Made by a program: the position numbers and the translations under genes
In this document: piece after piece, positions 1 to 64,000 of the stretch
Position numbering within the stretch: the stretch's first letter is position 1
Layout: each line of letters begins with the position of its first letter
Notes under the pieces: model-generated
The model's database searches: none
The model's input: only the letters and a program-made list of their open reading frames with translations
Told to the model about the DNA's origin: nothing
Virus record (IMG/VR): IMGVR_UViG_3300013005_000001
Coordinates: 62,001 to 126,000 of that record
DNA: 64,000 bases
Direction: 5' to 3' (one strand)

Positions 1-171
1 GCTGGACTATGAGTTGCACTTCCAGTTCTAAAAACTCTAGCTACATCTCCACTAGCAAAAGCATCAGCTACATCTTTAGGTAAGTTTTCCCCAAAACGGG
101 GATCCATCCCTAGTGCAACCTGAAATAGATCTACTGGTTGTTTTGCCATGGTTTAATCCTTTTAATTAAGA

Positions 172-405
172 TTATATTGATGCGGTTTCTTTAGCTGGGA
201 TACAAGTCCTGCAGCAATACATAGAGCTATTGTCTTCATATACTATACCTTTGACTAAACTTCTTTTGCAAGAAGGACAAACGAATGGTCTATCTGGAAC
301 ACCATAATACATTATAGCTTTTCCGGGAAGTTCTTTTTTAACTTCCTTTGTAGTTGTCACATTTCTTTTTGCTGGTTTTTTACCGGCCATAACATACCTC
401 CACAT
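172..405 (-). CDS. small basic protein with CxxC/CCxxC zinc-ribbon
   Basis: CPSC...CCRTC motif, Lys-rich N-terminus. Confidence 0.55.
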   Translation of the reverse strand: MWRYVMAGKKPAKRNVTTTKEVKKELPGKAIMYYGVPDRPFVCPSCKRSLVKGIVYEDNSSMYCCRTCIPAKETASI

Positions 406-466
406 ATTGGTTACTATTAGTATATAGTAAGTAAATTACTGCAAATACCTTCGAATTGGTGGCAAT

Positions 467-1855
467 ATGACGCAAAATAGAACATTTAATGTTGATGATT
501 ATATAAGGGTATCTCCATTTATAGAACAGGGCCCATACCGTGATTCGATACAAAATTTAACTGAACGCCTTAAAAAAGCTAGGCTAGAAAACTCTATAGC
601 AACAATAAGAAATGTTCAATCTACAAGATCATTAAGTCCATCTAGAGCAGCAAAAACTTTTGGGTCTGGAACATTAAGTGTAGGTCAAGTTTTAAACCAA
701 AGTTTTCCATCTTATGGACAGCTATTTGGAAAATCTATCTATGCATTTACAAGCCCGGAAGGATGGGATGATTCCATAGATCAAATTTTTGGAATGTTTG
801 GGTCTCTTAGTACCATGGACACAGCAGCTTTTCAAATGGCTCTTGATCCTAATGAAGTTCCGAAAAACGCCGGCGCTACAACCACGCATCAAGATGTAAT
901 GGAGGCATTAACAGGAGACGTAAGGCAAAAAACTAAACTTTTTTCTGGTGATCCTATTCCAGGAGAAACAGTAGGTGGAAAAGTAAAAATTTCAATTCCT
1001 AACCCTCAAGAAATATTTCATCTTAATATGACAAAACCGCCTGGTGGTGGGATTGGAGGTCCTAAAGCTGGATCAGTTCCAGATATTGAAAGAGAAGTAA
1101 AAATTACTGGACATGAACTAACTCACGTGTTAACAGCAGAGGCCGGAACAAGAAACGAAACACTTAAGCAAAATCTCGAGCAGTCTATTGTATCATTAAT
1201 GACTCCCGATAGAGAATCTCATATTAATAGTATCTTTCGTAAGCGCTTTGCTCTTATGACTAGATACCAAAAATTTTTAAAATCACAAGGATTAACCGAA
1301 GAAGAAATATCTGACAGAACTCCTTACACCTTAAAAGAAGATCGAAGTAAAAAAATAGCACAAAGGCTTTCTACATCTGTCGATCCAAAATTAAAACTGT
1401 CAATTAATTCTCCACAAATTCAAGAAATTTTACAAGGCGCAAGAACTTTTATGCACGAAAAAGTTATCGAAGAAGTAACTGCTGAAGTTGGTGGAAATTT
1501 AATCAGTTTAAGATCTGGAAATGTTGAAGATTTAGTTCAAAATATAAGTAAAATTGCTGGGGTAGGTTATTTTGCACCAAGTGCTTGGACTGGATATTCA
1601 AGTGGTGTGCTTGGTAAAGCTAAATCAACTTTAATTCAATTAGCAGATTCCGGCTTGTTAATGGGCGAAAAAGGAGAATCTATGACTAGTGAGGCAGTAG
1701 AACAATTCTTTGAAGCTTCTAAGCAATCTATTTTAGATTTTAGCGGCGCGGCATTTGCTGTTGGAATGGAAGACTCTATTTTATCGCTTCCCGACAGTAT
1801 GGATGGAAAATCTTTGAAAGAATTCAAACAGGCATATTTACGGAGCAATTCGTAA
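467..1855 (+). CDS. hypothetical protein with HExxH zincin-like motif (possible virion-associated metallopeptidase)
   Basis: 462 aa ORF containing GHELTHVL and a later E (EEVTAE) that could be the third ligand. Confidence 0.5.
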   Translation: MTQNRTFNVDDYIRVSPFIEQGPYRDSIQNLTERLKKARLENSIATIRNVQSTRSLSPSRAAKTFGSGTLSVGQVLNQSFPSYGQLFGKSIYAFTSPEGWDDSIDQIFGMFGSLSTMDTAAFQMALDPNEVPKNAGATTTHQDVMEALTGDVRQKTKLFSGDPIPGETVGGKVKISIPNPQEIFHLNMTKPPGGGIGGPKAGSVPDIEREVKITGHELTHVLTAEAGTRNETLKQNLEQSIVSLMTPDRESHINSIFRKRFALMTRYQKFLKSQGLTEEEISDRTPYTLKEDRSKKIAQRLSTSVDPKLKLSINSPQIQEILQGARTFMHEKVIEEVTAEVGGNLISLRSGNVEDLVQNISKIAGVGYFAPSAWTGYSSGVLGKAKSTLIQLADSGLLMGEKGESMTSEAVEQFFEASKQSILDFSGAAFAVGMEDSILSLPDSMDGKSLKEFKQAYLRSNS

Positions 1856-1900
1856 AAGAGTAAGGGAACAAGAAACTACCACAGAATATGTAAAGCGGAA

Positions 1901-2257
1901 ATGTCCCCGGCTATTCGAGGAGAACAGATTATAAAACTCGGAATAGAAAGTCTAACAAGAAATAAAAGTGCAGTAAAAATACCTAATGTTGGATATCAAA
2001 GAGCTTATATAGAATTAAAAACTGGAACATTAGCACCTGAAATAGATCATTTTGGAAGAGTAATTGATATAGCACCCATGATTGATACACCACCCTCTGG
2101 TCAGGGTGTAAGTGCAGTTGTTTCTAGTGCTACTGCTACTAGTCCATCTAACCAGACTATGAGAATGACGGAATCAATTCTTCGGAACTCCAAGAGTCTC
2201 AAAAAGAGTTCCTCAAAGCACATCTGCAGTATCCGAAGCAGTTGCTGCTGGCACTAA
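1901..2257 (+). CDS. hypothetical protein, probably frameshifted near 2201-2205 with true end at 2330
   Basis: ORF track; the +1 frame after an A5 run reads KRVPQSTSAVSEAVAAGTKASRKLGSSAVQALRGTNFGRLFR*. Confidence 0.5.
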   Translation: MSPAIRGEQIIKLGIESLTRNKSAVKIPNVGYQRAYIELKTGTLAPEIDHFGRVIDIAPMIDTPPSGQGVSAVVSSATATSPSNQTMRMTESILRNSKSLKKSSSKHICSIRSSCCWH

Positions 2258-2326
2258 AGCTTCAAGAAAACTTGGTTCCTCAGCTGTTCAAGCTTTAAGA
2301 GGTACTAATTTTGGTAGACTATTTCG

Positions 2327-3337
2327 TTAATCTCTCCACAGCCATTCAGGATGAGCCTTAGTCCACTCAACTGTAAGCTCTAAAGATCTCTCCAGTGCCA
2401 TTGGAGCAACCCATCCAGCATCAGCAAGCTTCTTTCCGTCAAGGGCATAGCGTAGGTCATGTCCCGGTCTTGTGGTATGGAAGTCCTCGAATATAAAATT
2501 CAATTCCTTGCCCCAGTACTTAGCTACAAGCTGAGCCATCTCAAGGTTATTAATCTCTTTCTCGCCCACAATATGATACTTATCTGGTCGATCTGAGTTT
2601 GGATAATGTGTAGCAGGTAGATTCTTTAGAATAAAGACGAGAGCATCTGCTTGATTTCTTGCGTGTAAATAAAAGCGTGAACCAATATTATCTGGAGTGC
2701 CATGGATTGTCATTGGTACATCTTTTTCAAGACAGTACATGATCTTTGGAATAAACTTCTCAGGATCCTGACGCTCACCAATAATATTCATGGTGTTAGT
2801 TATGACTACTGGAACGTCAAACGTTCTCCAATATGAGATACAAGCAGCTTCCTGTGCAGCTTTAGAGCCTGAGTATGGATTAGATGGCAGGATAGTGTCC
2901 CATTCCTTGTGGGCATATCCCTTGGGAGCAGGACCATAAACCTCATCTGTTGAGACATGTAGAAATACTTCTGGCTTAATCTTGCGTGCAAGCTCTAGCA
3001 TGTTAACGACCAATGCTACATTGTTCATGATGAATGGTGCTGGGTCTGTAATAGATCTATCTACGTGTGAATCAGATGCCATAGAAATAATATAATCAAT
3101 ATGACCCATGTCTTTAATCATTACATCAGAAAATGGAACAGTAAGATCATGAGTAATTAATTTAACTCTGTGCTTGTTTTCTTCCCAAGATTTAATGGAG
3201 GTAATTCTATCTGTTACTCCACGATGACGGAATGAATCGCTAATGACGACATCCCAGTCTGTTGTTTTAAAAATATGTTCTAGAGTGTGGTGTCCTACGA
3301 AACCACCTGCTCCTGTTAAAAATACTCTTTTATTCAC
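2327..3337 (-). CDS. rmlB: dTDP-glucose 4,6-dehydratase-like NAD-dependent epimerase/dehydratase
   Basis: GAGGFVG Rossmann motif, ASDSHVDRSI, STDEVYG, YSGSK (YxxxK), RPGHDLRY. Confidence 0.9.
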   Translation of the reverse strand: MNKRVFLTGAGGFVGHHTLEHIFKTTDWDVVISDSFRHRGVTDRITSIKSWEENKHRVKLITHDLTVPFSDVMIKDMGHIDYIISMASDSHVDRSITDPAPFIMNNVALVVNMLELARKIKPEVFLHVSTDEVYGPAPKGYAHKEWDTILPSNPYSGSKAAQEAACISYWRTFDVPVVITNTMNIIGERQDPEKFIPKIMYCLEKDVPMTIHGTPDNIGSRFYLHARNQADALVFILKNLPATHYPNSDRPDKYHIVGEKEINNLEMAQLVAKYWGKELNFIFEDFHTTRPGHDLRYALDGKKLADAGWVAPMALERSLELTVEWTKAHPEWLWRD

Positions 3338-3362
3338 TGTATTACTTTCTTGATTATTAGAT

Positions 3363-3438
<76 letters not shown>

Positions 3439-3545
3439 ATAGGTGGTACTAGTATACCATGGATATACTGAATATGATTTTCTTTTTGATAGGATTAATG
3501 CAAAGGTGGAGGGTTTATTGGACCCTATTAACTACCCCTGCAAAA

Positions 3546-3773
3546 TTAATTCTTATCATCTAGATCATAACCACCTAGTTTTACTGTAGCAGTAAACTCT
3601 TCTACTATGTCCATTATCTCATCCATTATAAATGGAAATTGCACCTTAGTATAAATGAATATATCATTCATTGCGTCAGCTATACGAAGAGCAGCCTTGT
3701 GAGTTTTTTCGTGTGGTAGATTTGCTTTAGAAATCGCTGCATAAACCTGCTTGTAGTTTTCAGTGTAAGTCAT
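3546..3773 (-). CDS. hypothetical protein
   Basis: ORF overlapping the upstream gene, phage-like composition. Confidence 0.6.
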   Translation of the reverse strand: MTYTENYKQVYAAISKANLPHEKTHKAALRIADAMNDIFIYTKVQFPFIMDEIMDIVEEFTATVKLGGYDLDDKN

Positions 3774-4161
3774 CTATTTCTTCTTTCGTTGGAGATAGCA
3801 TGGTAGCACTGACCAAAAGACTATCTGTAAATTTAAGGTCATATTTTAACCATAAGTCATATGTATTAACTTTAGTGCCAGGGGCATCAGGGTCTAAGTA
3901 TATACCCATGTAAACTTGAATGTGACCATGGTAATATATTTTTTCATAAGTTGATCTTACATCTTCCTCAAAGTCAATAAGATTAGAAGCATATATTCTA
4001 CCAGCATTGTCAATATAATATCGATCCAAGAAACAATCTAAGTCCTTTGTTTGAAACTCATCTTGATTGAAAGCTGCCTGTATATAAGGGACATACTTTT
4101 CAGGTATATAACTTGGAATTGGTAGTGGATAATCTATTTTAAAGTAATCAAACATTCCCAT
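3760..4161 (-). CDS. phage hypothetical protein (MGMFD-start type)
   Basis: MGMFDYFK...FQTKDLDC pattern familiar from phage genomes. Confidence 0.65.
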   Translation of the reverse strand: MGMFDYFKIDYPLPIPSYIPEKYVPYIQAAFNQDEFQTKDLDCFLDRYYIDNAGRIYASNLIDFEEDVRSTYEKIYYHGHIQVYMGIYLDPDAPGTKVNTYDLWLKYDLKFTDSLLVSATMLSPTKEEIDDLH

Positions 4162-4282
4162 TATTTTCCTGCGATTTAAGGTCTAGGCTGCTAACCTGTG
4201 GATATAAAGCAATCAAATTGTATCATAAAAAAAACATAAAAGATGAGTACTATTATAGAATAATAACCCAAAGGGAGAAACT

Positions 4283-5203
4283 ATGGCTAGTGTAAGAGGA
4301 ATTTCTGCAAGCATACTAGCCGGTAGCAGTGTGGGAGCTATGGGTTATGCTTATAATAGGAATAGCCAAGGCGGATATGCAGATGCACTTGGAGCAGGAA
4401 CTATTGGTATTGGCCTCGGAGCTGGAGCTTATAAAATTGCTCGTGGCGGTGGAAAATCTTTATCTAATGCTGAAGTCGCAAGACGTGGGGCCACTGCTAT
4501 AGAAAAAACTAGTGGCAGATTTAAAAAAGGTGGAATTGGTCTTGGTGCAGTAGGTGTAGGTGGAGCAGCTTATAGCTATCAACAGTTTCAACAGGGGGAT
4601 TATGGTCAAGCTGCAATAGGGGCAGGAGTGTCAGCTGTGGGCTTTACTGGAGCCGCAGGGATGCTTGGAGCCATGTCTAAGGGCAATAAGGTCTCTGGTG
4701 CTATCCGTTCTAGTTTAGATAGTGCAGATGAGGCCATGAAAGCCTCTAAAAAACTTGCAAATAGAGCAGACTTATTTAAGAAGCCAAGAAACGTTGGTTA
4801 CGGAACAGTTGCAGCTGGTGCATTAACTATGGTAGGGGGTTTTCAACAGGGTTCTATGGGAGGAATAGCTGCAGGAGCAGGAATCATGGCCTTAGGAGGC
4901 GGCATTGCTGCCATTGGTAGGAGTGGCATTTCTAGGAATATGGGCAAGTCAAACGCAGCAAAAAGAACAGCACTAGACCTAGAAGAAGACGCAGCTAGAG
5001 TAGCTAGAAAAGCTAAAGATTTTGGAACACGTCATCTTTCAACCACAACTGCAGCATCTGGAGCTGCAAGAAGGGCAGACAAAGCCCTATCAGAAAGCGT
5101 TACTCTATTAAGAAAGAGTAAGGCCGGCTATGGAGCTGCTGCTGTTATAGGGCTCGGAGCTGTGTCTGCTGGAGTGCTAGGTCATAGCATGGGATTATTC
5201 TAA
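4283..5203 (+). CDS. Gly/Ala-rich protein with several hydrophobic glycine-zipper segments
   Basis: GGGAG RBS; repeated GxxxG hydrophobic stretches separated by basic linkers. Confidence 0.75.
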   Translation: MASVRGISASILAGSSVGAMGYAYNRNSQGGYADALGAGTIGIGLGAGAYKIARGGGKSLSNAEVARRGATAIEKTSGRFKKGGIGLGAVGVGGAAYSYQQFQQGDYGQAAIGAGVSAVGFTGAAGMLGAMSKGNKVSGAIRSSLDSADEAMKASKKLANRADLFKKPRNVGYGTVAAGALTMVGGFQQGSMGGIAAGAGIMALGGGIAAIGRSGISRNMGKSNAAKRTALDLEEDAARVARKAKDFGTRHLSTTTAASGAARRADKALSESVTLLRKSKAGYGAAAVIGLGAVSAGVLGHSMGLF

Positions 5204-5362
5204 ATGGGCTTCTTTGATAAATTAAAGAAGGGTCTAGGCATAGGTGATCTTGGTCCACTTGGGCTTTCGGGAATGCTAGAGTCTATACATAGTGAATTAC
5301 AAAGTTCACAAACTGCTGTAGAGGCTGCAGCTAGCCGGTGTGTCACAAACATTTACAAATGA
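5204..5362 (+). CDS. probable N-terminal fragment of the 5340-6422 gene (MGFFDKLKKGLG...)
   Basis: ATG abuts the TAA of the previous gene; overlaps the RBS-less GTG at 5340 in the +1 frame. Confidence 0.45.
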   Translation: MGFFDKLKKGLGIGDLGPLGLSGMLESIHSELQSSQTAVEAAASRCVTNIYK

Positions 5363-6422
5363 TGTTGTTTATCCCAACTTAAATCCTCGTGTACCTACAC
5401 CTGTTCCAGAGTTAGATACAAAACCTATAGAAAAATTCTTGCAAGACATTGGTAGAATTTCAAACCCAGATGAGTTTTCTGAAGCTGAAGCCTTGCATCC
5501 GTTACAAAGAGGTAAAAAAGTATTCTTTTATCATGCCTCTACATCTCCAATAGCACCTCATTTAATGATCCATCCTCAAGTCAAGCAGGCTATAGATAAT
5601 TTATTTAATGCAGGAATTATTAAAACAGAAGAATTGGAAGCTGCAAAAAATCCAGAAACACTTTTGAAGATTATTAGTGAAAGGGTTGAAGGTACACCCT
5701 TTGCAGAAAGGCACAGCCTTCATATAAAAAGAGTTACTGATTTTCTAAGCGGAGAATCTCAACAAGACGCTGCCTCAGTCTTTCATGCTGGAACCCTATC
5801 TTCTGCTCGTGAAAGAATGGGAGTTTATCCTTCTGGAACTGAAATTTTCTTACACGCATATGAAGTGGACTCAAGTATGATGGATCCAATAATCCATGAT
5901 GACATAGAGGTAGGTAGCCTAGGATATGGTGGGTCAAAAAATTCTATGTTTCGTCAGAGATTAAATACTAGCCTTCAAAGAGGAGATCGCAATATATCCG
6001 GCAGAAAACCAATTGAAGCATTAGGCGAAGTTGAATCAACCATAACAGATACAATAGCTACGGGAAAAAAGGTTGCACTTTCTGGCCAAGTACACCCCTA
6101 TAGAAATGCTGTGGAAGACGCAGGTAATGTGTCTGTTTCAATACCAAGAACTGCAATAGGTTCTTCAGTTAGATATTCCGGCGCAGTCGATATGACCCCC
6201 GTAGGGAGTGCTGATATCTTTGATGAATTCGTTAGAAAGCCGATCATAGCAGCAAGAACAGCTCTTGGCACGCTTGGTGCAAAAGTATCTTCTGCTGCAG
6301 ATGAGATAACTGAAAGTGCAGGTCCTGTACAAAGGGTGACTAGAAGGATCGGTGTTATGAGCAGGGGTACATTGGCTAAAGTGATTGAGGCAGGAGAAAC
6401 TGCAGCTAGAGTAATGAGATAA
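5340..6422 (+). CDS. hypothetical protein (FYHAST/FHAGT motifs, weakly ADP-ribosyltransferase-like)
   Basis: 360 aa ORF; function uncertain. Confidence 0.6.
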   Translation: MSQTFTNDVVYPNLNPRVPTPVPELDTKPIEKFLQDIGRISNPDEFSEAEALHPLQRGKKVFFYHASTSPIAPHLMIHPQVKQAIDNLFNAGIIKTEELEAAKNPETLLKIISERVEGTPFAERHSLHIKRVTDFLSGESQQDAASVFHAGTLSSARERMGVYPSGTEIFLHAYEVDSSMMDPIIHDDIEVGSLGYGGSKNSMFRQRLNTSLQRGDRNISGRKPIEALGEVESTITDTIATGKKVALSGQVHPYRNAVEDAGNVSVSIPRTAIGSSVRYSGAVDMTPVGSADIFDEFVRKPIIAARTALGTLGAKVSSAADEITESAGPVQRVTRRIGVMSRGTLAKVIEAGETAARVMR

Positions 6423-6491
6423 TTTTCGGCAATTTAAGGGCCTAGAAATAAAAAAATATTACTATATATAATAGTTTAAACAGGAGTCATT

Positions 6492-6827
6492 ATGGGAATT
6501 AAACTATCTAAAAATGATATGAAAATAATTGCTACAAGTGGTGGAATGATAGCTGGAGGACATGTAGCAAGCAGTGCAAGTGGAGATAGTGGACCAGTTG
6601 GAATAGCTGGTACCGCTACAAAAATGACAGGCATGATGGGGCTTAGTTATGTTGGAGCTCATGAAACTCTTCAAATGATGGGCATGGGTAGCAAGATTCA
6701 AATGAAAAAGTATGGACAAGACGCAAAAAGAATGGGTGGAGCAATTAGTTCTTCTGCTAGAAGAGCAGCACCAGGATTAAAACTTCTTGCTGGAAAGATA
6801 GCTCAAGGAGCTAATCAAATAATATAG
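6492..6827 (+). CDS. small Gly/Met-rich hypothetical protein
   Basis: CAGGAG RBS, glycine-zipper-like segment. Confidence 0.7.
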   Translation: MGIKLSKNDMKIIATSGGMIAGGHVASSASGDSGPVGIAGTATKMTGMMGLSYVGAHETLQMMGMGSKIQMKKYGQDAKRMGGAISSSARRAAPGLKLLAGKIAQGANQII

Positions 6828-7119
6828 TTCTATTTTGTACTAGAAAAAAAGATTTAAATTCCCAGGTGCTAAGAAAAACCTAAAAGGGAATTGGGGCTAA
6901 AAATTTTTTTCCAATTTTACCCTATATAGGTATTTTAAAAACTATTTTTATTTATCATCTTTTGGAGATGGACCAAAGTACTTAATTACAATAGCTTCAG
7001 CTTCTTCTTCGGTTCTTCCGTGATCAAGGACTTCGTGTCGCATATAGAAATGCACGTAATTACCTTGCTCGTCTTTATCGGTCCATTTAGGCTGTGTCAT
7101 GATTATTTCCTTTTAAATG

Positions 7120-7344
7120 CTATTCAGCAATTTCTGTATAATTATATTCTTCACGCAAAGTAGCTATTTGAAGCTTAAGTGCTTCGTTTTCTAATTCTAA
7201 TTTTTTAGATTGATCTACCCAGAATTTGATAAGTTGTCTTTGATTAGCTATTGTTTCAGATTGAGTAAGATCAGGTTGATCTTGATTAATAGGATGACGC
7301 TTTAATTTTTTAATTACTTCTGTAATTGGATTATGATGTGTCAT
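7120..7344 (-). CDS. hypothetical coiled-coil protein
   Basis: Tightly packed minus-strand ORF. Confidence 0.6.
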   Translation of the reverse strand: MTHHNPITEVIKKLKRHPINQDQPDLTQSETIANQRQLIKFWVDQSKKLELENEALKLQIATLREEYNYTEIAE

Positions 7345-7544
7345 TTTTTTCCTAAATCTTTTATTATACGGACAAAGAACTCTTCAACGGTAATGTCTGC
7401 AGACATAGCTGCAAGTGTTATTCTTAAAAAGTCTCTATCATTAAACTTAACAGTACAAATCTTCTTATCATTAGACTGAAGTCTAAATACAACTTTGTGT
7501 TTTTTGCGGTTTTTAATCTTTGAAATAATCATCTTCGTCTTCAA
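7341..7544 (-). CDS. hypothetical basic protein
   Basis: Overlapping start/stop with neighbours. Confidence 0.55.
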   Translation of the reverse strand: MKTKMIISKIKNRKKHKVVFRLQSNDKKICTVKFNDRDFLRITLAAMSADITVEEFFVRIIKDLGKK

Positions 7545-7716
7545 CTACTTCAAAGCAATCATCACAATACCATACTTTGTACATTTTATTAACTGTGATA
7601 AGATCGGTGTATCCACCTTGATTTTCATTAAATGGATTCTTGCAGTTATTGCAAAAATCATTGTGTATTTCGTCTAGTGCTCTAATCATGGCATCTCGCA
7701 TTTCTTTATGATCCAT
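7513..7716 (-). CDS. small CxxC zinc-finger protein
   Basis: CNNC...CDDC. Confidence 0.6.
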   Translation of the reverse strand: MDHKEMRDAMIRALDEIHNDFCNNCKNPFNENQGGYTDLITVNKMYKVWYCDDCFEVVEDEDDYFKD

Positions 7717-7903
7717 CAGATGGAACTCCCCATTCTTGGCTTATCACCTGACATCTCTGTTTACATACAGGACAGGATGGGTTTGAATATTGTCCCCACA
7801 TAGAATGTGCTGGTACTTGTCCACAAGAACACTCTAGTATTACTTCAGGGCCCCAAGTTCTAATCAATCTATCTTTAGATTCAGAAGATATATTTCTTCT
7901 CAT
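7706..7903 (-). CDS. small zinc-ribbon protein
   Basis: CSC...CPVC. Confidence 0.6.
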   Translation of the reverse strand: MRRNISSESKDRLIRTWGPEVILECSCGQVPAHSMWGQYSNPSCPVCKQRCQVISQEWGVPSDGS

Positions 7904-7904
7904 A

Positions 7905-8354
7905 TCAAGATAGATCGTGGTTATGTGGAAAGTCCCATATTTCTTTAGAAGAAGGATTAATTCTCTTATTGTACTTATCTTGAATAGATCTTTTTCTTAA
8001 AGAAATAAGCTTATGAATAGGAGCATGCAAAGAAGGCCAATGTGTACTAAGGCTATCCATAACTTTAGTAAAAGCAATATCAGCACTAGTATAATTAGGA
8101 TCTATAGCTTTAGTTGCAAGAGCTTTATAAATATAATAAAGCTGTTCTTTTTCAGCAGGGGTTAAACTAAACCAACCTTCAGTATCTTTAGATGCATACG
8201 AAGAAGTAATGGTAACAGAACCAGTATAAGGATTAGAGGTTGTTGTCTGAGGAGCAGGTTTAGGGATAATAGTTTTTCTACTATCAGCAAGTTTGCTTAT
8301 AGAATTAGCTAAGTTATTTATAGCGTTAACTAAAGATTTCATATTTTTCTCCAT
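7905..8354 (-). CDS. hypothetical protein
   Basis: ORF track, packed operon. Confidence 0.6.
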   Translation of the reverse strand: MEKNMKSLVNAINNLANSISKLADSRKTIIPKPAPQTTTSNPYTGSVTITSSYASKDTEGWFSLTPAEKEQLYYIYKALATKAIDPNYTSADIAFTKVMDSLSTHWPSLHAPIHKLISLRKRSIQDKYNKRINPSSKEIWDFPHNHDLS

Positions 8355-8362
8355 TAAATTAA

Positions 8363-8572
8363 TCAGGTGTAACCGCGAGCTAAAGCATTTTCTAGTCTAT
8401 GGATTTCTTGCTCACGATGAAGAGCAATTAATTTCCATTCATCAAGATCCATTTGAAGAATCTCAATTTTGGCAACAGCGCATTCAGGGCATTTAGTGAC
8501 CCAGGCTAAAAGGTCTTCTTTACTTTGGCTCATAGGGTTTTCTCCACATAGAAGGAGAGTGTGCACTCTCAA
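8363..8572 (-). CDS. hypothetical protein
   Basis: ORF track; true start probably internal (MSQSKE). Confidence 0.5.
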   Translation of the reverse strand: MRVHTLLLCGENPMSQSKEDLLAWVTKCPECAVAKIEILQMDLDEWKLIALHREQEIHRLENALARGYT

Positions 8573-8750
8573 CGTTTAGTTTATGCTCCGTGTCCTCGTA
8601 AAGACGAATCATATGCATACAAGGATCTGATCCTTCAGCAAATTGATTATCTTCTTCTTCGGTCATAGGAAAGCTGTCATGAGTATAGCATACAGCTGGT
8701 CCACACCAATTGTTATCTAAGCCTATTCTAATCCATTCGTCAAAATTCAT
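8520..8750 (-). CDS. phage hypothetical protein
   Basis: W..CGPAVC.THD...DPCMHMIRLYE pattern typical of small phage proteins. Confidence 0.65.
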   Translation of the reverse strand: MNFDEWIRIGLDNNWCGPAVCYTHDSFPMTEEEDNQFAEGSDPCMHMIRLYEDTEHKLNVESAHSPSMWRKPYEPK

Positions 8751-8754
8751 AATA

Positions 8755-9189
8755 TTAAAACGAATCGTCTAAATCAACAGTAGGAATTGACTGTTGCTTA
8801 GGAAAAGGAATTTGACCTTTTGGATTATAATTCAATTGTTGTTGAGATTGGTCAATAAACTGTTCTTGAAAGCCTTGTTGAATAACAGCTAATTCGCTCA
8901 TGTTTTCTAAACTGTCTACGGCAAAACCTATTTGAATGTTTTTATATTTTAATTGATTATGATTAATAAATTTAGCTAAATCATCAAGAGCAGCTTTTAA
9001 TTCATTTTTAATTTTAGGGTCTAAATTACTTTCAACAATAAACTTTTGTTTTGAGGTAATGAAATTTTCAAAATCAGTGTCGTTAGTGATAGAAGAATCT
9101 TGAGTAGATTGAGTAATTTTGACAGCATTAGAGCTTTCATTTTTTGATACCTTTAAATTTTGTGGCATAGGCCAAATGGAACTAATCAT
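8755..9189 (-). CDS. hypothetical protein with acidic C-terminal tail (DLDDSF)
   Basis: ORF track. Confidence 0.6.
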   Translation of the reverse strand: MISSIWPMPQNLKVSKNESSNAVKITQSTQDSSITNDTDFENFITSKQKFIVESNLDPKIKNELKAALDDLAKFINHNQLKYKNIQIGFAVDSLENMSELAVIQQGFQEQFIDQSQQQLNYNPKGQIPFPKQQSIPTVDLDDSF

Positions 9190-9196
9190 TAAAATA

Positions 9197-9505
9197 TTAA
9201 ACTCTTTCTAGAGGGAAAACTTTTTTAAGTCTTTTTTGACACTTGTGTGTTGGCTCATCGTTTATGCCAACGCATACTTTAACAGTTACTTGGCAAGAAC
9301 GGCACAACCATTTTGTGTTAGGAGGGTATTTAGTTTTAGCACGACGGGGTTCTGGAGACAAAGGAATATCTTCTATCGGATCTTCTTCTAGAACTTCTAC
9401 AGACTTAATAATACAGTCTGGGCAGACTTTAGGTTTTCTTCCTCTAGTTTTCTGACGGTTCCATTCGATGCCACATGAAGCGCATGTAAGTTTATCAAAA
9501 TCCAT
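9197..9505 (-). CDS. multi-CxxC zinc-ribbon protein
   Basis: CASC, CPDC, CRSC, HKC motifs. Confidence 0.65.
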   Translation of the reverse strand: MDFDKLTCASCGIEWNRQKTRGRKPKVCPDCIIKSVEVLEEDPIEDIPLSPEPRRAKTKYPPNTKWLCRSCQVTVKVCVGINDEPTHKCQKRLKKVFPLERV

Positions 9506-9517
9506 TATTATTCCGTT

Positions 9518-10129
9518 CTATGTCTCTTCCTGTACATAACAATAGTAAGGGGGACCAGTGTGAGGATCAAATTTTGCAGAAACGGCAATAGCTTTAAGAC
9601 ACAGGCTTTTAGCTTGAGGGATGTTAGGAATGCCCTTTTTAGGAAACAGTATAGACATAGCCCCCAAAGCATAAGAAGCGCCTGTACCGAGCGCATAGAG
9701 GCCACTCACGTCAGATGTCCAGGAGTAATCACCATCTACAACATAGATGGAGCCATTTATTGAACAAATCACCGTAGACCCTTGCTCAGCTATATGGCTT
9801 GATTCATCTCTTTCTGGTGCAGCATAACCTTGAACTTCAAATGTAGCTCTTAGAGATGGTATGAACTTACTAGTAAAAAACTGGTCCAACTTAGAATCTG
9901 TTATGCCCGGTGGTGGTATTGGTGGTTGAAAAACATGATGCAGGATATTTATAGCCCTAACATCTCCAGCAGCACCTAAAAGATATCTACCATTAATAGC
10001 AACTTTAGAAGAATTTTTACCTAAAGTAGTTATTTGAGAAGCGAAACCGCCATCGTCCATAGAGGATATTCTAGAATCTGCACAAATGATACTGAAACCG
10101 TCACCTTGAACTCCAATTATTGTAGTCAT
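9518..10129 (-). CDS. proteasome beta-subunit/HslV-like Ntn threonine protease
   Basis: N-terminal (M)TTIIG nucleophile, ADSR, SSKV, GAAGDV, ALGTG, DPHTG. Confidence 0.85.
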   Translation of the reverse strand: MTTIIGVQGDGFSIICADSRISSMDDGGFASQITTLGKNSSKVAINGRYLLGAAGDVRAINILHHVFQPPIPPPGITDSKLDQFFTSKFIPSLRATFEVQGYAAPERDESSHIAEQGSTVICSINGSIYVVDGDYSWTSDVSGLYALGTGASYALGAMSILFPKKGIPNIPQAKSLCLKAIAVSAKFDPHTGPPYYCYVQEET

Positions 10130-10327
10130 ATAAATCCTTGTTTATAAATACGGGCAAAAGGATTATACTACATATCTTGAACAAAAACAATTTAAATAGA
10201 GTCTTGTTTAGGATTATAATATAAAGAACCAAATACTTTTAAAGCTATTTCTTTAATTTGCCTAGGATCTTTAGTCTGATAGGAATAGTATTTTTGCTGT
10301 TTTTGATAAGTTTTACTTTTGTTTTTT

Positions 10328-10579
10328 CTACGTTTGGACAACTGTAACACCCTCTTTGTACAGGCACAGAGAAGGGTAAGTATCTCTTATGTCTGTATTG
10401 AAAAATTTACCAGAAGAAGAAGAAGTTATAAAGTTCTGATAAATAGTTTCAGGAATTTGGCGATAAAGCCAAACTGCTCTTGATCGAAAAATAACGATAA
10501 GATCTTTTGTCTCAGTATTCCAAGAAGCAGCGTGTAAAACGCTACTATCTTTAAAGTTGTGTAGTCTAAATGTCTCCAT
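10328..10579 (-). CDS. KTSC-domain protein
   Basis: SSVL...WN..TKDLIVIF....Y..IP...Y..F..SSS.GKFFN..IRD.Y. Confidence 0.85.
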   Translation of the reverse strand: METFRLHNFKDSSVLHAASWNTETKDLIVIFRSRAVWLYRQIPETIYQNFITSSSSGKFFNTDIRDTYPSLCLYKEGVTVVQT

Positions 10580-10604
10580 AATACTTTCCGTATAATATGT
10601 GTAG

Positions 10605-10676
10605 CGCCTCCACTAGGAATCGAACCTAGAACGGGGGATTAGAAGTCCCATGTTATATCCATTTAACTACAGAGGC
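10605..10676 (-). tRNA. tRNA-Arg(TCT)
   Basis: GCCTCTG acceptor, CT-TCT-AA loop, GGTTCGATTCC T arm. Confidence 0.9.
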
Positions 10677-10696
10677 ATTAGACAATTATATCACCG

Positions 10697-11122
10697 CTAC
10701 GGGTATCCATAATTGCTATGAGTGTTAGAGTCTATAAATAGTTTAACTTGAAGAATAGTTTTGTCTTCTCTAACAACATAAACAAATCCATTAGTCCAAC
10801 ATGAACCTTCAACAATATAACCAGGGTCAGGGTCAGTAGGATCTACTAGGCCACATTTTAAATTGTCTAATAACTTAAATCTAAAAGAATTTAATGGAAC
10901 TGCACTCCAATATGAATCATTAAGAATATCTTCAGGAAAAGGAATCTTTCCATGAAAGTTCATAAAATTATTTGCTAAAGAAACAACAAGTTCATGAGAT
11001 AGTTCCTTAGAGTCGTATACTAACCATTCTTTATAGAACTGGTAAAATATTAAAAACTCATAAGAATCTTCTTCAAAAAAAGAAGAATCTAAAGACTGCA
11101 GTGCTTCTATAGAAATAGCCAT
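10697..11122 (-). CDS. hypothetical protein
   Basis: ORF track. Confidence 0.6.
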   Translation of the reverse strand: MAISIEALQSLDSSFFEEDSYEFLIFYQFYKEWLVYDSKELSHELVVSLANNFMNFHGKIPFPEDILNDSYWSAVPLNSFRFKLLDNLKCGLVDPTDPDPGYIVEGSCWTNGFVYVVREDKTILQVKLFIDSNTHSNYGYP

Positions 11123-11123
11123 A

Positions 11124-11504
11124 TTATTTATTTTTCAATAACAACTTAACATAAAGGGTTCTTCTTTCAATATTAGAAAGAAACTTTACGGCTGTCATTC
11201 TCCAGTTGTTTTGTTTATTAACATAATCTAAAACTTCAGATTCTGAATATTGTGAATTGTTTTTTCTTAGATTGTTTTTGTGCATTTCAACTTTAGTTTT
11301 TTGGCACGATAATTGAAGTTCAATTTCTCTTCTAACCAATTGAAGGCTGTAGTGCCAAAGTTCAAGGTGAGAGTGAAGATAAGATTTAACTTCATCAGAA
11401 GTTTCAGGAGATTTAATGTCGCTGGCAACGACCTCTTGAAACTTGGACATCTCTTTGTCTGATATAGAATCTATAGTTCTATCATTCAGGTATATGAGCT
11501 CCAT
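11124..11504 (-). CDS. hypothetical helical protein
   Basis: ORF track. Confidence 0.6.
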   Translation of the reverse strand: MELIYLNDRTIDSISDKEMSKFQEVVASDIKSPETSDEVKSYLHSHLELWHYSLQLVRREIELQLSCQKTKVEMHKNNLRKNNSQYSESEVLDYVNKQNNWRMTAVKFLSNIERRTLYVKLLLKNK

Positions 11505-12240
11505 TTTTGTTGCCTTTCTTATATATAAATTGGTACACTTGTAAGATATCTTCCTTAAAGGAAGCTTGAGCAGATTCTCCAGATTTTAAAACATAATTTA
11601 GAGAATACAATGGGTAAATTGGCCAACTACCTAGCCAATTAAGTTTTTGTTTATAATCTTTCATTTTGACATCAGTGCCAAAAAGATTAGATAAAACAGT
11701 ATTTCCTATTGGACATATAATTTTAGGATTCATAATATGAATCTCATTATGAAGATATGGCAAACAGTTGTCTATATACTTTTGATCTACTTCTCTAGTA
11801 GGGCATCTTAACAGATATGTTAAACAAGCTTTATCGGAAGAAAAGCCTACTTCTTTTAAAGAAGATATAAAGAAATCAGAAGAAGCCTGATCTAAATAAG
11901 AAGTTTCAAAAATAAATAAAACGTCAGGGTTATTAACATTCCATTTTGGTAGAACTGGAGTAGAAGAGAATTGACACTTCCTACAATTGTGAGTAACCGT
12001 ATGCAGGTCTGTAATCTTTAAAGAATTTTTTAAAGAATTAGAAGAAACTCTTGCCTCTTTGATAATGTCAGCAACATCTGCATTTGGCAATTTTTTATCA
12101 ATTGCCGAGAATATATTAGAAACTATATCTGTCTCCATAAAGCCGAGTTGACCATAAGATCTTTCGACTGATGGAGATTCAGATAAAGCTTCGTTTATAA
12201 TTTCTTCTACTAAGGAAGCGTCAAATGAATTAGAACTCAT
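11482..12240 (-). CDS. family-4 uracil-DNA glycosylase-like protein with degenerate catalytic motifs
   Basis: CRKC, LRCP, CLPYL..EI...PKII.PIG; start reassigned to the ATG at 12240. Confidence 0.75.
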   Translation of the reverse strand: MSSNSFDASLVEEIINEALSESPSVERSYGQLGFMETDIVSNIFSAIDKKLPNADVADIIKEARVSSNSLKNSLKITDLHTVTHNCRKCQFSSTPVLPKWNVNNPDVLFIFETSYLDQASSDFFISSLKEVGFSSDKACLTYLLRCPTREVDQKYIDNCLPYLHNEIHIMNPKIICPIGNTVLSNLFGTDVKMKDYKQKLNWLGSWPIYPLYSLNYVLKSGESAQASFKEDILQVYQFIYKKGNKNGAHIPE

Positions 12241-12682
12241 CCGGAACAGAGTTAGCAGAACCACCCTGTTTAGCTTGACTGCTTGTAGCGGTTGCAGTGT
12301 CAGACTTCTGGAAAGAAGAACCAACATAAGTTAAAGCTTCTGCAACAATAACAATCTTTGAACGAGCTGAACCTTCTTGCTGCCAACGCTCTTGAACTAA
12401 GCGTCCAACAAGCTGAACTTGTGAACCCTTTTTCATTTTGCCTTCGCTAAGTTGTTTAGAAACAAATGAAGCATTCTTAGTTGCAAAATCTGTTCCATCT
12501 TTAAGATAGTATGTAACATCAAAGTATCCTGAGGTTACGCCTGCACCTTTTTCGCTGCCTGCAAAATCAACGGCAATTCTGAACTTAGCGATATTGCCAT
12601 TAGCAATTACTTCAGGGTCAGACACAATGCCTGCGGTTAATATTACGTTGTTACGTGGATCTATCATTTCTATTGTCTCCAA
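12230..12682 (-). CDS. ssb: single-stranded DNA-binding protein
   Basis: OB-fold pattern FRIAVD...YFDV...KGSQVQLVGRL.QERW; acidic PDEF tail. Confidence 0.85.
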   Translation of the reverse strand: METIEMIDPRNNVILTAGIVSDPEVIANGNIAKFRIAVDFAGSEKGAGVTSGYFDVTYYLKDGTDFATKNASFVSKQLSEGKMKKGSQVQLVGRLVQERWQQEGSARSKIVIVAEALTYVGSSFQKSDTATATSSQAKQGGSANSVPDEF

Positions 12683-12931
12683 TTATTCTTTGTTTAATGT
12701 ATCTTTAAATGTATTAGATATTTGATCTAAAAATCCAGTAGAAATCTTAACAGCTTCTACTGAACCATATTCTACCATAAGGTAGTTCAAAAGATTAAGA
12801 TATAAATTATATATTCCCATCTTAAGATCTGTAACCACATCAGTGGTAGTGCCTTCGGGAATATCCTCAAGGAGTTTAAACCCTTCGGCATATTCTTGTT
12901 CTTGCTGGTCTTTATTATCTTCTGTTGACAT
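12683..12931 (-). CDS. hypothetical acidic protein
   Basis: ORF track. Confidence 0.6.
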   Translation of the reverse strand: MSTEDNKDQQEQEYAEGFKLLEDIPEGTTTDVVTDLKMGIYNLYLNLLNYLMVEYGSVEAVKISTGFLDQISNTFKDTLNKE

Positions 12932-13229
12932 TAGTAGTCACCCTATTCGATAAAGCTTCGTCAATTATCTGACCAAGATATTTAGTATCTTTGTAACCTT
13001 TGTCATACAAAACAGATATAATTGGCTTTGGATCAACGTGATTATAAGTTACCAGTTGAAGATTTAAAACATCGTTTATAGTATAAATTCTATAATTATT
13101 TAAATCTCTTCTAGGATTGGGATACTTCTTGTTTTTTTCTCGGTTAGCAATAGTCAATGTGGAAACATTGAGAATTTTAGCTACTTCAGATCTATTAAAA
13201 GAAGGCTGAGATGATTTGTTTTTACTCAT
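12915..13229 (-). CDS. MerR-type helix-turn-helix DNA-binding protein
   Basis: SEVAKILNVSTLTI..RE...Y..PRRD.NNYRIYT..DV. Confidence 0.85.
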   Translation of the reverse strand: MSKNKSSQPSFNRSEVAKILNVSTLTIANREKNKKYPNPRRDLNNYRIYTINDVLNLQLVTYNHVDPKPIISVLYDKGYKDTKYLGQIIDEALSNRVTTNVNRR

Positions 13230-13284
13230 TTAAATTACCTTTTCAAGTTTAGATTATATATAATAGCAAAAAGGTATATAAAAG

Positions 13285-14523
13285 TCAAGACGTAACAAGA
13301 GAATTTTGAAGAATATTAGAAAACATTCTTTTGCATTGAACATAAGAATTTGGTTTTACATTTATTCTATTGGTTTTTAAAAACTTAACAGAAGCTTCTA
13401 AGGCTTTTAGTAGAGTTCGGTCTTCTAAAGAAAGACGCTTAGAAACAAAGGTTAAATAAGCTTGTGATTCGTGAATTTCATGAACATAACTACAGTTATC
13501 TGGGCAATAGTCATTGTGATCTTCGTCTTCGGTATGGTCTTCATGAATTACAATATCAAAGTTATTGCAAAAATCATTAATTAAATGTTCTCTAACATTC
13601 ATTAAATGTTGGTAATAAAAATCTGTATCAGTAAAAGGATTCCAAGTTAATGAAGAAACTTCAGAAAGAGGAATTTCTTCCCAACATTTAAAAAAGGGAA
13701 CATGCCATTGAATAGGAAGATTAGAAGGAAGGTTTTGCAAGGGATGATTTTGCAACCATGTTAAATTTGCTTTAGTTTCTGGTTTTAAATATTTTTCGAA
13801 TTGTTCATACTTGTTAGTATGCAAGAAGAAAGATATACCCTCGGTAATGTCAAAGTTAAAACCACTGTTCCAAATCCAATCGTAAGCAGAAGCCATAACT
13901 CCAGAAAGATCTTTAGGATATTTTTCAATATCTTCCATACTACTAAAGAAAGGTCTGCACAATGTGCCGTTAGAATAAAAGTTATACAATGGTGGAGAAT
14001 ATATAGTTTGATCTAATGAAGACAAAGAATTAGATGCAAAAAACATTTTAACAGAAACTAGTCTCATATCTTCTGGATTGTACATAGCAATATATACCTG
14101 CCAAGGAATAGGTAGGTAGTATTCAGATGTGCCAGTTTGAGTACTTATTTGATCTCTGTAATCGTTGTATGCTGAAACAACTTTATAAGTTGGAGGGCGT
14201 TCAAACAATATAATTCCAGGAGACAAATGTCTTACACCGGGAAATAAAAGAGATTCATCTTCATCAACAGAACGTGAAGCAGTAGCTAAATTAAGTTGTT
14301 CTATTGCATTTTCAGCAAAAGATATATTTTGAAATTCAGTATCAATAATAGGAGAAGTGGTTATTTTTTTAGAAGAAATTCCTGATTCATTAGATACTTT
14401 TAATAAGTAATCACAAACAGCATAAGAAGCGTATCGATCAGGAAAAGCTAAAATATTATAATTAAGCTCAATGTAAGAAGAAGAATAATCTTCATTAAAT
14501 ATAAAATCAGCAGGAGTTAACAT
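13285..14523 (-). CDS. prokaryotic E2 family D-like protein (paralog 3)
   Basis: LPIPWQVYI...KMFF...YSPPLYNFYSNGTLC with putative catalytic Cys. Confidence 0.7.
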   Translation of the reverse strand: MLTPADFIFNEDYSSSYIELNYNILAFPDRYASYAVCDYLLKVSNESGISSKKITTSPIIDTEFQNISFAENAIEQLNLATASRSVDEDESLLFPGVRHLSPGIILFERPPTYKVVSAYNDYRDQISTQTGTSEYYLPIPWQVYIAMYNPEDMRLVSVKMFFASNSLSSLDQTIYSPPLYNFYSNGTLCRPFFSSMEDIEKYPKDLSGVMASAYDWIWNSGFNFDITEGISFFLHTNKYEQFEKYLKPETKANLTWLQNHPLQNLPSNLPIQWHVPFFKCWEEIPLSEVSSLTWNPFTDTDFYYQHLMNVREHLINDFCNNFDIVIHEDHTEDEDHNDYCPDNCSYVHEIHESQAYLTFVSKRLSLEDRTLLKALEASVKFLKTNRINVKPNSYVQCKRMFSNILQNSLVTS

Positions 14524-14526
14524 AAT

Positions 14527-15708
14527 TTAAACAATCTCCGATTGTTGGATATAGGAAGCAACTTCATCATGTTGAAATTCACTAAAGAAATCTTTATTAG
14601 GATCTTCATAATTAAGAAGTACAGACTTATATATAGAAGAAATAATATATGGATTAGAAATATAATTAGCAATAGAAGAAGGTTGATAATTTTTAACTAC
14701 TACTCTATAATTTGTTTCTAAAGAACAAGAAGGATAATGAGAATACACTGCAGATAAAACTTTTGCTATTTTAGCCCAAGGAGTTACTGCATTTGAATAA
14801 GTTTGAGGTATTAAGGAAGAAGAAGAAGAATTAGAATTAGACTTTTTTAAATGGTGTTTTAAAGTTGGATAATGAGAAGTGTTTTGTTTAGTATAAGTAA
14901 TATAACCAATATGTTCTTCTAAAGAAGTATTGGACAAAAGAAACAATAAGCTTTTAAAATACTTTGCTGTGTTGTATCTATAGCCCATATTAGCAAGAAT
15001 AGCAGCATTTTTTTTAGAAGAAGCAGATATTCTATCAATTATAGGAGCAAAGTATTCTTGATTAAACATATGAGGAGATAAATCACAATTCCATCCACCA
15101 AAATAAGAATTAAAAATATGATTATAAACGTCGGTAATAGAAGAACCGTTTTGAATAAGTTGAGTAGCTATAAGAGAATCTTGACCCATGCAAATATTTC
15201 CACCACTAGAATTTGGAAGGTAGCAAGGAACCAACACATCATCAAGAGACTGAAGAGGCTTATCATTAAAATATAAATGAAAACCAAAAGTGCTGCTAAA
15301 TGAATGAGATTGATAATTGGTAGATATAACAGAAACTGTCCATGGAATCCAAATTTTCACAGATTGTAAAAACTTAGGAGAAATTCTAGGACGATAAGAA
15401 GTTGAGGTAGAAAAGTCTACTTCTATTTCAAATGGAGGACGTTCTATGACGTGCATTTTTCCATCTGGAGATGAGTACCTAACAGCTAGGGGAAGCAAGG
15501 AATAATCTGTAGTAGAAGTAGTTTCATAATGTTGATTTATAAGTTTGTAAGTATCTAAAAAGTTAACGTGATAGTTAATCCAAAGATCGTTTTCAACTAC
15601 TCTAGGAGTTGCTTGGTGAGTAAGATTAAAAATATTTTCAGGGATATATAATGAATAATTATAGTCGTAAAAATCAATAGAGTTCATGGCATTATTCCTT
15701 AGAAACAA
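14527..15708 (-). CDS. prokaryotic E2 family D-like protein (paralog 2)
   Basis: IWIPWTV...LYF...LVPCYLPNSSGGNICMG. Confidence 0.7.
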   Translation of the reverse strand: MFLRNNAMNSIDFYDYNYSLYIPENIFNLTHQATPRVVENDLWINYHVNFLDTYKLINQHYETTSTTDYSLLPLAVRYSSPDGKMHVIERPPFEIEVDFSTSTSYRPRISPKFLQSVKIWIPWTVSVISTNYQSHSFSSTFGFHLYFNDKPLQSLDDVLVPCYLPNSSGGNICMGQDSLIATQLIQNGSSITDVYNHIFNSYFGGWNCDLSPHMFNQEYFAPIIDRISASSKKNAAILANMGYRYNTAKYFKSLLFLLSNTSLEEHIGYITYTKQNTSHYPTLKHHLKKSNSNSSSSSLIPQTYSNAVTPWAKIAKVLSAVYSHYPSCSLETNYRVVVKNYQPSSIANYISNPYIISSIYKSVLLNYEDPNKDFFSEFQHDEVASYIQQSEIV

Positions 15709-16303
15709 GAGTCTTTAAATAAGAGTTTGTTTCTTTCTGAACAGGAATAAACATAGCATCTTGCGCAATTTCTTCTTCGGTAAATTGTATGGAAAGATCA
15801 ATCAAAAACCTGTTGAAGAGAGCATTAGCTTCTATGTTTAAGTTATCGTTTTCAATTTGAATTTGAGAATATTTAAGTTCAGAATAAACATTTAAATTAT
15901 TATCGTAGATTTTATAATAATAAGTTCCATCATAAGAACGAAATCTAGAAAGATAATAATCAGTATCTACATCTACAGCATTTCTTACTTTGCGAATAAC
16001 AGAAAAGTCTGGTTTGTAGAGAGGGCAGTTGTTTTGCTCCATTGGATAAACGCAAGATAAAGGACGTGAATCATCATTATTTTTACGAGAAGGGACTGAG
16101 CAAGAAAATATACCAGGGTTGTTAGCATAAGCGTAAGAAGTGGCTGGATTGATATTAGAAGGTGAAGTGTAATGAGAACAAGAAGTTAAAAGAGTTTTAG
16201 AAATCTCATTGGCAAATTCGTAGTCGTTGCTTTTGGGATCTTTTATACTTTTTAAAAGAAGATCTATTGCTGATGTTGTAGTTGTCATATTAATTATCTC
16301 CAA
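15692..16303 (-). CDS. hypothetical protein (Cys-containing)
   Basis: ORF track. Confidence 0.6.
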   Translation of the reverse strand: MEIINMTTTTSAIDLLLKSIKDPKSNDYEFANEISKTLLTSCSHYTSPSNINPATSYAYANNPGIFSCSVPSRKNNDDSRPLSCVYPMEQNNCPLYKPDFSVIRKVRNAVDVDTDYYLSRFRSYDGTYYYKIYDNNLNVYSELKYSQIQIENDNLNIEANALFNRFLIDLSIQFTEEEIAQDAMFIPVQKETNSYLKTLVSKE

Positions 16304-16938
16304 GTCATTTGAGAAACTTGATAATTCTCTGTTTTAAGTCTTTGAATTTCTTCAAGAAGAGAATTTATATATATATCTTTTTCAGATAAAAGATTTGAAA
16401 GGTACTGATTATCAAGTTTAGTTAGATTAAAAGAATCAATAAAAGAAGATATAGAAGAATGAAAAGAATCAGAATTATTAAAAGAATGAACAACAAAAGG
16501 TTGGTCTAATTTATGTGTATTCAAAAGAACAACAGAGCCAGATCCTTGGCCAACTATTTTGATATAGTTGTTAGCAGTTAACTCTGCAATTATAGTGTTG
16601 TAATCACTAGGCAGAAATGAGTTAAAAGCTAATGTTTTAAATAATTTCTTTGATCCAATGAAAGCATAAGAGATATGCTGAGTGTTAAAAAGATCATTAG
16701 CAAAAGCGCGTGCAATAACTGTTTGACTTAGTGTCAATTCAGAAGTTAATTGAGCATACCGTTCTACGCTTATTTCAGAACTTTTAGGCAAAGTCTTAAG
16801 ATAAGAATAATTCTTGTTAAGAAGATGATAAGCAATAAAAGTATTTACTGGATACAAATAATCATCAATAGAATCAAGAATATCATCTAGATGTTCATTA
16901 GCAAATCCAGTAGAAGGCATTTGGTATATAGGTAACAT
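16294..16938 (-). CDS. hypothetical protein with C-terminal coiled coil
   Basis: LLSEKDIYINSLLEEIQRLKTEN heptads. Confidence 0.6.
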   Translation of the reverse strand: MLPIYQMPSTGFANEHLDDILDSIDDYLYPVNTFIAYHLLNKNYSYLKTLPKSSEISVERYAQLTSELTLSQTVIARAFANDLFNTQHISYAFIGSKKLFKTLAFNSFLPSDYNTIIAELTANNYIKIVGQGSGSVVLLNTHKLDQPFVVHSFNNSDSFHSSISSFIDSFNLTKLDNQYLSNLLSEKDIYINSLLEEIQRLKTENYQVSQMTWR

Positions 16939-17216
16939 TAAGTCTCCGTAAGTATAGATTCAAAAGATAAGGTATTATTTTGTAATGAATCAAGAAGTGG
17001 CAAAGATGACAAATGCAACGAATGTATTTCGTCATGCACTTGTTTTGCAATTGGATATATTTTGTGTAAAAAATAAAAATTGTTTAATATATTAAAGTTT
17101 TCAGATTCTACAAATAAAACAGAAACGTTATTGATCGGTTCCGTCAGATAACTTTTCGTCAGCCAGGCTCTCAATGGCTGAGGCAACTCCTGGACTTTCT
17201 GCAGCCAATAGACCAC
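16938..17216 (-). CDS. hypothetical protein, start uncertain
   Basis: Fills the gap in the operon; no clear RBS. Confidence 0.3.
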   Translation of the reverse strand: MVYWLQKVQELPQPLRAWLTKSYLTEPINNVSVLFVESENFNILNNFYFLHKIYPIAKQVHDEIHSLHLSSLPLLDSLQNNTLSFESILTET

Positions 17217-17517
17217 CGGCTCCTTCTTTCATGGCTTCAAGCATTTGTTTTCTGCTTTGAGCTATAGTGTCCATAAATATTTTTTGAGATTCAGGAGAAG
17301 CAAATTTAATTTGGGCTATAAGGCCTTCCATATTAACTGCTTGCTCACCAAAACCAAGAATTAAAGTAGCAATCTGCTTTTCTAAGTTCTCGATAGACTC
17401 ATCAAATTCTTTAAATCTTTCATCTATTTTAGCAGACATAGATATAATAAGTTGCTGAGTTTGTTCTCTAAGCAAATCTATATCGTTTATTCCTTCAAAT
17501 AATGAATCATCTGACAT
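17128..17517 (-). CDS. hypothetical coiled-coil protein
   Basis: ORF track, translational coupling. Confidence 0.65.
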   Translation of the reverse strand: MSDDSLFEGINDIDLLREQTQQLIISMSAKIDERFKEFDESIENLEKQIATLILGFGEQAVNMEGLIAQIKFASPESQKIFMDTIAQSRKQMLEAMKEGAGGLLAAESPGVASAIESLADEKLSDGTDQ

Positions 17518-18134
17518 TACGCATCATACCATTCTGTGTTGTTGGTAACGTGAGAAACCAAAGAAAGATCTAGTAAATAAGAAATACTTACAACATCTTG
17601 ACGAGTTACTTTAATAGAGTCAACAGATAAAGGTGATTTCATATCAGGTATGAATGCACCACTGTCAGACTTGCGAGCTTTAAAATGACCGGCTTTCCAG
17701 ATGAATGCAGAAGTATCTACATTGTCACCTGATTGCCAATACTGGCATTTAAAGATTCTACTAATTGATTGACCAGCAGCAGTCATTGTTCCACCGTAAG
17801 AAACATATGCTTCAGGTGTAGCAAGGCCAAGTCGCTCATTGGCAGGAAAGTTAAGAGCAGCAGTTCCATTAGTTATTGCTTTAAGATAGGCTGCAAAGTC
17901 AATGGCATCAACAAAACAATTAGTGTTACTTTCAAGTTTTCCAGAAGCATTGGTCTTGCCAATGTCAATGGAGAATTTCATACCTTGAAACCAAGGTCGA
18001 ATAGAAACAAAACCACTTTGAGATTTAGATTTAAACCACTTTTTATAAAGTGTGTTAGTGTATTTTGGTTTATCATCTTGGTTATCAGAATCTAGTGATT
18101 CTAAAAACTCTTCTACATTTTCTTCAATTGACAT
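17517..18134 (-). CDS. hypothetical beta-rich protein directly downstream of the AAA ATPase
   Basis: GAGG RBS, 205 aa. Confidence 0.7.
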   Translation of the reverse strand: MSIEENVEEFLESLDSDNQDDKPKYTNTLYKKWFKSKSQSGFVSIRPWFQGMKFSIDIGKTNASGKLESNTNCFVDAIDFAAYLKAITNGTAALNFPANERLGLATPEAYVSYGGTMTAAGQSISRIFKCQYWQSGDNVDTSAFIWKAGHFKARKSDSGAFIPDMKSPLSVDSIKVTRQDVVSISYLLDLSLVSHVTNNTEWYDA

Positions 18135-18156
18135 AATTACCTCTTGTTTAAGATTG

Positions 18157-19755
18157 TTAAACTTTCAAGTCCCATGAAGGGGCTTGAGAAGATTTTTGTT
18201 TACCAAGTATATCATCTATATCATTGTACTGGAAGCTAGAAGCCCAGTCCCAGTTTTCATAAGCATAGCGATATAAGTCTTTAATCATTTCGCGTTCTTT
18301 ATTCCAAAGAATATTGCGCATAAATGGAGCAGCTTTTACTACGTCAGCAGTATTTAGCATGCGGTGTTCAGCAGAAACAACATTAAATTTTGTTTCTTTA
18401 ACAAGTGATTTAATTTCTGCACCAGTAAAATACTTAGTTGCATGAGCTATAGCAGAATAATCATACGTATCTTCAGGAAGATAAATCTTAATAATTTCAA
18501 TTCGTTCTTCAAATGATGGCAAGCCAACAAAGAAGATCTTATCGAATCGTTCTGCACGAAGCATTTCTGGCTTAAGATGATTAAGCTGGTTAGCAGCACA
18601 CATTAAGAATACGTCATTAGGAAGTTCTTGAAGACCAGTAAGAAATTCGCCATGAACACGATCGGTAGTGCCACCGTCTACTTGAGATGAGCTTTGACCA
18701 CCAGACATGTCTCGACCGAACTCGTCAATCCAAACACAAAGAGGAGCCATGACTTTAATCTGTTGAAAGACTGTACGCATGTTTTGTTCTGATTGACCAA
18801 TGAAGGAATTCATTACTTGACTTACACCAGTTCGAGCAAGATCAAGACCAAGTGCACTAGCAGTTGCTTCACAAATAGCAGATTTACCAGTGCCCGGAAT
18901 ACCAACAGTTAGCATGCGACGAATAGGCTGAATGCCAAACTTCTGAGCTTCTTGAGGATTATTCCAAAAATAAAGATTGCGCATAATAACATCTTTAATA
19001 TTATCAAGGCCACCAATTTGATCAAAAGTAATCTTAGGTTTGATTATTTCAAGAATTCCATTTTTCTTAACATTAGCCATTTTAGCTTCGTAAATATAAG
19101 AAGAGCTAATTGTCCCATGCTCAAGAACTGACATAAGACAGAGGTTGATGAACTTAGATTCTGTAAGGCCAAGTCCAGCATTAGAAATTTCTTTAGCCTT
19201 AGCAGCATCTAACACTTCGCCATTAGTTGAAGTGTGTATGTGATTAAGAATTTCGTTTAGTTCTTGAAGAGTAGGGTACATATCTTCATGAACATAAAAT
19301 AGATGAGCAATTTCCTCTGGAACATCAGATGCGCTCAACACTATTAGCTGAAGTGGCATCAGAGAAATGTCATCAGATTTAAAAGATTTTCTGTAGTCAG
19401 AATGAAGAGAAGAAACTAAACCTGAGAATTCGTTAGCAAATGCTTTGGGGTCTCCAATTAAATTGTAAATAAAAGACTTAGGAAGATCTTTAACATCAGG
19501 AGAATTAAACATGTAATCAAATGATAATGAAAGATCTGTAGTTGTTTTCACCATGGGTGGAGCGCCTTCTTCAGGCGCAGGTATAGAAACAAGAACTGGT
19601 TTCCACTGAAAGTTTACGTTTTGAGAAAATCCATCTTTTGAAATCGTAAAATAAGTACGCTTATCAAAAGATATAATGTTTTCTTCAAGTCTGTAGGGGT
19701 CGGTTGTTTTAATCCATATGGCAGGAATGCCAAGTTGAATTTGCTGAAAGAGCAT
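18157..19755 (-). CDS. AAA+ ATPase (Ycf46/Cdc48-like, with degenerate N-terminal AAA module)
   Basis: Walker A GIPGTGKS, Walker B CVWIDE, sensor-1 AAN, Arg finger LRAERFD; GGAG RBS before ATG 19755. Confidence 0.9.
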   Translation of the reverse strand: MLFQQIQLGIPAIWIKTTDPYRLEENIISFDKRTYFTISKDGFSQNVNFQWKPVLVSIPAPEEGAPPMVKTTTDLSLSFDYMFNSPDVKDLPKSFIYNLIGDPKAFANEFSGLVSSLHSDYRKSFKSDDISLMPLQLIVLSASDVPEEIAHLFYVHEDMYPTLQELNEILNHIHTSTNGEVLDAAKAKEISNAGLGLTESKFINLCLMSVLEHGTISSSYIYEAKMANVKKNGILEIIKPKITFDQIGGLDNIKDVIMRNLYFWNNPQEAQKFGIQPIRRMLTVGIPGTGKSAICEATASALGLDLARTGVSQVMNSFIGQSEQNMRTVFQQIKVMAPLCVWIDEFGRDMSGGQSSSQVDGGTTDRVHGEFLTGLQELPNDVFLMCAANQLNHLKPEMLRAERFDKIFFVGLPSFEERIEIIKIYLPEDTYDYSAIAHATKYFTGAEIKSLVKETKFNVVSAEHRMLNTADVVKAAPFMRNILWNKEREMIKDLYRYAYENWDWASSFQYNDIDDILGKQKSSQAPSWDLKV

Positions 19756-19795
19756 GTGTACTCCGAATATCAAAATAATAATCTAAGGGCTTTAT

Positions 19796-19865
19796 AAAAA
19801 ATGATGGGGGGGACCACTCTATTAAGAGTTTAATAAACTATCAAGTAGTTTAATAGCCCCCCCCA
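19796..19865 (-). terminator. branched G7/C8-closed hairpin plus U tract between the Ubl and AAA genes
   Basis: G run 19806-19812 pairs with C run 19857-19864, two internal hairpins, followed by a T5 tract on the minus strand. Confidence 0.55.
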
Positions 19866-19885
19866 CGATCATAGTAGGAAAGGTA

Positions 19886-20137
19886 TTAGCCCTTTTCGCC
19901 TGCACGGCGATGGAACTCAACGTTGTCGTTTGGCTGAATGACATAGTTCTCGTCGAGCTTGTCTTTACCCTTGTAAGCAATAGCGTCTGAGCTAATGCCC
20001 CAGAGCTTGCTGAACTGCTCACGAACTTGTCCAACAGTCTTTCCTGAGACTGGTGCTGGCTGATTGTATACACCGTAACGAACGTTGGCTACGCCTTCGC
20101 TTGAGCTGGTGCTTGTTTGGTTGGAATTCATTTCCAT
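19886..20137 (-). CDS. ubiquitin-like (beta-grasp) modifier protein
   Basis: 83 aa, GKTVGQVR...AY.G...DENYVIQPND.VEF, C-terminal RRAGEKG, adjacent to E1. Confidence 0.85.
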   Translation of the reverse strand: MEMNSNQTSTSSSEGVANVRYGVYNQPAPVSGKTVGQVREQFSKLWGISSDAIAYKGKDKLDENYVIQPNDNVEFHRRAGEKG

Positions 20138-20158
20138 GTTATTATCTCCGTTTATTAG

Positions 20159-20908
20159 TTATAGGTAAGCGGGTTGCTGTTGATTAACCATACGATTGTA
20201 TGGCTGGGACATGCCAAGACCTAAATCAAAGTAGATCTCTGACTGTTCTGGATTTTGTTCGGAAACAATAGTATATTGAATACGACCAAGAATCATTGCA
20301 GCAACAGCCATGTTGGTGGCAAGTATTTGTGTACCACCTTCTACTTCGGCTCGTTCTTGACAAGACATTTCACCTGGATTGCGATCAGGTGGATTTTGGT
20401 ATTCTGGGTGTGTTTCTACCGGATGAGCAGTAACGTCTACGCCATCGCGACGACGATAATGATAGATGCTACCAAAAAGGTTATCATCATTTCCACCAGT
20501 AAAAACATCTACGTTGTTAAGCTTTGAAGCTGCGTCAAATAAAATTTTACGAGCAGCAAAGTTGTCAACAACAGCAAGAACAATATCGCCTTCAGTAATT
20601 AACTGAGTAGCTCTGATCTTGCTAGATTCTTCATCTGTTTCAGGATGTTCATCTGAAACAACCCACTTAGGAATAGGTATAACAAGAGTCTGATTAAACT
20701 GCTTAGTTAGCTCAAGAGCTTTAACTGAAGCCTTGTTTCCTACTTGAGTAAATGATTGACGCTCTAAGTTTCTTTGCTCATAACTGTCACCATCAACAAT
20801 TATTAAAGCAGATCCAGGATATTTCCATTCAAGAAGTCTTACGACTCCTTCTGCTAACCAGGTGCCAATGCCACCGGCACCAACTAGAACTACTCTTTTG
20901 GGGTCCAT
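20159..20908 (-). CDS. ThiF/E1-like Ubl-activating enzyme
   Basis: VGAGGIG, VDGD..E.RNL.RQ, VDNFAAR, PGEMSC putative catalytic Cys. Confidence 0.9.
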   Translation of the reverse strand: MDPKRVVLVGAGGIGTWLAEGVVRLLEWKYPGSALIIVDGDSYEQRNLERQSFTQVGNKASVKALELTKQFNQTLVIPIPKWVVSDEHPETDEESSKIRATQLITEGDIVLAVVDNFAARKILFDAASKLNNVDVFTGGNDDNLFGSIYHYRRRDGVDVTAHPVETHPEYQNPPDRNPGEMSCQERAEVEGGTQILATNMAVAAMILGRIQYTIVSEQNPEQSEIYFDLGLGMSQPYNRMVNQQQPAYL

Positions 20909-20918
20909 AAATTATTCC

Positions 20919-22571
20919 TTAATCGTAATAAGCCAAGCTATTAGTATGCTCATAAGCAACATAATCTTGACATTGAGTAATAGGGTTTTCAATTTTTCTT
21001 TTACTTATAGCAAAATCAAGAATTGAAGTTAAATAAGGTTTGCAATTGCGAGAATAATAAAATTCACAATCAACGCAACTTGACTGATTATCATACACGT
21101 TGTATGGATGAGTGTGATCAAATTCAATTACATCATCATAATATACAGTCTTCTCACAGGTGCATTGTTCAATTAAAGATAAAGGAATGTCACAGCAAAC
21201 TGTTCTAGTCTGATCAAATCCTTCATAGAAATAATCATCAAGAACTTCTACAGTTGTTCCTTCGTTACTAGAAAGTAATGAAGTATGCAAAGAACTGTCA
21301 TCATCGTTATAATCAACTTCTTTAATTCGCATAAGCAAATCTTGATCTTTGCCATCTTTAGTCCAAAGGTAATAAGTTACATTAGGATCTAAATTTCTGT
21401 CAGTTAAATACTTTTTAGCGTTATCGATTATCTCAGCATAAGAATCTGATATAAGAGCAAAGCACAAATCGCAAGTGTCACAATAGAAATTCTTTGCGTA
21501 ATAAGCAAGTACTTCAGTTTGACATGATGGGCATTCAGATCCAGCAGAATCTACTTCACCTATAACGAGATATGGTTCATCGTCTTTTGGATCTGGATAC
21601 TCTTGAAGTCGAGGATCTCCGTTACGAATACCAGGATGAGTAGAGGCCTGCGGAAGACTCTGTGCCTGCGTTGTAGCCTGCGTTGTAGACGCCTGCGCCA
21701 CCCGAGTAACCGAACCCCCCGCTATAGGGGGGAGTGCTTTTTTTACTTTAGAAGTCCATTCTACTACTTGAGGATCGGGTTCTTTAAGAAAAATATAATC
21801 TTCAAATACATCTTCTGGCTTAAGGGTATAAGTATGACCGGCCATTTGCATTTCAATATGATATTGAGTTGCGCCATTATTGACAGATTTTTGCCATCCA
21901 TAAGTAATATGGATACCATCAAAATCAGCTTGGTCTGCATGATCTGTGCCAGATGCATATGCAGCCATATCGGGATGGCTATGAACAGAACCAACAATTA
22001 AAACATCTTCTGGTTTTTGATCTACGATACTGTCCGCATCGTACTTACAGTGAACAGAAGTGTTTACTTGGTCTGGAACAAGAACGCCCCAGCCTTGAGA
22101 AGTGCCTTCATACTGAGGATCAAATGTCAAAAGAACAATTGACTCAGTGCCGTGCTGAGCATGAACCAATCTAAAGAACTCGTCTAGCTTGTCAATAATA
22201 ACACGAGGAATGGCAGGAAGACTGTATTCAGCTGTTTCACGAGTAACGTCAAAGTCAAAGAGGTCTTCGTCAACTATTTCAGAAACAGTTCTTCCAACAA
22301 AGTTGTTAACAACCTTAACAATCTTAGTAGAAAGATCAGTTACGTAAGAAACATTCTTAGTTGTAATGCCCTTATCGTAAACGTTTGTTTCAACTTTGCG
22401 GTCAGTAGCAACATTGCAAATTAGATAATAAATATTGAAACCAAGAAATTCAATTTCTTCTTCAATGTTATCTCTGTTTGCCATAAAGCATGGGACTCCG
22501 GATTTAGTCCAGAAGTAATTTAAGTCTTCTAACTTAACATCCATATAAGTAATATTATCTATTTGGTCCAT
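20919..22571 (-). CDS. JAB/MPN+ (JAMM) isopeptidase with C-terminal Cys-rich zinc-binding regions
   Basis: TESIVLL...GSVHSHPDMAAYASGTD (E-HxH-x7-S-x2-D); CPSC/CDTC and further Cys clusters. Confidence 0.88.
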   Translation of the reverse strand: MDQIDNITYMDVKLEDLNYFWTKSGVPCFMANRDNIEEEIEFLGFNIYYLICNVATDRKVETNVYDKGITTKNVSYVTDLSTKIVKVVNNFVGRTVSEIVDEDLFDFDVTRETAEYSLPAIPRVIIDKLDEFFRLVHAQHGTESIVLLTFDPQYEGTSQGWGVLVPDQVNTSVHCKYDADSIVDQKPEDVLIVGSVHSHPDMAAYASGTDHADQADFDGIHITYGWQKSVNNGATQYHIEMQMAGHTYTLKPEDVFEDYIFLKEPDPQVVEWTSKVKKALPPIAGGSVTRVAQASTTQATTQAQSLPQASTHPGIRNGDPRLQEYPDPKDDEPYLVIGEVDSAGSECPSCQTEVLAYYAKNFYCDTCDLCFALISDSYAEIIDNAKKYLTDRNLDPNVTYYLWTKDGKDQDLLMRIKEVDYNDDDSSLHTSLLSSNEGTTVEVLDDYFYEGFDQTRTVCCDIPLSLIEQCTCEKTVYYDDVIEFDHTHPYNVYDNQSSCVDCEFYYSRNCKPYLTSILDFAISKRKIENPITQCQDYVAYEHTNSLAYYD

Positions 22572-22603
22572 AAAATCTCCAGATTTAGGGTTTCTTTATT
22601 TTG

Positions 22604-24472
22604 TTAAAAAGGGTCAGTGAAAGATTGATTGTTAGCTTGTAAAAAGTTTTGATGTTTTTTAATTCCAACAGATTTGGATAAAGTGTGTACAGATTGCTGA
22701 ATAGCAACTTGAACATACTGTTCTTGGAATGGCTGATAATAAGCTACCATTTCTCCTTCAGGAGATTCTGTAACATTACCAAGGCATTCTGCACAACACT
22801 GAGTTACAGTAAGAGAAGTGTCTTCAGGTAAAATAGTGGGAGTACAAGGTCCAAATTGAGAATTATTATTCTTCAACAATCCGCAAGGGCAAGTAAAATG
22901 CTGAGCATTGCATGATTGACAAAGGGTAATAACTTTAGGAGCTAAGATTAAATCAGGTGAAACAACCATGGCCTTAGACTGAGGATAACTTTCTTGCCAA
23001 CCATTAGTTTCAATAGCAACAGCTGCACATACATAACAGTTAGTAGGAGTTAATTCATTATCTGCTATATAACCAGGTTGGCAGTTAGAACATACCACTT
23101 CTTCAGATTCAGGAATGTGTAGAAGTTGTTTAGCTAAAGCAGTTTTTGCATTTTCAGAATTTCCTATAACGCCTATCCAACTTGAGCAAATATGGCATTC
23201 TGCTACAGTATCATGTTGGGTATGATAGTATTCACAGTCTGATTCAGAAAAAACTATATTAGGATCTTCGTTATTATAGTATTTATCAACAGACTCAATA
23301 AAAGAGTAATGATCATTTATGCATGAGTTGCATACATCATTGCCGTAAGCATCGCAAATTGGTTCTTCATCGCTCATATGATGAATGTCTTCACAGCATG
23401 AGCAAACCCAATCGTTTTCATTATCTTCGTCTTGAGAAAATAAGTTTGGCTGGATTAAAACTGCAGAACCGTTTTTCTCTCTGTTAGCAACAGTAAAATC
23501 ATAAGGGTTATCTTTAGCAGTATGAGTATAATTTACTGGAGAAGAAGCAAAAGCTTTTTTAAACATATCAGCAATGTTTAGATCGGTAAAAGATAAATCA
23601 GGACGAGATACAATATTATACATCTTAGGAATGTTAGTATCAGAATAGTATGCTTGGTAGTTACCTAACATAGCCATAGCAAGAGTTAGCTCTTGTCCGT
23701 TGTAATCATGTTGAGCTTGATTATCCATGTCTTTAACTTTAACAGGGATCCAAAGGTTTTCATCTAGAGTCCAATTAAAACCTTCTTCATCAGACTTTTG
23801 CTGCCAAAGCTTTGGATTTGTAATATATTCAGGCTTTCCGTTAGCAGCATAAAAACGAGGACCATCAGTCTCTGACATGTTGGCATCATTATAAGTCTCT
23901 ACTCCTGAGCAGCGCTCAATGAAACGAGAAACTTTTTCATTAAAAGGAAAAGAAGACCAATCATCTTTATGATACAAGCAAATCCAACCTACGGCATTGC
24001 CTCGATAGCCTTTGCAGTTAATGTTAGGAAGGTTAACGTGATAAAGAACGTTATTAGGAGAAGTGATTGGATATGGAGAATAAAACATTTTAGCACCTAG
24101 AAGGTTGCCGTTTTCAAAGTCTCCAATAACAATGCGATAGGGCTGAGCTACATAGTAAGTTTTAGCGTGTATATCGCCCTCGTGAGAGCCCCAGTTGAGG
24201 TGATACATGCCGGGGGCGTGTTGGGTCACAACTTGGGTATGAGGACCCGCAGAACGGATTGCAAGCACTCCTGTGCCATTCAAGGGAAGTAAGCCTGTAT
24301 CAAAGGATGCAAACTGAGAAAAGTTACTGTAAAAAGATACGATATCTTTATCAGTTACATGGTCTAAGTTAAAAGATTTAACAGAAGACCGGACGGCATA
24401 AGTGCCTTGATCGTTTTTAACGAGAGAGTAGTTATATGAGTCAGTCATTGTATTTTCCATTCGCAATGTCAT
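22604..24472 (-). CDS. prokaryotic E2 family D-like protein (paralog 1) with C-terminal CxxC repeats
   Basis: YVAQPYRIVIG...KMFYSPYP...LYHVNLPNIN...GWICL; roughly ten CxxC-type pairs after residue 350. Confidence 0.75.
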   Translation of the reverse strand: MTLRMENTMTDSYNYSLVKNDQGTYAVRSSVKSFNLDHVTDKDIVSFYSNFSQFASFDTGLLPLNGTGVLAIRSAGPHTQVVTQHAPGMYHLNWGSHEGDIHAKTYYVAQPYRIVIGDFENGNLLGAKMFYSPYPITSPNNVLYHVNLPNINCKGYRGNAVGWICLYHKDDWSSFPFNEKVSRFIERCSGVETYNDANMSETDGPRFYAANGKPEYITNPKLWQQKSDEEGFNWTLDENLWIPVKVKDMDNQAQHDYNGQELTLAMAMLGNYQAYYSDTNIPKMYNIVSRPDLSFTDLNIADMFKKAFASSPVNYTHTAKDNPYDFTVANREKNGSAVLIQPNLFSQDEDNENDWVCSCCEDIHHMSDEEPICDAYGNDVCNSCINDHYSFIESVDKYYNNEDPNIVFSESDCEYYHTQHDTVAECHICSSWIGVIGNSENAKTALAKQLLHIPESEEVVCSNCQPGYIADNELTPTNCYVCAAVAIETNGWQESYPQSKAMVVSPDLILAPKVITLCQSCNAQHFTCPCGLLKNNNSQFGPCTPTILPEDTSLTVTQCCAECLGNVTESPEGEMVAYYQPFQEQYVQVAIQQSVHTLSKSVGIKKHQNFLQANNQSFTDPF

Positions 24473-24845
24473 CTAGTTCCAAATCTACGTCCATAGAAAA
24501 GTCACCAAAGGCCATAGCCAGCCAGTTGGGATCTTGTTCAGCAGTCGTAATTAATTGAAGCTTAGGTAGTATTTTGTTTTTAGCATCAATAAGATCGGCA
24601 ACGCGATCTAAGGCTTTAGCAACTTTTTTTATCTCTTCTTTATCTTCACTAATGTTTAAAATAAACCTTATAATAGGCATATCAGATAAAGTAAAATGAT
24701 CAACAATTTTATCTATTCTTTCATCAATATGAGAAAGATCAGACTGAAGCTGTTTTTTAACACCTTTAGCTGCGTCAAGTCTAAAGTAAAAATTATCTAT
24801 AGGACCGTTAGCACTGGTGGGAATTTTTTCTGGATAAGAAGACAT
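24441..24845 (-). CDS. hypothetical protein
   Basis: AAGGA RBS before ATG 24845 (MSSYPEK). Confidence 0.6.
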   Translation of the reverse strand: MSSYPEKIPTSANGPIDNFYFRLDAAKGVKKQLQSDLSHIDERIDKIVDHFTLSDMPIIRFILNISEDKEEIKKVAKALDRVADLIDAKNKILPKLQLITTAEQDPNWLAMAFGDFSMDVDLELDDIANGKYND

Positions 24846-24855
24846 ATGATCCTTG

Positions 24856-25527
24856 TTAATAAACCTTAAAGCCAAGAGATTCTCTAATGGACTGAAAGGA
24901 TTGATTGATATAAGCGTTAGAAGAGAAAGATCTGACATCAAGATTAGAATAGTCTCTATCTACAATGGCTTTCATCGGAACTCTATTGATTTGTTCACAC
25001 AACTTTTGATAAATATCAATGTTGCGATTTATGGCATGATTTAAAATTTTATGCATAGACCCAAAGTATACGCGAATAAAAGAATCATCTAAAGTAATAT
25101 TTAAATGTTTAGCAGCAAGTTCAAAAGATTTTGTATTGTCTGCTTGCATTATTGCATTTAAAAATTCAATGATAGAAAATCGCTTTGCAATTGATTCTTC
25201 CAATGTATCTGCATACAAATCTTTAGAATATTTGCCATCAGATAAAGTATTTAAAGCATTAAAAATAGAGCGACTTAGGGAATCAGTTTCAAAAACAAAA
25301 CGATTTGTAACTTCATAAAAAGAAGTTATTATGCCAGTTCTAAGCATAAAGCCACCGGAACCGACTCCTTTATTTTTAGCATAGTCTTTAGTAGACTCAA
25401 TAAGGGATTCTAATTCTTCGTCTTTTGTAAATGTTGAATTTGAAAATACGTTATGAAAAGAAGGGGACTGAGTTTGAGGTGATGGCTCTTGAAAAAGATC
25501 ATCATCGTTATCAGAAAAATGAGACAT
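24856..25527 (-). CDS. hypothetical protein
   Basis: ORF track. Confidence 0.65.
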   Translation of the reverse strand: MSHFSDNDDDLFQEPSPQTQSPSFHNVFSNSTFTKDEELESLIESTKDYAKNKGVGSGGFMLRTGIITSFYEVTNRFVFETDSLSRSIFNALNTLSDGKYSKDLYADTLEESIAKRFSIIEFLNAIMQADNTKSFELAAKHLNITLDDSFIRVYFGSMHKILNHAINRNIDIYQKLCEQINRVPMKAIVDRDYSNLDVRSFSSNAYINQSFQSIRESLGFKVY

Positions 25528-25575
25528 TAAATATCCAAACTGTAAGTGGTCTATTTTTTTGTGTAAGATTAAAGA

Positions 25576-25833
25576 CTAATCATAATACTGATTGTCTTCT
25601 TCTTTAGGCATAAAGGAGCGCCTACTTAAATATCGTTGCTTTAACCATGGATTGTATTTTTTGTAAAGTCCAATCATAGTATTATTGTATAAAACAAAAG
25701 CATCGATGTAACACATTAAATCATCATGATGTGATTCGTTAATCTTTTTTTGATACATTTGAAAGACTTTAGTTCTTGCAGAAAGAGGAGGATGCCTAAA
25801 GGGTTGCTTAACCCATTGGTCATTATAAGCCAT
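25576..25833 (-). CDS. hypothetical protein
   Basis: ORF track. Confidence 0.5.
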   Translation of the reverse strand: MAYNDQWVKQPFRHPPLSARTKVFQMYQKKINESHHDDLMCYIDAFVLYNNTMIGLYKKYNPWLKQRYLSRRSFMPKEEDNQYYD

Positions 25834-25859
25834 GTAAAAAAATCCTTTTTAGAATAAGT

Positions 25860-25939
25860 TGGTACGGGCGACGGGACTTGAACCCGCGTGCCACCAACTA
25901 CCCTTTCTACACTTTATAAGAGTGAGGGGATACGCCCGT
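25860..25939 (-). tRNA. non-canonical tRNA-like RNA with TAT (Ile) anticodon-like loop and no standard D arm
   Basis: ACGGGCG/CGCCCGT acceptor, A73, CCA, GCGGG-TTCAAGT-CCCGT T arm, CACT-CTTATAA-AGTG hairpin. Confidence 0.65.
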
Positions 25940-25983
25940 GTGTAAAAACAGAGATGTATCCAAGCATATTCGAAAATCTAATC

Positions 25984-26253
25984 TCATTGTGCGTTCTCTT
26001 TACGGGGTTGTTCTTTGACCATTTGATATAAAGCTTTTATTCCAAGCGGAGTTATAGTATAACCTTTGTTGGATTTGATTGCAAATCGTTGACGGACAAG
26101 AATGTCTAGTGAGCGGGTAGCAGTACTAATTCTTTTATTATACTTTGTAGGAGATAAAGCCATAAGATCATTAACAGTAGACCATTTCTGGCCTCTGGTC
26201 TTAAGATAGTATAACGCTACATGAGTAGGGGAATTACGCTTAATGTTAATCAT
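25984..26253 (-). CDS. winged-HTH-like DNA-binding protein
   Basis: RSLDILVRQRFA...GYTITPLG wing pattern; GGAGG RBS. Confidence 0.55.
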   Translation of the reverse strand: MINIKRNSPTHVALYYLKTRGQKWSTVNDLMALSPTKYNKRISTATRSLDILVRQRFAIKSNKGYTITPLGIKALYQMVKEQPRKENAQ

Positions 26254-26536
26254 GATTCCTCCGATATATAATATAAATAAATTGATAGCAGGCAATGGAG
26301 CGATATGGGGCCACTAGTGTCATTGCTTTTTCGTTAGCAATTCAGTCGGCTTATTTCTGTGTTTTATCACGTAGTAAGTTTGAATTTACTAGCTGCTATC
26401 AAAACTAATGATGGTGAACGCTCACGTCCACAAACGTCCACCATCAAACTAATTAACTAGCATTTACAACGGGAGATATGTGCCCACCCTAAAATGTTGT
26501 AATTCCGTATCCACTACAAAGGCTACTAGTTAAATC

Positions 26537-27007
26537 TTAATGGATATTAAATCCACCACAGTTTTCAAGAAAGACTTGAAATTCTTTCATAACTTCTAAA
26601 TCCATATGGTACCAAGTTGAAAAAGATTTAACTTTTAAAGTACCTTGACAATTATTACATTGTTCAGTTTTAACAGTTCCATCTTCTTGATCCCAATCTC
26701 GAGTTCCTTGACTATTACAAAGTTTGCAATCTTCTAACGGAAGAGAATCCATATGTGCGTAGTATTGAGAAATGTATTCTTCAATAATTCCTTTTTCTAA
26801 ATCTTTTTTTAAAAGCTTAGACAAGGCTAAAGAGTCTCTAGCATTTAAACCATCGCCAGAGTTATCATGTGGAGATTCACATTTGTCACAAATAACAGGA
26901 TGAAGCTGATGTAGGCAGTCCCATAAAGGGTGCCAGTACCAAACATTGGCGCGAAAGTATTCGCCCTGTTCGTTCTTTGGCTTTCTGCCATAAACGTCCA
27001 TTCCCAT
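26537..27007 (-). CDS. phage hypothetical protein with DnaJ-like CxxC insert
   Basis: MGMDVYG...YFRANVWYWHPLW, CKLC/CNNC, FLENCGGF. Confidence 0.7.
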   Translation of the reverse strand: MGMDVYGRKPKNEQGEYFRANVWYWHPLWDCLHQLHPVICDKCESPHDNSGDGLNARDSLALSKLLKKDLEKGIIEEYISQYYAHMDSLPLEDCKLCNSQGTRDWDQEDGTVKTEQCNNCQGTLKVKSFSTWYHMDLEVMKEFQVFLENCGGFNIH

Positions 27008-27009
27008 GT

Positions 27010-27273
27010 TTAATCTCCTACTAGCTTAGTGTACACTTCACCATTCTCTTGTATTTTTGTGTCTTCATACGGTGCTGCAATACGACGATAGAGTTCTAGT
27101 TTTGCGCACTCTAAAGCTCCAATAACTTCGTTAATGGTAGAGTATGATTTACCCTTCTTATCAATAAAATGATTAATAAGGGTAGAGATGTAATAATTTA
27201 ATTCGCCGGCATTGACAATAGCTTCAGGGCTAAACAATATCTCGGCTCGTATTTCTGGTTTAATGTAGGGCAT
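27010..27273 (-). CDS. conserved phage protein (MPYI...GELNY...ECAKLELYRR...YE..KI.ENG type)
   Basis: Recognisable phage family pattern. Confidence 0.7.
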   Translation of the reverse strand: MPYIKPEIRAEILFSPEAIVNAGELNYYISTLINHFIDKKGKSYSTINEVIGALECAKLELYRRIAAPYEDTKIQENGEVYTKLVGD

Positions 27274-27275
27274 AA

Positions 27276-27533
27276 TTAATAATCTTCTTCTTCGCCAAAT
27301 ACTTGTTTCCAACAAGCTGGATGAGTTCCAGAGATCATCCATTCTCTAATATCTTTATCAAGATTAGGGAATACGTCTTGGATGTAAAGTCCACGAACTT
27401 TCCATTTGTTGTATTGTTCTTTGGTCATTAAAAAGAATGTTTCACCTTCACAGTGAATACATTCTGTATGAACATTGTCTGGACAATAAGCGTTTTCATC
27501 TCCTGCAACACGATAATAAATAACGTTAGTCAT
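27276..27533 (-). CDS. small zinc-binding phage protein
   Basis: CIHC...IQDVFP...RE.MISGTHP.CW. Confidence 0.65.
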   Translation of the reverse strand: MTNVIYYRVAGDENAYCPDNVHTECIHCEGETFFLMTKEQYNKWKVRGLYIQDVFPNLDKDIREWMISGTHPACWKQVFGEEEDY

Positions 27534-27690
27534 AGGTTTTCCTCTTCGGTATAATACCAATTTTTTGTAGGAGCATAAACAATTTTAGAAGCAATATAAA
27601 AAATAAATATTGCAAGCAATTGAATAAATAAAGATTGAGTTAATCCTATATAGATTAACCAAATGTAGGTAAACATAAGATTTAGCATAG

Positions 27691-27764
27691 TGGGCCCTCT
27701 GGGGCTCGAACCCAGGACACACGGATTATGAGTCCGATGCTCTAACCGACTGAGCTAAGGGCCC
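27691..27764 (-). tRNA. tRNA-Ile2/Met(CAT)
   Basis: GGGCCCT acceptor, CT-CAT-AA loop, canonical arms. Confidence 0.9.
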
Positions 27765-28054
27765 GTAGAACAGTTGTGACCATCTGGTCTGGGGGGCAGA
27801 TGAATTGGTATATTCACTTTGTGGACGGGCCAGTCGTAAACGAGTGGGACTCCGTAACAATGGGGACTGTTAACTCCCAAAATCAATATGATTGCATGTC
27901 ACTGCATAACATTAATCAGATAAAACAGGAACTAATAAACTAAAAGTAGAAAAAGATATTTTATAGTTATTAATATATTTATCTACAGATTTTTGTTCTT
28001 CTAATTCCCGTTCCAATTGATCAAGATCATGTTGTTCGATTGAACCTGAGCACA

Positions 28055-28255
28055 TTACAGTTTACCTGCTCCAGGAATATACATTTTAATCTGAGCTGAT
28101 TCAAACATAACTGAAGGTTGATCTTCTTTTTCGTATTCATAACCGATTTCGAAGCGTTCGTTTATTTCTTCTTGAAGTAATTGAACTGCATCTGCGTCGT
28201 CTTGGAATTCGCCAGGAATATCGGCGTGAATTTCAACGTTAATTTTAACTTTCAT
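28055..28255 (-). CDS. hypothetical acidic protein
   Basis: ORF track. Confidence 0.55.
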   Translation of the reverse strand: MKVKINVEIHADIPGEFQDDADAVQLLQEEINERFEIGYEYEKEDQPSVMFESAQIKMYIPGAGKL

Positions 28256-28408
28256 GAGTAGGTGTAGCCTCTTCTGTGAGTAGTAGGTATAAACGAATGT
28301 CTAATAACAAGTCTGTCATTTCAGATGACGAGACAAGCTGTTGGCCAGAAATGTCTCCAATGGCTTTGTCGACCATTTGGATTGCATTAGTTTTTGGATT
28401 AATAGTCA

Positions 28409-28687
28409 TTACGCTTTCCCTCCACGTTTTTTGTATATAGTAACTGCTTTTTCTAAGGTGGTGCAGTAATCACCATTTGATGCTTCAAAACCTTGAGGTC
28501 TTGCTGTTACGCTCCATACTACGTATGGATGAAGTTCATTTTCTCCAGAACAGATAGTTATCCAATAGGCATAACTATCTCCAGGAATTCTGTTTGCCAT
28601 TTTAGTAGAAGCAATGACCATACGGTTAGTGGTGCCAACTAAGTCACCAATACGTAGTTCATTGTCTAGGTTTAATTCATTTGTCAT
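28409..28687 (-). CDS. phage hypothetical protein
   Basis: Start reassigned downstream of tRNA-Lys; HPYVVW...GDYC pattern. Confidence 0.6.
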   Translation of the reverse strand: MTNELNLDNELRIGDLVGTTNRMVIASTKMANRIPGDSYAYWITICSGENELHPYVVWSVTARPQGFEASNGDYCTTLEKAVTIYKKRGGKA

Positions 28688-28689
28688 AG

Positions 28690-28762
28690 TACGCCCTCCG
28701 GGGCTCGAACCCGGGACACACGGATTAAAAGTCCGATGCTCTACCAACTGAGCTAAAGGCGC
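28690..28762 (-). tRNA. tRNA-Lys(TTT)
   Basis: Canonical cloverleaf, CT-TTT-AA loop. Confidence 0.92.
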
Positions 28763-29115
28763 GTATTGCTATCTATTAGCTTGCCACCATCGATCTTCTA
28801 GATCTTGGTCGGGTAAATTTGATTTTTGAGAATGCTTGCGAGCAGACTCAACCATTTCCTTAATTTCTTTATCTTCTTCACGAATAGCAATAAAAGTAAA
28901 GATGCCCCATAAAGTGCCCAGTGCAATGATTACATAAGTTAACATTAGAAGTATCTTTTCTTTATAAATTCAAAAATATAGACAACAAAAAAAGCAATCA
29001 ATATATTATAAATAATCATTTTAAATCCTTCTGAGTTAAAGATCAGTATTTTCTAAAATCCAGATAGCAGAACCAATAATAGAATAAAATATCACTAAAG
29101 TTATTAATACTTTAA

Positions 29116-29334
29116 TCATTGAGGATAGATATCGTCAATAGTAGTAGGTTCAATTATTTCTACTTGTTGTAGAATTTTCTTGAACTTCTTACGTTTTTTA
29201 ATCTTGTATCCGTTAATTTCAAGTTCTGAAACTATTTGTTCCGGTATACCATACCAAACAGTAATGCCATTACGAGTTAATACATGAGCTATAATGTCCA
29301 GTTTATTTTTAACGTGCATTTTAACGTATGTCAT
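29116..29334 (-). CDS. hypothetical basic protein
   Basis: ORF track. Confidence 0.5.
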   Translation of the reverse strand: MTYVKMHVKNKLDIIAHVLTRNGITVWYGIPEQIVSELEINGYKIKKRKKFKKILQQVEIIEPTTIDDIYPQ

Positions 29335-29343
29335 TGATCGGAC

Positions 29344-29544
29344 CTATACTGTGCGAACGTTGATTGCTTCAGGACCTTTACGTCCTTCGCCAATATCGAA
29401 TTGAACATTCTGGCCTGTAGTCAATGCAGGTTGAGCAGCTTGTTCAACATTTGAAGTATGAACAAAGATGTCTCCATCTGTGTCTGTAGAAATAAAGCCA
29501 AAGCCTTTTTCTTCATTGAAAAATTTTACAATACCTGTAGGCAT
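29344..29544 (-). CDS. cspA: cold-shock protein
   Basis: GIVKFFNEEKGFGFI (RNP1), DIFVHTS (RNP2), GRKGPEA. Confidence 0.95.
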   Translation of the reverse strand: MPTGIVKFFNEEKGFGFISTDTDGDIFVHTSNVEQAAQPALTTGQNVQFDIGEGRKGPEAINVRTV

Positions 29545-29600
29545 TAGTACTCATTTCTATTATATTATTTGTTTTATTGATTCCATAATAAATTATGGTT

Positions 29601-29888
29601 TCATATTCCATCTTTGTTGATAGTTCTTCTAGGCTTTCTTTTAGCATTACCATAAGGTAAATAGCCAAGAGATACACGTTGTTCTTCTGTTTCGCCACCC
29701 CATATGCCATATTCAAGATTGTTGCGAGCATAAGCTCTACATTGAGTGACTACTGGACATTGGGCGCAAATAGTTAAAGCTTTTGCTTCTCGTTTTACTC
29801 TAGCTTGAGGGCGTTCGTTATAAAGCGGAAAGAATAAATCAGTTTGATTTTTACATGCCGCTGCATCGAACCATGAAGGGTGATACAT
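29601..29888 (-). CDS. whiB: WhiB-family Fe-S transcriptional regulator
   Basis: AAC...LFFP...ICAQCPV...C...GIWGG. Confidence 0.93.
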   Translation of the reverse strand: MYHPSWFDAAACKNQTDLFFPLYNERPQARVKREAKALTICAQCPVVTQCRAYARNNLEYGIWGGETEEQRVSLGYLPYGNAKRKPRRTINKDGI

Positions 29889-29931
29889 TTAAATCCTTAA
29901 AAGATACTAATTTGATATAAAGGTTACTTAA

Positions 29932-30222
29932 TTAAAGTGGCCAATGTTTTGAATCTGCCTTAGGATCTAAAGCAGGAATTATATTACATGATATATTAAA
30001 TTTTTCTTGAGTTGATTCAACCCAAGCTTTTGCCTGCTCCAATGTAGGAAAGGGTCCCCATGATACCACATGGGTATAGCCATGATACTGAGCAAAGTAA
30101 CTATACTTGGGAATATCTTCTGTTGTTAAAACAGAATTGTACCAATCAATTTTAGACATATTAACATCTATATCTTCTAACATAGATATAGTTTTAAGGG
30201 TATTCTTAATTTTTTTAAACAT
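29932..30222 (-). CDS. hypothetical protein
   Basis: ORF track. Confidence 0.55.
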   Translation of the reverse strand: MFKKIKNTLKTISMLEDIDVNMSKIDWYNSVLTTEDIPKYSYFAQYHGYTHVVSWGPFPTLEQAKAWVESTQEKFNISCNIIPALDPKADSKHWPL

Positions 30223-30225
30223 GTC

Positions 30226-30534
30226 TTAGTCCTGACCGAAGTTAACGTGAACGACATTAGTGGTGTCAGTAGATTTAGGATTGTACATAAGTACTTTGGC
30301 TAAAGCCTGAGAATAATTTTTAAATGCTGGGTGATTAATTTTCTCTTCAGGAATTTCATCTCCGTATTCTGCGCGATGGATATAAAGAACACGTCCATCT
30401 TCAAAGTGGAAATCTAAACGATATCCAGAATCAGCAGTAAAAGCTTCTAAAGCATGTTCAATATTTAAATGATCAGCAGTTAAGCCGTCATTTGAACGAG
30501 TTGAGTAAGTAATAAACATTATAGGTACTTCCAT
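30226..30534 (-). CDS. hypothetical protein
   Basis: ORF track. Confidence 0.6.
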   Translation of the reverse strand: MEVPIMFITYSTRSNDGLTADHLNIEHALEAFTADSGYRLDFHFEDGRVLYIHRAEYGDEIPEEKINHPAFKNYSQALAKVLMYNPKSTDTTNVVHVNFGQD

Positions 30535-30731
30535 TTATCAATTCCAGGGATAAGGCCTAATGTAGAACCAGTATCCCAATTTACAAAAACTGTACCATTA
30601 TCATCTACATAGTTGATAACACCCTGAATACCAGGGGTTAAAGCTGTAAATTCATCTGTACAGAGAATCAATTCGATTCTTTTTCCGATAAGAGTTTTGC
30701 CATAATTGGCATACAGTGGATTTTTTTTCAT
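30519..30731 (-). CDS. DUF4314-like small beta protein
   Basis: G.RIELI..TD....PG..G.I.YVDD.G..FV.WD.GS.LGLI. Confidence 0.7.
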   Translation of the reverse strand: MKKNPLYANYGKTLIGKRIELILCTDEFTALTPGIQGVINYVDDNGTVFVNWDTGSTLGLIPGIDKWKYL

Positions 30732-30733
30732 AG

Positions 30734-30806
30734 CTCCCAGAGTAGGGCTCGAACCTACGACCAACGGATTAACAGTCCGTAGCTCTGCCAACTGAGCTAT
30801 CTGGGA
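30734..30806 (-). tRNA. tRNA-Asn(GTT)
   Basis: TCCCAGA acceptor, CT-GTT-AA loop. Confidence 0.93.
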
Positions 30807-30813
30807 TAAATTT

Positions 30814-31074
30814 TTAAATTATTACTTCAGTTGAAGGATCATAATTTTGCAACTGAGGATTATCAAGAAGTTGAATAGCAAATAACGGAGTAACGTCGTG
30901 ACTATCAAAATCTGTTTCAGTGTTGGCAAATGACAAAGTCAAATTAGATTCATGAAGAGATAATAAAAGCTCTCTAAGGTCAAGACCTATAGGTCTAAGA
31001 TTATCAATTAAGCGATGAGCTAAAAGAATAAGATCTTGTGCTTCTTGACGGGTTGGTTGTAATTTGGTTTTCAT
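30814..31074 (-). CDS. hypothetical protein
   Basis: ORF track with RBS. Confidence 0.55.
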   Translation of the reverse strand: MKTKLQPTRQEAQDLILLAHRLIDNLRPIGLDLRELLLSLHESNLTLSFANTETDFDSHDVTPLFAIQLLDNPQLQNYDPSTEVII

Positions 31075-31095
31075 ATTTTTCCTTTATTGTAGTTG

Positions 31096-31320
31096 CTACC
31101 ATGTAAACATGAATAACAAAGTAGTAAAAATTAAAACAATAAGAGCTAATATTTCATTTCTATATTGCATATACTTACGGGCATATTTTATACCGTTACG
31201 ATATATAGGGCTTAATTTGTTATCACCAAAATAAGTAAAAAAATGTTTATCTTCTATTGTTTTGTAGTGTTTGACTCCATAATCAAAACCACAAAAAAAA
31301 GTCTTAATGTTTTGCCACAT
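31096..31320 (-). CDS. small protein with C-terminal TM helix
   Basis: ILALIVLIFTTLLFMF. Confidence 0.55.
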   Translation of the reverse strand: MWQNIKTFFCGFDYGVKHYKTIEDKHFFTYFGDNKLSPIYRNGIKYARKYMQYRNEILALIVLIFTTLLFMFTW

Positions 31321-31368
31321 GTTTATTTCCTTGTAAGTATTGTTGCATTGTTTAATATAAACATACAG

Positions 31369-31452
31369 TACCCGAGACCGGACTTGAACCGGTAAGAGGT
31401 TGCCCTCCGGGGGGTTTAAGCCCCCTGCGTCTGCCTATTCCGCCACTCGGGC
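31369..31452 (-). tRNA. tRNA-Leu(TAA)
   Basis: GCCCGAG acceptor, GGCAGACG D arm, long variable arm, CT-TAA-AC loop. Confidence 0.93.
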
Positions 31453-31598
31453 TAGTGATAAATTAGCTATCTTGAGTTTTTCCAATGATAGCATTTTTAA
31501 GGCAGGTTATACAGAGTAGTTTATTTAAAAGAACAGATTTGTTAACATCATTGGAAGTAACTCCACAAGATGAACATTTCTTTTTAGAAGTAAAATTT

Positions 31599-31877
31599 CT
31601 ATTTAATGAATTGTTCTGAGGGTTCTTCATTTTTTAGATAATCTTGATATTCATCATTTTCTTGTTCTGTCATACCAGGATTAGTAAGGATATAATGCAT
31701 TCCAGCAAAGTACCCTGAAATATGTTCTATTTCAGGTTTGCTAATTTTTGCATCACCATACTCTACATAAGTAGCGTGTTCTCCGAGCATATTTTCAACT
31801 AACTTAATAATTTTAATAGTTGTAGTAAGATTAGATAAATCTTCGGGAGAAGACGTTATCATCATTGCCATTGTCAT
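31599..31877 (-). CDS. hypothetical protein
   Basis: ORF track with RBS. Confidence 0.55.
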   Translation of the reverse strand: MTMAMMITSSPEDLSNLTTTIKIIKLVENMLGEHATYVEYGDAKISKPEIEHISGYFAGMHYILTNPGMTEQENDEYQDYLKNEEPSEQFIK

Positions 31878-31916
31878 AATATCTTCCTTTCTTGGGTAAG
31901 ATTGTTATTATTTTTA

Positions 31917-32267
31917 TTATCTATAAAATATATTTAATATAGAATCAATTACTTGTTGAGACACAGATTGTGAATCATCGCCTACAATTAAAGCATCACC
32001 ATAAATTGTAGAGTTTTGATATATATTAGTATATGTTCTATAGAGAACGGTTGCATCATGATTAACTTTAGAATAAACTCCAAAGTCATTATATGATAAA
32101 ATCATATGTACTTGATCAGTAATCTTTATTTTGTATGTGGATTGATTATCGAAAACGTAATCGATAACTTTATCGTATTCTTCTAAGAGAATACATGCAC
32201 GTCCCTCATAAGGAACGAACAAAGTTTCAATTTTATTTTCAAGATCAATTTGTTTTAAAAGAGTCAA
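31917..32267 (-). CDS. DUF3846-like hypothetical protein
   Basis: VNHDAT.L....IYGDALIVG. Confidence 0.5.
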   Translation of the reverse strand: MTLLKQIDLENKIETLFVPYEGRACILLEEYDKVIDYVFDNQSTYKIKITDQVHMILSYNDFGVYSKVNHDATVLYRTYTNIYQNSTIYGDALIVGDDSQSVSQQVIDSILNIFYR

Positions 32268-32268
32268 A

Positions 32269-33795
32269 TTATTTTCCTTTAGATTTAATACTTAAAGAAG
32301 AACTTTTGTTTTTAGGATATATGTTTTGATTAGAAGTGTAAGATGATGTAGAACCATCATAAGATACGGATCTCATAGCACAGTATGAAATATTCTTAGC
32401 TGGAACTTTTAATCTATAAACGTTCCATCCATAAGAAGCGCTACGAGGAATCATATATTCAGTAGATCCATTGCACTTTAATGTATAATAAGAAACATTT
32501 TTAAAGTTTACATATGGATCTCTATAATAAATTTGAACATAGGTTTTAAATTTACCATCAACTTCATGTAAGTTGGGTGTAGATACTCGTCTAGGTGTAG
32601 TTCCAGGAATTGTTGTAGTGACTACAGGAAGTGTAGTGGTAGTAACAATTGGGACTACAGTAGTGGTAGTAACAGGTGCTGGAACAGTAGTTGAAACAAC
32701 TGGAACTGTAGTAGTTGTAACTATTACAGGAACAGTAGTAGTGGTTAGTGGAAGTGTTGTACTGGTTGTAGTAGTAGGAGTATCTGTTGCAAATATATGA
32801 GCAAAGTCTAAACGAGGAATTGTTATGCGAGCATAAGAATCATAAGCAGTTTTAGTTGTAGATTTAAAATCAGAAACAACTTTAGAAACAGATTGAATTC
32901 CAAACTTAGATCTGTAAACAGCAAATGCTCCAACTACAAATGGTGTTGCCATTGAAGTTCCAGAAGCTGTTCCATAAGTAGATCCAGTTTTTGAAGAGTT
33001 AATAGCATAACCTGGAGCAGCTATTGTAGTGTACTTGCTAATATTTGAAAAATTAGTGATAGTACTTGTACCAGTATACATGGCAGCTACAGAGACTGAG
33101 GAAGAAATGCATGCAGGAGCACTCATTCCGTGAGAATAGTTATTACCAGCAGCAATTACTGTAGCTATGTTCTTAGCTCTAAGATTTTCAATAGCTTTTG
33201 TCATTGATGGAATATAATCGTCACAGGTAGTTAGATATGTAATGTTTCCACCAAGAGACATATTAATTGCAGCAATATTATAAGTATCTGAAATTGATAA
33301 AACCCAATTTAAAGCACGAGTAATATCATCATCGTATGCTGCTCCGGTAGCGTCAAATACATTGATAGCAATGATATTAGCTTCAGGGGCTACGCCATAA
33401 AAAGAAGAATTGTATCCGGCTGCAATTCCGGCAACATGAGTTCCATGCCAGTGAATTGGCTTAGCTGCTCCTGAGCCGATCTGTTGATTCTTGCCATTAG
33501 GACATACAGCAGCAAAACAGGCTTCTAAAGCAACTCTGTTTTGAAAGAAGGGATGAGACACTTCTACACCAGTATCTATGATAACAGTATAGACTCCTTG
33601 ACCACGATACTGTGATTCAAAAGGAATGTTACCAGAGATAAAAGGTATTGAAGTGTTTAATGCATATTTGAATTTAACACGAGAAGTTGCAGGAGCAACA
33701 TCGTATGTATTGTATTGGGCTTTTGCTGGACTGTATATGAATATACTAGAAATTAAAGCAGCAGAAAGCACGAGGTGCTTGAGCTTAAAGGACAT
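32269..33795 (-). CDS. secreted S8 subtilisin-family serine protease with Thr/Val/Pro-rich linker
   Basis: Signal peptide; triad IDTG, HGTHVAG, GTSMATP; INMSLG, AAGN. Confidence 0.93.
   Translation of the reverse strand: MSFKLKHLVLSAALISSIFIYSPAKAQYNTYDVAPATSRVKFKYALNTSIPFISGNIPFESQYRGQGVYTVIIDTGVEVSHPFFQNRVALEACFAAVCPNGKNQQIGSGAAKPIHWHGTHVAGIAAGYNSSFYGVAPEANIIAINVFDATGAAYDDDITRALNWVLSISDTYNIAAINMSLGGNITYLTTCDDYIPSMTKAIENLRAKNIATVIAAGNNYSHGMSAPACISSSVSVAAMYTGTSTITNFSNISKYTTIAAPGYAINSSKTGSTYGTASGTSMATPFVVGAFAVYRSKFGIQSVSKVVSDFKSTTKTAYDSYARITIPRLDFAHIFATDTPTTTTSTTLPLTTTTVPVIVTTTTVPVVSTTVPAPVTTTTVVPIVTTTTLPVVTTTIPGTTPRRVSTPNLHEVDGKFKTYVQIYYRDPYVNFKNVSYYTLKCNGSTEYMIPRSASYGWNVYRLKVPAKNISYCAMRSVSYDGSTSSYTSNQNIYPKNKSSSLSIKSKGK
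32590..32780 (-). repeat. in-frame TTTxP repeats (protease stalk)
   Basis: About seven imperfect (V)xTTTVP units. Confidence 0.75.
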
Positions 33796-33869
33796 GATTT
33801 TTCCGTTTCATATAATATATATAAATAGATAATAATTAATAAATATTTTTTTTTTGTATTTACTAAATA

Positions 33870-35543
33870 TTAAAAGTTTTTTTTATTAGATATTTTGTTT
33901 TGTAGCCATTTAGGCTTAGGATTATTTTCGTAATAACGAGATATGATTTGACTGGCCATTCCCTTGGTCATATCAGAAGTAATAGGAACGCCTATACGCT
34001 TTAAAAGCTTTTGCTGAGAATCGGTTGGAGCATCTGCTCTCCATGTAGCTGATGAATCAAGCAAGGAAACAGATGATGCTCTATTAGATTGTATCCATCT
34101 ATCTGAACGAGCAAATGCTTCACGCATATCAGGAGTGATACCTAAAACTCTAGTAGATTTTTGGTGATTGTCATGTATGGTAACATTCCAACGACCAAGA
34201 GTATCACATTTAATGCGCATAGATTCAGTATTATTTAATCCAAGATGGAATTCATCTTCTGCTATCTCAGCCCAAACTAGCTTAGAATACTCTAATACTA
34301 CAGGGTTTGGTGGAGGTGGCATAAATAAATTAATACGAGTATATGCTACATCGATGTCATCTGGATTGAGAACACGAACGGCTTCACCTGGACAATAAGA
34401 TTCAAGTTCTTTAAACTTGTTAGCAACGTCTGTTAGAGACTGACCTTGTAAATCGAAGTCTGGTGGCATTCCCAATAGAGTAGGAAGGCCAATAGGCTTT
34501 TTGCCTTTAGTAGTATCAGAGATGTCTATAATTATACAATTTTCTTTACCTTCAAATAAACGAGTTCCTCGTCCAACTATTTGGGTATAGAGAAGTGTAC
34601 TTCGTGTTGGTTTGGCCAATATGATGGCTTCTAACGATGGCTCGTCAAAGCCTTCAGTCAAAACGCCAACATTTACAATAACGGAAATCTGGCCACTTGC
34701 AAACTGAGCAAGGATTTTTTCTCGTTCTTCTCGTGGGGTTGAACCCACGATTACTGCTGTTTCTACCGACGCTTGTCTAAAGGATAAGGCCAGGTTTTCG
34801 GCGTGTCTGACGCCGGATGCGAATACAAGGGCTTTTTTAGCCATTGCCAAATTGCGATAGGCAGCGACAACATGAGCATTACGCTCAGGGTTATCAATTT
34901 TTTCTTCCAATTGCGATTGACTATATTCGCCATTTTGGATCTCCACTTCTGAAATGTCGGTACTTGTTTTTACTCTATATCCAACGAGTGGAGCTAACCA
35001 TCCGTCTTGAATAAGATCTTGTATAGTTCTATAGTAGACTATTTCGTCAAAGACATCAATTAGTCTAGTAGAATCTGATCTTTGAGGTGTAGCTGTAACA
35101 CCCAATAAAAAATCAGGAGAAAAATAATCAATGATTCTTTTATAAGACGGAGCAGCAGCATGATGAGCTTCGTCTATAACAATTGATTTAAAATAATCTT
35201 TAGGATATTCTTCAATACGAGGAGTATTGTTTCTACCTAAAGTAGCAACGCTAGCAACGACTACGTCTACTTTGCCAGCTTTACGATCAGCTTGTTCAAT
35301 CTCTACGGTGAGACTAGGGTTTGATGCTAGGATTTTAGACCTAGCTTGTTCTAATAATTCAGATCTATGAGCCAATACTAACATTGGCAAAGTATCTGGT
35401 TTAATTATAGGAAGCTGTGAAAATATAACAGTTTTTCCTGCACCGGTAGGAAGTACGACTAGTTGTTTAGAAATACCATTATTAGCATTTAAAACAACAG
35501 CGTCGAGAGCTTCTTGTTGATATGGTCGCAGTATGAGAGTCAT
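33870..35543 (-). CDS. SF2 DEAH helicase (Irc3/type III Res-like)
   Basis: LPTGAGKT, DEAHH, TAT, LTEGFD, QIVGRGTR. Confidence 0.93.
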   Translation of the reverse strand: MTLILRPYQQEALDAVVLNANNGISKQLVVLPTGAGKTVIFSQLPIIKPDTLPMLVLAHRSELLEQARSKILASNPSLTVEIEQADRKAGKVDVVVASVATLGRNNTPRIEEYPKDYFKSIVIDEAHHAAAPSYKRIIDYFSPDFLLGVTATPQRSDSTRLIDVFDEIVYYRTIQDLIQDGWLAPLVGYRVKTSTDISEVEIQNGEYSQSQLEEKIDNPERNAHVVAAYRNLAMAKKALVFASGVRHAENLALSFRQASVETAVIVGSTPREEREKILAQFASGQISVIVNVGVLTEGFDEPSLEAIILAKPTRSTLLYTQIVGRGTRLFEGKENCIIIDISDTTKGKKPIGLPTLLGMPPDFDLQGQSLTDVANKFKELESYCPGEAVRVLNPDDIDVAYTRINLFMPPPPNPVVLEYSKLVWAEIAEDEFHLGLNNTESMRIKCDTLGRWNVTIHDNHQKSTRVLGITPDMREAFARSDRWIQSNRASSVSLLDSSATWRADAPTDSQQKLLKRIGVPITSDMTKGMASQIISRYYENNPKPKWLQNKISNKKNF

Positions 35544-35734
35544 ATTTTAAAATCCAAACAGGTCACATTCTCCGAAGAATGGTTCGAAGGTAAATTTATC
35601 TTCTAGTTCTTTGTAATCAAACAATTCTAGTTTACCACAGACAAGAGTGTCTGCGTCTTTAATACATACTAAAGATTCAGTAAAATGAAAATGTTCTTTA
35701 TCTAGAACATTAATAGGTGGTTTCATATTTTTCC

Positions 35735-36391
35735 TTAAGCTAAAAACGAAGCAGGTCGTTTTTGTAGATTTTCTTTGTTAACAATTTCATATATCATGTC
35801 ATTGTCATCGAAATAAGCAAGAACATCGTCAATGTGAAAAGGACCAGTATTTTCTACGTGAGAGAAAATATAAAAAAGTTCTAACATATCGCCAGCAGCA
35901 GCAGCAGCAGCTTCGTCTTCTTTGATAACAGATATCATATGAGATTGATCATAATCAAATATTACTTCATTGGCATCTTCAATTTTATATGGAAGAGTAT
36001 ATATAAAGCAAAAATCAGGAGATACAAAAGTCATATTCATAGCATCTTGTTTAGAATTATCATCTTCAGGATCTCTTATTACAGTATCTGTAATAACAAT
36101 AAATAATTCAGAACGAATAGATACAGGAAGAAATAATATTTCACAAAGAGATTGATATAGATCTTCTTTACCAGAAACTGGTCGAGAAGTAACAATTGCT
36201 GAAAGTTCTTTGTCGCAATTAAATACTACAACAGTAGCAGAAAATGTATTTGGACCATTTGCTTTAATTACTTGAGCAAAAAATTTAGTAGATTTAGTTA
36301 CTTGAGCCCAAGCATCAGAAAGAATAGGGGAAGTCTTTTCATTAAAGTCTTCTGGGTTAGTGAATTTAAAGTTATTGTCTTTATCAGACAT
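35735..36391 (-). CDS. hypothetical protein
   Basis: GGAG RBS, 218 aa. Confidence 0.7.
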   Translation of the reverse strand: MSDKDNNFKFTNPEDFNEKTSPILSDAWAQVTKSTKFFAQVIKANGPNTFSATVVVFNCDKELSAIVTSRPVSGKEDLYQSLCEILFLPVSIRSELFIVITDTVIRDPEDDNSKQDAMNMTFVSPDFCFIYTLPYKIEDANEVIFDYDQSHMISVIKEDEAAAAAAGDMLELFYIFSHVENTGPFHIDDVLAYFDDNDMIYEIVNKENLQKRPASFLA

Positions 36392-36478
36392 AAGGTCTCC
36401 AATTTAAAATATTAAACTAAAATACAAAAGAAGAGTCTGGGGATATTGCTATCCCCAGACACTCCAATTTTATATTTA

Positions 36479-39019
36479 CTAGAACTCAGCTTTGAGTCTA
36501 CGTGCAGGAGCAAGTGCTTCATTGTTAGTAAACACAATAGGTGAAAAGGTTGCATGATGCTTCTGGTATTCGAGCACATCGTTAAAGACGTGTTCTGTAC
36601 CATCAGGATCAGTGTAGACCCACTTATTGTGTCTAAAAGTTTTGATCTTATACTCATTGTCTTCGTATTGCATGATTACACGCTTACCAATACCGTAGTG
36701 AATGAGAGCTTTCTCAAGATACGGATATACAGTGCGGTTCATAACAATTTGGTCAGACAACTTACCTGAACTAGTAGGCTCTTTAATGCTTGAGCAATAC
36801 AAAGCAAGTACAAAGTCATGTTGATCCTCGACGCGTTCAAATGAATTGATTGCATCGACAACAAACTTGTACAAGTAATCCCATTCTTCACGCTTTATAG
36901 AACCAACAGTTTGAACGAATTCGTTGCTGTTAGTATTATAAATGTTCATACGGAACTTACGTAGTATGGGGCCAGCGTGAAAGTACAAGCGTTCAGCAAG
37001 AGCTTGAATAGTCGGAGACAATTCAATATTTTCTTGTGAATACTTGGTTACACGCTCTACATACAATGCATTGTAGTGCTTGCAGAGATTATTCAAATGA
37101 GTAAGTGTACCTTCGTAGGTTTCTACTTCAGGATGCTTACGAGCAAGATTCTTAAAGCGACCAAACCATAGATCATGATCTATTGGACGGCCGGAATTAA
37201 GAACCTCTTGAATAATAGTTTCTGCTTCAGCATCGATAGCTTGACGATCACGAGGATCTGAAGTCTGAGTACATCCGTCAATAGCAGATTCTAAAGAACA
37301 TACTTGAACTGGACGATGTTTTCCTAAAGTGGAAGAGTGAAGCATTGATCCGTTTACAAAACGACCAACGTTACCACCCATCATCGCAGTATCAATGTCT
37401 GCCATAACATCTGCTACAGAATAATTTTGCTCAGTCTTACGGACAGGCAAAGGGTTGTGATCACTTGGCAAACCAAGATACTTAACCTGATCGTTACGAA
37501 TTGCATAAGACAATCGAACTGGCCAGTTACGACCATTTACTTCAGGAAAGCTAATCACTTCGCCATTAGCTTTAGACCAAGTAGGATACCACTCGTCTTC
37601 AACATAGCTAAGAATGGTGTATTCACCATAGCCATTAGGAGAACGAGCGATAATAACTACTTTTTGACCGTCTTGAGTACCACCGGTAAGTGTACGATAG
37701 AATAACTTAAAGAAGTCGTCTTGATCATGACCGCCATGGCTCTCGTACATCTCAAGCCAGTCAAAGTCATTGACAACGTGAACACCGATATCATTGAGTC
37801 GACGAATTGTACCTTCTTCAACTTCAATATCCCATCCGCCCATACGTGCTAACGATTCAGGAATAACCTGCTCGTAAACACTGCACGGGATAGGGATACG
37901 GTTTTCAAGTGGCTTTGCGTGTGAGATAGCAAGAGTCTTAAACAACCACGGAGAATCCGTAATTGATAGTCCCATACTAGCCCAACGATAACCAACGTAT
38001 CCGATGCGAGCTTGAGCTTCTACATCTTCGACTTCTTTATTGTCACGTGAGAACTGACGAACAAAGTATGACTTCCAGTTGGTGAGAAGACGTCCATTGA
38101 CTGCGTCTTGGAACATCTTTTCATAGTCTTCTTTAAGCCACATTTCCATGTCAGCTTTGCGGAACAACTTTGGAAAGTTGATTACTGTTTGATCGTCAGT
38201 AACTACACGGGATTTAGGTCCTTGAGGTTCTGCGATAAGACGGAATCCACTAGAATAAGCAAGTTCTTTCTTAACGTTTTCACGAGTTGAAAGAATGTCA
38301 ACTCCTTCTGGAAGATTATCGGAAACAATGAAGTTGCCTTTAATCATGCCGTCTTCAAATAGAAGTCGACCATTGAATACGCGAGATTCAATTAGAAATC
38401 TGCGAAGGTCTGCTTGAATCTTTGGATCATAGTATACATCGTTTTGATCTTCTGAGTTGTTAGAGTCATAGATAGGCATTGCTTCTACAGCCTTACGAAT
38501 AAGACGTGAAGAAACAATGAAGCCACCATCGAGAAGTCGAGGTGTAGCTTGTTCTACCCATTCTGCCCAACCAGATTCAAAATTGAAACGTGTATAGTCA
38601 GTAGGATTAACCCATTGAATATTGACATCATCAAAATGAGCATTGATAAGTGCAGCACGGTGTACGGTTTTAAGACGCTTAGAGGTCTTGCCACCACCTT
38701 TGACTTTATATCCAGACTTAGTAAGTGCTGAAAGCCATCCGTTAGATCCCTTAAGGGATACAGCAACAATCTTGTTCTTGTCAACCAAAGCGTATTCGAC
38801 TGAAGGATGAGAAATAATCTTTTCAACTTCTGCACGGTCAAATACATTGGTGGGAATAGGCATTGTTGCTACACGAAACTCGGAAGCATCAACATTTTCC
38901 ATAAGCTCACGCATGATGCCTATGTCATAGAATCCAATTTGGTAGTCGTTAGTAGAACGCAATGGAGCATCCTTAAATGCTTTCATGCGTACTGTTGGTC
39001 GGTATGTATTAAAGTTCAT
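36479..39019 (-). CDS. putative single-subunit two-barrel RNA polymerase (RdRP/YonO-like), paralog 1
   Basis: SKRL, DGGFIVS, NGRLLFEDGMIKG, NVKKE, DDQT, GGHDQDD, ARSPN; AGGAGG RBS. Confidence 0.6.
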   Translation of the reverse strand: MNFNTYRPTVRMKAFKDAPLRSTNDYQIGFYDIGIMRELMENVDASEFRVATMPIPTNVFDRAEVEKIISHPSVEYALVDKNKIVAVSLKGSNGWLSALTKSGYKVKGGGKTSKRLKTVHRAALINAHFDDVNIQWVNPTDYTRFNFESGWAEWVEQATPRLLDGGFIVSSRLIRKAVEAMPIYDSNNSEDQNDVYYDPKIQADLRRFLIESRVFNGRLLFEDGMIKGNFIVSDNLPEGVDILSTRENVKKELAYSSGFRLIAEPQGPKSRVVTDDQTVINFPKLFRKADMEMWLKEDYEKMFQDAVNGRLLTNWKSYFVRQFSRDNKEVEDVEAQARIGYVGYRWASMGLSITDSPWLFKTLAISHAKPLENRIPIPCSVYEQVIPESLARMGGWDIEVEEGTIRRLNDIGVHVVNDFDWLEMYESHGGHDQDDFFKLFYRTLTGGTQDGQKVVIIARSPNGYGEYTILSYVEDEWYPTWSKANGEVISFPEVNGRNWPVRLSYAIRNDQVKYLGLPSDHNPLPVRKTEQNYSVADVMADIDTAMMGGNVGRFVNGSMLHSSTLGKHRPVQVCSLESAIDGCTQTSDPRDRQAIDAEAETIIQEVLNSGRPIDHDLWFGRFKNLARKHPEVETYEGTLTHLNNLCKHYNALYVERVTKYSQENIELSPTIQALAERLYFHAGPILRKFRMNIYNTNSNEFVQTVGSIKREEWDYLYKFVVDAINSFERVEDQHDFVLALYCSSIKEPTSSGKLSDQIVMNRTVYPYLEKALIHYGIGKRVIMQYEDNEYKIKTFRHNKWVYTDPDGTEHVFNDVLEYQKHHATFSPIVFTNNEALAPARRLKAEF

Positions 39020-39213
39020 AATCCCTCCTTAGGATTAGTCATTGGTCCCTTCTTTTTGTATAAACTATTCCCTTATTAAAAAATAATTTACACAATTAGA
39101 ATATTTGATACTTGTATGTGTGAGTGCCAGCTGTTATATTTTCGAAGCCAGGCTGGCGCTGGTTCTTTTCAGGTATATAACTAAACCTGTTCTTAGTTAG
39201 CTTTGGAGCATTG

Positions 39214-39411
39214 CTAAGAAACTTTACGAGGGACAGAGTAACCCAACTTAGGGCCAGGAGCCTTAGTTAATGTTGCCTTGCCACTGATAAGTATGTTGTA
39301 ATCATTTAAAGCGTCACAAATTCGCAAGCAAATATTGTGAAGCTCATGGTGGTTGATTTGGTTTGTTTGCAGACTTTCGTAGATGTCTGAATACATTTGT
39401 GTATAATTCAC
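39214..39411 (-). CDS. hypothetical protein
   Basis: GGAG RBS. Confidence 0.5.
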   Translation of the reverse strand: MNYTQMYSDIYESLQTNQINHHELHNICLRICDALNDYNILISGKATLTKAPGPKLGYSVPRKVS

Positions 39412-39499
39412 AAATATCTCCTTTTATAGACATGAACTACTCATCTACAGCATAAAGTTAATAAGCTGTTGAAGAATGTTCAAGTATTTTAACTTGTCA

Positions 39500-40081
39500 T
39501 TATTTTGCAGGTACCAGAAGGCCGTTAGTAAAGTTTTCAAACTTAGGACGACCCTTAGTAGAGATTCGCCATAAGTTGAAAGCCCAACGGTCTGGATCTA
39601 CATCTTCTGTCCAATGCAAATTCTTGCAATTGAACTCGAAGACTTCTCCACCAGTCATTTCAATCTTAGTGATTTCAGGTGGATTAATTTGATGTTCTTC
39701 AGGTACCCATTTATACATTGGGTACGCTTTAGAATAGCACCATGTAACTCTACCAAGATTAATTCCGATAGAACGGAAGTCAGCATAAGCTGCATCTCGG
39801 TGAGGACTAATGCTGCCACCTTTGGAAACCAGACCTAACTCTGGTTCCCATTCAAATGTTGAACAAATGTTTTTAACAAATGTCCAGATCTTATCATCTT
39901 GACAAGCAAGTTGATAGTCTCTGGCTTCACTTAGTGGAGCTTCGTATGGAAACCATACTCGACTTCGACCAGGTGCATAGTTAGAAACGTCAGTGCCAAG
40001 TTGAGGTACAATATTCTCTTCGAGGTATTGAACTGCTTTAGCAACACGTTCTGGACTTATTGTTGTAATAATATTAAGCAT
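39500..40081 (-). CDS. 2OG-Fe(II) dioxygenase (AlkB-like)
   Basis: ISPHRD (HxD), INLG, NLHW (distal His), RWAFNLWR. Confidence 0.75.
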   Translation of the reverse strand: MLNIITTISPERVAKAVQYLEENIVPQLGTDVSNYAPGRSRVWFPYEAPLSEARDYQLACQDDKIWTFVKNICSTFEWEPELGLVSKGGSISPHRDAAYADFRSIGINLGRVTWCYSKAYPMYKWVPEEHQINPPEITKIEMTGGEVFEFNCKNLHWTEDVDPDRWAFNLWRISTKGRPKFENFTNGLLVPAK

Positions 40082-40089
40082 TGTGTTCC

Positions 40090-40530
40090 TTATGGCTTGA
40101 ATGGGTCGTTAAAAATTGAATTTAAATCAAATTTTGGTTTTGAAGTTTTGCGAGGAGTAACAGGTAAAGCTGATACTGCAAAAAACAAATTAACTTGTGA
40201 GCGTCGAACTGTAACCATTCTTCCATCAGAAAGTTGAACTTTAGATTTTGTAACAGGTTCAGGAATATCACCGCTTGCAAGAGTATTTAACTCTCCATTG
40301 ACACTATAGACAAGAGCCCATCCAGTAGCACCAGGAGGAATTCTTGTTCCATACTTAGATGCACGAATTCCGTAGAAGTCAAATGATTCAGTGTTGTTCT
40401 TTTTTCTGCGATAGCCTAGAAGAGCACGAGCAAACAATGAGTCTGCGTAGCCTTCTTCGTCTTTAGTAGCATGCAAAACAAAATAGCAGTCAGCAAAGTC
40501 TGTAGGGATTGTTAATTCATTAGTATTCAT
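40090..40530 (-). CDS. hypothetical protein
   Basis: ORF track. Confidence 0.6.
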   Translation of the reverse strand: MNTNELTIPTDFADCYFVLHATKDEEGYADSLFARALLGYRRKKNNTESFDFYGIRASKYGTRIPPGATGWALVYSVNGELNTLASGDIPEPVTKSKVQLSDGRMVTVRRSQVNLFFAVSALPVTPRKTSKPKFDLNSIFNDPFKP

Positions 40531-40539
40531 TTTAATTTT

Positions 40540-41286
40540 TTATTCTTTAAATGGGTTGTTAGGGATTGGGACTTCTTGCTTTTCACCATCAATATAAATA
40601 AAAGATGGACGATCAGGAACAACATTGTAATGTGCCTGGTAAGCAACAGCGTGGTAATGGCTCAAAAAGATCTTGACAGCAAACCTACGTGCTTGAGCAT
40701 CTATCTGTTCTTGGGGAAGTTTTCCCAGAGATAGAGTATCAAGGTTCAGTTTATTTTTTGAACTTGCATTGTCAAGAAGTTCATAAGCTTTATCAGCATA
40801 CATTAAACTGTTGTTATTGTCAGTTCGTCTTGCGCGATCTTGCAAATATAGGTGTCCATAAAAACACTTGGAACGATTAGCATACTTTGAAAAATTTAAA
40901 CCAATTTTCCAACAAATGTTTTTAAGTTCACCATTGTATGCTGCTTTGCCACTGTCTTGTGCAGATGGATCAAAACCAGCATAACGCCAGAGAGCACCAG
41001 CTGTGTTGGCTTTGGTGATATCAATATGGGACATAATGCCCGCAGTAAGTACTGGGCCAAGACCATATTGGTTAATACACCATTCGCCAACAACTGAAGC
41101 TGTTGAATAGTTAGTAAGTGGACGCTTAATGAGAGCGTCTACCGAATCAAGCGAGTCAAGCATAAGCTCGACAAGTTCGATGTCATCTTCGTCTTTAAGA
41201 AGATGTTCGATAGATGCTTTAGCCTCTTGAATTTTGTAATAAGAAGCTACAATTTTGCGGACAGAATTGTTATCTAAATTGGACAT
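40540..41286 (-). CDS. stand-alone IS110 C-terminal/Nop-like RNA-binding protein (TasA-like), no RuvC domain
   Basis: YYKIQ coiled coil, GLGPVLTAGIMS.ID, ALWRYAG.DP, YN.ELK, ARRFAVKIFL. Confidence 0.65.
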   Translation of the reverse strand: MSNLDNNSVRKIVASYYKIQEAKASIEHLLKDEDDIELVELMLDSLDSVDALIKRPLTNYSTASVVGEWCINQYGLGPVLTAGIMSHIDITKANTAGALWRYAGFDPSAQDSGKAAYNGELKNICWKIGLNFSKYANRSKCFYGHLYLQDRARRTDNNNSLMYADKAYELLDNASSKNKLNLDTLSLGKLPQEQIDAQARRFAVKIFLSHYHAVAYQAHYNVVPDRPSFIYIDGEKQEVPIPNNPFKE

Positions 41287-41312
41287 GATACTATTCCTTT
41301 ATGTAATATAAA

Positions 41313-41756
41313 TTATGAAGCTTTTTTATAAGCCTTGTACTTGGTAGTTGCCTTACGGCTAATCCAAATGGGTGCAGTAATAACTTTACCGGTACCGTAT
41401 GCAACTTTAGCCAAATCACCGGCAAGTTCTTTGCCTTTATCTGATTTGTCTTTTACCACGGTTTTAATATGAACAGTACGAGGAGTCCCAAGAGTCTGAG
41501 CTTTAGGACTATCGTAGTTCCAATGCAAGAATGCATAACCGGGAATTGACAATACGGTCGATATCATAGCTGCACCAAGGGCAATTAAGCCTTGAGCACC
41601 AAATGCAAGACCCAAGATAAATGAGATTAGCACGGATACAACCATGTTAAACCATTTGTACTTGTGAGCATTGACTCGCCAACCAGCAAAGTTGGCAGCA
41701 AACATCATTTCGACAATAGTCGAAGAGATTGCTAGCATTATCATCATCATAAACAT
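41313..41756 (-). CDS. membrane protein (about 3 TM helices)
   Basis: Hydrophobic N-terminal segments. Confidence 0.65.
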   Translation of the reverse strand: MFMMMIMLAISSTIVEMMFAANFAGWRVNAHKYKWFNMVVSVLISFILGLAFGAQGLIALGAAMISTVLSIPGYAFLHWNYDSPKAQTLGTPRTVHIKTVVKDKSDKGKELAGDLAKVAYGTGKVITAPIWISRKATTKYKAYKKAS

Positions 41757-41801
41757 TGTATATTCTCCTATGTAATTATATAGTCTTTAGTTTTGTAGAT
41801 A

Positions 41802-41942
41802 CTATAGTTTTTTTTTCTTGTCAATTTTCTCCTGTTCACGCTTAGATCTGTATTCAGGATCTCCTTTTAGAAAGAAGACTAATAAGACTATGAAGCATAT
41901 TGGAAAGAATATAATAGTTATAAGATCTATGTATACTGGCAT
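41802..41942 (-). CDS. small membrane protein
   Basis: MPVYIDLITIIFFP... TM helix plus basic tail. Confidence 0.45.
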   Translation of the reverse strand: MPVYIDLITIIFFPICFIVLLVFFLKGDPEYRSKREQEKIDKKKKL

Positions 41943-42063
41943 AAAATTACCTTCTGTGTAGTGTTCCCTTCTTTTTTGTACGAACAAAAAAAGTGGATAC
42001 ATAGCAAAGGGGCCGGACTCTTGCGAGCCCGACCCCTAAATGCCGTGTCTTTTGTTGCTTATC

Positions 42064-42426
42064 CTAGCGGCTAAGTTCTACCCAAAGATTCCAAGCGTTG
42101 GCTTTGGTTTGATCTTGTACGATACAACGACTTAGTCTAAGGCCGTCTTGATTGGCTTTAGCGTACATGGTAGCTGCAAAGTTGTTTGCTTCTTTTTGAG
42201 TAGCAAACGGGATATTGATATGGAATGATTGGTTCATGTTTTCCAGAAGATGTGCGTACATCTGTGTGGTAATAGCATTACGCTTACGTCCACGGCCAGC
42301 TCCTATTGGAAAGCTAGCTACTGGTGTCATGAGTGAGGTTACATCAGTTATACCAAATCGCTCTGGGCGTTTGATCAACTGAGTAGCAGTGGACATGTCT
42401 GACAGGTTACGAATCCGTGTGGTCAT
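42064..42426 (-). CDS. hypothetical protein
   Basis: AAGGAG RBS, followed by a hairpin terminator. Confidence 0.65.
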   Translation of the reverse strand: MTTRIRNLSDMSTATQLIKRPERFGITDVTSLMTPVASFPIGAGRGRKRNAITTQMYAHLLENMNQSFHINIPFATQKEANNFAATMYAKANQDGLRLSRCIVQDQTKANAWNLWVELSR

Positions 42427-42487
42427 CGTATTCTCCTTATATTAATAATGAAAGTTTGGTATATTTCTGTACATACAGCTGTACATA

Positions 42488-43363
42488 CTATTGTCTAGCT
42501 TTTATATTCCAATTGGATAATCTTCCACTTGAAAAGTGTAAGATCCAGCTGGCAAACAAAGCGTTGACTTTTGGATTCATTAAATCTTCAGGACTATATC
42601 CAAATTGTTCTCTTAATGTTTTAAACCATGAAGAGTTAATTTGTAATAGACCTGAATCATATGATCCATTGCTGTTAAGTGTCCAAACTAATTTGCCATT
42701 TTCCCATTTAGCATTGACGGCTCCAGGATTACACCTAGATTCACGCCAAGCAATATAGGAAAAGACTTTAGGTGGCATAGCATACTGTTTAAAAGTAGGT
42801 TCATATTGAGGACAATAGAACTGATCACCTATAGGTAACTTAGCTTTTAGTACAGTGTCTTTTTTAGCTTTTAGATAGGCGTTGTTTTTAATACAACCCC
42901 ATCCATTGAATCCTACTGCTGGACGATAGAAAGGCTTATTAGCCAATTTATCTTCTAGAGTTAGGAATTCTTTTGTTTGGTAACCGAGTACAGCTATTCT
43001 GTTAGCTACAACAATTTGTTCTAGCACAGTCGCTTTGGAAGGGTGAGAAGCAAATTCTTTGCCTCCGTAACCCTCCCAGGTAGATCTGGCTATGCCAAGT
43101 CCACCTCCCCAGTTACCACCATCTTGCCAGTTTTGGGCAGTTTCACATTGTGCCACTTTAGTCCAATACTTTATGGAAGGTCCCATCTTAAATGTGACGT
43201 ATTTCCATTTGGTTGGAACACTAGGCAGGTTTGTACTTCGGGGTTCGGAAGATGACTCCGAAACACCTCCGACATCCTGGGCAGATGCTGATGTTGTTGT
43301 TGCTGGTAATACTCCAGCTATTGCCACTATAAGTGACAATAATATATTTCGTATGTTGCGCAT
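42488..43363 (-). CDS. secreted Rpf-like transglycosylase fused to a second lysozyme-like (SLT) domain
   Basis: Signal peptide; W.KVAQCET..NW...GGGL.I..STW..YGG...EQI.VA; IAWRES...N...DSGLLQIN. Confidence 0.85.
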   Translation of the reverse strand: MRNIRNILLSLIVAIAGVLPATTTSASAQDVGGVSESSSEPRSTNLPSVPTKWKYVTFKMGPSIKYWTKVAQCETAQNWQDGGNWGGGLGIARSTWEGYGGKEFASHPSKATVLEQIVVANRIAVLGYQTKEFLTLEDKLANKPFYRPAVGFNGWGCIKNNAYLKAKKDTVLKAKLPIGDQFYCPQYEPTFKQYAMPPKVFSYIAWRESRCNPGAVNAKWENGKLVWTLNSNGSYDSGLLQINSSWFKTLREQFGYSPEDLMNPKVNALFASWILHFSSGRLSNWNIKARQ

Positions 43364-43548
43364 GGTATCGCTCCTTTCGTGTGGGTCTGAGACTTACGTC
43401 TCATTAGCAAACGCGCAGGTTGCGAAACCGAAGATGCACGGACACAACGAATTGTCCGTAGCAGTGGCAGGATTGCCTCTCCGACTTCGTAGATATAACT
43501 ATCTATTTGGGTTGGGGATGTTACCCCTGCCCGTTGCAAGCGGGCATC
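43364..43548 (-). ncRNA. highly structured 5' leader (candidate cis-regulatory RNA) of the Rpf gene
   Basis: Six hairpins including TACGGACA/TGTCCGTG and TGAGAC-GTAA-GTCTCA. Confidence 0.45.
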
Positions 43549-43841
43549 ATATATTGTATCACATAGTTGATAGTGTTGGTAGTTTTTAAACTAAACAGTT
43601 TGTTCCTCCAGTGTTTTACCATACAGGATATTATTTAATATAATATTTTCCTGTTTTAATTTCATTTGAAATTATGGTATAAACGGAAAAAGGAATACAT
43701 TACTTAAAAGTAGATATCCCGAGAAACTGTTGGGACAATTTCCCGGGATATTACAAAGACATTGTATTCCTGCGCTTCGCAATAATTTAATTGCGTTCTA
43801 TAAATAGTAACGGTTTTTAAAGTATTACTAAGCTTTGGTGT

Positions 43842-44096
43842 TTACATTTCCGTAGATGCGTCAATTGTCATGCTGCCACTGCTGCTGCTGTTAACAGCGT
43901 TAGTGCCAGATGGATTAACTTTATATACGCCTCTACGAACTTGAGAGAATCTAGAAGAATTCTTTCGCATGTAGATGTAAACGTTTTGAACAGTGCAGCC
44001 AATTTCTGTTGCAAGTTGAGCAACAGTGATTTCAGTTCCGTTGCTGTACTTGGTATTGATGAGCTGTTCAATAGCATTTGTTTTTCCTCTTGGCAT
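43842..44096 (-). CDS. HTH DNA-binding protein
   Basis: ITVAQLATEIGCTVQNVY...RRGVY. Confidence 0.7.
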   Translation of the reverse strand: MPRGKTNAIEQLINTKYSNGTEITVAQLATEIGCTVQNVYIYMRKNSSRFSQVRRGVYKVNPSGTNAVNSSSSGSMTIDASTEM

Positions 44097-44285
44097 TTTG
44101 GTACTCCTCTATGAGGTTGTTGATGTTAATAAGATATATAAAGATATATAGCTACAGGTGTTAAATGTAGATGATATCAGAAATATCTAAAGTTTTTCAG
44201 ATACCATCATTACAAGTCATATATATTATATAGTATTAAAAACCTCAAAGGTGTATAAAATAGGAGGTTTAACAAAAAATACGAT

Positions 44286-44468
44286 TTAGAAGACAATTCC
44301 CTTAGCTTCGCACAAGGCTGGAAGAGACTGAGACATGTTACTAAAAGCTTGAGACAGAGTGTCAAATCCTTCAGTTAAAGATCTTAAGTCCTTCACGTTT
44401 TCTTGTACGATAGGAACTGTAATTAAACAATCATAATATTTTGTATAGGTTTCGTGAAAGACTCTCAA
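44286..44468 (-). CDS. hypothetical protein (start likely further upstream)
   Basis: ORF track. Confidence 0.4.
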   Translation of the reverse strand: MRVFHETYTKYYDCLITVPIVQENVKDLRSLTEGFDTLSQAFSNMSQSLPALCEAKGIVF

Positions 44469-44679
44469 GTTCTCAAAGAACTGAGCCTCTAGTTCACCTA
44501 GTGATGTTTTTGGATTTTGTTTAGGAAGAATAATCTTACCCCTTTTTAAAATAAAATTGGTGGAAGACCAGCCCCCAGTAGCACAAAGGATTAGACTACT
44601 GAGGACTGGACTGAGTTAGCTGTAGACCAAGCTTGACTACCTAGTGGGAGCTAAATGTAAAGGAGGGTATATATCCAGC

Positions 44680-44970
44680 TCAGCTTGGATCTTGAAGCGT
44701 AACTTTTTCCACTTTTTTTAACTTACTATAATTTTCAATCATATCTAGGATATCATCAATTCTTTGAATGGACGATTGAATTCTAGTATGATCTTCTTTA
44801 GTTATAGTGTTGGTCAAATCAAGGTTTAGATAATTTCTTAGTGTAGACTGTTGAGATAACAGTGATTTGTTGAGAATTTCTAAGTTAGATTCATCGTCAA
44901 AAATCTCGCTAATTAGATTGTTCATTATATCTCTTTTCATGCCAAATCCGGCGATTAATTTTTTTTTCAA
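44680..44970 (-). CDS. hypothetical protein
   Basis: ORF track. Confidence 0.5.
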   Translation of the reverse strand: MKKKLIAGFGMKRDIMNNLISEIFDDESNLEILNKSLLSQQSTLRNYLNLDLTNTITKEDHTRIQSSIQRIDDILDMIENYSKLKKVEKVTLQDPS

Positions 44971-45414
44971 TTAGAACGGATCATCTGAATCATCAGTGAT
45001 AGTGGGAAAAGCTAGGATAGTCTTGTTAAGGTTATCCTTAGCTGGCTTTAACCGTGTGCTGTACCAGTCTAACTCGTGATCTAGGTAATTAGACAGGTTG
45101 TCACCTGATTGTAAGATCCAGTCTGCTGGAGCAAATGAGTTTGCAGCGTATAGAATATCTAACGCTAGGGCTCGCCAGTCTACGGCTGGCTCGCCGGCAA
45201 AATCATTAGTAAAGTCTTTTGATGAGGATGATGAAGATATATCTGGAGAAGTATAATACTTGTCATGCCAGGCTTCTATCTGTGAGTTTAGTTCTGGATT
45301 GCTAGTACGCAAGGGTGCGTGTTCGCAATGGCCGGAACAAAAACCATCTGAATAGAATCCTATAGCTACAAGTAGCTCATGAACATCATTAGGGGGATAA
45401 GGTTTATTGGACAT
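44971..45414 (-). CDS. hypothetical protein, acidic DDPF tail
   Basis: ORF track. Confidence 0.55.
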   Translation of the reverse strand: MSNKPYPPNDVHELLVAIGFYSDGFCSGHCEHAPLRTSNPELNSQIEAWHDKYYTSPDISSSSSSKDFTNDFAGEPAVDWRALALDILYAANSFAPADWILQSGDNLSNYLDHELDWYSTRLKPAKDNLNKTILAFPTITDDSDDPF

Positions 45415-45655
45415 GTTGGTAAGTTTCTGTGTGTAGTACGCCACGGATGGCGTAGGTGAATAGTGCTATTAGTGCTAGGGCTATAGAGGCTTGAATATAC
45501 ATGCCAGCTATCATAAGAGATATGACAAGGCCGGCAGAATAAAAGCTCTCTAATGCCCAATAGGATACTAATACTTTTCTAGGAGTATCTTTAGACTTAA
45601 TACGGTTAATAACCTTGGCTGTAGTACGGCCTATGTGCTTAAGTAGTCGTTTCAT
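45404..45655 (-). CDS. small membrane protein
   Basis: Two hydrophobic helices; GGAG RBS. Confidence 0.6.
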   Translation of the reverse strand: MKRLLKHIGRTTAKVINRIKSKDTPRKVLVSYWALESFYSAGLVISLMIAGMYIQASIALALIALFTYAIRGVLHTETYQHVQ

Positions 45656-46070
45656 AGATAGCTCCTATATCAGTGTTTTATCACATTGTATTCATAGCTT
45701 GATTAAGCATTTATAATACTTGTGTAGAGAGGGATTGTAGTGGTGGGTGGTGGGGACTAGTGGGGGATAGAGGGTAGGACTCATTTATAGGGTTGTATAG
45801 TTTATACAGGTTATATATGGGTACCCCTGCGCGAGGGTCTACCTTATGGGGTTTTATTAACAAAAAGGTTCAAGGATTGATCCTGTAGTTACCCTAAAGG
45901 TATACTGTCGCTATCCTATTTATGTATATACCATAGGTAAGTAAAGCATTATTTGATTGCGGCGATTCTCGCCCTAGAATTAAAAAATATAATATTTTAA
46001 CTAGGGACATACGAAAAGCCGGCGTAGGTAACCACTATACCTACAACCGGCTTCTCAGTCCGCATATGAC

Positions 46071-46286
46071 TCAAACAGGGAGATTTACATTGTACAATCT
46101 TTTAAAGTCTCGACGCATGGGATGCAGGGCTGATTCTGTTCCATGTGTCGTGTACATAGGGCCTTGGATTGTAGAGGGGGGAACAATCTTGTATACGCCC
46201 GACTTAGCTCTTTCAACTTGGAATCCTAACCGGATTAGCTCCGATAGGACTTTTTTCATCGTGGATGATTGGTGTTGCCGAGGCAT
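46071..46286 (-). CDS. HicA-like (dsRBD-fold) protein
   Basis: L..LGF.VE..KSG.YK...H pattern; GGAG RBS. Confidence 0.5.
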   Translation of the reverse strand: MPRQHQSSTMKKVLSELIRLGFQVERAKSGVYKIVPPSTIQGPMYTTHGTESALHPMRRDFKRLYNVNLPV

Positions 46287-46515
46287 GTCTATTATTTCTC
46301 CTTATATGAGTTGTCTGCTTAGACGATATAACTATATCAGTTGTATTCCTTGCGAGCAACTCGTAGGACAAATAATGACGGCTCGAATACCGCTTTTAAA
46401 ACAAGGTTTAAATTGCGGCGATTCTCGCCTTATAGAAAAAAATAAAAAGGCATGTTATATACCACAGGGGATACATAACAATGCCTAATTAGATTTTTGT
46501 AGATACGGTTAATTA

Positions 46516-46758
46516 TTAGTCTCCAAAAGGAGAATGTTCTTTAACGAAGAGGACTCGATTGCGTTGAATTGCTTTATCGAGACAATCGTCACAGATGATT
46601 GCTTGGTATTGATTACAGTCAAATACAGAACCATAACTACCATAGATGATTACATCTGATGCACTATCAAGGTTTGATGATTCACCTGCTAGTTCTTCTG
46701 GCCATAGGTGTATGACTGCTTTTTCACATATAAGGCATGGTGTGAGTTCTTGTCTCAT
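46516..46758 (-). CDS. small zinc-finger protein
   Basis: CLIC...ICDDC. Confidence 0.65.
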   Translation of the reverse strand: MRQELTPCLICEKAVIHLWPEELAGESSNLDSASDVIIYGSYGSVFDCNQYQAIICDDCLDKAIQRNRVLFVKEHSPFGD

Positions 46759-46958
46759 TGTTTTGCCTTTGCTGCGAGCTTACCAAGATGATCTATTGCT
46801 ACTTCTTTAGATGCTGGATCATTGGTAAGTAGGAGCTTGTGGATTTGATTGATGTACTGGTATAGTTTCTCTTGTGCTTCGCCATGAGTTTTGACTACTA
46901 GCCTGTATTGTTCAATTAATTCTTGTTGTTGTTGGATGATTTCTTCTAGTGTGGTCAT
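46755..46958 (-). CDS. hypothetical coiled-coil protein
   Basis: AAGGAG RBS. Confidence 0.6.
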   Translation of the reverse strand: MTTLEEIIQQQQELIEQYRLVVKTHGEAQEKLYQYINQIHKLLLTNDPASKEVAIDHLGKLAAKAKQ

Positions 46959-47415
46959 TAATATTCTCCTTTGTACGAATAAAAAATGTATTTTTATATA
47001 TGTTTATGCGACTTGGGACCATTTTTAGATCATGTCCAGGATCATTGCCAATTGCAACACTAAATTTAGTATATTGATAGAACATTCGTCAATGCATATA
47101 CTAGGCATGATAATTTTACGCAGGTTTTCTATCAATCCCGACACGTCACTTTACTTATAATTAAGAAGGACACGTGCAGCCCTTAGTACGCCTAAATGGA
47201 TTCGAACCATTATAATATTAAGTCTTTACTTTAACCAAGGTTCTTTTCGAGAACATTAATACCGATTACCTATCGACGTCTAGCCTTTTATATTGTCAAT
47301 GCTAAGGACAAGCTTTAAAAAAATACTAAGATTGTTTACAAACATCTTATGTAATTATAATAAATGTGCGTTTATTATACTGTATGCGCACCCCACAGTT
47401 GGTGGTTACCGAAGT

Positions 47416-48426
47416 TTAGAAGGGATCTTCTTCGGTTTCTGTTGCTCCAACGACAACTGAAGTCTGCTCAGCACGTGCCGAGTTACTCCAGAGATCGCAT
47501 GAAACGATTTCGCCTTGTACTGCAAGTGAGAAACGACCACAAGGGGCGTTTACTGGGTCATAGACATTCTGAGGTGTCTTTGAACCGTTCTTCTCAACCT
47601 TGATACGCTGTTGTGAGCCAGACCAGTTGGTGACCCATTGACGTGACAAGGCAAGAAGTTCCTTGCGCTTTTCTTCTGCTTCTTTGACTTTAGCTTGAGG
47701 AAGATCAGAAATCTTCTGGCCAAGTACATGTGCTTCAAGGCGAAGACCATAGACACGTTGGAACGTTTGAACAGAAGCGTCAACAAGGTTTAAGAAACCC
47801 TGATTGGTACGCGACTTTTCACGATCGGTTGTGCCAAGCTCGAAGCTGGTCATTGGAACACCTGTTTGATGTTGGTATGCAGCAACAATGCGACCAGGAT
47901 TCTCGATAGAACCTGTTACATCGATTGCACCAGCAGCTTTGAAAGCGTTGATGGCATGCTTGATACCTTCTTCGTTAGCACCGAACTGTTGGAAGAACAA
48001 CGGCATACCAGCAGAGTAGTTCATACCCATTGCTGTAAGGCTGTCTTCAAACTTCTGACGCTCAATGACGTTACCGCCATCTTGTGCAAATGCATGCAAA
48101 AGATCTACGATGCTCATTGAGTTACCGTCGATGTTGACGTTCAAATCAAGCTTGACTGGGTTCATTACACCAGTAACAAGCAGGTATTCCTTACCAGTGT
48201 ACGGTGACGACTGGCGAAGAACTGAAAGTCGGGACAAGTTAGCTTCACGAAGAGTAACTTCTGCAGGAACTTCAACGCCGTTAATCGAGCCAGTGAACTT
48301 GACTGTCTTGCCAACTACGAGGCTCTGTGTACGAGCAGTAGATTGCAAGTTGTCAATGTTCTCTGCGATTGCCGAGAAGAGGTCACCTGAGAGACCGAAC
48401 TTGTTGAGGATGGATGGATTGGACAT
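47416..48426 (-). CDS. hypothetical protein, apparently highly expressed, EEDPF tail
   Basis: Strong RBS, C-ending codon bias. Confidence 0.75.
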   Translation of the reverse strand: MSNPSILNKFGLSGDLFSAIAENIDNLQSTARTQSLVVGKTVKFTGSINGVEVPAEVTLREANLSRLSVLRQSSPYTGKEYLLVTGVMNPVKLDLNVNIDGNSMSIVDLLHAFAQDGGNVIERQKFEDSLTAMGMNYSAGMPLFFQQFGANEEGIKHAINAFKAAGAIDVTGSIENPGRIVAAYQHQTGVPMTSFELGTTDREKSRTNQGFLNLVDASVQTFQRVYGLRLEAHVLGQKISDLPQAKVKEAEEKRKELLALSRQWVTNWSGSQQRIKVEKNGSKTPQNVYDPVNAPCGRFSLAVQGEIVSCDLWSNSARAEQTSVVVGATETEEDPF

Positions 48427-48522
48427 GGATATCTCCTATGTGTTATAATTGTGATTAATTGTGAATAATTTTGAAAAAAGGTATATCTGAGGTATACCCT
48501 TCTTTTTGCTTATACCGCAGTG

Positions 48523-48765
48523 TTAGGCTGTGGCTGTATCTGAGTCAGAAGTATCTTCAACTTCAGCAGGACGAACCTCGCGATAACCTTCTGCAATTGC
48601 ACCGGTGATGCTACGTGTGAGATCACTGGTTTTAGAAGGTGTTACTTTGATTGCGTCTACCGTTTTACCGGTAATGCTGCTAGTTGCAGAGATAGTTTTT
48701 GCGGTTAATTTACCGAAAAGCTTAGCTGTTTTTTCTGCCATGGGTGTTTTTTCTGTTGTGAACAT
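48523..48765 (-). CDS. hypothetical protein
   Basis: AAGGA RBS. Confidence 0.6.
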   Translation of the reverse strand: MFTTEKTPMAEKTAKLFGKLTAKTISATSSITGKTVDAIKVTPSKTSDLTRSITGAIAEGYREVRPAEVEDTSDSDTATA

Positions 48766-49067
48766 GATTTTCCTTTTGTGTTTGTGATTATTGGGTGTCT
48801 GTGTTTGTTCCTGGAATTATGAATTCTAGGATGTCTGTGATGAAATCGAGTAACCAATCAAGCATTTGTTTTCTCCTTTCCCTTCTTTTTTGTGGTTGCT
48901 GTCTGAGGAAGCATTTTAGAAGCTAGAAAGAAAAAACAAATACAACGGTCAATCACGCCACCTTTGAGGTGTGTAATTGCCGTTGTTATTGCTCTTTTGA
49001 TTAACGATTATATAAATGGTTGCTAAGAATGCGTAATTGCATACAAAGCCAAGCATAAACATTGCCA

Positions 49068-49370
49068 TTATACTAAGTCCAACTCTACAAGTTGAGTATT
49101 TTTCTGGTACCATTCTACTAAAGTAGCAGATTGTCCGCGAAGACGACTGCTGTGTTCGTAGTTATAGCCGGCGTACTCCTTGAAGTACTCGGTTCCGTCC
49201 ATAAGTTGAATGCTTGTTTTATTGTTGAGCGTATGATCAATAATCATAAGCACTGGACAACCTACAAACATTCTGATATATGCTTGTCCACCATTATAAT
49301 GGTAGAGTCTGTCTTCTTTGGCAGCGATATCTATCATTTCTAACGATTGGATGTATGTAACTTTTTCCAT
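49068..49370 (-). CDS. hypothetical protein
   Basis: AAGGAG RBS before MEKVTY. Confidence 0.6.
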   Translation of the reverse strand: MEKVTYIQSLEMIDIAAKEDRLYHYNGGQAYIRMFVGCPVLMIIDHTLNNKTSIQLMDGTEYFKEYAGYNYEHSSRLRGQSATLVEWYQKNTQLVELDLV

Positions 49371-49465
49371 TTTATTTGCTCCTTGAGTTGTAAAGTGTTC
49401 GTGCTTTGTCGCCGGCGTATAGTCCGATGACAAAACACATTGTGGTGAATGCTACTGCAAGATGC

Positions 49466-49672
49466 TTACGCATTGGTTGCCTTCCTTTTTTGTTGTGCTA
49501 ATTTGTACAGATCATTCATTGCTTGACCGTTATTGTACGTATCACGCAGTTTTTCTTCTGCAGGTGTTAGCTTTTTGCTTTTTTCTTCTTCGCCTTTGAT
49601 CCAAATGACGAAGGCTATTCCGAGGTATACGCCAGCTGAAAGCCAACGCATACGATTGATTATTGTGGACAT
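49466..49672 (-). CDS. small membrane protein
   Basis: AAGGAGG RBS, TM helix. Confidence 0.6.
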   Translation of the reverse strand: MSTIINRMRWLSAGVYLGIAFVIWIKGEEEKSKKLTPAEEKLRDTYNNGQAMNDLYKLAQQKRKATNA

Positions 49673-50245
49673 GGTATTCTCCTCCTTATAAAGAGATTTA
49701 GTGGTTAGGGATAAAAATAATAACAAGACACACCAGTGTGGATAGCCGGTCTAACTTAAGGGAAAGAACCGACTATCCACAACCTGGGAGGTGTCATGCA
49801 GAGATAGAGAGCAGTTATTTGCAGTGTCGTACTCAGGACACTCTATGTAAGTCTGACAGAAGACTCAGTTTCGACTGTCAGCTAGGGACATAATCAATCC
49901 CTAAGACCTATCGCCAAGAACCAGTCTCGATGATTTCGAGAATGATTCCACGTGGCTCAATGAACAAGTCACCGGCCGGAGAAATCCAGCGAATGATATC
50001 TAAGTTAGAAACAATGCTATCTGCTTCTGCGAGACGGGTAACAGTGTCATTGATAAGTCGCTCAAGTTTGGTAATGGACATGGTATTCCTCCTTGGAATG
50101 TTTTGGGCTTACACCCTTCTTTTTTGATAGAATTCTCTTTTGTATGCACTAATTGAAGGACTAGTGAGAAAAAAGGGGAAAGTCCCAACAGACCCGCACT
50201 TGTGGTACGGATCTGCTGGGACAAGGAACAAGGGACAAGAGGCGG

Positions 50246-50665
50246 TTAGGCCAAGACGTCATCTCCGTCGTCGTCACCGAGAAGAGCACGAAGCTCATCA
50301 GAGATAGACATTGTTGACTTGATGATTGTCAACTCGGACATTCCGTCAGCCCAACACGAGGCTTGCATCTCTTCGATCTTTTCGCCATCGTTGTTGATGT
50401 ACGAGTTGAGCTTTGGTTCTGTGATGATGATGTCGTCACAGGACAAGGCCAACTTAGATCCGTTCCGCTTAGCCAAGTTGAACGCCTTGGTGACCGCTTC
50501 GAGTTGATTTTCGAAGATTGTCATCGTGAGCTTGTTCACGTTGGACGCGTTCTTCTCGTCGAGGATGTTCTTTGACAAGCCGACCAAGACGGTGTAGAAC
50601 TGAGTTCCGTCCTTCTTGGTGTTGACTTTGGGTTGAGTGTTGATGAAGATAAGCTTCTTGGACAT
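50246..50665 (-). CDS. paralog family A protein (possible OB-fold/SSB-like), copy 1
   Basis: INTQP..KKDGT.FYTVLVGL...MTIF...ASCWADG, acidic tail. Confidence 0.7.
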   Translation of the reverse strand: MSKKLIFINTQPKVNTKKDGTQFYTVLVGLSKNILDEKNASNVNKLTMTIFENQLEAVTKAFNLAKRNGSKLALSCDDIIITEPKLNSYINNDGEKIEEMQASCWADGMSELTIIKSTMSISDELRALLGDDDGDDVLA

Positions 50666-50817
50666 GATTGAGACCTCCTAATGGTCGTTATGGATGAGGT
50701 AATCACCCTTCTTTTTAGACAGAAAGTCCTAGTTTAGAAGGGTATCTTGGGCATGTTATAGATTAAACACGCACTAAAGAGGCTTTAGAAGCAATATAAT
50801 ATTTGCTCCTATCATCT

Positions 50818-53196
50818 CTAGATTGAGTTAAGTGCTCGGATAAGCCAATCAATTGGTTGATTAGGGCTCTTTGCACTGAACGTGTACAACCACTGGTCGT
50901 GATTGGCCTTTGGATACTGACGCTTGGCAATATACGAGTGATAAGCCAGTGACAGTATCTTACGGTTCATGTAGTCGACACCCTTGTCTGGGTTGTTGTC
51001 GATACGAGTGAACAGATCGCACAAGTAATCTACCCATGCTTCTGCGGTCATGATGCTACGCTTGACAGTGAGCTTTTGGTGTTCTTGAGCTGCCTTAAGC
51101 AATTCTTCTTCTGTCCATTCGATATTGAACAGCACCTCTGGCTCAACAAGAGTTGTATTGAGATGGTCTGACATTTGAGAAACAGTGGTCCGCACCAGCA
51201 TTTCTCGCATTATGTGCATCTGACACCAAGGTGACTCTTCAACTGTAGTAGTCTCAAGGTCCTTAGCATGTGCTTCTGGCATACGAGTTACCATCCAGAA
51301 CATATCCATCTTGGTACCGTTAAGCCCATTTGTTTCACGGATTTGGCGATACAGTTCACCAACCCATTGTGCAATGAGCTTTACGTCAGCAACAGTAGCG
51401 AGTCCCTGTTCGATGCCATCAATGATCTCTTCGTTGCGAGCGACAGGATTCTTGATGTATTCGTTGATCAGAGCATGCCAAAGAATCTTAGGCAATACTG
51501 CAGAACCAACTCCACCAGGGAATGCAAGTGCTACAAGTCGGCTACGTCCTTCATCACCCAGAGAATACTCAGGATTGATCTTTAGAGTAGAACTACCAGG
51601 AAGGGTTCCGGGAACAACCAAATTGTTCTCTTCCAAGTACGAAGATTGAGGAACAGCCATAAACAGCTCCTCATAATCGATGACAGGTGGAAATGCAGTA
51701 TACCGATGGAATACTGGACCATAGTTCTCGATTGGAATCATAGACCATTCACCAAAGTCATTTGGGTTACGGAGGATGAACGCCATGAGCTTGATGTCTC
51801 CATCAGCAAAACGCACTAGTCGAACATGGATCTTCCATGTATCGTCTAAGTCATCTCCACCATGGTTGATGTGATTCTTCTCGAAGTACTTACCAGGTAC
51901 CGCAAAGCAATGTGTCTTCTTGTGGTAGTAGCCACAGTCATTATACACATTCTTGAAACCAAAGATCTCAAGAGCTTCTTGTGTCATCACGTGAGTTGCA
52001 TAGGCCCATTCAACTGGAAACCAATGATACTGCTTATGACGCCATACATTACCAATGCCTTCGCCTTCTTCGTAAGCACCAAGGAATGACCTCTTTAAGC
52101 CATTGACCGTTAACCAGCGAAGAGTCTGAGTTGCATCAAATGGTATTCCAGCCTGATCAAGATCACGAACAGCCTTCTGCACAATCTCAAGCGTAGACAC
52201 AGGTCGACGGAATTCATCTTCCTCGTTATCTTGATACTGGGCAACTGCATTATTATTATCCACCAGGGTAGTCATGAACTTGAATTGCTTACCTTCTGCA
52301 AGGTCAACTTTTGCTTGTTCAAGGGCACCTACTAGACCACGAATGACATCTTCTTGAGTATACAGACCATTTACCTTCTGGTAGATGGCCATAGTAAGGT
52401 CATCACTCTTGACAGGAATAGCCGAATACGACGGTTCGATTGTAGCAAACTGCCAACCCTTAGTGCTGATCTCAGGCTTGATGTTGGGACCAAAGGTCTT
52501 GATATCGTACCCATCCATCATCTTATCTGGGAGGATTAGAGCATTGCCCTTGATCAACCCATCTTTCATGAGGACTCGGATCTGAACTACTGATGTTTGA
52601 CCATCAAGGATTAGTGCAATCTGTTTGTTGATCCATTCACGTGATGCACGATGGTTACTTACAACACAGCGTATAGCAAAGCTTTGGCTGATTGCGGAGA
52701 TTCCATCTACATCACTATCGATGTACCCAAGATCTAGGTGGTCGATAGTTTGAACCTTGATGTTGCCATCCGGATCATATGTCCACATGCATGACATGCG
52801 AACAATTTCTGCCAATCGCTTGCTCATCTTCTTTGAGTTCTTGATCACAAGACCAACCTCATCGAGTCCAGCAAGCCACGTTGTCGTACGTCCACGATGG
52901 GGCTTCACACCTTTAATCCGTACTGTGTACTGATCTGATGAGTTGCTCCAACGCAGGATTTCTGAATTGGCTAAAACTGGCAGTGCTGTAGGATCCTGTG
53001 AAGGAACCCCAGTGTGCCAGCTCTTGTTTATCTTTCGCACTTCGATCCGGTAATGATCCGGAAAGAATTGCTCCAGAAAGGCGGGCCAATAAGGACCACC
53101 ATCAAACTCCTCAAGAACTTTATCGTTCTCAAGGAGAGGGAGTGCAGTGATAAGCCGGAACCAGCCATCATTGCGTTTGACAATACCATGAAACAT
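50818..53196 (-). CDS. putative single-subunit two-barrel RNA polymerase (RdRP/YonO-like), paralog 2
   Basis: SKRL, DGISAIS, QIRVLMKDGLIKG, NIKPE, SDDLT, GGDDLDD, LRNPN. Confidence 0.62.
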   Translation of the reverse strand: MFHGIVKRNDGWFRLITALPLLENDKVLEEFDGGPYWPAFLEQFFPDHYRIEVRKINKSWHTGVPSQDPTALPVLANSEILRWSNSSDQYTVRIKGVKPHRGRTTTWLAGLDEVGLVIKNSKKMSKRLAEIVRMSCMWTYDPDGNIKVQTIDHLDLGYIDSDVDGISAISQSFAIRCVVSNHRASREWINKQIALILDGQTSVVQIRVLMKDGLIKGNALILPDKMMDGYDIKTFGPNIKPEISTKGWQFATIEPSYSAIPVKSDDLTMAIYQKVNGLYTQEDVIRGLVGALEQAKVDLAEGKQFKFMTTLVDNNNAVAQYQDNEEDEFRRPVSTLEIVQKAVRDLDQAGIPFDATQTLRWLTVNGLKRSFLGAYEEGEGIGNVWRHKQYHWFPVEWAYATHVMTQEALEIFGFKNVYNDCGYYHKKTHCFAVPGKYFEKNHINHGGDDLDDTWKIHVRLVRFADGDIKLMAFILRNPNDFGEWSMIPIENYGPVFHRYTAFPPVIDYEELFMAVPQSSYLEENNLVVPGTLPGSSTLKINPEYSLGDEGRSRLVALAFPGGVGSAVLPKILWHALINEYIKNPVARNEEIIDGIEQGLATVADVKLIAQWVGELYRQIRETNGLNGTKMDMFWMVTRMPEAHAKDLETTTVEESPWCQMHIMREMLVRTTVSQMSDHLNTTLVEPEVLFNIEWTEEELLKAAQEHQKLTVKRSIMTAEAWVDYLCDLFTRIDNNPDKGVDYMNRKILSLAYHSYIAKRQYPKANHDQWLYTFSAKSPNQPIDWLIRALNSI

Positions 53197-53364
53197 GATA
53201 TCCTCGCTTTCTGTTGAATTGGAGGCTTCAACATAGCCTTTTGTTTTAGTGGATAGGTTCTAGGTTTATGGCCTGTAGTCTATCCATAAAGAGAAAACCC
53301 CTTTCGGGGTCTCCTCCTTCTTCTAACAGAATGCTGTTAGGTATAGTCCCGTTGGATCCAACGA

Positions 53365-53808
53365 CTAGAGGATGTCTCCATCTTCTTCGCCGTTGAACTC
53401 TTCGAGGAGCTTCCGCAGTTCCTCTGAGATGCCCATCGATGATCCGATGACGTCCAGAGTTCCTCCGTTAGCCCAGCATGAAGCCTTGAAGCCTGTAACG
53501 GCGACACCATCTTTGGTGACGAAGTTATTTGGCTTGATGTCGGTCAATGTGAACTCGTCACACTTTACGACCAGCTTCAACCCAGCTGCCTTTGCTGCTG
53601 CAAAAGACGCTGCCACGGTTGCAACCTTTTCAGGGAAGATTGTCATCTCCACTTTGAGGTTGGCCAACATGTCCGCAGAGACTCCCTTTGCAGAGAGTAC
53701 ATCCTTGGCAATCCCAATCAAGACGGTCCAGAACATAGTTCCGTCCTTCTTTGAGTAGGCACGTGGTGCTGTGTTGACGTACAAGTACGCCTGCTTTTCT
53801 ACTGACAT
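53365..53808 (-). CDS. paralog family A protein, copy 2
   Basis: VNTAP...KKDGTMFWTVLIG...EEDGDIL. Confidence 0.75.
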   Translation of the reverse strand: MSVEKQAYLYVNTAPRAYSKKDGTMFWTVLIGIAKDVLSAKGVSADMLANLKVEMTIFPEKVATVAASFAAAKAAGLKLVVKCDEFTLTDIKPNNFVTKDGVAVTGFKASCWANGGTLDVIGSSMGISEELRKLLEEFNGEEDGDIL

Positions 53809-54058
53809 GACAACCTCCAAGTTGTATGTAGAGGTGAATATTATTGTTTTAACACGATGTACTCACATCACCGTGCCCACACTTTAGTTATCACATCTCT
53901 CAATATGATCTGGTAGTAAGCACCAGGTTCCTCCTGTAGTTTCGGCTCAGGCCCCTAGGGTATGATCTAGGATCTACCCATAAAAGAAAAACCCCCCGAA
54001 GGGAGTTCTTCTTCTCTTCCAACAGAACGCTGCTGGGCATGGTCAGGTCGAATACCGA

Positions 54059-54325
54059 CTAGTGGCGGATAAGCACCACGTATGTCATCATCTTTGTGTT
54101 AACCCACTTGCCGTCGGTCCACGCAGAGGTGTATTTAACCCTGGTTGGTCGCTTTTCAGCAATGTTTCTGTTGTTCACAAGGAACAATTCTGCATCTGCT
54201 TGCTGGCTGAACCAGTAGATGGTGTATCCCTCATAGGACCTTGCGGTTGCGAAACCACCAGTGCCTGTCAGGAAAATGTCAGAGTTAAGGAACTCCGACC
54301 CATCATTTTTACTGAATTGGGGCAT
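54059..54325 (-). CDS. hypothetical protein
   Basis: AGGAGGAG RBS. Confidence 0.6.
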   Translation of the reverse strand: MPQFSKNDGSEFLNSDIFLTGTGGFATARSYEGYTIYWFSQQADAELFLVNNRNIAEKRPTRVKYTSAWTDGKWVNTKMMTYVVLIRH

Positions 54326-54566
54326 GACTCCTCCTAAAGTGTCATGTTGCATATGCACACCACGTGCATACGACTAACTATTTACTCGTTGACCTGGAGC
54401 TGCTAAGCCACAGGACCAGCATTAAATACTGGGTGGATATAGATCTAGGACCTACCCATAAAAAAAAGATTTAAGCCCTAGGTATAGGGTCACGTCCCAA
54501 TGTTTTAGAGATAGTTGTACTAGTGGTAGTTTTATTATTTAATAATATGATCCATGTCATGACGCA

Positions 54567-54812
54567 TCACTCCTCGATCTGATCGAAGAGACTTGGCTGG
54601 TGGAACCATGGGCAGACAGGAGTTGGCTGACCTTTTCTGTCATGCATATAGATGAACTGATGACACGCCCGGCACAAAACCATCTTATAAGGATGCCTTG
54701 ATGTGAACGTGTCATACTGGTAATCATCCAGTCCATGGGTACGACATTCATCGCATTGTTTGTAACCGCTGTATTCCCAACGACGGTTGCTTTTCTTTTT
54801 GTTGTATGACAT
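54567..54812 (-). CDS. small zinc-finger protein
   Basis: CDEC...CRAC; AAGGAG RBS. Confidence 0.55.
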   Translation of the reverse strand: MSYNKKKSNRRWEYSGYKQCDECRTHGLDDYQYDTFTSRHPYKMVLCRACHQFIYMHDRKGQPTPVCPWFHQPSLFDQIEE

Positions 54813-54850
54813 TTCTGTCTCCTTTTTGTTGTTGTTGTTTTTCATGTTAA

Positions 54851-56707
54851 TTACGCCCACCCTGCAATTTCTACGCTGAGTTTATCTTTCAAGAACTTAA
54901 TGATTGGCTTGCGTGTTTCCTCGGCAAGAGGCTGATTGTGCTTACCAAGAAGCTGAGTCATTGTGCCTTGAACCTCACCATTAAGTATTTGTAATGGCGT
55001 AGAACTCCTTCTTACTTCTGCGTGCCCAATCCAATTGCCTTCAACATCTTTGAAACCAATGATGATTGTCTGACCGTCGTAAACACGATCTGCGTAAGAG
55101 CCAATGCAATTGTTTTGAGTAGCTCCCCATTCAACAAGGTCATGCGTCATCTTAGGAACAATCATTTGAATCCCTTCTGCAATCCACTTTCCATCAAATT
55201 CTGCAAATGCTCTTAGGTAAGGAGTGTTTCGCAGCTTCTTGTTTTCTGTCTTGATCTTGTTGTACTCTGCAGTAACAAAGTCATGGATTTGTTCAACATT
55301 CATCCTTGATCGTGCTACGTGCTGCTTAATTGCAGTTCTGTGGTTACGGCCCTTGATTTGTGTAAACATGTGTGCTGCATCAACAGCGTGCTGCCCATTT
55401 AAATACAAATGACCAGGATCTTTGTCAGATGTAAACATTTGCAAGAGATATTCATCCTTATAACCAAAGTCCCGAAAGAATGCCTTAAAACGTTTTCTCA
55501 TTAAAGGACTTGAGTTATAGCGCATGTAGTGACACACTACGTCAAGATCTAACTTCTCTAGCACTTGAGGATTGAACCCACGGGCAATGATCAACAGGTT
55601 AATAGCTCCACGAAGATGATGGAGCGTATTGATCTTGTTTATGTCACCAAAGATCTTCTTAGTTACTCCGTGCGGATGCATGAAAGCCTTATTCAAGATT
55701 TTCTTAGTTGATGTCTCTCCACCAATCCAATAGATGTCAGATTGAGTAATTCCATTTGGGTACAGCCCTGCACACGTACCACCATACTCAGTTGGCATGT
55801 ACTTGAGGATTTTCAATACATCCTCTTCCTTAATCAACTGATCACGCAAACCAAGCACTGTCAGTTCGATTGTGTCATCCAGTGGAACCAATTTCTTTCT
55901 TGCCATCTGGCCGTAAATAAGACCCCAGATCGGTGTGCCTGTCTTTTTGTTCTTCCACATGAGACGGTACCCATTGTTGGTTTTGTTCATGAATAGAACT
56001 CCAGGCCACTTCTTTTGGTAGTGCTGACCCCTGGTGTTAATAGTTGCTGTTTTGAATTCAACAATCCAACCAGCTTTTTCACCAGGCATTTCCGAAACGT
56101 ACATCTCATTGATAGAGACGTAATCAAACAACTTGTGTTCCTCATATTCATCTCCATATGTTTGTTCAAATTTCAAGGCTCGTTTGGTGCGTTCCCCTTT
56201 GTTAACAACTCGAGTTGAGTATGCGCACAATGGAGAGAAGTTGTCTTCGCCGGAACCCAACAGTCCCAACTTTTCTACCTTCTCATTGAACTTTTTAATG
56301 GCATTTCTTGCATCCAAGTAGTTGTCATTAATAAGAGCCAATGACTCTATTACTTCAATCTTGGATTGGAACTCTTGCATTGAACTACCAGCTCGTGGGA
56401 AGGAACGATCATTGCCCACCATGGTCATAACACTTAAATGATGATCAATCTCAGCTCTACTCATTACTTGTTGGATCTGAGTGATATCAAGTATGGCTTT
56501 TGCCAAGTCCATTGAATTCATTTCTGCTGGATCCATGTTTGCAAACCAGATGTTATATTGCTCTAGCGTGCCTTTCTTTGTTTGAATTGTGAGCTTCATG
56601 GGCTCTACCTCTTTCTGTATAGGGAATGGGTTTTTCTCCTGCGGAAGCAGGATTGGTGGTTGTGGATAGTGGGTGGATGGGACATCAGTTTGCTCGAAAC
56701 TGCTCAT
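54851..56707 (-). CDS. PcfJ-like domain protein
   Basis: C-terminal VPK...DLVEWG..QNNCIGSY...V..G...I...Q..G.HN; alternative start at 56599. Confidence 0.8.
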   Translation of the reverse strand: MSSFEQTDVPSTHYPQPPILLPQEKNPFPIQKEVEPMKLTIQTKKGTLEQYNIWFANMDPAEMNSMDLAKAILDITQIQQVMSRAEIDHHLSVMTMVGNDRSFPRAGSSMQEFQSKIEVIESLALINDNYLDARNAIKKFNEKVEKLGLLGSGEDNFSPLCAYSTRVVNKGERTKRALKFEQTYGDEYEEHKLFDYVSINEMYVSEMPGEKAGWIVEFKTATINTRGQHYQKKWPGVLFMNKTNNGYRLMWKNKKTGTPIWGLIYGQMARKKLVPLDDTIELTVLGLRDQLIKEEDVLKILKYMPTEYGGTCAGLYPNGITQSDIYWIGGETSTKKILNKAFMHPHGVTKKIFGDINKINTLHHLRGAINLLIIARGFNPQVLEKLDLDVVCHYMRYNSSPLMRKRFKAFFRDFGYKDEYLLQMFTSDKDPGHLYLNGQHAVDAAHMFTQIKGRNHRTAIKQHVARSRMNVEQIHDFVTAEYNKIKTENKKLRNTPYLRAFAEFDGKWIAEGIQMIVPKMTHDLVEWGATQNNCIGSYADRVYDGQTIIIGFKDVEGNWIGHAEVRRSSTPLQILNGEVQGTMTQLLGKHNQPLAEETRKPIIKFLKDKLSVEIAGWA

Positions 56708-56829
56708 GGTTACCTCCATGTTGGGACCTGGCGAAGGTCTTGGTTCTAGCCATAAAAGAAAAACCCCCCGAAGGGAGTTCTTCTTCTCTTCCAACAGAAC
56801 GCTGCTGGGATGGTCAGGTTAAATACCGA

Positions 56830-57276
56830 CTAGAGGATGTCACCATCTTCTTCGTCATTGTACTCATCAAGAAGCTTCCGGAGCTCCTCTGAAACGCCCA
56901 TGGATGAACCAAGAACGTCAAGAGTCTTTTCTCCATTAGCCCAGCACGAAGCTGCAAAGCCATTAACCGCAACACCATTGTTATTGGTGTAGTTGTTTGG
57001 CTTTACTTCTGTAAGAGTGAAATCTTCACACTTCAGAACCAGCTTCAACCCAGCTGCTTTTGCCTTAGCAAATGCATTAGCCATCAATTCGAGCTTGTCG
57101 GGAAAGACTGTCATCTTTACCTTGAGCGTCTTGGCTTGTGCCTCGGAAACTCCCTTTGCAGAGAGCAAGTCCGGGGTAAGCCCAATGAGGACAGTCCAGA
57201 AAACTGTTCCATCCCCCTTGTTGTTAGGCGCTGGTGCTGTGTTGACGTACAGGTACGTCTTTTTTGTTTCTGACAT
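56830..57276 (-). CDS. paralog family A protein, copy 3
   Basis: Clearly similar to copy 2, same upstream TTGGAGGTTGTC RBS. Confidence 0.75.
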   Translation of the reverse strand: MSETKKTYLYVNTAPAPNNKGDGTVFWTVLIGLTPDLLSAKGVSEAQAKTLKVKMTVFPDKLELMANAFAKAKAAGLKLVLKCEDFTLTEVKPNNYTNNNGVAVNGFAASCWANGEKTLDVLGSSMGVSEELRKLLDEYNDEEDGDIL

Positions 57277-57493
57277 GACAACCTCCAAGTTGTATGTAAG
57301 ATGCGGATGTACAGAATGCACATACGACTACTATTTACTCGTTACAGGAGCTGTTAAGCCACTGTTGACCACACCAAAAGGTGCTGAGGTTGTAATCTAG
57401 TTACTACCCATAAAAGAAAAACCACACTGGATGTGTGGCTCTTCTTGACCGTTATAAATGCATAGGTGGTCAACCTTGGTCATGAGTTAAAAC

Positions 57494-57706
57494 TCAATTG
57501 TTTTGCAAGTCTGCAATCTGCTCACGGGTGAATGTGTCAAACACCCACCGGATTGCCTTGCGGGAACATTTTTCATAGCTCCACTTGTGCTTGGGGTCAC
57601 TTTGGATTTTGTCTGCAATCTTGATGATTGCCAAGCCGAGCTCAAGCCCGTATTGACGACAAATCCTTTCTTGTACTTGAGTTTCCTCAAATTGGGACTG
57701 GGACAT
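57494..57706 (-). CDS. hypothetical protein
   Basis: AAGGAG RBS in cassette. Confidence 0.6.
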   Translation of the reverse strand: MSQSQFEETQVQERICRQYGLELGLAIIKIADKIQSDPKHKWSYEKCSRKAIRWVFDTFTREQIADLQNN

Positions 57707-57819
57707 GGATTTCTCCTTTTGTTGGGCCCAAGCTTCATGCCTGGGGACTACCCATAAAAAAAAGATTTTGATATTATAGATATAGTTATAGGATTAAAGG
57801 CTAGTGTCACCCACATCAC

Positions 57820-58251
57820 CTACTGCCAAACCTTTGCATCGATTACATTCAACCCAAGGCTTTTCATCATCTCCAGGTTAGGATCTTCGTCATCCATAGC
57901 CCATTGCAGGTCATATTTCTTCAAAAGCATCTTGATCATGTGCTCTTTGTATTTCCTGCTACTAATTCCATTCCACTTATTAGGCCTGTGCCAGATCGAA
58001 TCAACCAAATGGTCAATCTCTAATTCCCGCAACTTCTTCCAAGTATTTGCCTTGCAACTTTGCCCTCTTGCAGTTAAGAACACAAGTTCATAACCCATCA
58101 ATTTAAAGGCTTTAAGCATAGCTATACCTCCATCTAGACCATTTGCATTTAGCGTTTCTTGAACCCACTGGTCATCACGCTCTGGTGACCAGTTTGGTGT
58201 GACACTCACAAGAGTGCCGTCGATGTCCACAAGGACAGCTTTTGGTTTCAT
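57820..58251 (-). CDS. HAD-family phosphatase (polynucleotide 3'-phosphatase-like)
   Basis: DIDGTL, LTARG, K, MDDED motifs. Confidence 0.8.
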   Translation of the reverse strand: MKPKAVLVDIDGTLVSVTPNWSPERDDQWVQETLNANGLDGGIAMLKAFKLMGYELVFLTARGQSCKANTWKKLRELEIDHLVDSIWHRPNKWNGISSRKYKEHMIKMLLKKYDLQWAMDDEDPNLEMMKSLGLNVIDAKVWQ

Positions 58252-58375
58252 GATTTTCTCCAATCACTAGGGTCTAGACTTGGTGCCTAGAAACTACCCA
58301 TAAAAGAAAAACTCCCCTAAGGGAGTCCTTCTTCTCTTCTAACAGAACGCTGTTAGGTATTGTCAATCAGTTGGA

Positions 58376-58702
58376 TTAGCTGTTAGGGCACTTACCCTCT
58401 ATGAGGAAGCGTTTGCTCCTCATGCATCCGTATTCCTCAACACGAGCCACTACCTTGTTGTAGTGAATCTTGTCTCCCGGCACACGTATGTATGCCTTGT
58501 TCATCAGTGCTCCAATGAGACGACCAACACCCCATGCGATGTCGCTCGCTTCATCTTTGAACTCTGCCATGCTCTTTGCTTCAAAAAGTTCGTAGATTTC
58601 TCCACGACGCTTTCCTTCCACAAGATCACGACTGAACAAGTCAGCAATGCCCTCCTTGAACGTGTGCACTTTCATGCATCCGCACCAATTTGTTGTTTCC
58701 AT
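58376..58702 (-). CDS. hypothetical protein, weak MazG-like acidic motif
   Basis: E..E...DEASD. Confidence 0.5.
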   Translation of the reverse strand: METTNWCGCMKVHTFKEGIADLFSRDLVEGKRRGEIYELFEAKSMAEFKDEASDIAWGVGRLIGALMNKAYIRVPGDKIHYNKVVARVEEYGCMRSKRFLIEGKCPNS

Positions 58703-58790
58703 TGTTACCTTTCTAAGCAGGGATCTCAACCCTACTCATAAAAAGAAAACGGCCCTATCTCCCGACAGTACCGTTCCCTTTTCCAACCAC

Positions 58791-59141
58791 TTAGTAGTCG
58801 CGCTGGTTGAAGACGCAATCTCCAGTAAATGGCCTATCACCGGTATTGTATTTACCATCTCGATGTTCAGTCATTACTAAAGGTTTTGTACCTTCAGACA
58901 GAATTTCCTTAATGTACTTTTCTAGCTGTTGGTACTGCTTCTCGTAGGATTGCTCATTACCAACCTGACTGTGACACTCAATGTTCTCAAGCATGTTGAC
59001 AATGGTCTTTTCAACATCTGCATAAACATCGGTGATGTCATAGCCCCAGAAAGCCCAGTAATTGACGTATGCACGCCCCTCACTGGTGTGACCCAGTATG
59101 ATGTTGATCATCGTAATGATGATTTCCTTTGGAATGAACAT
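58791..59141 (-). CDS. hypothetical protein
   Basis: GGAGG RBS in cassette. Confidence 0.6.
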   Translation of the reverse strand: MFIPKEIIITMINIILGHTSEGRAYVNYWAFWGYDITDVYADVEKTIVNMLENIECHSQVGNEQSYEKQYQQLEKYIKEILSEGTKPLVMTEHRDGKYNTGDRPFTGDCVFNQRDY

Positions 59142-59277
59142 GTTTTACCTCCATGTTCTAATGCCCACACCACGTTGGTGTAGGACTTGGTAGCTTTCAG
59201 ACTACCCATAAAGGAAAAACCACCCTGGATGGGTGGTATCCTTCAGGTTTACTTGATTCAACCTTGTTGCTACAGTT

Positions 59278-59769
59278 TTACTTGTGAGCTTTGTGTGCCT
59301 TTGCTGGGTAACTACCCCAGTTTGCGTTGCGGACGTGATCCCAGGTGCAGTGACGAGAACTGCAGACGCTGCACTTTGGATGCGTTGCGCCGTTTCTCAC
59401 TTTCTTCACTTGGACTCTTTTTGCGTCCGCCTTTTCCATTTCTTCCTGAAGAAGATACATCTCATCGAGCTTGGTGTTTGCTTCGATGTACTCTTTGCGG
59501 GCAGTGCCCAGAGAGATGTAGTAGTCCAGTTTGTCTGAGCAGAACCAGCAGTAGCCCTCGTTGTGACCACTTGTGTCCCACTCAGTGCTTCCGCACGCTT
59601 TGCACGGTGAGCATTCCTGAACTTCTTCTTCCTTGACACTCTTCAGTTCGTTGATGGTTTCCTTGATGGATTCCTTGACGAAGTGCTTGATTGCCCTTTG
59701 CTGGAAGTTGATCACCAGATTGGAGACGAAGATCGCCACCAGACTGAGAATCAAGAAAAGATCTGCCAT
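59278..59769 (-). CDS. membrane-anchored protein with CxxC zinc fingers
   Basis: N-terminal TM, CKAC, CWFC, CSVC. Confidence 0.6.
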   Translation of the reverse strand: MADLFLILSLVAIFVSNLVINFQQRAIKHFVKESIKETINELKSVKEEEVQECSPCKACGSTEWDTSGHNEGYCWFCSDKLDYYISLGTARKEYIEANTKLDEMYLLQEEMEKADAKRVQVKKVRNGATHPKCSVCSSRHCTWDHVRNANWGSYPAKAHKAHK

Positions 59770-59924
59770 AACAGATTCCTCCTTTTTTTGTGCCCACACC
59801 CCAATGGTGTAGGACTTGGCAGCTTTCAAACTACCCATAAAAGAAAAACTACACTGGATGTGTAGCATTCTTTTGAACCGTTATAATAATATGTATAGGT
59901 GGTTAACCTTGGTCATACTTCTCG

Positions 59925-60245
59925 TTAAGGAAAGAAAGAGTCTCCTATTTCTTCACATGGATCACACCACATACCGTAACGATCTACGGGTGTAGTGTGA
60001 CACTTGTGGCATTTTGCAATGCAGCCGACATGTGCAGAAAGAAACTGATTCCTCTCCTCTTCTGAAACCAGGACGTAGTAACTGTCGTCGTTTTCCCATT
60101 CCAACCTTTCAGTTGGGAAATGGTAACCACAGTTACATACCCATGTCACCGGTGCAAGCCTGCCATCAATGTCATACTCACTTTCCGGATAGTATCCAAA
60201 GCGAAGAGCCCAGATACCTTCTGGTAACTTGAAGTTCAAAGGCAT
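59925..60245 (-). CDS. Cys-rich zinc-finger protein
   Basis: CNC, CHKC, CDPC; AAGGAGG RBS. Confidence 0.6.
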   Translation of the reverse strand: MPLNFKLPEGIWALRFGYYPESEYDIDGRLAPVTWVCNCGYHFPTERLEWENDDSYYVLVSEEERNQFLSAHVGCIAKCHKCHTTPVDRYGMWCDPCEEIGDSFFP

Positions 60246-60351
60246 TTCTGCCTCCTTTCAGTTTTGCCCACATCGGAGTGATGCAGGACTTGGCAATCGT
60301 CAGACTACCCATAAAAGAAAAACCACACTGGCTGTGTGGCATTCTTTTGCA

Positions 60352-60624
60352 TCAAACTTCAACAATTTCCAATATGGATTGTGAATCCAACATGGTCAAG
60401 AGTCCGTCTGCTGCGTCGATGTATACAACTGTTCCAGCCAGAACTTGATGACACTCTGTGCCAAAATGTTCTTGATAGAATTCCATTGCTACATCGTTGG
60501 ATGGAATGATGAATTCGTCAATCACTTCTTCCTGATCGAAATCAGACCAGATATGAACGTAACGAATGTACACCCTTTTTCCTGCTTCCATTTTGCCTCC
60601 TTTCTCATTCGGTAATATGGACAT
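60352..60624 (-). CDS. hypothetical protein
   Basis: AGGAGG RBS. Confidence 0.55.
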   Translation of the reverse strand: MSILPNEKGGKMEAGKRVYIRYVHIWSDFDQEEVIDEFIIPSNDVAMEFYQEHFGTECHQVLAGTVVYIDAADGLLTMLDSQSILEIVEV

Positions 60625-60703
60625 GGACCTTCCTCCTTGAGTAATCGTCAGACTACCCATAAAAGAGAAACCTCAGGAACTAACCCTGAGGCTCTCTATC
60701 ATG

Positions 60704-60994
60704 TCACTTACTTATTGGAATCTGGATTGTTTGTCCAGGCCGCAAAGATGTGCCATTATGCACAACCAGGTAATCGGTTAGTGGTTGATATCCACTGCAA
60801 TTACCTGACTGCACTTGTTCTGATGCAATCCCTGTGATGGTGTCTCCCGACTTTACCACAACCTGGATTGCTTGTTTACAAAGGAACTTCTCTTGTAAAG
60901 AGTTCCCCAAAAATGAAATGACGTTAATCATTCCAATGATTGCAAGAACCAAGACAACAAGTGCCATGATTCTCCTGTACCAGTAGATGCTCAT
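60704..60994 (-). CDS. membrane-anchored LysM-domain protein
   Basis: TM helix then VVVKSGDTITGIA...N...LRPGQTIQIP. Confidence 0.8.
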   Translation of the reverse strand: MSIYWYRRIMALVVLVLAIIGMINVISFLGNSLQEKFLCKQAIQVVVKSGDTITGIASEQVQSGNCSGYQPLTDYLVVHNGTSLRPGQTIQIPISK

Positions 60995-61141
60995 CACATC
61001 TCCTTTCAGTTTTGCCCACACGGTTATGCAGGACTTGGTGGTCGTCAGACTACCCATAAAAGAAAAACACCATACTGGATGTATAGTGTTTCTCTATTAG
61101 TGATTGTTCTGTTGCCAGGCGTCACTACTGCCCCGTACTAA

Positions 61142-61318
61142 TTACAGATCCTGCCTGGTATTCAAATACTCTTTAAGCTGTTTAAGCTTCAAGTGCATTT
61201 CTTCCTTGCATTCATCTATATTTAGGTGATGGTTCTCATCGTGCATATACATGACTGACTGTTGCCATTCACATGTTGCACCATAAGCATCACTTAACAA
61301 GTCTGCTAGATTGTTCAT
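61142..61318 (-). CDS. 58 aa protein, tandem copy 1
   Basis: AGGAGG RBS; MNNLADLLSDAYGATCEWQ... Confidence 0.7.
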   Translation of the reverse strand: MNNLADLLSDAYGATCEWQQSVMYMHDENHHLNIDECKEEMHLKLKQLKEYLNTRQDL

Positions 61319-61450
61319 CTTGCTTCCTCCTTTCTGAATAGATGGCCTACCAAGCCTAGAATCTACCCATAAAAGAAAAACTACACTGGATGTGTAGTTC
61401 TTCTTCGTGATTGTTCTGTTGCCAGGCGTCACTACTGCCCCGTAGTCTAA

Positions 61451-61627
61451 TTACAGATCCTGCATGTTATCCAAATACTCTTTCAGGTTTTTAAGCCTCA
61501 AGCGCATTTCTTTATCACACTGGTCTATATTTAGGCGATGGTTCTCATCATGCATCCACATAACTGAATGTTGCCATTCACATGTTGCATTAAGAGCATC
61601 GCTTAACAAGGATGCTAGATTTTTCAT
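61451..61627 (-). CDS. 58 aa protein, tandem copy 2 (absent from the ORF track)
   Basis: MKNLASLLSDALNATCEWQHSVMWMHDENHRLNIDQCDKEMRLRLKNLKEYLDNMQDL. Confidence 0.7.
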   Translation of the reverse strand: MKNLASLLSDALNATCEWQHSVMWMHDENHRLNIDQCDKEMRLRLKNLKEYLDNMQDL

Positions 61628-61752
61628 CTTGCTTCCTCCTTTCTAGATAGATGGCCTACCAAGCCTAGAATCTATCCACAAAAAGAAAACCCCTTTCGGA
61701 GTCTTCTTAATCACCAATTATAATAATATTTATAGGATGGTGAATCCTTGGT

Positions 61753-62172
61753 CTAACCCTTCGTGAAGCCCTCGCTTGCGTTGAAGACATTGATTTCCAT
61801 CTTCGTGATGTGTTCTTCGTTATACATAACGACGATGTCATCACGCTGGATTTCTTTCTTCAGCCAAGCTTGCAGACATTCAGTCACAACATGATGACTG
61901 ATTTCTTTTGTTGGGCTCAGAAGACAAAACGGGTTGGTCTTTTCCCATTCGGAGTCATACTTGCTGACTACGGTAAACATCCAATTGAAGCCCTTTTCAA
62001 GGCCAATCAGCTCGACATCAACCCAGTTGGCAATGGGAACTACCTTTCCGTTGATGTATCGGCCCGGAGACACAATTTCATCAAGAGTCAGGTCGTAGCT
62101 TGCCCACAGAAGCAGTGCTCCAATAGGAAGATTCATGAGAGCTTCGACAAGCTCCCAATCCTTCTCGTCCAT
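61753..62172 (-). CDS. hypothetical protein
   Basis: AAGGA RBS in cassette. Confidence 0.6.
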   Translation of the reverse strand: MDEKDWELVEALMNLPIGALLLWASYDLTLDEIVSPGRYINGKVVPIANWVDVELIGLEKGFNWMFTVVSKYDSEWEKTNPFCLLSPTKEISHHVVTECLQAWLKKEIQRDDIVVMYNEEHITKMEINVFNASEGFTKG

Positions 62173-62542
62173 GGTTTCCTTTCGGGTGGCCCCAACCAAG
62201 GGACTCTTAGTCTACCCATAAAAGAAAAACCCAGGAACTGACCCTGGGTTATCTTTATTGTCTAGTTTTCGAGTAGCTTCGCCAATACATCTAGCACTAA
62301 ATCCCATTCTCCCCATTCTTGGTCTGCAACGGTCTTACGGTTAATTGCATCGGCTAACTTAGTTTTCGCTGATTCGATATCGGCTAGAACTTCTTTTGGC
62401 AATGACATGGATTTCTCCTCTGTTAGATTAGGCTTTCATACCTAATGACTATTCATAAAAGAAAAACCCCAGGGGATTGCCCTGAGGTTCTTCTTGACAG
62501 AGTATTTATTACACACCCCTGACTGGTGTGGGCACAAGTGGC

Positions 62543-62833
62543 CTACCGACTCAAGTCCGAAGGGCAGTCTCCAGAATGGCTAACCACTCTGTAGAGCTGC
62601 TCTCCGGTTGGTCCGAACTCCCTCTGAGGGTGGAAATTGCTCGGCTTCCGAAGAAGCTCAAGCAATCCTACCTTCTTATGGCAGAACAGACAACACTTCT
62701 CTGGTGAAAAGAGTCGAATTGTCATCAAATAACTCAAGGTTATCTGATTAAATTCGCTCTTCACCAAAGAAGACCGAAGTCGGTTGTGGAGAATGATCAT
62801 AAACCAGTAGACTCGAAAGTCTTCTGGTACCAT
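62543..62833 (-). CDS. hypothetical protein
   Basis: RBS before MVPEDF. Confidence 0.5.
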   Translation of the reverse strand: MVPEDFRVYWFMIILHNRLRSSLVKSEFNQITLSYLMTIRLFSPEKCCLFCHKKVGLLELLRKPSNFHPQREFGPTGEQLYRVVSHSGDCPSDLSR

Positions 62834-62970
62834 GATGATACCCCCTTTCTCCATGGTTTCACCCATGGGTAAAGGCGCACACCGGGTTGGTGCACGACTT
62901 GGCAACCTTGCGGCTACCCATAAAAGAAAAACCCAGGAACTGACCCTGGGTTATCTTTACGAGTTTTACA

Positions 62971-63291
62971 TCAAGCATCGTAGAAAAGCTTAATAAAGCC
63001 TTCTTCGATATCCTTTGTAGGAAGAACTTTAATTGAATAAAGATCATCTGCAAAGAGACTGATGTATCCACCTTCTTGGGCAACGGCCTGCAAATCATGC
63101 ACCCCCATAGGGACACAGACATACATGTCGTTTGGCAACGATACCAATGGATGCTTCTGGTTGTCCAGATAGCACCCGTCTAGCACTCGGCTGTGCGCCT
63201 GTGTGCATGACATGTGTACCTCCATAAGGGTGTCGCCCTCAAAGAAGAACACGTGGTACGTATTCCTAGAGTAAATGGTTACCTCTTCCAT
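62971..63291 (-). CDS. hypothetical protein
   Basis: AAGGAG RBS in cassette. Confidence 0.6.
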   Translation of the reverse strand: MEEVTIYSRNTYHVFFFEGDTLMEVHMSCTQAHSRVLDGCYLDNQKHPLVSLPNDMYVCVPMGVHDLQAVAQEGGYISLFADDLYSIKVLPTKDIEEGFIKLFYDA

Positions 63292-63502
63292 AATTGCTCC
63301 TTTCAGTTAGCAAGTAGGGGTTGCGTACACCGGTTGGTGCACGACTAAGTAGCTGTTGGACTACCTATAAAAGAAAAACGGACGCATACGAGACGCCCGC
63401 TTTCCTTACCTGTGATCATTCGGCTTCTTTTTTCTCACTTACTAGATCTTCTGTTGCCAGGCCAAAGATATGGCCCCGAATCAAATTCAATTAGCGATCA
63501 AC

Positions 63503-63688
63503 TCAGATGTGCTTCTTGATGGTCCTTGCTCCGAAGAACGAGGCAACCACAAGAACGCCCAACCAGTTAACCAAGCCAAGAACGATTGCAACAACCGTCC
63601 AAGCCCAGCTCACTGCAGGAGTCACCAAGAGAACAACCACAAGGATTGCAAACCTGTGCTCCCGGAGGAACGCTTTGATTTTGTTCAT
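63503..63688 (-). CDS. small membrane protein
   Basis: AAGGAGGT RBS, two TM helices. Confidence 0.6.
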   Translation of the reverse strand: MNKIKAFLREHRFAILVVVLLVTPAVSWAWTVVAIVLGLVNWLGVLVVASFFGARTIKKHI

Positions 63689-64000
63689 TTCACCTCCTTT
63701 CACAAAGATGAACGAGCGCATGCCGGAGTGGCACACGACTTAGCAACCTCTCGGCTACTCATAAAAGAAAAACACCACACTGGCTGTGTGGTGCCTCTTT
63801 ATCAGTGATTGTGATTAACAGAGCGTCACTACTGCTCCGGCTTAATACATGCAACTAACCGTTATATGAACGATCGCAGCTAGGGCAACGTGTTTCTCCA
63901 TTATCTGGGAACTCGTGTCCACACCACCTGCACTTAAGCTTGAGTAAAAGGCGCATCTAACCTCCTTTCTTTGGGCTCAGGCTTCCATACCTGATAACTA

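Follow-up and report, generated by a model that had tools for sequence, protein, structure and literature searches.

The window analysed here is a stretch of 64,000 nucleotides, covering positions 62001-126000 of a virus record of 210,302 bp with direct terminal repeats (DTR). It has a GC content of about 37 % and six tRNA genes, and among DNA runs the sequence is present in metagenomes of lake water sampled between 2018 and 2024. The subject of this study is a gene for a 248-aa protein on the minus strand of the window (Table 1), referred to below as tas, which lies only 9 and 26 nt from the neighbouring ORFs and is single-copy in the whole genome.

Comparison by tblastn showed that tas belongs to a block of genes conserved across a family of freshwater jumbo phages with genomes of roughly 180-210 kb. 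The block begins with genes for a 336-aa protein, a transglycosylase (291 aa), a 120-aa protein, a 66-aa protein and a 147-aa membrane protein, followed by tas, and continues after a variable stretch with genes for an 846-aa protein, a 218-aa protein, a DEAD/ResIII helicase (557 aa) and a subtilase (508 aa). The position of tas is unchanged in relatives down to 41 % identity, and in several of them it is adjoined by a gene for a WhiB-type regulator, a hint of actinobacterial (Actinobacteria) hosts. The interval between tas and the gene of the 846-aa protein is a hot spot of small accessory ORFs across the relatives. One of those in the window, the 146-aa ORF downstream of tas, was considered as a constant partner of tas and rejected, as homologs were found in L009 and L019 only and none in L004, L005 or L007. 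One syntenic relative, L125, has no tas at all, and tas is thus an accessory gene of the block.

Table 1 Features of the tas locus (positions are those of the window)
Feature	Position	Strand	Description
tasA-like gene	40540..41286	-	ATG-to-stop ORF, 248 aa; short, His-less, array-less subclade
N-terminal helical hairpin, residues 6-62	41101..41271	-	AF2 helices H6-32 and H37-62; aligned to the TasH/TasR coiled coil
Nop / IS110-C-terminal-type core, residues 65-220	40627..41094	-	Placed by alignments
C-terminal loop RPSFIYIDGEKQEVPIPNNP, residues 226-245	40552..40611	-	Aligned counterpart of the pre-tigRNA processing loop; His-free
Interval from tas to the 846-aa gene	39019..40539	-	ORFs of 146, 193 and 65 aa and the 67-nt structured RNA; no array
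67-nt double-pseudoknot RNA	39125-39191	-	Found by alignment of non-coding DNA upstream of the 846-aa gene

In four lake metatranscriptomes, contigs cover parts of tas at 100 % identity and a depth of 2-4, and the genes directly upstream of it at a depth of 5-15, which is suggestive of transcription in situ, as far as metatranscriptome contigs, which may include DNA carry-over, can tell.

Family identity of the 248-aa protein

The only Pfam match of the 248-aa protein was to PF02371 (IS116/IS110/IS902 C-terminal domain) at residues 75-121, and this match was both marginal (22.3 bits against a cut-off of 21.3) and partial (48 of 87 model positions). In the same Pfam search neither a DEDD/RuvC domain (PF01548, E<=0.1) nor a Nop (PF01798) or NOSIC domain was found. 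Among the PHROGs families the protein matched phrog_4285, annotated as 'transposase', with an E-value of 6e-21. The affinity to Tas proteins was seen already when the single protein was compared with the PDB sequences by phmmer, with TasH of Salicola phage CGphi29 at 1.5e-8 and TasR (9mty) at 2e-4. A profile built from 35 homologs matched TasR 9mty at 2.6e-17, in two stretches that span profile positions 23-246, i.e. almost the whole length, and TasH at 4.8e-15. An exhaustive profile search yielded 3,309 representative clusters at E<=1e-3. In the phage GenBank collection the sole protein match was again the TasH of phage CGphi29, with 28 % identity, and no near match to the gene was found there at the DNA level.

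The AF2 model, which was built on the 35 homologs, had a pLDDT of 87.9 and a pTM of 0.86. It opens directly with a coiled coil, with no nuclease domain ahead of it, and the protein is too short for a DEDD domain. A two-helix hairpin (H6-32 and H37-62) leads into a core made up wholly of helices, and a short beta-hairpin forms the C-terminus. When the model was compared with the PDB by Foldseek, eleven TasH/TasR chains came on top (E-values from 2e-6 to 1e-4, TM about 0.6), followed by the IS110 recombinases IS621 and ISCro4 (E~1e-2, TM about 0.5), the rest being noise. No Nop5 or Nop56/58 chains were among the best 50 PDB matches listed. On the evidence of sequence and predicted structure, the 248-aa protein is a nuclease-less, Nop-domain member of the Tas family, and a TasA by its domains. 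The N-terminal hairpin would be the equivalent of the coiled-coil dimerisation scaffold of Tas proteins, and the protein would be a dimer. We assign it to the Tas family, and not to a TIGR-Tas system, because the array and the Y/H loop of such systems are missing.

The first-pass annotation of this DNA had described a coiled-coil N-terminus joined to motifs of the IS110 C-terminal type, had seen neither a DEDD RuvC domain nor IS ends, and had placed the protein among TasA-like proteins with the RNA-binding fold. All of this is borne out: the model has the N-terminal hairpin, PF02371 is the only Pfam domain, and TasH and TasR are matched in the profile search and precede IS110 in the structural comparison. 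As tas is single-copy and occupies the same syntenic slot in relatives, it is no mobile IS110 remnant. One of the cases which that annotation named as its refutation, a decayed IS110 fragment, was rejected, the gene being conserved in relatives, under purifying selection, syntenic and single-copy.

The Tas family was described by Faure et al. 2025 (PMC12045711). The protein of the window resembles the TasA of dual-repeat TIGR-Tas systems (e.g. FpTasA; PMC12045711) in its predicted succession of coiled-coil hairpin, Nop core and C-terminal beta-hairpin, in being phage-encoded and nuclease-less, and in sharing the invariant core motifs. Its structural counterparts are the Nop domains of SpTasH (9w03/9w04/21kl) and TaTasR (9mty). 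It differs from dual-repeat TasA in that its genome has no array, in that the Y/H dyad and the N-terminal extension are missing, in its shortened wedge-type loop, in the Ala at the K233 position and in its faster evolution. The IS110 bridge-RNA recombinases (IS621, 8wt6/8wt9; ISCro4, 9t56) have a C-terminal RNA-binding domain of the same fold, but the similarity to them is clearly weaker than that to Tas in both sequence and fold, and the gene of the window has no DEDD/RuvC domain, is not mobile and has no non-coding end of the bridge-RNA type. In comparison with Nop5 and Nop56/58 of the box C/D snoRNPs, the protein has no Pfam Nop/NOSIC match.

TIGR arrays in the phage family

The description of TIGR-Tas systems dates from 2025, and 'arrayless systems' are among the questions named by the discoverers; about two thirds of the known tas loci have no annotated array. 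Four scanners were used in the search for arrays: lag autocorrelation, chains of boxC-N8-12-boxD intervals, TIGRFinder-like stem-loop units and periodic 7-mers. Their design was guided by the methods in 10.64898/2026.09.09.750476. As a positive control, the scanners were run on 80 related viral loci, where they picked up clear dual-repeat arrays beside most tas genes. Arrays were present in all six of the His-bearing lineage groups of the phage family that had enough flanking sequence (L010/11, L012/13, L014/15/18, L016, L017 and L122). The TasA sisters of these array-bearing jumbo phages are 46-49 % identical to the 248-aa protein. Their arrays are of the dual-repeat type, have 4 to about 19 units with a period of 37-38 nt and the repeats (G/A)AATGAATCA and (A)TTAGTAACA, and always lie between tas and the 846-aa gene or directly after tas.

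In contrast to these sister phages, no TIGR array of either the dual-repeat or the stem-loop type was found in the whole 210-kb genome by autocorrelation, box-chain, stem-loop, k-mer or family-repeat scans. The periodic signals given by autocorrelation at lags of 12-130 and by the box-chain scan were coding repeats only (collagen-like GXY, PPYF-type and TGN). The stem-loop scan (CNA-N9-YG twice plus a stem of >=5 bp) gave 22 hits, compared to about 10 expected, which is about the level of chance; the hits were scattered over the two strands, with none clustered or near tas. The sister repeat AATGAATCA occurs in seven copies in this genome (4.6 expected), never in tandem, while the same search in the array-bearing genome G005 found 14 tandem copies. 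Repeat units are absent from the interval between tas and the 846-aa gene, and solo or half units with the sister repeats AATGAATCA and TTAGTAACA were at or below the shuffle level in this genome and in G001 and G002. The first-pass annotation, which had found no adjacent TIGR array, was thus correct, and the result now extends to the whole genome with scanners validated on array-bearing relatives.

Arrays were likewise absent from the other two complete DTR genomes of the subclade, G001 (205,907 bp) and G002 (202,043 bp). In the other twelve His-less lineage groups checked, none was found within 8-10 kb of tas or within the contig. The His-less, array-free set thus comprises 15 lineage groups (the window with L004/L005, L006/7, L008/9, L019-21, L107-L110, L119 and L127-L130). 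When the spacer pairs of the sister arrays were compared with the array-less genomes, 82 matches were obtained, against 50-86 in shuffled-spacer controls, i.e. there was no signal.

Xu et al. 2026 (10.64898/2026.09.09.750476) reported one array-less branch of compact TasR and left open another source of guides. That branch has RuvC, has no coiled coil and belongs to the stem-loop part of the tree, whereas the TasA of the window has the coiled coil, lies in the dual-repeat clade and has array-bearing sisters which permit direct comparison. Our search brought up no earlier account of a TasA clade that lies within the dual-repeat systems and has neither array nor His. The loci may be among the roughly 13,000 array-free tas loci of the unreleased TIGRSafari catalogue (Xu et al. 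2026).

Protein changes, ancestry and selection

The TasA proteins of the family fall into two types. The long type has 283-308 aa, an N-terminal extension of ~40 aa (FDFP..F.R..RDVRS), a loop WEKGQKRP and the C-terminal loop RPYIIAHGDHVH, which resembles KPWILEHGGHVDY of TaTasR 9mty and RPLYVQEKLGH of SpTasH. The short type, which includes the protein of the window, has 222-255 aa in the closer relatives and no N-terminal extension, and its wedge-type loop is shortened to DSGKAA (in the window, residues ~108-116) or NKK., compared to WEKGQKRP in the array-bearing relatives. The C-terminal loop of the window protein is RPSFIYIDGEKQEVPIPNNPFKE, with no histidine, and those of the short type are RPSFIYIDGEKQ, IDGEKQ, INGEKQ, IDGIEQ or VNGKKQ, likewise all without histidine, while nearly all other Tas proteins have ..GH.H in this loop. 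Four more His-less representative clusters (P0123, P0132, P0148 and P0153) share the synteny and have 246-295 aa, and are thus not all short; there was no array on their contigs.

Y289 and H296 on the C-terminal loop of SpTasH are the catalytic residues of a metal-independent maturation of pre-tigRNA (PMC13421893), and this Y/H dyad is reported to be conserved in dual-repeat systems. In the alignment these two residues map to the His-free loop of the array-less clade. K233 of SpTasH, which is needed for processing, corresponds to Lys in the long type and to Ala, Val or Leu in the short type (Ala in the window). Judged from the alignment, the clade is one without the His-rich loop that matures pre-tigRNA in dual-repeat Tas proteins, and the presence of the C-terminal His loop could be used to predict association with an array from sequence.

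The core, on the other hand, is the same in array-less and array-bearing proteins, with the invariant motifs GxGP, D..K, WRY.G.DP, N...K...WK, FYG..Y..D..RR and AQARRF.VKIFLSH and 38 invariant columns across the 35 homologs. In terms of residues, both types keep GxGP, D89, K92, W100-R-Y, G104, D106-P, N118, K122, W126-K, K134, F142-Y-G, Y147, D150, R153-R154, Q198, R200-R201, K205 and F207-L-S-H.

In a maximum-likelihood tree of 62 Tas proteins, obtained by a quick and not by the careful search, the His-less, array-less proteins formed one branch (SH-aLRT 98) with a stem length of 0.76. This branch is nested in the jumbo-phage Tas clade (support 93), and around that clade lie Tas proteins of the dual-repeat type with arrays. 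The simplest reading of the tree would be that an ancestor associated with an array lost both array and loop once. The correlation between array and histidine rests on this single evolutionary loss and therefore counts as one event and not as fifteen.

The dN/dS values of tas were 0.086 between the window and L004 (dS 0.36), 0.108 between the window and L005 (dS 0.67) and 0.095 between L004 and L005, with dS in the range of 0.36-0.71. By these values the short TasA is under strong purifying selection and not in decay. The divergence of TasA relative to that of the neighbouring 846-aa protein had a median of 1.59 in array-less and 0.93 in array-bearing phages, i.e. by this measure the array-less TasA evolves about 1.7x faster than the array-linked one. 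The faster rate indicates a constraint that has shifted or been relaxed, yet is still strong.

The main result is that selection has maintained a Tas protein which lost its array and its guide-maturation loop, and this makes the protein a test of the role of such a protein without guides of its own. Purifying selection together with the correlated changes in RNA-handling elements argues that array-less Tas proteins are not just annotation failures. The family offers a clean natural comparison, with syntenic sisters that have a TasA with array and His loop, a TasA with neither, or no tas, and also concrete constructs for studying trans-acting or guide-free functions, namely short and long TasA and sister tigRNAs with known repeats.

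Possible functions of an array-less TasA

The first-pass annotation had gone one step further and called the protein an RNA-guided DNA-binding factor. As worded, this is not supported: no dual-repeat, stem-loop or solo-unit guide was found in three complete genomes, and the His-rich maturation loop is lost. The label 'RNA-guided' is, on present comparisons, unproven for the 248-aa protein; a guide of a novel kind, or one located at another place, is conceivable at most.

The explanation that we consider best is a derived, array-less TasA subclade which is still an RNA-binding dimer and acts with foreign guides; taken whole and as worded here, we hold it tentatively, at somewhat less than an even chance. 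What the comparison shows is that this subclade lost, along one long branch, the array, the His-rich C-terminal loop, the ~40-aa N-terminal extension and the basic/aromatic WEKGQKRP loop, and that it retained the coiled-coil hairpin together with all invariant residues of the Nop core. The protein would still be a coiled-coil dimer, with RNA bound by the conserved core. Its own tigRNAs would be neither encoded nor matured, and any RNA that it uses would come from elsewhere. We favour trans-loading with the tigRNAs of co-infecting, array-bearing relatives, with co-infection of one host assumed. TasA might then act in competition between phages, either as a decoy that soaks up the guides of rivals or poisons rival TasA dimers, or as a free-rider. 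Trans-loading is preferred because only guide-making parts were lost, because the gene is accessory and evolves fast, as competition genes do, and because the sisters share one repeat family. Those of the array-bearing relatives that were looked for in IMG/VR and in metagenome collections are from environmental data of a similar kind. The spacer matches, on the other hand, were not above those of shuffled spacers, and therefore no rivalry between these phages is demonstrated. The changes in three RNA-contacting elements, the wedge-type loop, the C-terminal loop and the K233 position, would fit a new RNA partner, or none, just as well as the ancestral tigRNAs. The specific mechanism of a trans-loading decoy or pirate is, taken by itself, rather unlikely.

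Phages carry orphan cas-type components and anti-CRISPR decoys. There, likewise, one component of an RNA-guided system is kept under selection without a guide array; the analogy motivates the idea of a decoy and is no evidence for it. It is conceivable, though we think it improbable, that the protein represents a new class derived from TIGR-Tas, either an anti-TIGR decoy or guide pirate or an effector that now uses one RNA of a novel kind which comes from no array. If true, with either option it would be the first case of a natural Tas protein in which function without a cognate array is shown.

Foreign guides would not be needed if the protein were a canonical RNA-guided TasA, i.e. a DNA-binding repressor, with a phage-encoded guide that escapes detection. 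Such guides could be, e.g., single stem-loop-type tigRNAs or have non-standard boxes, possibly within coding sequence, and could be matured by host RNases; stem-loop TIGR systems are likewise without the Y/H loop. The complete conservation of the Nop core and the purifying selection would be expected of such a protein, and arrays have been found in a minority of cases generally (6,685 arrays for 20,096 tas loci). However, the stem-loop hits in the genome were scattered and none was by tas, in scans which are as good as the motif definitions they use. In addition, the protein is nested in the dual-repeat clade and not in the stem-loop clades, and tas is flanked by gaps of 9 and 26 nt. We regard a hidden guide of this kind as unlikely, though slightly less so than the new class.

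Equally improbable as the new class, in our estimate, is that guides have been given up altogether and the protein exapted as a guide-independent coiled-coil Nop-fold dimer with a fixed RNA or DNA target (of the phage or the host in the case of RNA) and a regulatory or architectural role in the early gene cluster. All guide-related accessories are gone while the fold is kept, the stem branch is long and evolution faster, as after a change of function, and the WhiB-type regulator gene stands beside tas in several relatives; other Nop-domain proteins (Prp31, Nop56/58) bind fixed RNAs (PMC12045711). Against this, the analysis turned up no candidate for such a fixed partner, the one conserved structured RNA nearby occurs also with array-bearing TasA and without any tas, and a syntenic relative can dispense with tas, as would be expected of an accessory or competition gene more than of a core regulator.

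That structured RNA, the 67-nt double-pseudoknot RNA of Table 1, might itself be the RNA partner of TasA and heir to the position of the array, which we consider very unlikely. It lies between tas and the 846-aa gene, where the sister phages have their arrays, 30-55 nt past the tas stop codon in L004 and L107, is found in most array-less lineages and is extremely conserved and structured. A search with a covariance model (R1) found it, besides most array-less relatives, also in L122, where an array accompanies a long TasA with His, in L123, which has a long TasA, and in L120/L121/L125/L126, where the block has no tas. It was missing in that search from G005 and L010-L019 and from L127-L130, so that L019 and L127-L130 are array-less and have no such RNA, and it does not have the twin-spacer layout of the box C/D type. 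As L122 has this RNA beside both array and long TasA, and the tas-free L125 has it too, it was rejected as a replacement of the array or a specific partner of TasA, and from its distribution it is an independent and apparently new phage RNA motif.

Least probable is a decaying, functionless relic, left either by an IS110 element or by a TIGR-Tas system no longer alive, which the loss of array and processing residues and the marginal PF02371 match might suggest. At least 15 lineages keep the ORF at full length, with identities falling to about 41-55 %, and dN/dS is about 0.1 while dS is unsaturated; the 35 homologs share 38 invariant columns, the AF2 model is confident, and the gene is single-copy, syntenic and has no DEDD domain.

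The 67-nt RNA deserves description in its own right. Rfam 15 gave no match to it even at E<=10, the stretch 38900-39500 being blank, and across the window Rfam found tRNAs only. Between the window and L109 the RNA is 100 % identical over 64 nt, though the flanking 846-aa proteins are 72 % identical. Helix P1 is formed by CAGGU and ACCUG, and P2 by the P1 loop GUUAUAU with AUAUAAC; P3 is formed by GAACCAG and CUGG(C)UUC, and P4 by the P3 loop GCCAGC with GCUGGC. Among 12 distinct copies 99.3 % of 297 cells pair, compared to 24-35 % in slid controls, and 11 of the 25 pairs show compensatory changes. In L007 and L107 the RNA is followed by a tRNA-like domain with a weak tmRNA match (24.8 bits, below the gathering score of 47).

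Accessory nature of tas and its anchor gene

The tas gene, which in the window encodes a nuclease-less TasA without a TIGR array, lies in a gene block (window 36479-43363) that was also found in a relative lacking any tas gene (L125 / L126). In the tas-less relative the block comprises the transglycosylase, the membrane protein, an 856-aa protein and the helicase, and tas is therefore accessory across the phage family, in which it occurs in three states: with an array, without an array, and absent. The fixed point of the region is the 846-aa gene, an anchor gene which the arrays, tas and a 67-nt RNA adjoin. Its product is conserved throughout the phage family with 52-97 % identity, and it had no match in Pfam or PHROG.

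Between tas and the 846-aa gene lies a hot spot of small, variable ORFs. The 146-aa ORF next to tas in the window had no Pfam or PHROG match either. Its homologues were seen only beside array-less tas genes (L009, 4.7e-40; L019, 9e-15), and they were missing from other array-less relatives. In several relatives tas is adjoined by a WhiB-family gene (PF02467), the position of which is taken in the window by a 147-aa membrane protein. This tas-adjoining gene, together with DUF732 matches near it, hints at actinobacterial hosts for the lake phage family.

A terminator-like hairpin was located upstream of the transglycosylase gene. The depth of metatranscriptome contigs at 42007-43500 was 3-5 times that over tas.

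Features of the window, its own genome (G000:C1) and related phage loci (L-numbers)
Feature	Location	Strand	Details
846-aa protein	36479-39019	-	
67-nt double-pseudoknot RNA	39125-39191	-	106 nt upstream of 846-aa gene
146-aa ORF	40090-40530	-	directly downstream of tas
Terminator-like hairpin	43714-43751	-	17 bp, then T-run; in 479-nt intergenic region
Six tRNA genes	27690-31452, 3363-3438, 10604-10676		
Tandem repeat	61050-61690		309-bp unit, 2.1 copies, 85 % matches, TRF score 943
Coding tandem repeats	G000:C1:59200-59400, 157340-157520, 54830-54945, 169900-170100		outside window
WhiB-family gene	L107:9719-9958, L108:9752-9976, L109:9752-9991, L128:3172-3396		immediately beside tas
tRNA-like domain	L007:10076-10174, also L107		acceptor GGAAGUG/CACUUCC, GGUUCGACUCC T-arm

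Structured RNA upstream of the 846-aa gene

Each of the four helices of the 67-nt RNA was supported, with 99.3 % of cells paired and compensatory changes in 11 of the 25 pairs (12 distinct copies); Rfam 15 gave no match for it. The window and L109 copies are 100 % identical, while the flanking proteins share just 72 % identity. The motif accompanies array-less as well as array-bearing TasA and is also present where tas is lacking altogether, and is thus independent of the array-less TasA finding. Candidate identities for it are a riboswitch-like leader and a ribozyme-like element.

Downstream of the motif, relatives carry a tRNA-like domain which is deleted in the window. It matched tmRNA (RF00023) weakly, at 24.8 bits compared to a gathering score of 47 (E 2.4e-6), and ARAGORN made no call at this domain. 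Another conserved non-coding stretch follows the domain in L007 and L107-L109.

Repeats and tRNA genes

The only periodic signals of the own genome are coding tandem repeats, i.e. collagen-like GXY, 12-nt-period (CCNCCNTAYTTY-like on the strand shown), 24-nt and 42-nt repeats, by which array finders can be misled. The window contains a tandem repeat with a 309-bp unit. Four of its six tRNA genes (Gly-tcc, Arg-tct, Met-cat, Lys-ttt, Asn-gtt and Leu-taa) are located at 27-32 kb, in a region largely poor in ORFs.

What the first reader, a model, noticed from the sequence alone, without database searches (positions are those of the whole stretch)
50818..53196. Second paralogous polymerase (GGDDLDD...LRNPN) inside the cassette region
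Seen: the same motif series as 36479-39019 (SKRL, DGISAIS, QIR...GLIKG, SDD, GGxDxDD, RxPN.xGE) despite low overall similarity, and its gene has the repeated motif 85 nt upstream (53280). Inference: two divergent RNAPs may drive successive temporal gene classes with different promoter motifs.
Basis: partly seen in the sequence, partly recalled or inferred. Interest (0 to 1): 0.8.

Follow-up and report, generated by a model that had tools for sequence, protein, structure and literature searches.

The report
Paired two-barrel phage RNA polymerases
This gene encodes one of two anciently duplicated, so far unannotated single-subunit RNA polymerases of an uncultured lake phage of about 200 kb. It sits exactly where one conserved promoter-like DNA motif gives way to another, which points to a polymerase-driven cascade of gene expression.

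Summary
ORF 50818-53196 (-) encodes 792 aa and ORF 36479-39019 (-) encodes 846 aa. They are true but very distant homologues (BLASTP E 3e-8; profile-profile E 4e-28 over 607 columns). Neither matches Pfam, PHROGs, PDB sequences or any GenBank phage.

Confident AlphaFold models (pLDDT 89 and 85) find as best PDB neighbours only two-barrel RNA polymerases: QDE-1 for the 792-aa protein, and Thermus phage gp64/gp62 for the 846-aa protein. The catalytic loop reads HGGxDxDD. Distant members of the same superfamily carry the canonical DxDGD at that place.

The hairpin-TTTTTCTTTTATGGGTAG unit (20 copies, 53280-63773) ends at this gene. The second class is not GGCGAG (two copies) but AAAAAGAAGGG. That motif has six exact intergenic copies between the two polymerase genes, the last 28 nt before the 846-aa gene.

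In five related genomes, 31 of 33 copies of this second motif lie downstream of the 792-aa orthologue on the gene strand, starting 104-253 nt after its stop codon.

Best reading: an early-expressed polymerase that switches on the next gene class, as in phage P23-45 or T7. No activity or transcription start site was measured here.

The parts
50818..53196 (-). Gene for the 792-aa two-barrel RNA polymerase homologue ('RNAP-792'), the subject of the finding
   Evidence: Intact ORF. 120 full-length unnamed homologues in metagenomes. AF2 model pLDDT 89.3, pTM 0.87. Foldseek best PDB hits are QDE-1 (E 1.7e-6, prob 1.0), then the gp64 phage RNAP and RDR2; the remaining hits are DPBB proteins.
51841..51864 (-). 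Codons for HGGDDLDD (residues 445-452), the predicted metal-binding loop of barrel DPBB-A. D449, D451 and D452 are invariant.
   Evidence: Translation. Invariant in 28 family members and in 122 superfamily members. Distant members have HGGWDQDGD / HDTWDQDGD at this place. The loop is followed by a beta strand, as in beta' and QDE-1.
51745..51771 (-). Codons for RNPNDFGEW (residues 476-484). The R-x-P here is 100% invariant in the superfamily and lies 24-26 residues after the Asp triad.
   Evidence: Its spatial role is not determined.
52015..52029 (-). Codons for YHWFP (residues 390-394), the position of the canonical 'Pro-gate' R-x-P loop. The Pro is kept; the Arg is replaced by Trp392.
   Evidence: The superfamily alignment places P394 with P376 of the paralogue's N-R-I-P. 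Pro-gate definition taken from PMC9508822.
52543..52560 (-). Codons for GLIKGN (residues 213-218), the conserved Lys216 of barrel DPBB-B
   Evidence: K216 is 100% and K240 98% conserved. The 24-residue spacing K216-K240 equals that of K743-K767 in QDE-1.
36479..39019 (-). Gene for the 846-aa paralogue ('RNAP-846')
   Evidence: AF2 model pLDDT 84.9. Foldseek best hits are P74 gp62 and the gp64 RNA polymerase, E 1.6e-5 to 7e-5, prob 1.0. It keeps N-R374-I-P376 and HGGHDQDD.
53280..53322 (-). Motif-1 unit in front of the gene: hairpin GACCCCGAAAGGGGT, T-rich tract, then TATGGATAG (degenerate copy)
53280..63799 (-). Block of small genes, each flanked by a motif-1 unit (terminator-like hairpin + TTTTTCTTTTATGGGTAG); 20 copies
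   Evidence: Terminator-like sites: 32 found against 11.3 +/- 3.0 expected. Sigma-70-like sites are not enriched: 17 against 21.9.
50706..50716 (-). First copy of motif 2 (AAAAAGAAGGG on the gene strand), beginning 102 nt after the polymerase stop codon and 41 nt before the next gene
39047..50124 (-). Five further exact motif-2 copies at 50114, 48880, 48497, 41966 and 39047 (the motif is the 11 nt starting at each coordinate). All are intergenic and in gene orientation. The last ends 28 nt before the ATG of RNAP-846.
   Evidence: None is found elsewhere in the window on this strand at 0 mismatches.

Best explanation
RNAP-792 is a catalytically competent, single-subunit, two-barrel (QDE-1 / phage gp64-like) DNA-dependent RNA polymerase of an uncultured freshwater phage of roughly 170-210 kb.

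Shown:
- It is a distant paralogue of the 846-aa protein.
- It is predicted with high confidence to have the two-barrel polymerase fold.
- It keeps every residue that is invariant in its superfamily, including an Asp triad in the variant form DxDD.
- Its gene is the last gene of a block whose genes each carry a hairpin + TTTTATGGGTAG unit.
- A different motif, AAA(A/T)AGAAGGG, starts about 100-250 nt after its stop codon in five genomes.

Inferred:
- The gene is expressed with the early (motif-1) class.
- Its product then initiates at the motif-2 sites and so switches on the next class of about 12 kb. That class ends with, and includes, the gene for RNAP-846.
- RNAP-846 would in turn serve a later class, or be packaged.

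This is the logic of T7 gene 1 and of the P23-45 vRNAP -> gp64 relay.
For: Homology and fold.

Active site:
- D449/D451/D452, K216, K240, R476/P478 and D593 are 98-100% conserved over 122 diverse members.
- 119 of 120 members of the 792 family carry the loop motif.
- Canonical DxDGD is found at this place in distant members.

Genomic logic:
- Motif 1 occurs only at 53280-63773.
- Motif 2 occurs only at 39047-50716, with 6 exact 11-mers, all intergenic and co-oriented.
- In the window plus L002, L004, L005 and L006, motif 2 has 31 copies downstream of the orthologue, 1 upstream, 0 inside and 1 on the other strand.
- Motif 1 appears in lineage-specific variants upstream in L002, L004 and L006.
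- Both paralogues lie about 12 kb apart on the same strand of the same contig in a relative.
- Sigma-70-like sites are not enriched in either block.

Precedent: P23-45 has two paralogous two-barrel RNAPs with two distinct motifs, and the second polymerase gene lies inside the first class (PMC10770324).
Against: - No enzymatic or transcript-start data. Four lake metatranscriptomes hold only the 139-aa gene downstream, and their contig ends (50673, 50673, 50713, 50759) do not define a start at motif 2.
- The triad is DxDD rather than DxDxD.
- The Pro-gate Arg, which reads the ribose 2'-OH in QDE-1, Pol II and E. coli RNAP, is Trp in this family.
- TM-scores to solved RNAPs are low (0.24-0.37) and no residue-level superposition was available.
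- The assignment of motif 2 to RNAP-792 rather than RNAP-846 rests on gene position only.
- Relatives exist in which the 792-like module is fused to a PIF1-type helicase, which could point to a role at replication forks.
- No third motif was found for RNAP-846.
Confidence: 0.5

Rival explanations
1. Self-class reading. Each polymerase reads the motif that precedes its own gene: RNAP-792 reads hairpin-TATGGGTAG units and RNAP-846 reads AAAAAGAAGGG. At least RNAP-792 would then have to enter the cell with the DNA as a virion protein to start the cycle.
For: Each polymerase gene is the last gene of a block and carries that block's motif just upstream (84 nt and 28 nt). Phage-specific, near-identical 12-19-nt motifs in the first block with no sigma-70-like enrichment suggest a phage enzyme acts from the start of infection. 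Virion RNAPs are known in N4, crAss-like phages and P23-45.
Against: Known virion two-barrel RNAPs are very large or fused to virion proteins. RNAP-792 is 792 aa and lies among small early-type genes with no structural genes nearby. The copy of motif 1 before its gene is the weakest of the 20. Motif 2 begins directly after the gene in all five genomes, which fits product-then-target order.
Confidence: 0.17
2. Replication enzyme. The two-barrel module is a helicase-coupled primase or other replicative nucleotide polymerase rather than a transcriptase, and the motifs are read by another enzyme.
For: Close relatives (E down to 1e-290) have the module fused behind PIF1-like helicase, NADAR, SLOG/DprA-like and DUF4326 domains. 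RNAP-846 sits two genes from an SF2 DNA helicase, in conserved synteny. SSB-like small proteins flank RNAP-792. Loss of the ribose-sensing Arg in the 792 family. PolD shows that two-barrel enzymes can make DNA (PMC10770324).
Against: All solved neighbours are RNA polymerases. The switch of promoter-like motifs at the gene has no explanation under this reading. QDE-1 itself works with a RecQ helicase and RPA while making RNA (background knowledge). The helicase fusions also carry counter-defence-type domains, so they need not mark replication.
Confidence: 0.12
3. RNA-templated or aberrant-RNA polymerase, as QDE-1 and the RDRs are, acting in phage-host conflict rather than in programmed transcription.
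For: QDE-1 is the best structural neighbour of RNAP-792. Fusion partners NADAR, SLOG and DUF4326 are conflict-type domains.
Against: Conserved position between two promoter-like classes. Two paralogues conserved together across a deep phage lineage. Phage homologues with known function (gp64, gp96, gp66, YonO) are all DNA-dependent transcriptases.
Confidence: 0.06
4. Inactive relic: a pseudo-polymerase kept for a structural or regulatory role.
For: Non-canonical DxDD and W-x-P.
Against: The three Asp, the barrel Lys residues and R476/P478 are invariant across a superfamily whose members share as little as 16-36% identity. The same DxDD is found in both paralogues and in most of 260 clusters.
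Confidence: 0.03

Closest known systems
Thermus phage P23-45 / P74-26 RNA polymerases (gp64/gp62 non-virion RNAP and the RNAP domain of tape-measure protein gp96); Chaban et al. 2024, PMC10770324
   Same: Single-subunit two-barrel RNAPs. Two deeply diverged paralogues in one phage. Two distinct DNA motifs in successive gene blocks. The second polymerase gene lies inside the block served by the first motif. gp62/gp64 are the best PDB neighbours of RNAP-846 (E 1.6e-5) and among the best of RNAP-792.
   Different: No sequence or profile similarity (hhalign probability 0.1%). Here both enzymes are about 800 aa free-standing proteins and neither is fused to a virion protein. The triad is DxDD rather than DYDGD/DFDGD. 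The 792 family lacks the Pro-gate Arg. The genome is about 200 kb, from lake water, with actinobacterial hints rather than Thermus. The published survey filter [RK]xPx{20,100}DxDxD would not retrieve either protein.
Neurospora QDE-1 and eukaryotic RDR polymerases (Pfam PF05183)
   Same: Best structural match of RNAP-792 (Foldseek E 1.7e-6, prob 1.0). Order DPBB-B ... DPBB-A. GG immediately before the acidic loop. Lys-Lys spacing in the first barrel.
   Different: No Pfam hit; 10-11% identity; TM 0.37. QDE-1 is a dimeric RNA/DNA-dependent enzyme of RNA silencing with DYDGD and R962-S-P964. No slab/head/C-tail equivalents were examined here.
crAss-like phage phi14:2 gp66 and Bacillus SPbeta YonO
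   Same: Phage-encoded single-chain two-barrel DNA-dependent RNAPs that read phage-specific promoters without sigma factors.
   Different: gp66 is a 2,180-residue virion-packaged protein with DFDxD. YonO has DxDGD and is a late-gene enzyme of a temperate phage. Neither appeared among sequence or fold hits here.
T7 gene 1 and N4 RNAPII logic (right-hand single-subunit RNAPs)
   Same: A polymerase gene placed at the end of, or within, the early block and followed directly by the promoters it serves; a relay of gene classes.
   Different: Unrelated fold; no Pfam RNA_pol hit. The analogy concerns genome organisation only.

Membership tests
Two-barrel (double-psi beta-barrel) RNA polymerase superfamily | Two DPBB domains in one chain or pair of subunits, in the order DPBB-B, connector/clamp, DPBB-A | tested here: met
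   The AF2 models (pLDDT 89 and 85) show two strand-rich modules (203-263 and 394-489 in RNAP-792) separated by a helical connector. Foldseek returns only two-barrel RNAPs at E<1e-3, followed by isolated DPBB proteins.
Two-barrel (double-psi beta-barrel) RNA polymerase superfamily | Metal-binding Asp triad DxDxD (usually DxDGD) in DPBB-A | tested here: inconclusive
   Three invariant Asp are present, but as D449-x-D451-D452 (DxDD). Distant members found with the family profile carry DQDGD / DSDGD at this place, so DxDD looks like DxDGD minus the Gly. No superposition on a solved active site was possible.
Two-barrel (double-psi beta-barrel) RNA polymerase superfamily | Pro-gate loop R-x-P about 30-60 residues before the triad (Rpb1 R446/P448, beta' R425/P427, QDE-1 R962/P964) | tested here: not met
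   RNAP-792 has W392-F-P394: the Pro is kept (90% of the superfamily) and the Arg is replaced. RNAP-846 has the canonical N-R374-I-P376. Across 122 members the counts are 37 WxP, 34 RxP, 15 FxP (definitions). A second, invariant R476-x-P478 follows the triad; its role is unknown.
Two-barrel (double-psi beta-barrel) RNA polymerase superfamily | Conserved basic residues and a fourth Asp in DPBB-B (Rpb2 K979/K987/D837; QDE-1 K743/K767/D709) | tested here: inconclusive
   R207, K216, K240 and D164 are 94-100% conserved, with spacing like QDE-1 (K216-K240 = 24 = K743-K767). Equivalence is inferred from spacing only.
Two-barrel (double-psi beta-barrel) RNA polymerase superfamily | Template-dependent RNA synthesis | not testable with these tools
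   Needs purified protein.
Eukaryotic-type RdRP (Pfam PF05183; QDE-1/RDR) | Match to the family profile | tested here: not met
   No Pfam family at E<=1 for either protein. No PDB sequence hit with the protein or its profile.
P23-45 gp64-type non-virion RNAP | Detectable sequence or profile relationship to gp64 | tested here: not met
   hhalign of A1 against gp64: probability 0.1%. Structural similarity only: E 0.03 for RNAP-792 and 1.6e-5 for RNAP-846.
Virion-packaged phage RNAPs (N4 vRNAP, crAss gp66, P23-45 gp96) | Giant protein or fusion to a virion protein, encoded with structural or late genes, found in particles | tested here: not met
   792 aa, free-standing, among small cassette genes; no structural-protein hits nearby. 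Presence in particles cannot be tested here.
T7-like right-hand single-subunit RNAP (Pfam PF00940) | Match to the family profile | tested here: not met
   No Pfam or PHROG hit.

The most novel reading that the evidence does not exclude
The DxDD triad together with loss of the ribose-sensing Pro-gate Arg (Trp392) and recurrent fusion to PIF1-type helicases could mark a change of chemistry in the 792 clade. It would then be a helicase-coupled two-barrel primase or dNTP-using polymerase, that is, a phage replicative enzyme of the RNAP/PolD fold, while the 846 paralogue remains the transcriptase.
Probability: 0.08. Interest if true: 0.9.

Novelty: new variant of a known kind. Interest (0 to 1): 0.62.

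Why it matters
Single-subunit two-barrel RNA polymerases are the minimal relatives of the cellular transcription enzyme. Only a handful have been studied (YonO, crAss gp66, P23-45 gp64/gp96, QDE-1).

This window contains two members of a large superfamily: 260 clusters at 50% identity, none of them named in the sources searched. Pfam, PHROGs, PDB sequence searches and the motif filter of the latest survey all miss it, because its catalytic loop is DxDD rather than DxDxD.

The conserved layout (motif-1 block, polymerase gene, motif-2 block, second polymerase gene) gives two candidate enzyme-promoter pairs of about 800 aa and about 11-19 bp. These can be tested directly in vitro. They would be of interest as orthogonal transcription parts, and for asking how promoter recognition and sugar selection work without a sigma factor or the canonical Pro-gate Arg.

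Tried and rejected
- **Sequence annotation found nothing.** Pfam and PHROGs gave no hit, apart from a chance thymidylate-synthase match at E 0.048. PDB sequence and profile searches were empty. tblastn against 50,697 GenBank phages was empty for both proteins. The ESM-Atlas feature search gave only noise for RNAP-792.
- **Comparison with gp64.** hhalign of the family against P23-45 gp64 showed no signal.
- **GGCGAG as a promoter class: rejected.** The extended pattern is not enriched (27 found against 31 expected). There are two real copies in the window and one in a relative.
- **Host sigma-70 promoters as an explanation for either block: not supported.** Counts were 17 against 21.9 and 70 against 73.8 expected.
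- **A third motif after the RNAP-846 gene.** K-mer counts and inspection gave only weak AT-rich candidates such as A[TC]ACAAA[AG]; nothing is claimed.
- **Transcript starts from public RNA runs.** Only assembled contigs were available. They covered only the 139-aa gene and their ends were inconsistent.
- **Host from genomes.** The 792 family has no relative in 185,579 species genomes. The 846 family hit two MAG contigs of discordant taxonomy, probably mis-binned phage.
- **RNPN motif.** I considered that it might equal the 'SPANGEP' segment after the triad of E. coli beta'. The spacing is similar, but the intervening structure is helix in beta' and hairpin here, so I dropped the idea.
- **A further superfamily clade.** One more clade was examined (P0261), but its contig was too short to be informative.
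Full report
**The observation**

The window carries an intact 792-aa ORF at 50818-53196 on the minus strand and an 846-aa ORF at 36479-39019 on the same strand. BLASTP aligns two colinear segments (E 3e-8 and 7e-6, 25-34% identity).

I collected 120 homologues of the first protein and 246 of the second. All are unnamed proteins from metagenomes. I aligned 28 and 24 of them (A1; A2) and compared the two profiles. hhalign gives 99.8% probability, E 4.4e-28, over 607 columns. The two proteins are therefore real, distant paralogues.

Both families occur on the same contigs: longest contigs of 171,677, 196,284 and 41,991 bp are shared between the hit lists. In one relative the two genes lie 12.4 kb apart on the same strand, compared with 11.8 kb here. 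In a tree of 122 superfamily members the two families fall in separate deep clades, each with 100% SH-aLRT support. The duplication is therefore old.

**What the proteins are**

Sequence libraries say nothing:
- no Pfam or PHROG family;
- no PDB sequence or profile hit;
- no tblastn hit in 50,697 GenBank phage records.

Structure prediction with the family alignments gave confident models: pLDDT 89.3 / pTM 0.87 for RNAP-792 and 84.9 / 0.82 for RNAP-846.

Foldseek against the PDB gave the following for RNAP-792:
- the only hits below E 1e-3 are four QDE-1 chains (E 1.7e-6 to 4.3e-6, probability 1.0);
- next come the Thermus-phage gp64 RNA polymerase, Arabidopsis RDR2 and P74 gp62;
- after these come isolated double-psi beta-barrel proteins.

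For RNAP-846 the only significant hits are P74 gp62 and the gp64 polymerase (E 1.6e-5 to 7.4e-5). TM-scores are low (0.24-0.39), as expected for multi-domain proteins with different domain poses. I had no residue-level superposition.

In BFVD the two best hits are uncharacterised proteins of uncultured Caudovirales, followed by P23-45 gp64.

**The active site**

- Across 122 diverse members of the HMM-defined superfamily (260 clusters at E<=1e-3), D449, D451, D452, K216, R476, P478 and D593 are 100% conserved. K123/K126/R127, D164-G165, K240 and G564 are 97-100% conserved.
- The acidic loop reads HGGxDxDD in both paralogues and in most clusters. Several distant members carry HGGWDQDGD, HDTWDQDGD or HDGMDSDGD at the same place. 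DxDD is thus best read as the canonical DxDGD with the Gly deleted.
- As in E. coli beta' and gp64 (sequences read), the loop is followed directly by a beta strand.
- In the first barrel, K216 and K240 are 24 residues apart, like K743 and K767 of QDE-1. R207 and D164 are plausible counterparts of the Q736/R738 position and of D709. This is inferred from spacing only.
- The canonical Pro-gate loop R-x-P lies upstream of the triad and contacts the ribose 2'-OH in QDE-1, Pol II and E. coli RNAP. It is intact in RNAP-846 (N-R374-I-P376). In RNAP-792 it reads W392-F-P394. Across the superfamily the Pro is kept in 90% of members, while the first position is W in 37, R in 34 and F in 15.
- A second R-x-P (R476-N-P478), 24-26 residues after the triad, is invariant. 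Its role is unknown.
- 119 of 120 members of the 792 family keep the acidic loop, which argues against a dead enzyme.

**The surroundings**

All genes from about 64 kb down to about 8 kb run on the minus strand. Between 53280 and 63773 there are 20 copies of a unit that reads, on the gene strand, as a variable GC-rich hairpin followed by TTTTTCTTTTATGGGTAG. There are none elsewhere.

Terminator-like sites are three-fold enriched in this block (32 against 11.3 +/- 3.0), whereas sigma-70-like sites are not (17 against 21.9). G+C is also higher here: 0.42-0.47 against 0.30-0.41 elsewhere. The copy 84 nt before the RNAP-792 start codon is the last and the most degenerate (TTTATGGATAG).

Directly after the gene a different motif appears: AAAAAGAAGGG. 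It has six exact copies at 50706, 50114, 48880, 48497, 41966 and 39047. All are intergenic, all are in gene orientation, and they lie roughly 14-70 nt before a start codon that has its own Shine-Dalgarno sequence. The last copy is 28 nt before the ATG of RNAP-846. Beyond the RNAP-846 gene, which is followed by a strong terminator-like hairpin, the motif does not recur.

**Is the layout conserved?**

I fetched the loci of four orthologues with 36-61% identity. The pattern A[AT]AGAAGGG occurs 31 times downstream of the orthologue on the gene strand, once upstream, never inside the gene and once on the other strand. In every genome the first copy lies 104-253 nt after the stop codon.

Upstream, each lineage has its own version of the hairpin/T-tract unit:
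- YTTTATGGGTAG, 19 copies, in L002;
- CTTTTAnnGATAG in L004;
- TTTTTTGAGGCTAG in L006;
- a different repeat in L005.

The polymerase gene therefore marks a conserved boundary between two motif classes.

**Mechanism**

The most economical reading is a relay. RNAP-792 is made with the first class and then initiates at motif 2. Motif 2 drives the next ~12 kb and, at its end, RNAP-846.

This mirrors P23-45. There a virion RNAP reads an AT-rich motif in a pre-early block that contains gene 64, and gp64 then reads a second, GC-rich motif (PMC10770324). It also mirrors the position of T7 gene 1.

What reads motif 1, and what RNAP-846 reads, remain open. I found no convincing third motif.

The alternative is that each enzyme reads the motif preceding its own gene and is delivered in the virion. 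This cannot be excluded, but it fits the small size and the gene neighbourhood less well.

Public lake-water metatranscriptomes show that the phage is present in RNA libraries. The 139-aa gene just after the first motif-2 copy is the only part of a 5.9-kb stretch assembled in four RNA libraries. The contig ends do not define a start site.

**A caution**

Some close relatives of RNAP-792 are C-terminal modules of 1.2-2.1-kaa proteins. The N-terminal parts of these proteins carry PIF1-like helicase, NADAR, SLOG/DprA-like and DUF4326 domains. Combined with the missing Pro-gate Arg, this keeps open a helicase-coupled, possibly replication-linked role. I rate it low, because it leaves the motif switch unexplained.

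**Novelty**

Phages with two paralogous two-barrel RNAPs and two promoter motifs are known (P23-45). What is new here is:
- a large, unannotated sequence superfamily with a DxDD catalytic loop;
- a clade lacking the Pro-gate Arg;
- a conserved two-polymerase layout in phages of about 170-210 kb from lakes (contig sizes).

Host hints are actinobacterial: an Rpf-type transglycosylase at 42488-43363 and WhiB in a relative. The survey of viruses with two or more RNAPs in PMC10770324 filtered on [RK]xPx{20,100}DxDxD, and neither protein matches that pattern. I found no paper describing this family in the library searched.

Noticed in passing
window 50246-50665 (-), 53365-53820 (-), 56830-57321 (-): Three paralogous small proteins (139, 151, 163 aa) with acidic C-terminal tips (…DDDGDDVLA, …EEDGDIL), reminiscent of SSB tails. 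One lies on each side of the polymerase gene, and similar 137-144-aa genes flank the orthologues in relatives. The 139-aa gene is the only part of 50200-56100 assembled in four lake metatranscriptomes. The Atlas feature search hits DUF3577 and DUF3127 clusters, which are leads only.
   Followed up: partly
window 54851-56794 (-): A 647-aa protein with a C-terminal PcfJ-like domain (PF14284, E 2.4e-10), encoded just upstream of the polymerase. The same arrangement is found in L001/L002 and L006. Function unknown.
   Followed up: partly
window ~50000-64000 versus the rest: A step in G+C content: 0.42-0.47 in the cassette block against 0.30-0.41 elsewhere. It coincides with the motif-1 block.
   Followed up: no
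window 45956-45986 and 46412-46442: Two copies of a T-rich tract followed by GGCGAGAATCGCCGCAAT. GGCGA-GAA-TCGCC can form a 5-bp/3-nt hairpin. One copy also occurs in L001/L002 at 17894. The T-tract + TA + GGNNAG outline resembles motif 1.
   Followed up: partly
window 59151-59221, 59780-59850, 60254-60324, 60999-61069, 62863-62933, 63310-63380, 63716-63773: A subset of cassettes shares a longer conserved stretch downstream of GGGTAG on the gene strand (…GGGTAGTCTGAAAGCTACCAAGTCCTACACCAACGTGGTGTGGGC…), including a hairpin. This may be a common structured 5' leader. No Rfam family matches it.
   Followed up: no
window 61138-61381 and 61447-61690; 53362-53830 and 56827-57298: Recent duplications inside the cassette block: 244 nt at 86% identity, and three adjoining repeat segments (99, 199 and 158 nt) at 83%, 72% and 78% identity. 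The cassettes appear to turn over by duplication.
   Followed up: no
window 18157-19773, 20159-20908, 20919-22571 (all -): AAA+ ATPase, ThiF/E1-like and JAB-domain proteins in a row, next to a 622-aa protein without hits. This looks like a ubiquitin-like conjugation/deconjugation gene set in a phage.
   Followed up: no
window 42488-43363 (-); L005 21659-21922 and L008 6127-6390: An Rpf-type transglycosylase (PF06737) plus SLT domain in the window, and a WhiB-family gene in a relative. Both are hints of an actinobacterial host. RNA and DNA runs holding the sequence are lake-water samples.
   Followed up: partly
L008 9360-9900 (upstream of the RNAP-846 orthologue): An array of about 10 alternating short repeats (AATGAATCA … ACTTGTATCA/TAGTAACA) at roughly 20-nt spacing, iteron-like, followed by AAAGAAAAAAAGGG about 35 nt before the start codon. 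No such array is present at this place in the window.
   Followed up: no
P0241, P0242, P0243, P0247, P0253 (relatives, not in the window): The 792-like polymerase module occurs as the C-terminal part of 1,191-2,126-aa proteins. Their N-terminal parts carry PIF1-like helicase, NADAR, SLOG/DprA-like and DUF4326 domains.
   Followed up: partly
window 3363-3438, 10604-10676, 27690-27764, 28689-28762, 30733-30806, 31368-31452 (all -): Six tRNA genes (Gly-tcc, Arg-tct, Met, Lys-ttt, Asn, Leu-taa), all in the gene orientation.
   Followed up: no
window 32269-35543 (-): An S8 subtilase-like protease (508 aa) next to an SF2 DNA helicase (557 aa), two genes downstream of RNAP-846. The same order (polymerase, two small genes plus one short ORF, helicase, S8 peptidase) is found in L008.
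   Followed up: partly

What the first reader, a model, noticed from the sequence alone, without database searches (positions are those of the whole stretch)
53280..63771. Array of about 20 single-gene cassettes separated by a fused terminator/promoter module
Seen: nearly every small ORF is preceded on the minus strand by a GC hairpin (variable sequence, conserved pairing) whose U tract runs into TTTTCTTTTATGGGTAG. Flanking UTR blocks are shared between unrelated genes (53991/56761/58311; 57421/59850; 62220/62920). No sigma70-type -35/-10 pair is evident. Known: the PeSL cassettes of T4-type phages promote modular shuffling, and N4 uses hairpin promoters. Inference: a phage-RNAP promoter array that also acts as recombination substrate for a shuffling early or anti-host gene library.
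Basis: partly seen in the sequence, partly recalled or inferred. Interest (0 to 1): 0.85.

Follow-up and report, generated by a model that had tools for sequence, protein, structure and literature searches.

The report
Phage terminator-promoter gene cassette array
An uncultured 210-kb freshwater phage carries about 21 small genes, each behind the same stop-and-restart transcription signal, next to its own RNA polymerase gene, and close relatives have gained and lost these genes exactly at that signal.

Summary
Twenty copies of TTTWTRRRTAG lie on the minus strand between 53280 and 63771 (1.6 expected). A 21st copy straddles the window end. Nineteen of 21 follow a GC hairpin plus T run. Sigma-70-like pairs are not enriched.

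The modules are intrinsic terminators fused to a non-sigma-70 promoter-like motif, then a 5' stem-loop, a Shine-Dalgarno site and one ORF. The last module drives a 792-aa protein (RNAP-A). Its predicted fold matches two-barrel RNA polymerases such as QDE-1. An 846-aa paralogue (RNAP-B, 36479-39019) matches the phage P23-45-type gp64 polymerase.

A second motif, AAAAAGAAGGG, starts right after RNAP-A. It also precedes RNAP-B and is conserved across the whole phage clade.

Relatives with 94-95% identical RNAP-A carry about 4 or 8 cassettes instead of 21. Nine of 15 homology-block ends fall within 25 nt of the motif. One crossover lies inside it.

So this works like the PeSL cassettes of T4-type phages, but with a phage-specific promoter in an uncharacterised jumbo-phage clade.

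The start sites, the polymerase that reads the motif, and the functions of the mostly orphan cassette genes are all untested.

The parts
63998..64000 (-). Last 3 bases (TAG) of module 1, whose hairpin and motif lie just beyond the window end (window-equivalent about 64040-63998). It serves the 33-aa zinc-ribbon ORF 63855-63956.
   Evidence: L034 4753 corresponds to window 64008
63755..63795 (-). Module 2: hairpin, T run, TTTATGAGTAG. Gene 63503-63688 (61 aa, hydrophobic).
63361..63401 (-). Module 3: hairpin, T run, TTTATAGGTAG. Gene 62971-63291 (106 aa).
62914..62954 (-). Module 4: hairpin, T run, TTTATGGGTAG. It is 100% identical over 46 nt to module 6. Gene 62543-62833 (96 aa).
62449..62489 (-). 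Module 5: hairpin, T run, TTTATGAATAG. Gene 62262-62408 (48 aa).
62212..62252 (-). Module 6: hairpin, T run, TTTATGGGTAG. Gene 61753-62172 (139 aa).
61672..61712 (-). Module 7: hairpin, T run, variant TTTGTGGATAG. Gene 61451-61627 (58 aa), a tandem paralogue of the next gene.
   Evidence: D4: 244 nt, 86%
61363..61403 (-). Module 8: hairpin, T run, TTTATGGGTAG. Gene 61142-61318 (58 aa).
61050..61090 (-). Module 9: hairpin, T run, TTTATGGGTAG. Gene 60704-60994 (96 aa, LysM hit).
60653..60693 (-). Module 10: hairpin, T run, TTTATGGGTAG. Gene 60352-60591 (79 aa).
60305..60345 (-). Module 11: hairpin, T run, TTTATGGGTAG. Gene 59925-60245 (106 aa, Cys-rich).
59831..59871 (-). Module 12: hairpin, T run, TTTATGGGTAG. 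Gene 59278-59769 (163 aa).
59202..59242 (-). Module 13: hairpin, T run, TTTATGGGTAG. Gene 58791-59141 (116 aa).
58732..58772 (-). Module 14: hairpin, T run, TTTATGAGTAG. Gene 58376-58702 (108 aa).
58294..58334 (-). Module 15: hairpin, T run, TTTATGGGTAG. Gene 57820-58251 (143 aa, HAD/PNKP-type phosphatase).
57748..57772 (-). Module 16: no hairpin, AAAATCTTTTTTTTATGGGTAG only. Gene 57494-57706 (70 aa).
57404..57444 (-). Module 17: hairpin, T run, TTTATGGGTAG, then a 127-nt leader. Gene 56830-57276 (148 aa, acidic C-terminal tail, paralogue family).
56746..56786 (-). Module 18: hairpin, T run, TTTATGGCTAG. Two genes: 54851-56707 (618 aa, PcfJ-like domain) and 54567-54812 (81 aa).
54452..54476 (-). 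Module 19: no adjacent GC hairpin, AAATCTTTTTTTTATGGGTAG, then a 126-nt leader related to that of module 17. Gene 54059-54325 (88 aa).
53974..54014 (-). Module 20: hairpin, T run, TTTATGGGTAG, then a 165-nt leader. Gene 53365-53808 (147 aa, paralogue of the module 17 gene).
53280..53320 (-). Module 21: hairpin, T run, TTTATGGATAG. It drives the RNAP-A gene.
50818..53196 (-). RNAP-A, 792 aa: predicted single-subunit two-barrel RNA polymerase and last gene served by the array motif.
   Evidence: AF2 pLDDT 89.4, pTM 0.87. Foldseek against QDE-1: E 7.5e-7 to 7e-6, probability 1.00; against phage gp64 polymerase 8f72: E 0.024. Invariant HGGxDLDD and RNPNDFGEW.
36479..39019 (-). RNAP-B, 846 aa: paralogue of RNAP-A and second predicted two-barrel RNA polymerase, preceded by the class II motif at 39046-39057.
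   Evidence: hhalign probability 99.8%, E 7.5e-28, 581 columns. AF2 pLDDT 85.2. Foldseek against the P23-45-type polymerases 8f72 and 8f5m: E 3e-5 to 1.6e-4, probability 1.00.
50705..50716 (-). Class II motif AAAAAGAAGGGT, the first of six on the minus strand. The others are at 50113-50124, 48879-48890, 48496-48507, 41965-41976 and 39046-39057.

Best explanation
The region is the early-type variable region of an uncultured ~210-kb phage. It is built from about 21 autonomous expression cassettes. Each module is read 5' to 3' on the minus strand.

1. A GC-rich hairpin plus T run ends the upstream transcript. This is an intrinsic terminator, often bidirectional because an A/G-rich tract precedes the hairpin.
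2. The T run is also the upstream half of a conserved non-sigma-70 promoter, TTTTTYTTTTATGGGTAG.
3. Transcription probably starts at the G run, so GGGUAG forms the 5' arm of a terminal stem-loop.
4. A strong Shine-Dalgarno site and one ORF follow.

The promoter is most likely read by a phage-encoded two-barrel RNA polymerase, not by the host sigma-70 holoenzyme. The last cassette encodes one such polymerase (RNAP-A). A paralogue (RNAP-B) lies 11.8 kb downstream behind a second motif class, AAAAAGAAGGG. That arrangement implies a two-polymerase, two-promoter cascade.

Because every cassette is flanked by the same 17-100 nt of sequence, recombination between modules deletes, duplicates, inserts and swaps cassettes. 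Each cassette stays expressible afterwards.

Shown: the anatomy, the enrichment, the polymerase folds, the two motif classes, and breakpoints at the modules.

Inferred: promoter activity, start site, termination, which polymerase reads which motif, early timing, and the recombination pathway.
For: - Motif enrichment, a single strand and a single locus.
- Terminator-like sites 32 against 9.5 expected, and no excess of sigma-70 pairs.
- The position matrix over 119 distinct modules shows a G-rich 3' arm, TTTTTYT, TTTATGGGTAG and N5-AGRYY.
- Seven to eight modules lack the hairpin yet keep the T run and motif, so the two elements are separable.
- If the RNA starts at GGG, 89% of 113 modules pair at least 2 of the first 3 nt, against 67% in shuffles. 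The bases after TAG show compensatory changes.
- RNAP-A and RNAP-B are two-barrel polymerases by fold and are paralogues.
- The RNAP-A gene carries the array motif in the four closest relative loci (L036-L039), and a lineage-specific variant of it lies 150-200 nt upstream in L040 and L042.
- The class II motif begins right after RNAP-A in every lineage examined and precedes RNAP-B in 9 of 12 loci listed plus L059.
- The array motif changes with lineage: TTTTTTGAGGCTAG where RNAP-A is 44% identical, TTTTAnnGATAG at 46%, and an unrelated ~35-nt motif at 36%. This is expected for a phage-polymerase promoter.
- Cassette number is 21 here against about 8, 4 and 11 in relatives.
- Nine of 15 homology-block ends lie within 25 nt of a core. 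9.5% of positions qualify, and 0 of 20,000 randomisations reach 9.
- One crossover maps inside TTTTATGG(C/G)TAG.
- Adjacent cassettes include a tandem duplicate (244 nt, 86%).
- Cassette genes are patchily distributed across lineages.
Against: - No transcript 5' or 3' ends are available, so promoter and terminator activity are not demonstrated.
- The start site is ambiguous. The conserved AG 6-7 nt after TAG would also fit a start further downstream.
- The 5' pairing excess is modest (0.89 against 0.67).
- The polymerases carry DxDD rather than the canonical DxDxD.
- Foldseek TM-scores to known polymerases are only 0.3-0.4.
- The usual cascade logic would have RNAP-B, if it is a virion enzyme, read the array motif and RNAP-A read class II. 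That fits poorly with the observed divergence. RNAP-A (36% in the L041 lineage) diverges together with the array motif. RNAP-B (63% in the same genome) and class II stay conserved. That pattern suggests each polymerase reads the motif in front of its own gene, which leaves the first round of expression unexplained. It could instead reflect physical linkage only.
- The host and its promoter consensus are unknown.
- Only the window and flanks of the 210-kb genome were visible.
Confidence: 0.66

Rival explanations
1. The motif is a promoter for the host RNA polymerase. The polymerase would use a host sigma factor with an unusual consensus, or a phage-encoded sigma-like specificity factor. RNAP-A and RNAP-B would then serve only the later gene classes.
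For: - Early genes must be read by something present at infection, and no virion polymerase has been shown.
- The hairpin plus T run is the signal that bacterial polymerases terminate at.
- The host is unknown. A WhiB gene in the related locus L041 hints at Actinobacteria, whose -10 boxes are loose.
Against: - There is no -35/-10 pair at any fixed spacing, and the tool's sigma-70 scan is at background.
- The position after TAG that would be the -7 T is T in only 36% of modules.
- The hairpin occupies the -35 region at variable distance.
- The motif is 17 or more nt long and nearly invariant, and it changes between phage lineages. That is typical of phage-polymerase promoters.
- No sigma-like Pfam hit appeared among the ORFs scanned.
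Confidence: 0.13
2. The array is transcribed as one or a few long RNAs from the leader region. The modules would be RNA processing sites. An AU-rich single-stranded stretch between two stem-loops would be cut by RNase E or a phage endoribonuclease, leaving monocistronic mRNAs protected by 3' and 5' hairpins.
For: - A sigma-70-like TTGAAG-N16-TATAAA, found by reading the sequence, lies upstream of the motif-less leader gene.
- The U-rich stretch lies between two predicted stem-loops in most modules.
- GGGUAG is predicted to be part of an RNA structure.
Against: - Canonical GC hairpin plus T5-8 signals at 19 of 21 junctions would stop most polymerases.
- RNase E has loose specificity and would not explain an invariant TATGGGTAG.
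- The motif persists where the upstream hairpin is missing.
- Cassettes that move between genomes stay flanked by the whole module, which makes sense if the module supplies expression.
- The RNAP-A gene, 11 kb and 21 terminators from the leader, would be poorly expressed.
Confidence: 0.1
3. The modules are targets of a site-specific recombinase, an integron-like cassette system, rather than transcription signals.
For: - The region is an array of single-gene cassettes bounded by a structured repeat.
- One crossover lies inside the conserved core.
- Cassette content varies between close relatives.
Against: - The hairpins are short GC stems with tetraloops followed by T runs, not 57-141-bp attC-like imperfect palindromes.
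- No integrase or recombinase domain was found among the array ORFs scanned.
- The motif is directional, always co-oriented with the gene, and sits at a fixed position before the Shine-Dalgarno site.
- Flanking identity of 46-101 nt is enough for homologous recombination.
- RecA-like genes sit beside the arrays in the related loci L040-L042.
Confidence: 0.04
4. The hairpins are N4-type promoter hairpins, extruded from supercoiled DNA and recognised by a virion polymerase.
For: A hairpin lies 12-13 nt upstream of the putative start in 19 of 21 modules. The phage encodes its own polymerases.
Against: - There are 100 distinct hairpin sequences among 119 modules, the loops are mostly 4-5 nt, and no bases within the hairpin are conserved.
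- Seven to eight modules keep the motif without any hairpin.
- Each hairpin is followed by a T run, like a terminator.
- The polymerases found are two-barrel enzymes, not T7/N4-type enzymes.
Confidence: 0.03

Closest known systems
PeSL (promoter-early stem-loop) cassettes of T4-type phages (PMC2839356, PMC4122927)
   Same: - The module is a composite of stem-loop terminator, promoter, Shine-Dalgarno site and start codon.
- Modules are dense between small orphan ORFs in a hypervariable region.
- Indels, replacements and duplications between close relatives have crossovers inside the module.
- Each moved ORF brings its own expression signals.
   Different: - The promoter part is not sigma-70-like. 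It has no -35/-10 pair but a 17-nt T-rich TATGGGTAG motif that overlaps the terminator's T run.
- The genome shows no T4 core genes in the window and no nucleotide match to any deposited phage.
- The array is one contiguous block of about 21 modules next to a phage polymerase gene.
- Mini-circles were not tested.
Thermus phage P23-45 two-polymerase system: gp96 virion RNAP and gp64 non-virion RNAP (PMC10770324)
   Same: - There are two phage-encoded two-barrel polymerases.
- Two unrelated promoter motif classes are partitioned along the genome.
- One polymerase gene lies within the earliest gene block.
- RNAP-B's best structural matches are gp64 and gp62.
   Different: - Both enzymes here are stand-alone paralogues of about 800 aa. 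Neither is fused to a tape-measure protein.
- RNAP-A is structurally nearer to QDE-1.
- Here the promoters are fused to hairpin terminators in a cassette array. P23-45's virion enzyme uses a 26-nt termination motif.
- The genome is about 210 kb.
Early promoter sets of jumbo phages with their own multisubunit RNAPs, phiKZ and AR9 (PMC7598289)
   Same: - A highly conserved, AT-rich, roughly 10-nt or longer motif can be found by sequence analysis upstream of early genes.
- A different motif serves later genes.
- The phiKZ late consensus T-3 A T G+1 resembles the TATG of this motif.
   Different: The polymerases here are single-subunit. No beta/beta'-like split subunits or DFDGD motif were seen in the window. 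The fusion to terminators and the cassette shuffling are not features described for those phages.
T7 class III promoters and the phi10 leader
   Same: The promoter ends in TATA followed by a start at GGG. The initially transcribed GGGAGA pairs with downstream sequence to form a 5'-terminal stem-loop.
   Different: No T7-type polymerase (Pfam RNA_pol) was detected among the ORFs scanned. The upstream specificity region here is a T run shared with a terminator.

Membership tests
PeSL cassettes (T4-type phages) | Stem-loop placed just upstream of the promoter, after the preceding ORF's stop codon | tested here: met
   19 of 21 modules; 98 of 119 across relatives
PeSL cassettes (T4-type phages) | Sigma-70-like early promoter: -35, N17, -10 | tested here: not met
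   14 sigma-70-like pairs against 16.7 expected, none at the modules. The position matrix shows no -35/-10.
PeSL cassettes (T4-type phages) | Shine-Dalgarno site and start codon at the 3' end of the module | tested here: met
   GGAGG-type site 5-12 nt before the start in all 21 modules
PeSL cassettes (T4-type phages) | Association with indels and replacements between closely related genomes, with crossovers within the module | tested here: met
PeSL cassettes (T4-type phages) | Host genome is a T4-type myovirus | tested here: not met
   No megablast match to 50,697 phage records. No T4 core family among the 20 non-array window ORFs scanned with PHROGs. Only 64 kb of the 210 kb was seen.
PeSL cassettes (T4-type phages) | Formation of excised mini-circles | not testable with these tools
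   Needs inverse PCR or reads from infected cells or virions
Intrinsic terminator | GC-rich stem-loop immediately followed by a T run, downstream of a stop codon | tested here: met
   32 sites against 9.5 expected; dG -10 to -23 kcal/mol
Intrinsic terminator | Transcript 3' ends at the T run | not testable with these tools
   No RNA data
N4-type hairpin promoter | Conserved hairpin (5-7 bp stem, 3-nt loop, conserved bases) that is required for recognition | tested here: not met
   100 distinct hairpins among 119 modules, loops mainly 4-5 nt, and 7-8 modules without a hairpin keep the motif
Two-barrel single-subunit RNA polymerases (QDE-1, YonO, P23-45 gp64) | Fold with two double-psi beta-barrels similar to known members | tested here: met
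   RNAP-A against QDE-1: E 7.5e-7, probability 1.00. RNAP-B against gp64 and gp62: E 3e-5, probability 1.00. TM-scores are only 0.3-0.4.
Two-barrel single-subunit RNA polymerases (QDE-1, YonO, P23-45 gp64) | Catalytic DxDxD (DbDGD) metal-binding motif | tested here: inconclusive
   Invariant HGGxD-x-DD (D449, D451, D452 in RNAP-A; D432, D434, D435 in RNAP-B). No canonical D-x-D-G-D in any window ORF. Residue-level superposition was not available.
Two-barrel single-subunit RNA polymerases (QDE-1, YonO, P23-45 gp64) | DNA-dependent RNA synthesis from a specific promoter | not testable with these tools
   Needs a biochemical assay
Integron gene cassettes | attC-type imperfect palindrome with core sites and an adjacent IntI integrase; promoterless cassettes | tested here: not met
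   The hairpins are short terminator-like stems. No recombinase domain among the array ORFs. Each cassette has its own promoter-like motif.

The most novel reading that the evidence does not exclude
A whole clade of uncultured ~200-kb freshwater phages runs on two paralogous QDE-1/gp64-like single-subunit RNA polymerases, each with its own promoter class. The early-class promoter has been fused to an intrinsic terminator to give a self-sufficient, portable expression unit. Such units act as an integrase-free 'phage integron': orphan genes are captured, duplicated and exchanged between lineages by recombination in the module. The polymerase and its promoter co-evolve as a linked block.
Probability: 0.35. 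Interest if true: 0.78.

Novelty: new variant of a known kind. Interest (0 to 1): 0.64.

Why it matters
This would extend PeSL-type modular shuffling beyond T4-like phages and beyond host-type promoters. That would suggest terminator-promoter fusions are a general way for large phages to keep a fast-turnover library of accessory genes expressible.

It also flags an abundant, unannotated family of two-barrel RNA polymerases. More than 120 clusters of RNAP-A and 244 of RNAP-B were found. Every member that carries a name is called hypothetical, and most carry none. Candidate promoters are in hand, so these enzymes can be tested directly in vitro without culturing the phage.

The short promoter, terminator and leader module could be useful as an orthogonal expression part if it works as proposed.

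Tried and rejected
- **Nucleotide search.** Megablast of the array and of 30-50 kb against 50,697 phage records found no match. tblastn of RNAP-A against phages also found none.
- **Sequence-based annotation of the two large proteins.** Pfam, PHROGs and PDB sequence searches gave nothing. Only fold comparison identified them.
- **Catalytic motif.** A search for the canonical D-x-D-G-D motif in all window ORFs found nothing.
- **Rfam on 50-64 kb.** It gave only sub-threshold hits, the best being alpha_tmRNA at 24.5 bits against a cut-off of 50. I rejected these.
- **Cassette proteins.** Pfam and PHROGs gave only HAD/PNKP, LysM and PcfJ hits. There is no basis for an anti-host label.
- **Acidic-tail paralogue.** A PDB sequence search found nothing.
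- **Bacterial genomes.** A scan for the 17-mer gave only single chance matches and no arrays, so no host clue.
- **Literature.** A search for the motif string found only unrelated primers.
- **Actinobacterial -10 box.** I considered TAGnnT as a TAnnnT-type box and rejected it, because the sixth base is T in only 36% of modules.
- **Small ORF.** I considered the ATG inside TATGGGTAG as a start codon and rejected it. There is no Shine-Dalgarno site, and the variants ATA, TTA and TTG are not consistent.
- **Polymerase assignment from divergence rates.** This was suggestive but confounded by linkage.
- **Virion association of RNAP-B.** PHROG scans of its neighbours showed nothing structural.

Full report
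**Observation.** On the minus strand between 53280 and 63771 the 17-mer TTTTCTTTTATGGGTAG occurs 18 times at up to 3 mismatches. 0.52 are expected, and none of 100 shuffles reaches 18. The core TTTWTRRRTAG occurs 20 times in the window, 18 of them here, against 1.6 expected. A slightly wider pattern finds 21 modules. It adds the variants at 61682 (TTTGTGGATAG) and 56756 (TTTATGGCTAG) and one module that straddles the window end. That last module is visible in the overlapping locus L034 of the same contig, IMGVR_UViG_3300013005_000001, 210,302 bp.

All copies are co-oriented with the genes. The rest of the window has only two chance-like core matches.

Nineteen of 21 modules have a stable hairpin that runs into the T tract, with dG from -10 to -23 kcal/mol. 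The consensus scan finds 32 terminator-like sites against 9.5 +/- 3.3 in shuffles. It finds 14 sigma-70-like pairs against 16.7 +/- 3.8, so those are not enriched.

- 79 nt at 53967, 56739 and 58287, 87% identical;
- 46 nt at 62212 and 62914, 100% identical;
- a 59-nt leader block in seven copies;
- a 244-nt tandem duplication that covers two 58-aa genes.

The 57421/59850 pair appears in that call only as the hairpin-plus-motif family. Its longer shared 3'UTR block was seen by reading the sequence.

**Anatomy.** I pooled 119 distinct modules from 19 loci of related contigs. The conserved columns are a G-rich 3' hairpin arm, TTTTTYT, TTTATGGGTAG, and then AGRYY five to nine nt after TAG.

The hairpins themselves are not conserved. 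There are 100 different sequences, with loops mostly of 4-5 nt and often TTCG or GAAA. Ninety-eight of 119 have dG <= -8, against a shuffled mean of -5.2.

Seven to eight modules have no hairpin yet keep the T run and motif. The window examples are at 57758 and 54462. Hairpin and motif are therefore separable elements, with the T run belonging to both.

An A/G-rich tract before many hairpins complements the T run. The same hairpins score as terminators on the plus strand too.

Downstream, GGGTAG tends to pair with sequence 10-30 nt further on. If the RNA begins at the first G, 89% of 113 modules pair at least two of the first three bases, against 67% with shuffled downstream sequence. Starting the RNA elsewhere gives 12-48%. 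The bases after TAG change in a compensatory way, for example GGTAGCC/GGTTGCC, GGTAGTC/GATTGCC and GTAGATC/GATCTAT.

A strong GGAGG-type Shine-Dalgarno site and one ORF follow. The PcfJ cassette has two ORFs.

**Gene content.** Most cassette products have no Pfam or PHROG match. The exceptions are a HAD/PNKP-type phosphatase (57820-58251), a weak LysM hit (60704-60994) and a PcfJ-like domain in the 618-aa protein.

Two cassettes (56830-57276 and 53365-53808) and a third gene outside the array (50246-50665) are paralogues with acidic C-terminal tails.

Nothing supports or excludes an anti-host role.

**The polymerases.** The last module (53290, variant TATGGATAG) precedes a 792-aa ORF with no Pfam, PHROG or PDB sequence match. 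It has more than 120 homologue clusters, all either unnamed or called hypothetical.

An AlphaFold model built on 34 sequences has pLDDT 89.4 and pTM 0.87. Its only significant PDB matches are the two-barrel polymerase QDE-1 (E 7.5e-7 to 7e-6, probability 1.00). The P23-45-type phage polymerases gp64 and gp62 come next (E 0.024 to 0.23). BFVD returns only uncharacterised proteins of uncultured Caudovirales.

The 846-aa ORF at 36479-39019 is a paralogue:
- two colinear BLASTP segments, 3e-8 and 7e-6;
- a profile comparison at 99.8% probability, E 7.5e-28, over 581 columns.

Its own model has pLDDT 85.2. Its only significant hits are gp64 and gp62 (E 3e-5 to 1.6e-4, probability 1.00).

Both proteins keep an invariant HGGxDxDD and R(N/S)PN(D/G)(F/Y)GE(W/Y). 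The acidic motif is DxDD rather than the canonical DxDxD. TM-scores are 0.3-0.4. The assignment is therefore good but not proven.

**A second motif class.** Directly after the RNAP-A gene a different repeat appears before genes: AAAAAGAAGGG(T/A). It lies at 50716, 50124, 48890, 48507, 41976 and 39057, the last one 27 nt before the RNAP-B start codon.

It is present at the same place in every related lineage examined, down to 36% RNAP-A identity. It precedes RNAP-B in 9 of 12 loci listed and in L059.

The array motif varies by lineage:
- TCTCTTTATGGGTAG where RNAP-A is 56% identical;
- hairpin plus TTTTTTGAGGCTAGTC at 44%;
- hairpin plus CTTTTAnnGATAG at 46%;
- an unrelated ~35-nt motif without hairpin or T run at 36%.

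In that last genome RNAP-B is still 63% identical. RNAP-A and the array motif therefore diverge together, while RNAP-B and class II stay put.

This lineage-specific behaviour is what phage-polymerase promoters show, and it argues against a host sigma-70 promoter. It does not settle which polymerase reads which motif. Gene order suggests a cross-cascade: a pre-existing enzyme reads the array and makes RNAP-A, and RNAP-A then reads class II and makes RNAP-B. The co-divergence suggests self-recognition instead, or merely physical linkage.

**Recombination.** I compared loci anchored on RNAP-A. Contigs with 94-95% identical RNAP-A have about 8 and about 4 cassettes, and one at 56% has about 11, against 21 here.

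BLASTN blocks between them start and stop at the modules. Nine of 15 ends of blocks of 150 nt or more lie within 25 nt of a core. 9.5% of positions qualify, and none of 20,000 randomisations reaches nine.

At one junction the relative L036 matches the left side of one module of this phage and the right side of another module two cassettes away. The switch lies inside TTTTATGG(C/G)TAG.

Cassette genes are patchily distributed. Several are missing from the nearest relatives but present in more distant ones, and seven have no homologue in any fetched locus. The adjacent 58-aa genes are a tandem duplicate.

This is the pattern described for PeSLs in T4-type phages, which I checked in the papers. 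RecA-like genes sit next to the arrays in three distant relatives. The shared flanks of 46-101 nt are long enough for homologous exchange.

**Comparison and verdict.** The element works like a PeSL. It fails two defining features: a sigma-70-type promoter and a T4-type genome.

The regulatory logic is closest to P23-45, which has two two-barrel polymerases and two motif classes. It also resembles the jumbo phages with their own polymerases. The enzymes here, however, are stand-alone paralogues, and the early promoter is fused to a terminator in a shuffling array.

The N4 hairpin-promoter idea is not supported.

I rate this a new variant of a known kind. The main uncertainties are the lack of any transcript end data, the ambiguous start site, the polymerase-to-motif assignment, and the unknown host. 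A WhiB gene in one relative hints at Actinobacteria.

Noticed in passing
window 50705-50716, 50113-50124, 48879-48890, 48496-48507, 41965-41976, 39046-39057 (minus strand): A second conserved intergenic motif, AAAAAGAAGGG(T/A), lies in front of genes. It starts right after the RNAP-A gene and precedes RNAP-B. It is conserved in every related lineage checked, even where the array motif differs.
   Followed up: partly
window 47400-64000 against 1-47400: There is a composition step. The array, RNAP-A and the class II genes are 42-47% GC, while the rest of the window is 30-40%. The same contrast is seen in the relatives L040 and L042. It is unexplained.
   Followed up: no
window 56830-57276, 53365-53808, 50246-50665 (minus strand): Three paralogues of about 140-148 aa have acidic C-terminal tails (..EEDGDIL, ..DDDGDDVLA). 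This recalls the tails of single-strand DNA-binding proteins. They have no Pfam, PHROG or PDB sequence match.
   Followed up: partly
window 57277-57403 and 54326-54451 (minus strand): Long (126-127 nt) related leaders (..AACGAGTAAATAGTAGTCGTATGTGCA..) precede two unrelated genes. The leader of 53365-53808 (165 nt) shares its last part. This may be a regulatory RNA leader. Rfam gave no hit.
   Followed up: no
window 61097-61137, 61404-61444, about 63815-63850; L040 8744-8779: A 3'UTR block, GGGGCAGTAGTGACGCCTGGCAACAGAACAATCAC, lies between stop codon and terminator. It is identical in a lineage whose RNAP-A is only 46% identical. A sub-threshold Rfam alpha_tmRNA hit lies on it (24.5 bits against 50).
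   Followed up: partly
L034 5375-5940 (window-equivalent about 64630-65195): An AT-rich divergent intergenic region lies at the head of the array, before a motif-less 186-aa leader gene. It contains a sigma-70-like TTGAAG-N16-TATAAA. A similar AT-rich region heads the array in L040 (6200-6440).
   Followed up: no
window 61717-61744, about 59880-59915, about 57450-57490 (minus strand): A shared 3'UTR block, GACCAAGGTT(G/A)ACCACCTAT.., lies upstream of three hairpins. One copy scores as TTCACC-N16-TATAAT (10 of 12). It may be an occasional host-type promoter that fires into the terminator, or it may be chance.
   Followed up: no
window 3363-31452: Six tRNA genes (Gly-TCC, Arg-TCT, Met-CAT, Lys-TTT, Asn-GTT, Leu-TAA) lie on the minus strand.
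   Followed up: no
L041 21659-21922: A WhiB-family gene in a distant relative of the same phage clade hints at an actinobacterial host. The helicase at window 33870-35543 also finds Gordonia and Mycobacterium phages among its best hits, although the two Tunturiibacter (Acidobacteria) phage hits score higher.
   Followed up: no
window 40540-41286 (minus strand): A 248-aa ORF matches a PHROG transposase family (phrog_4285, E 6e-21). It lies 1.5 kb upstream of RNAP-B.
   Followed up: no
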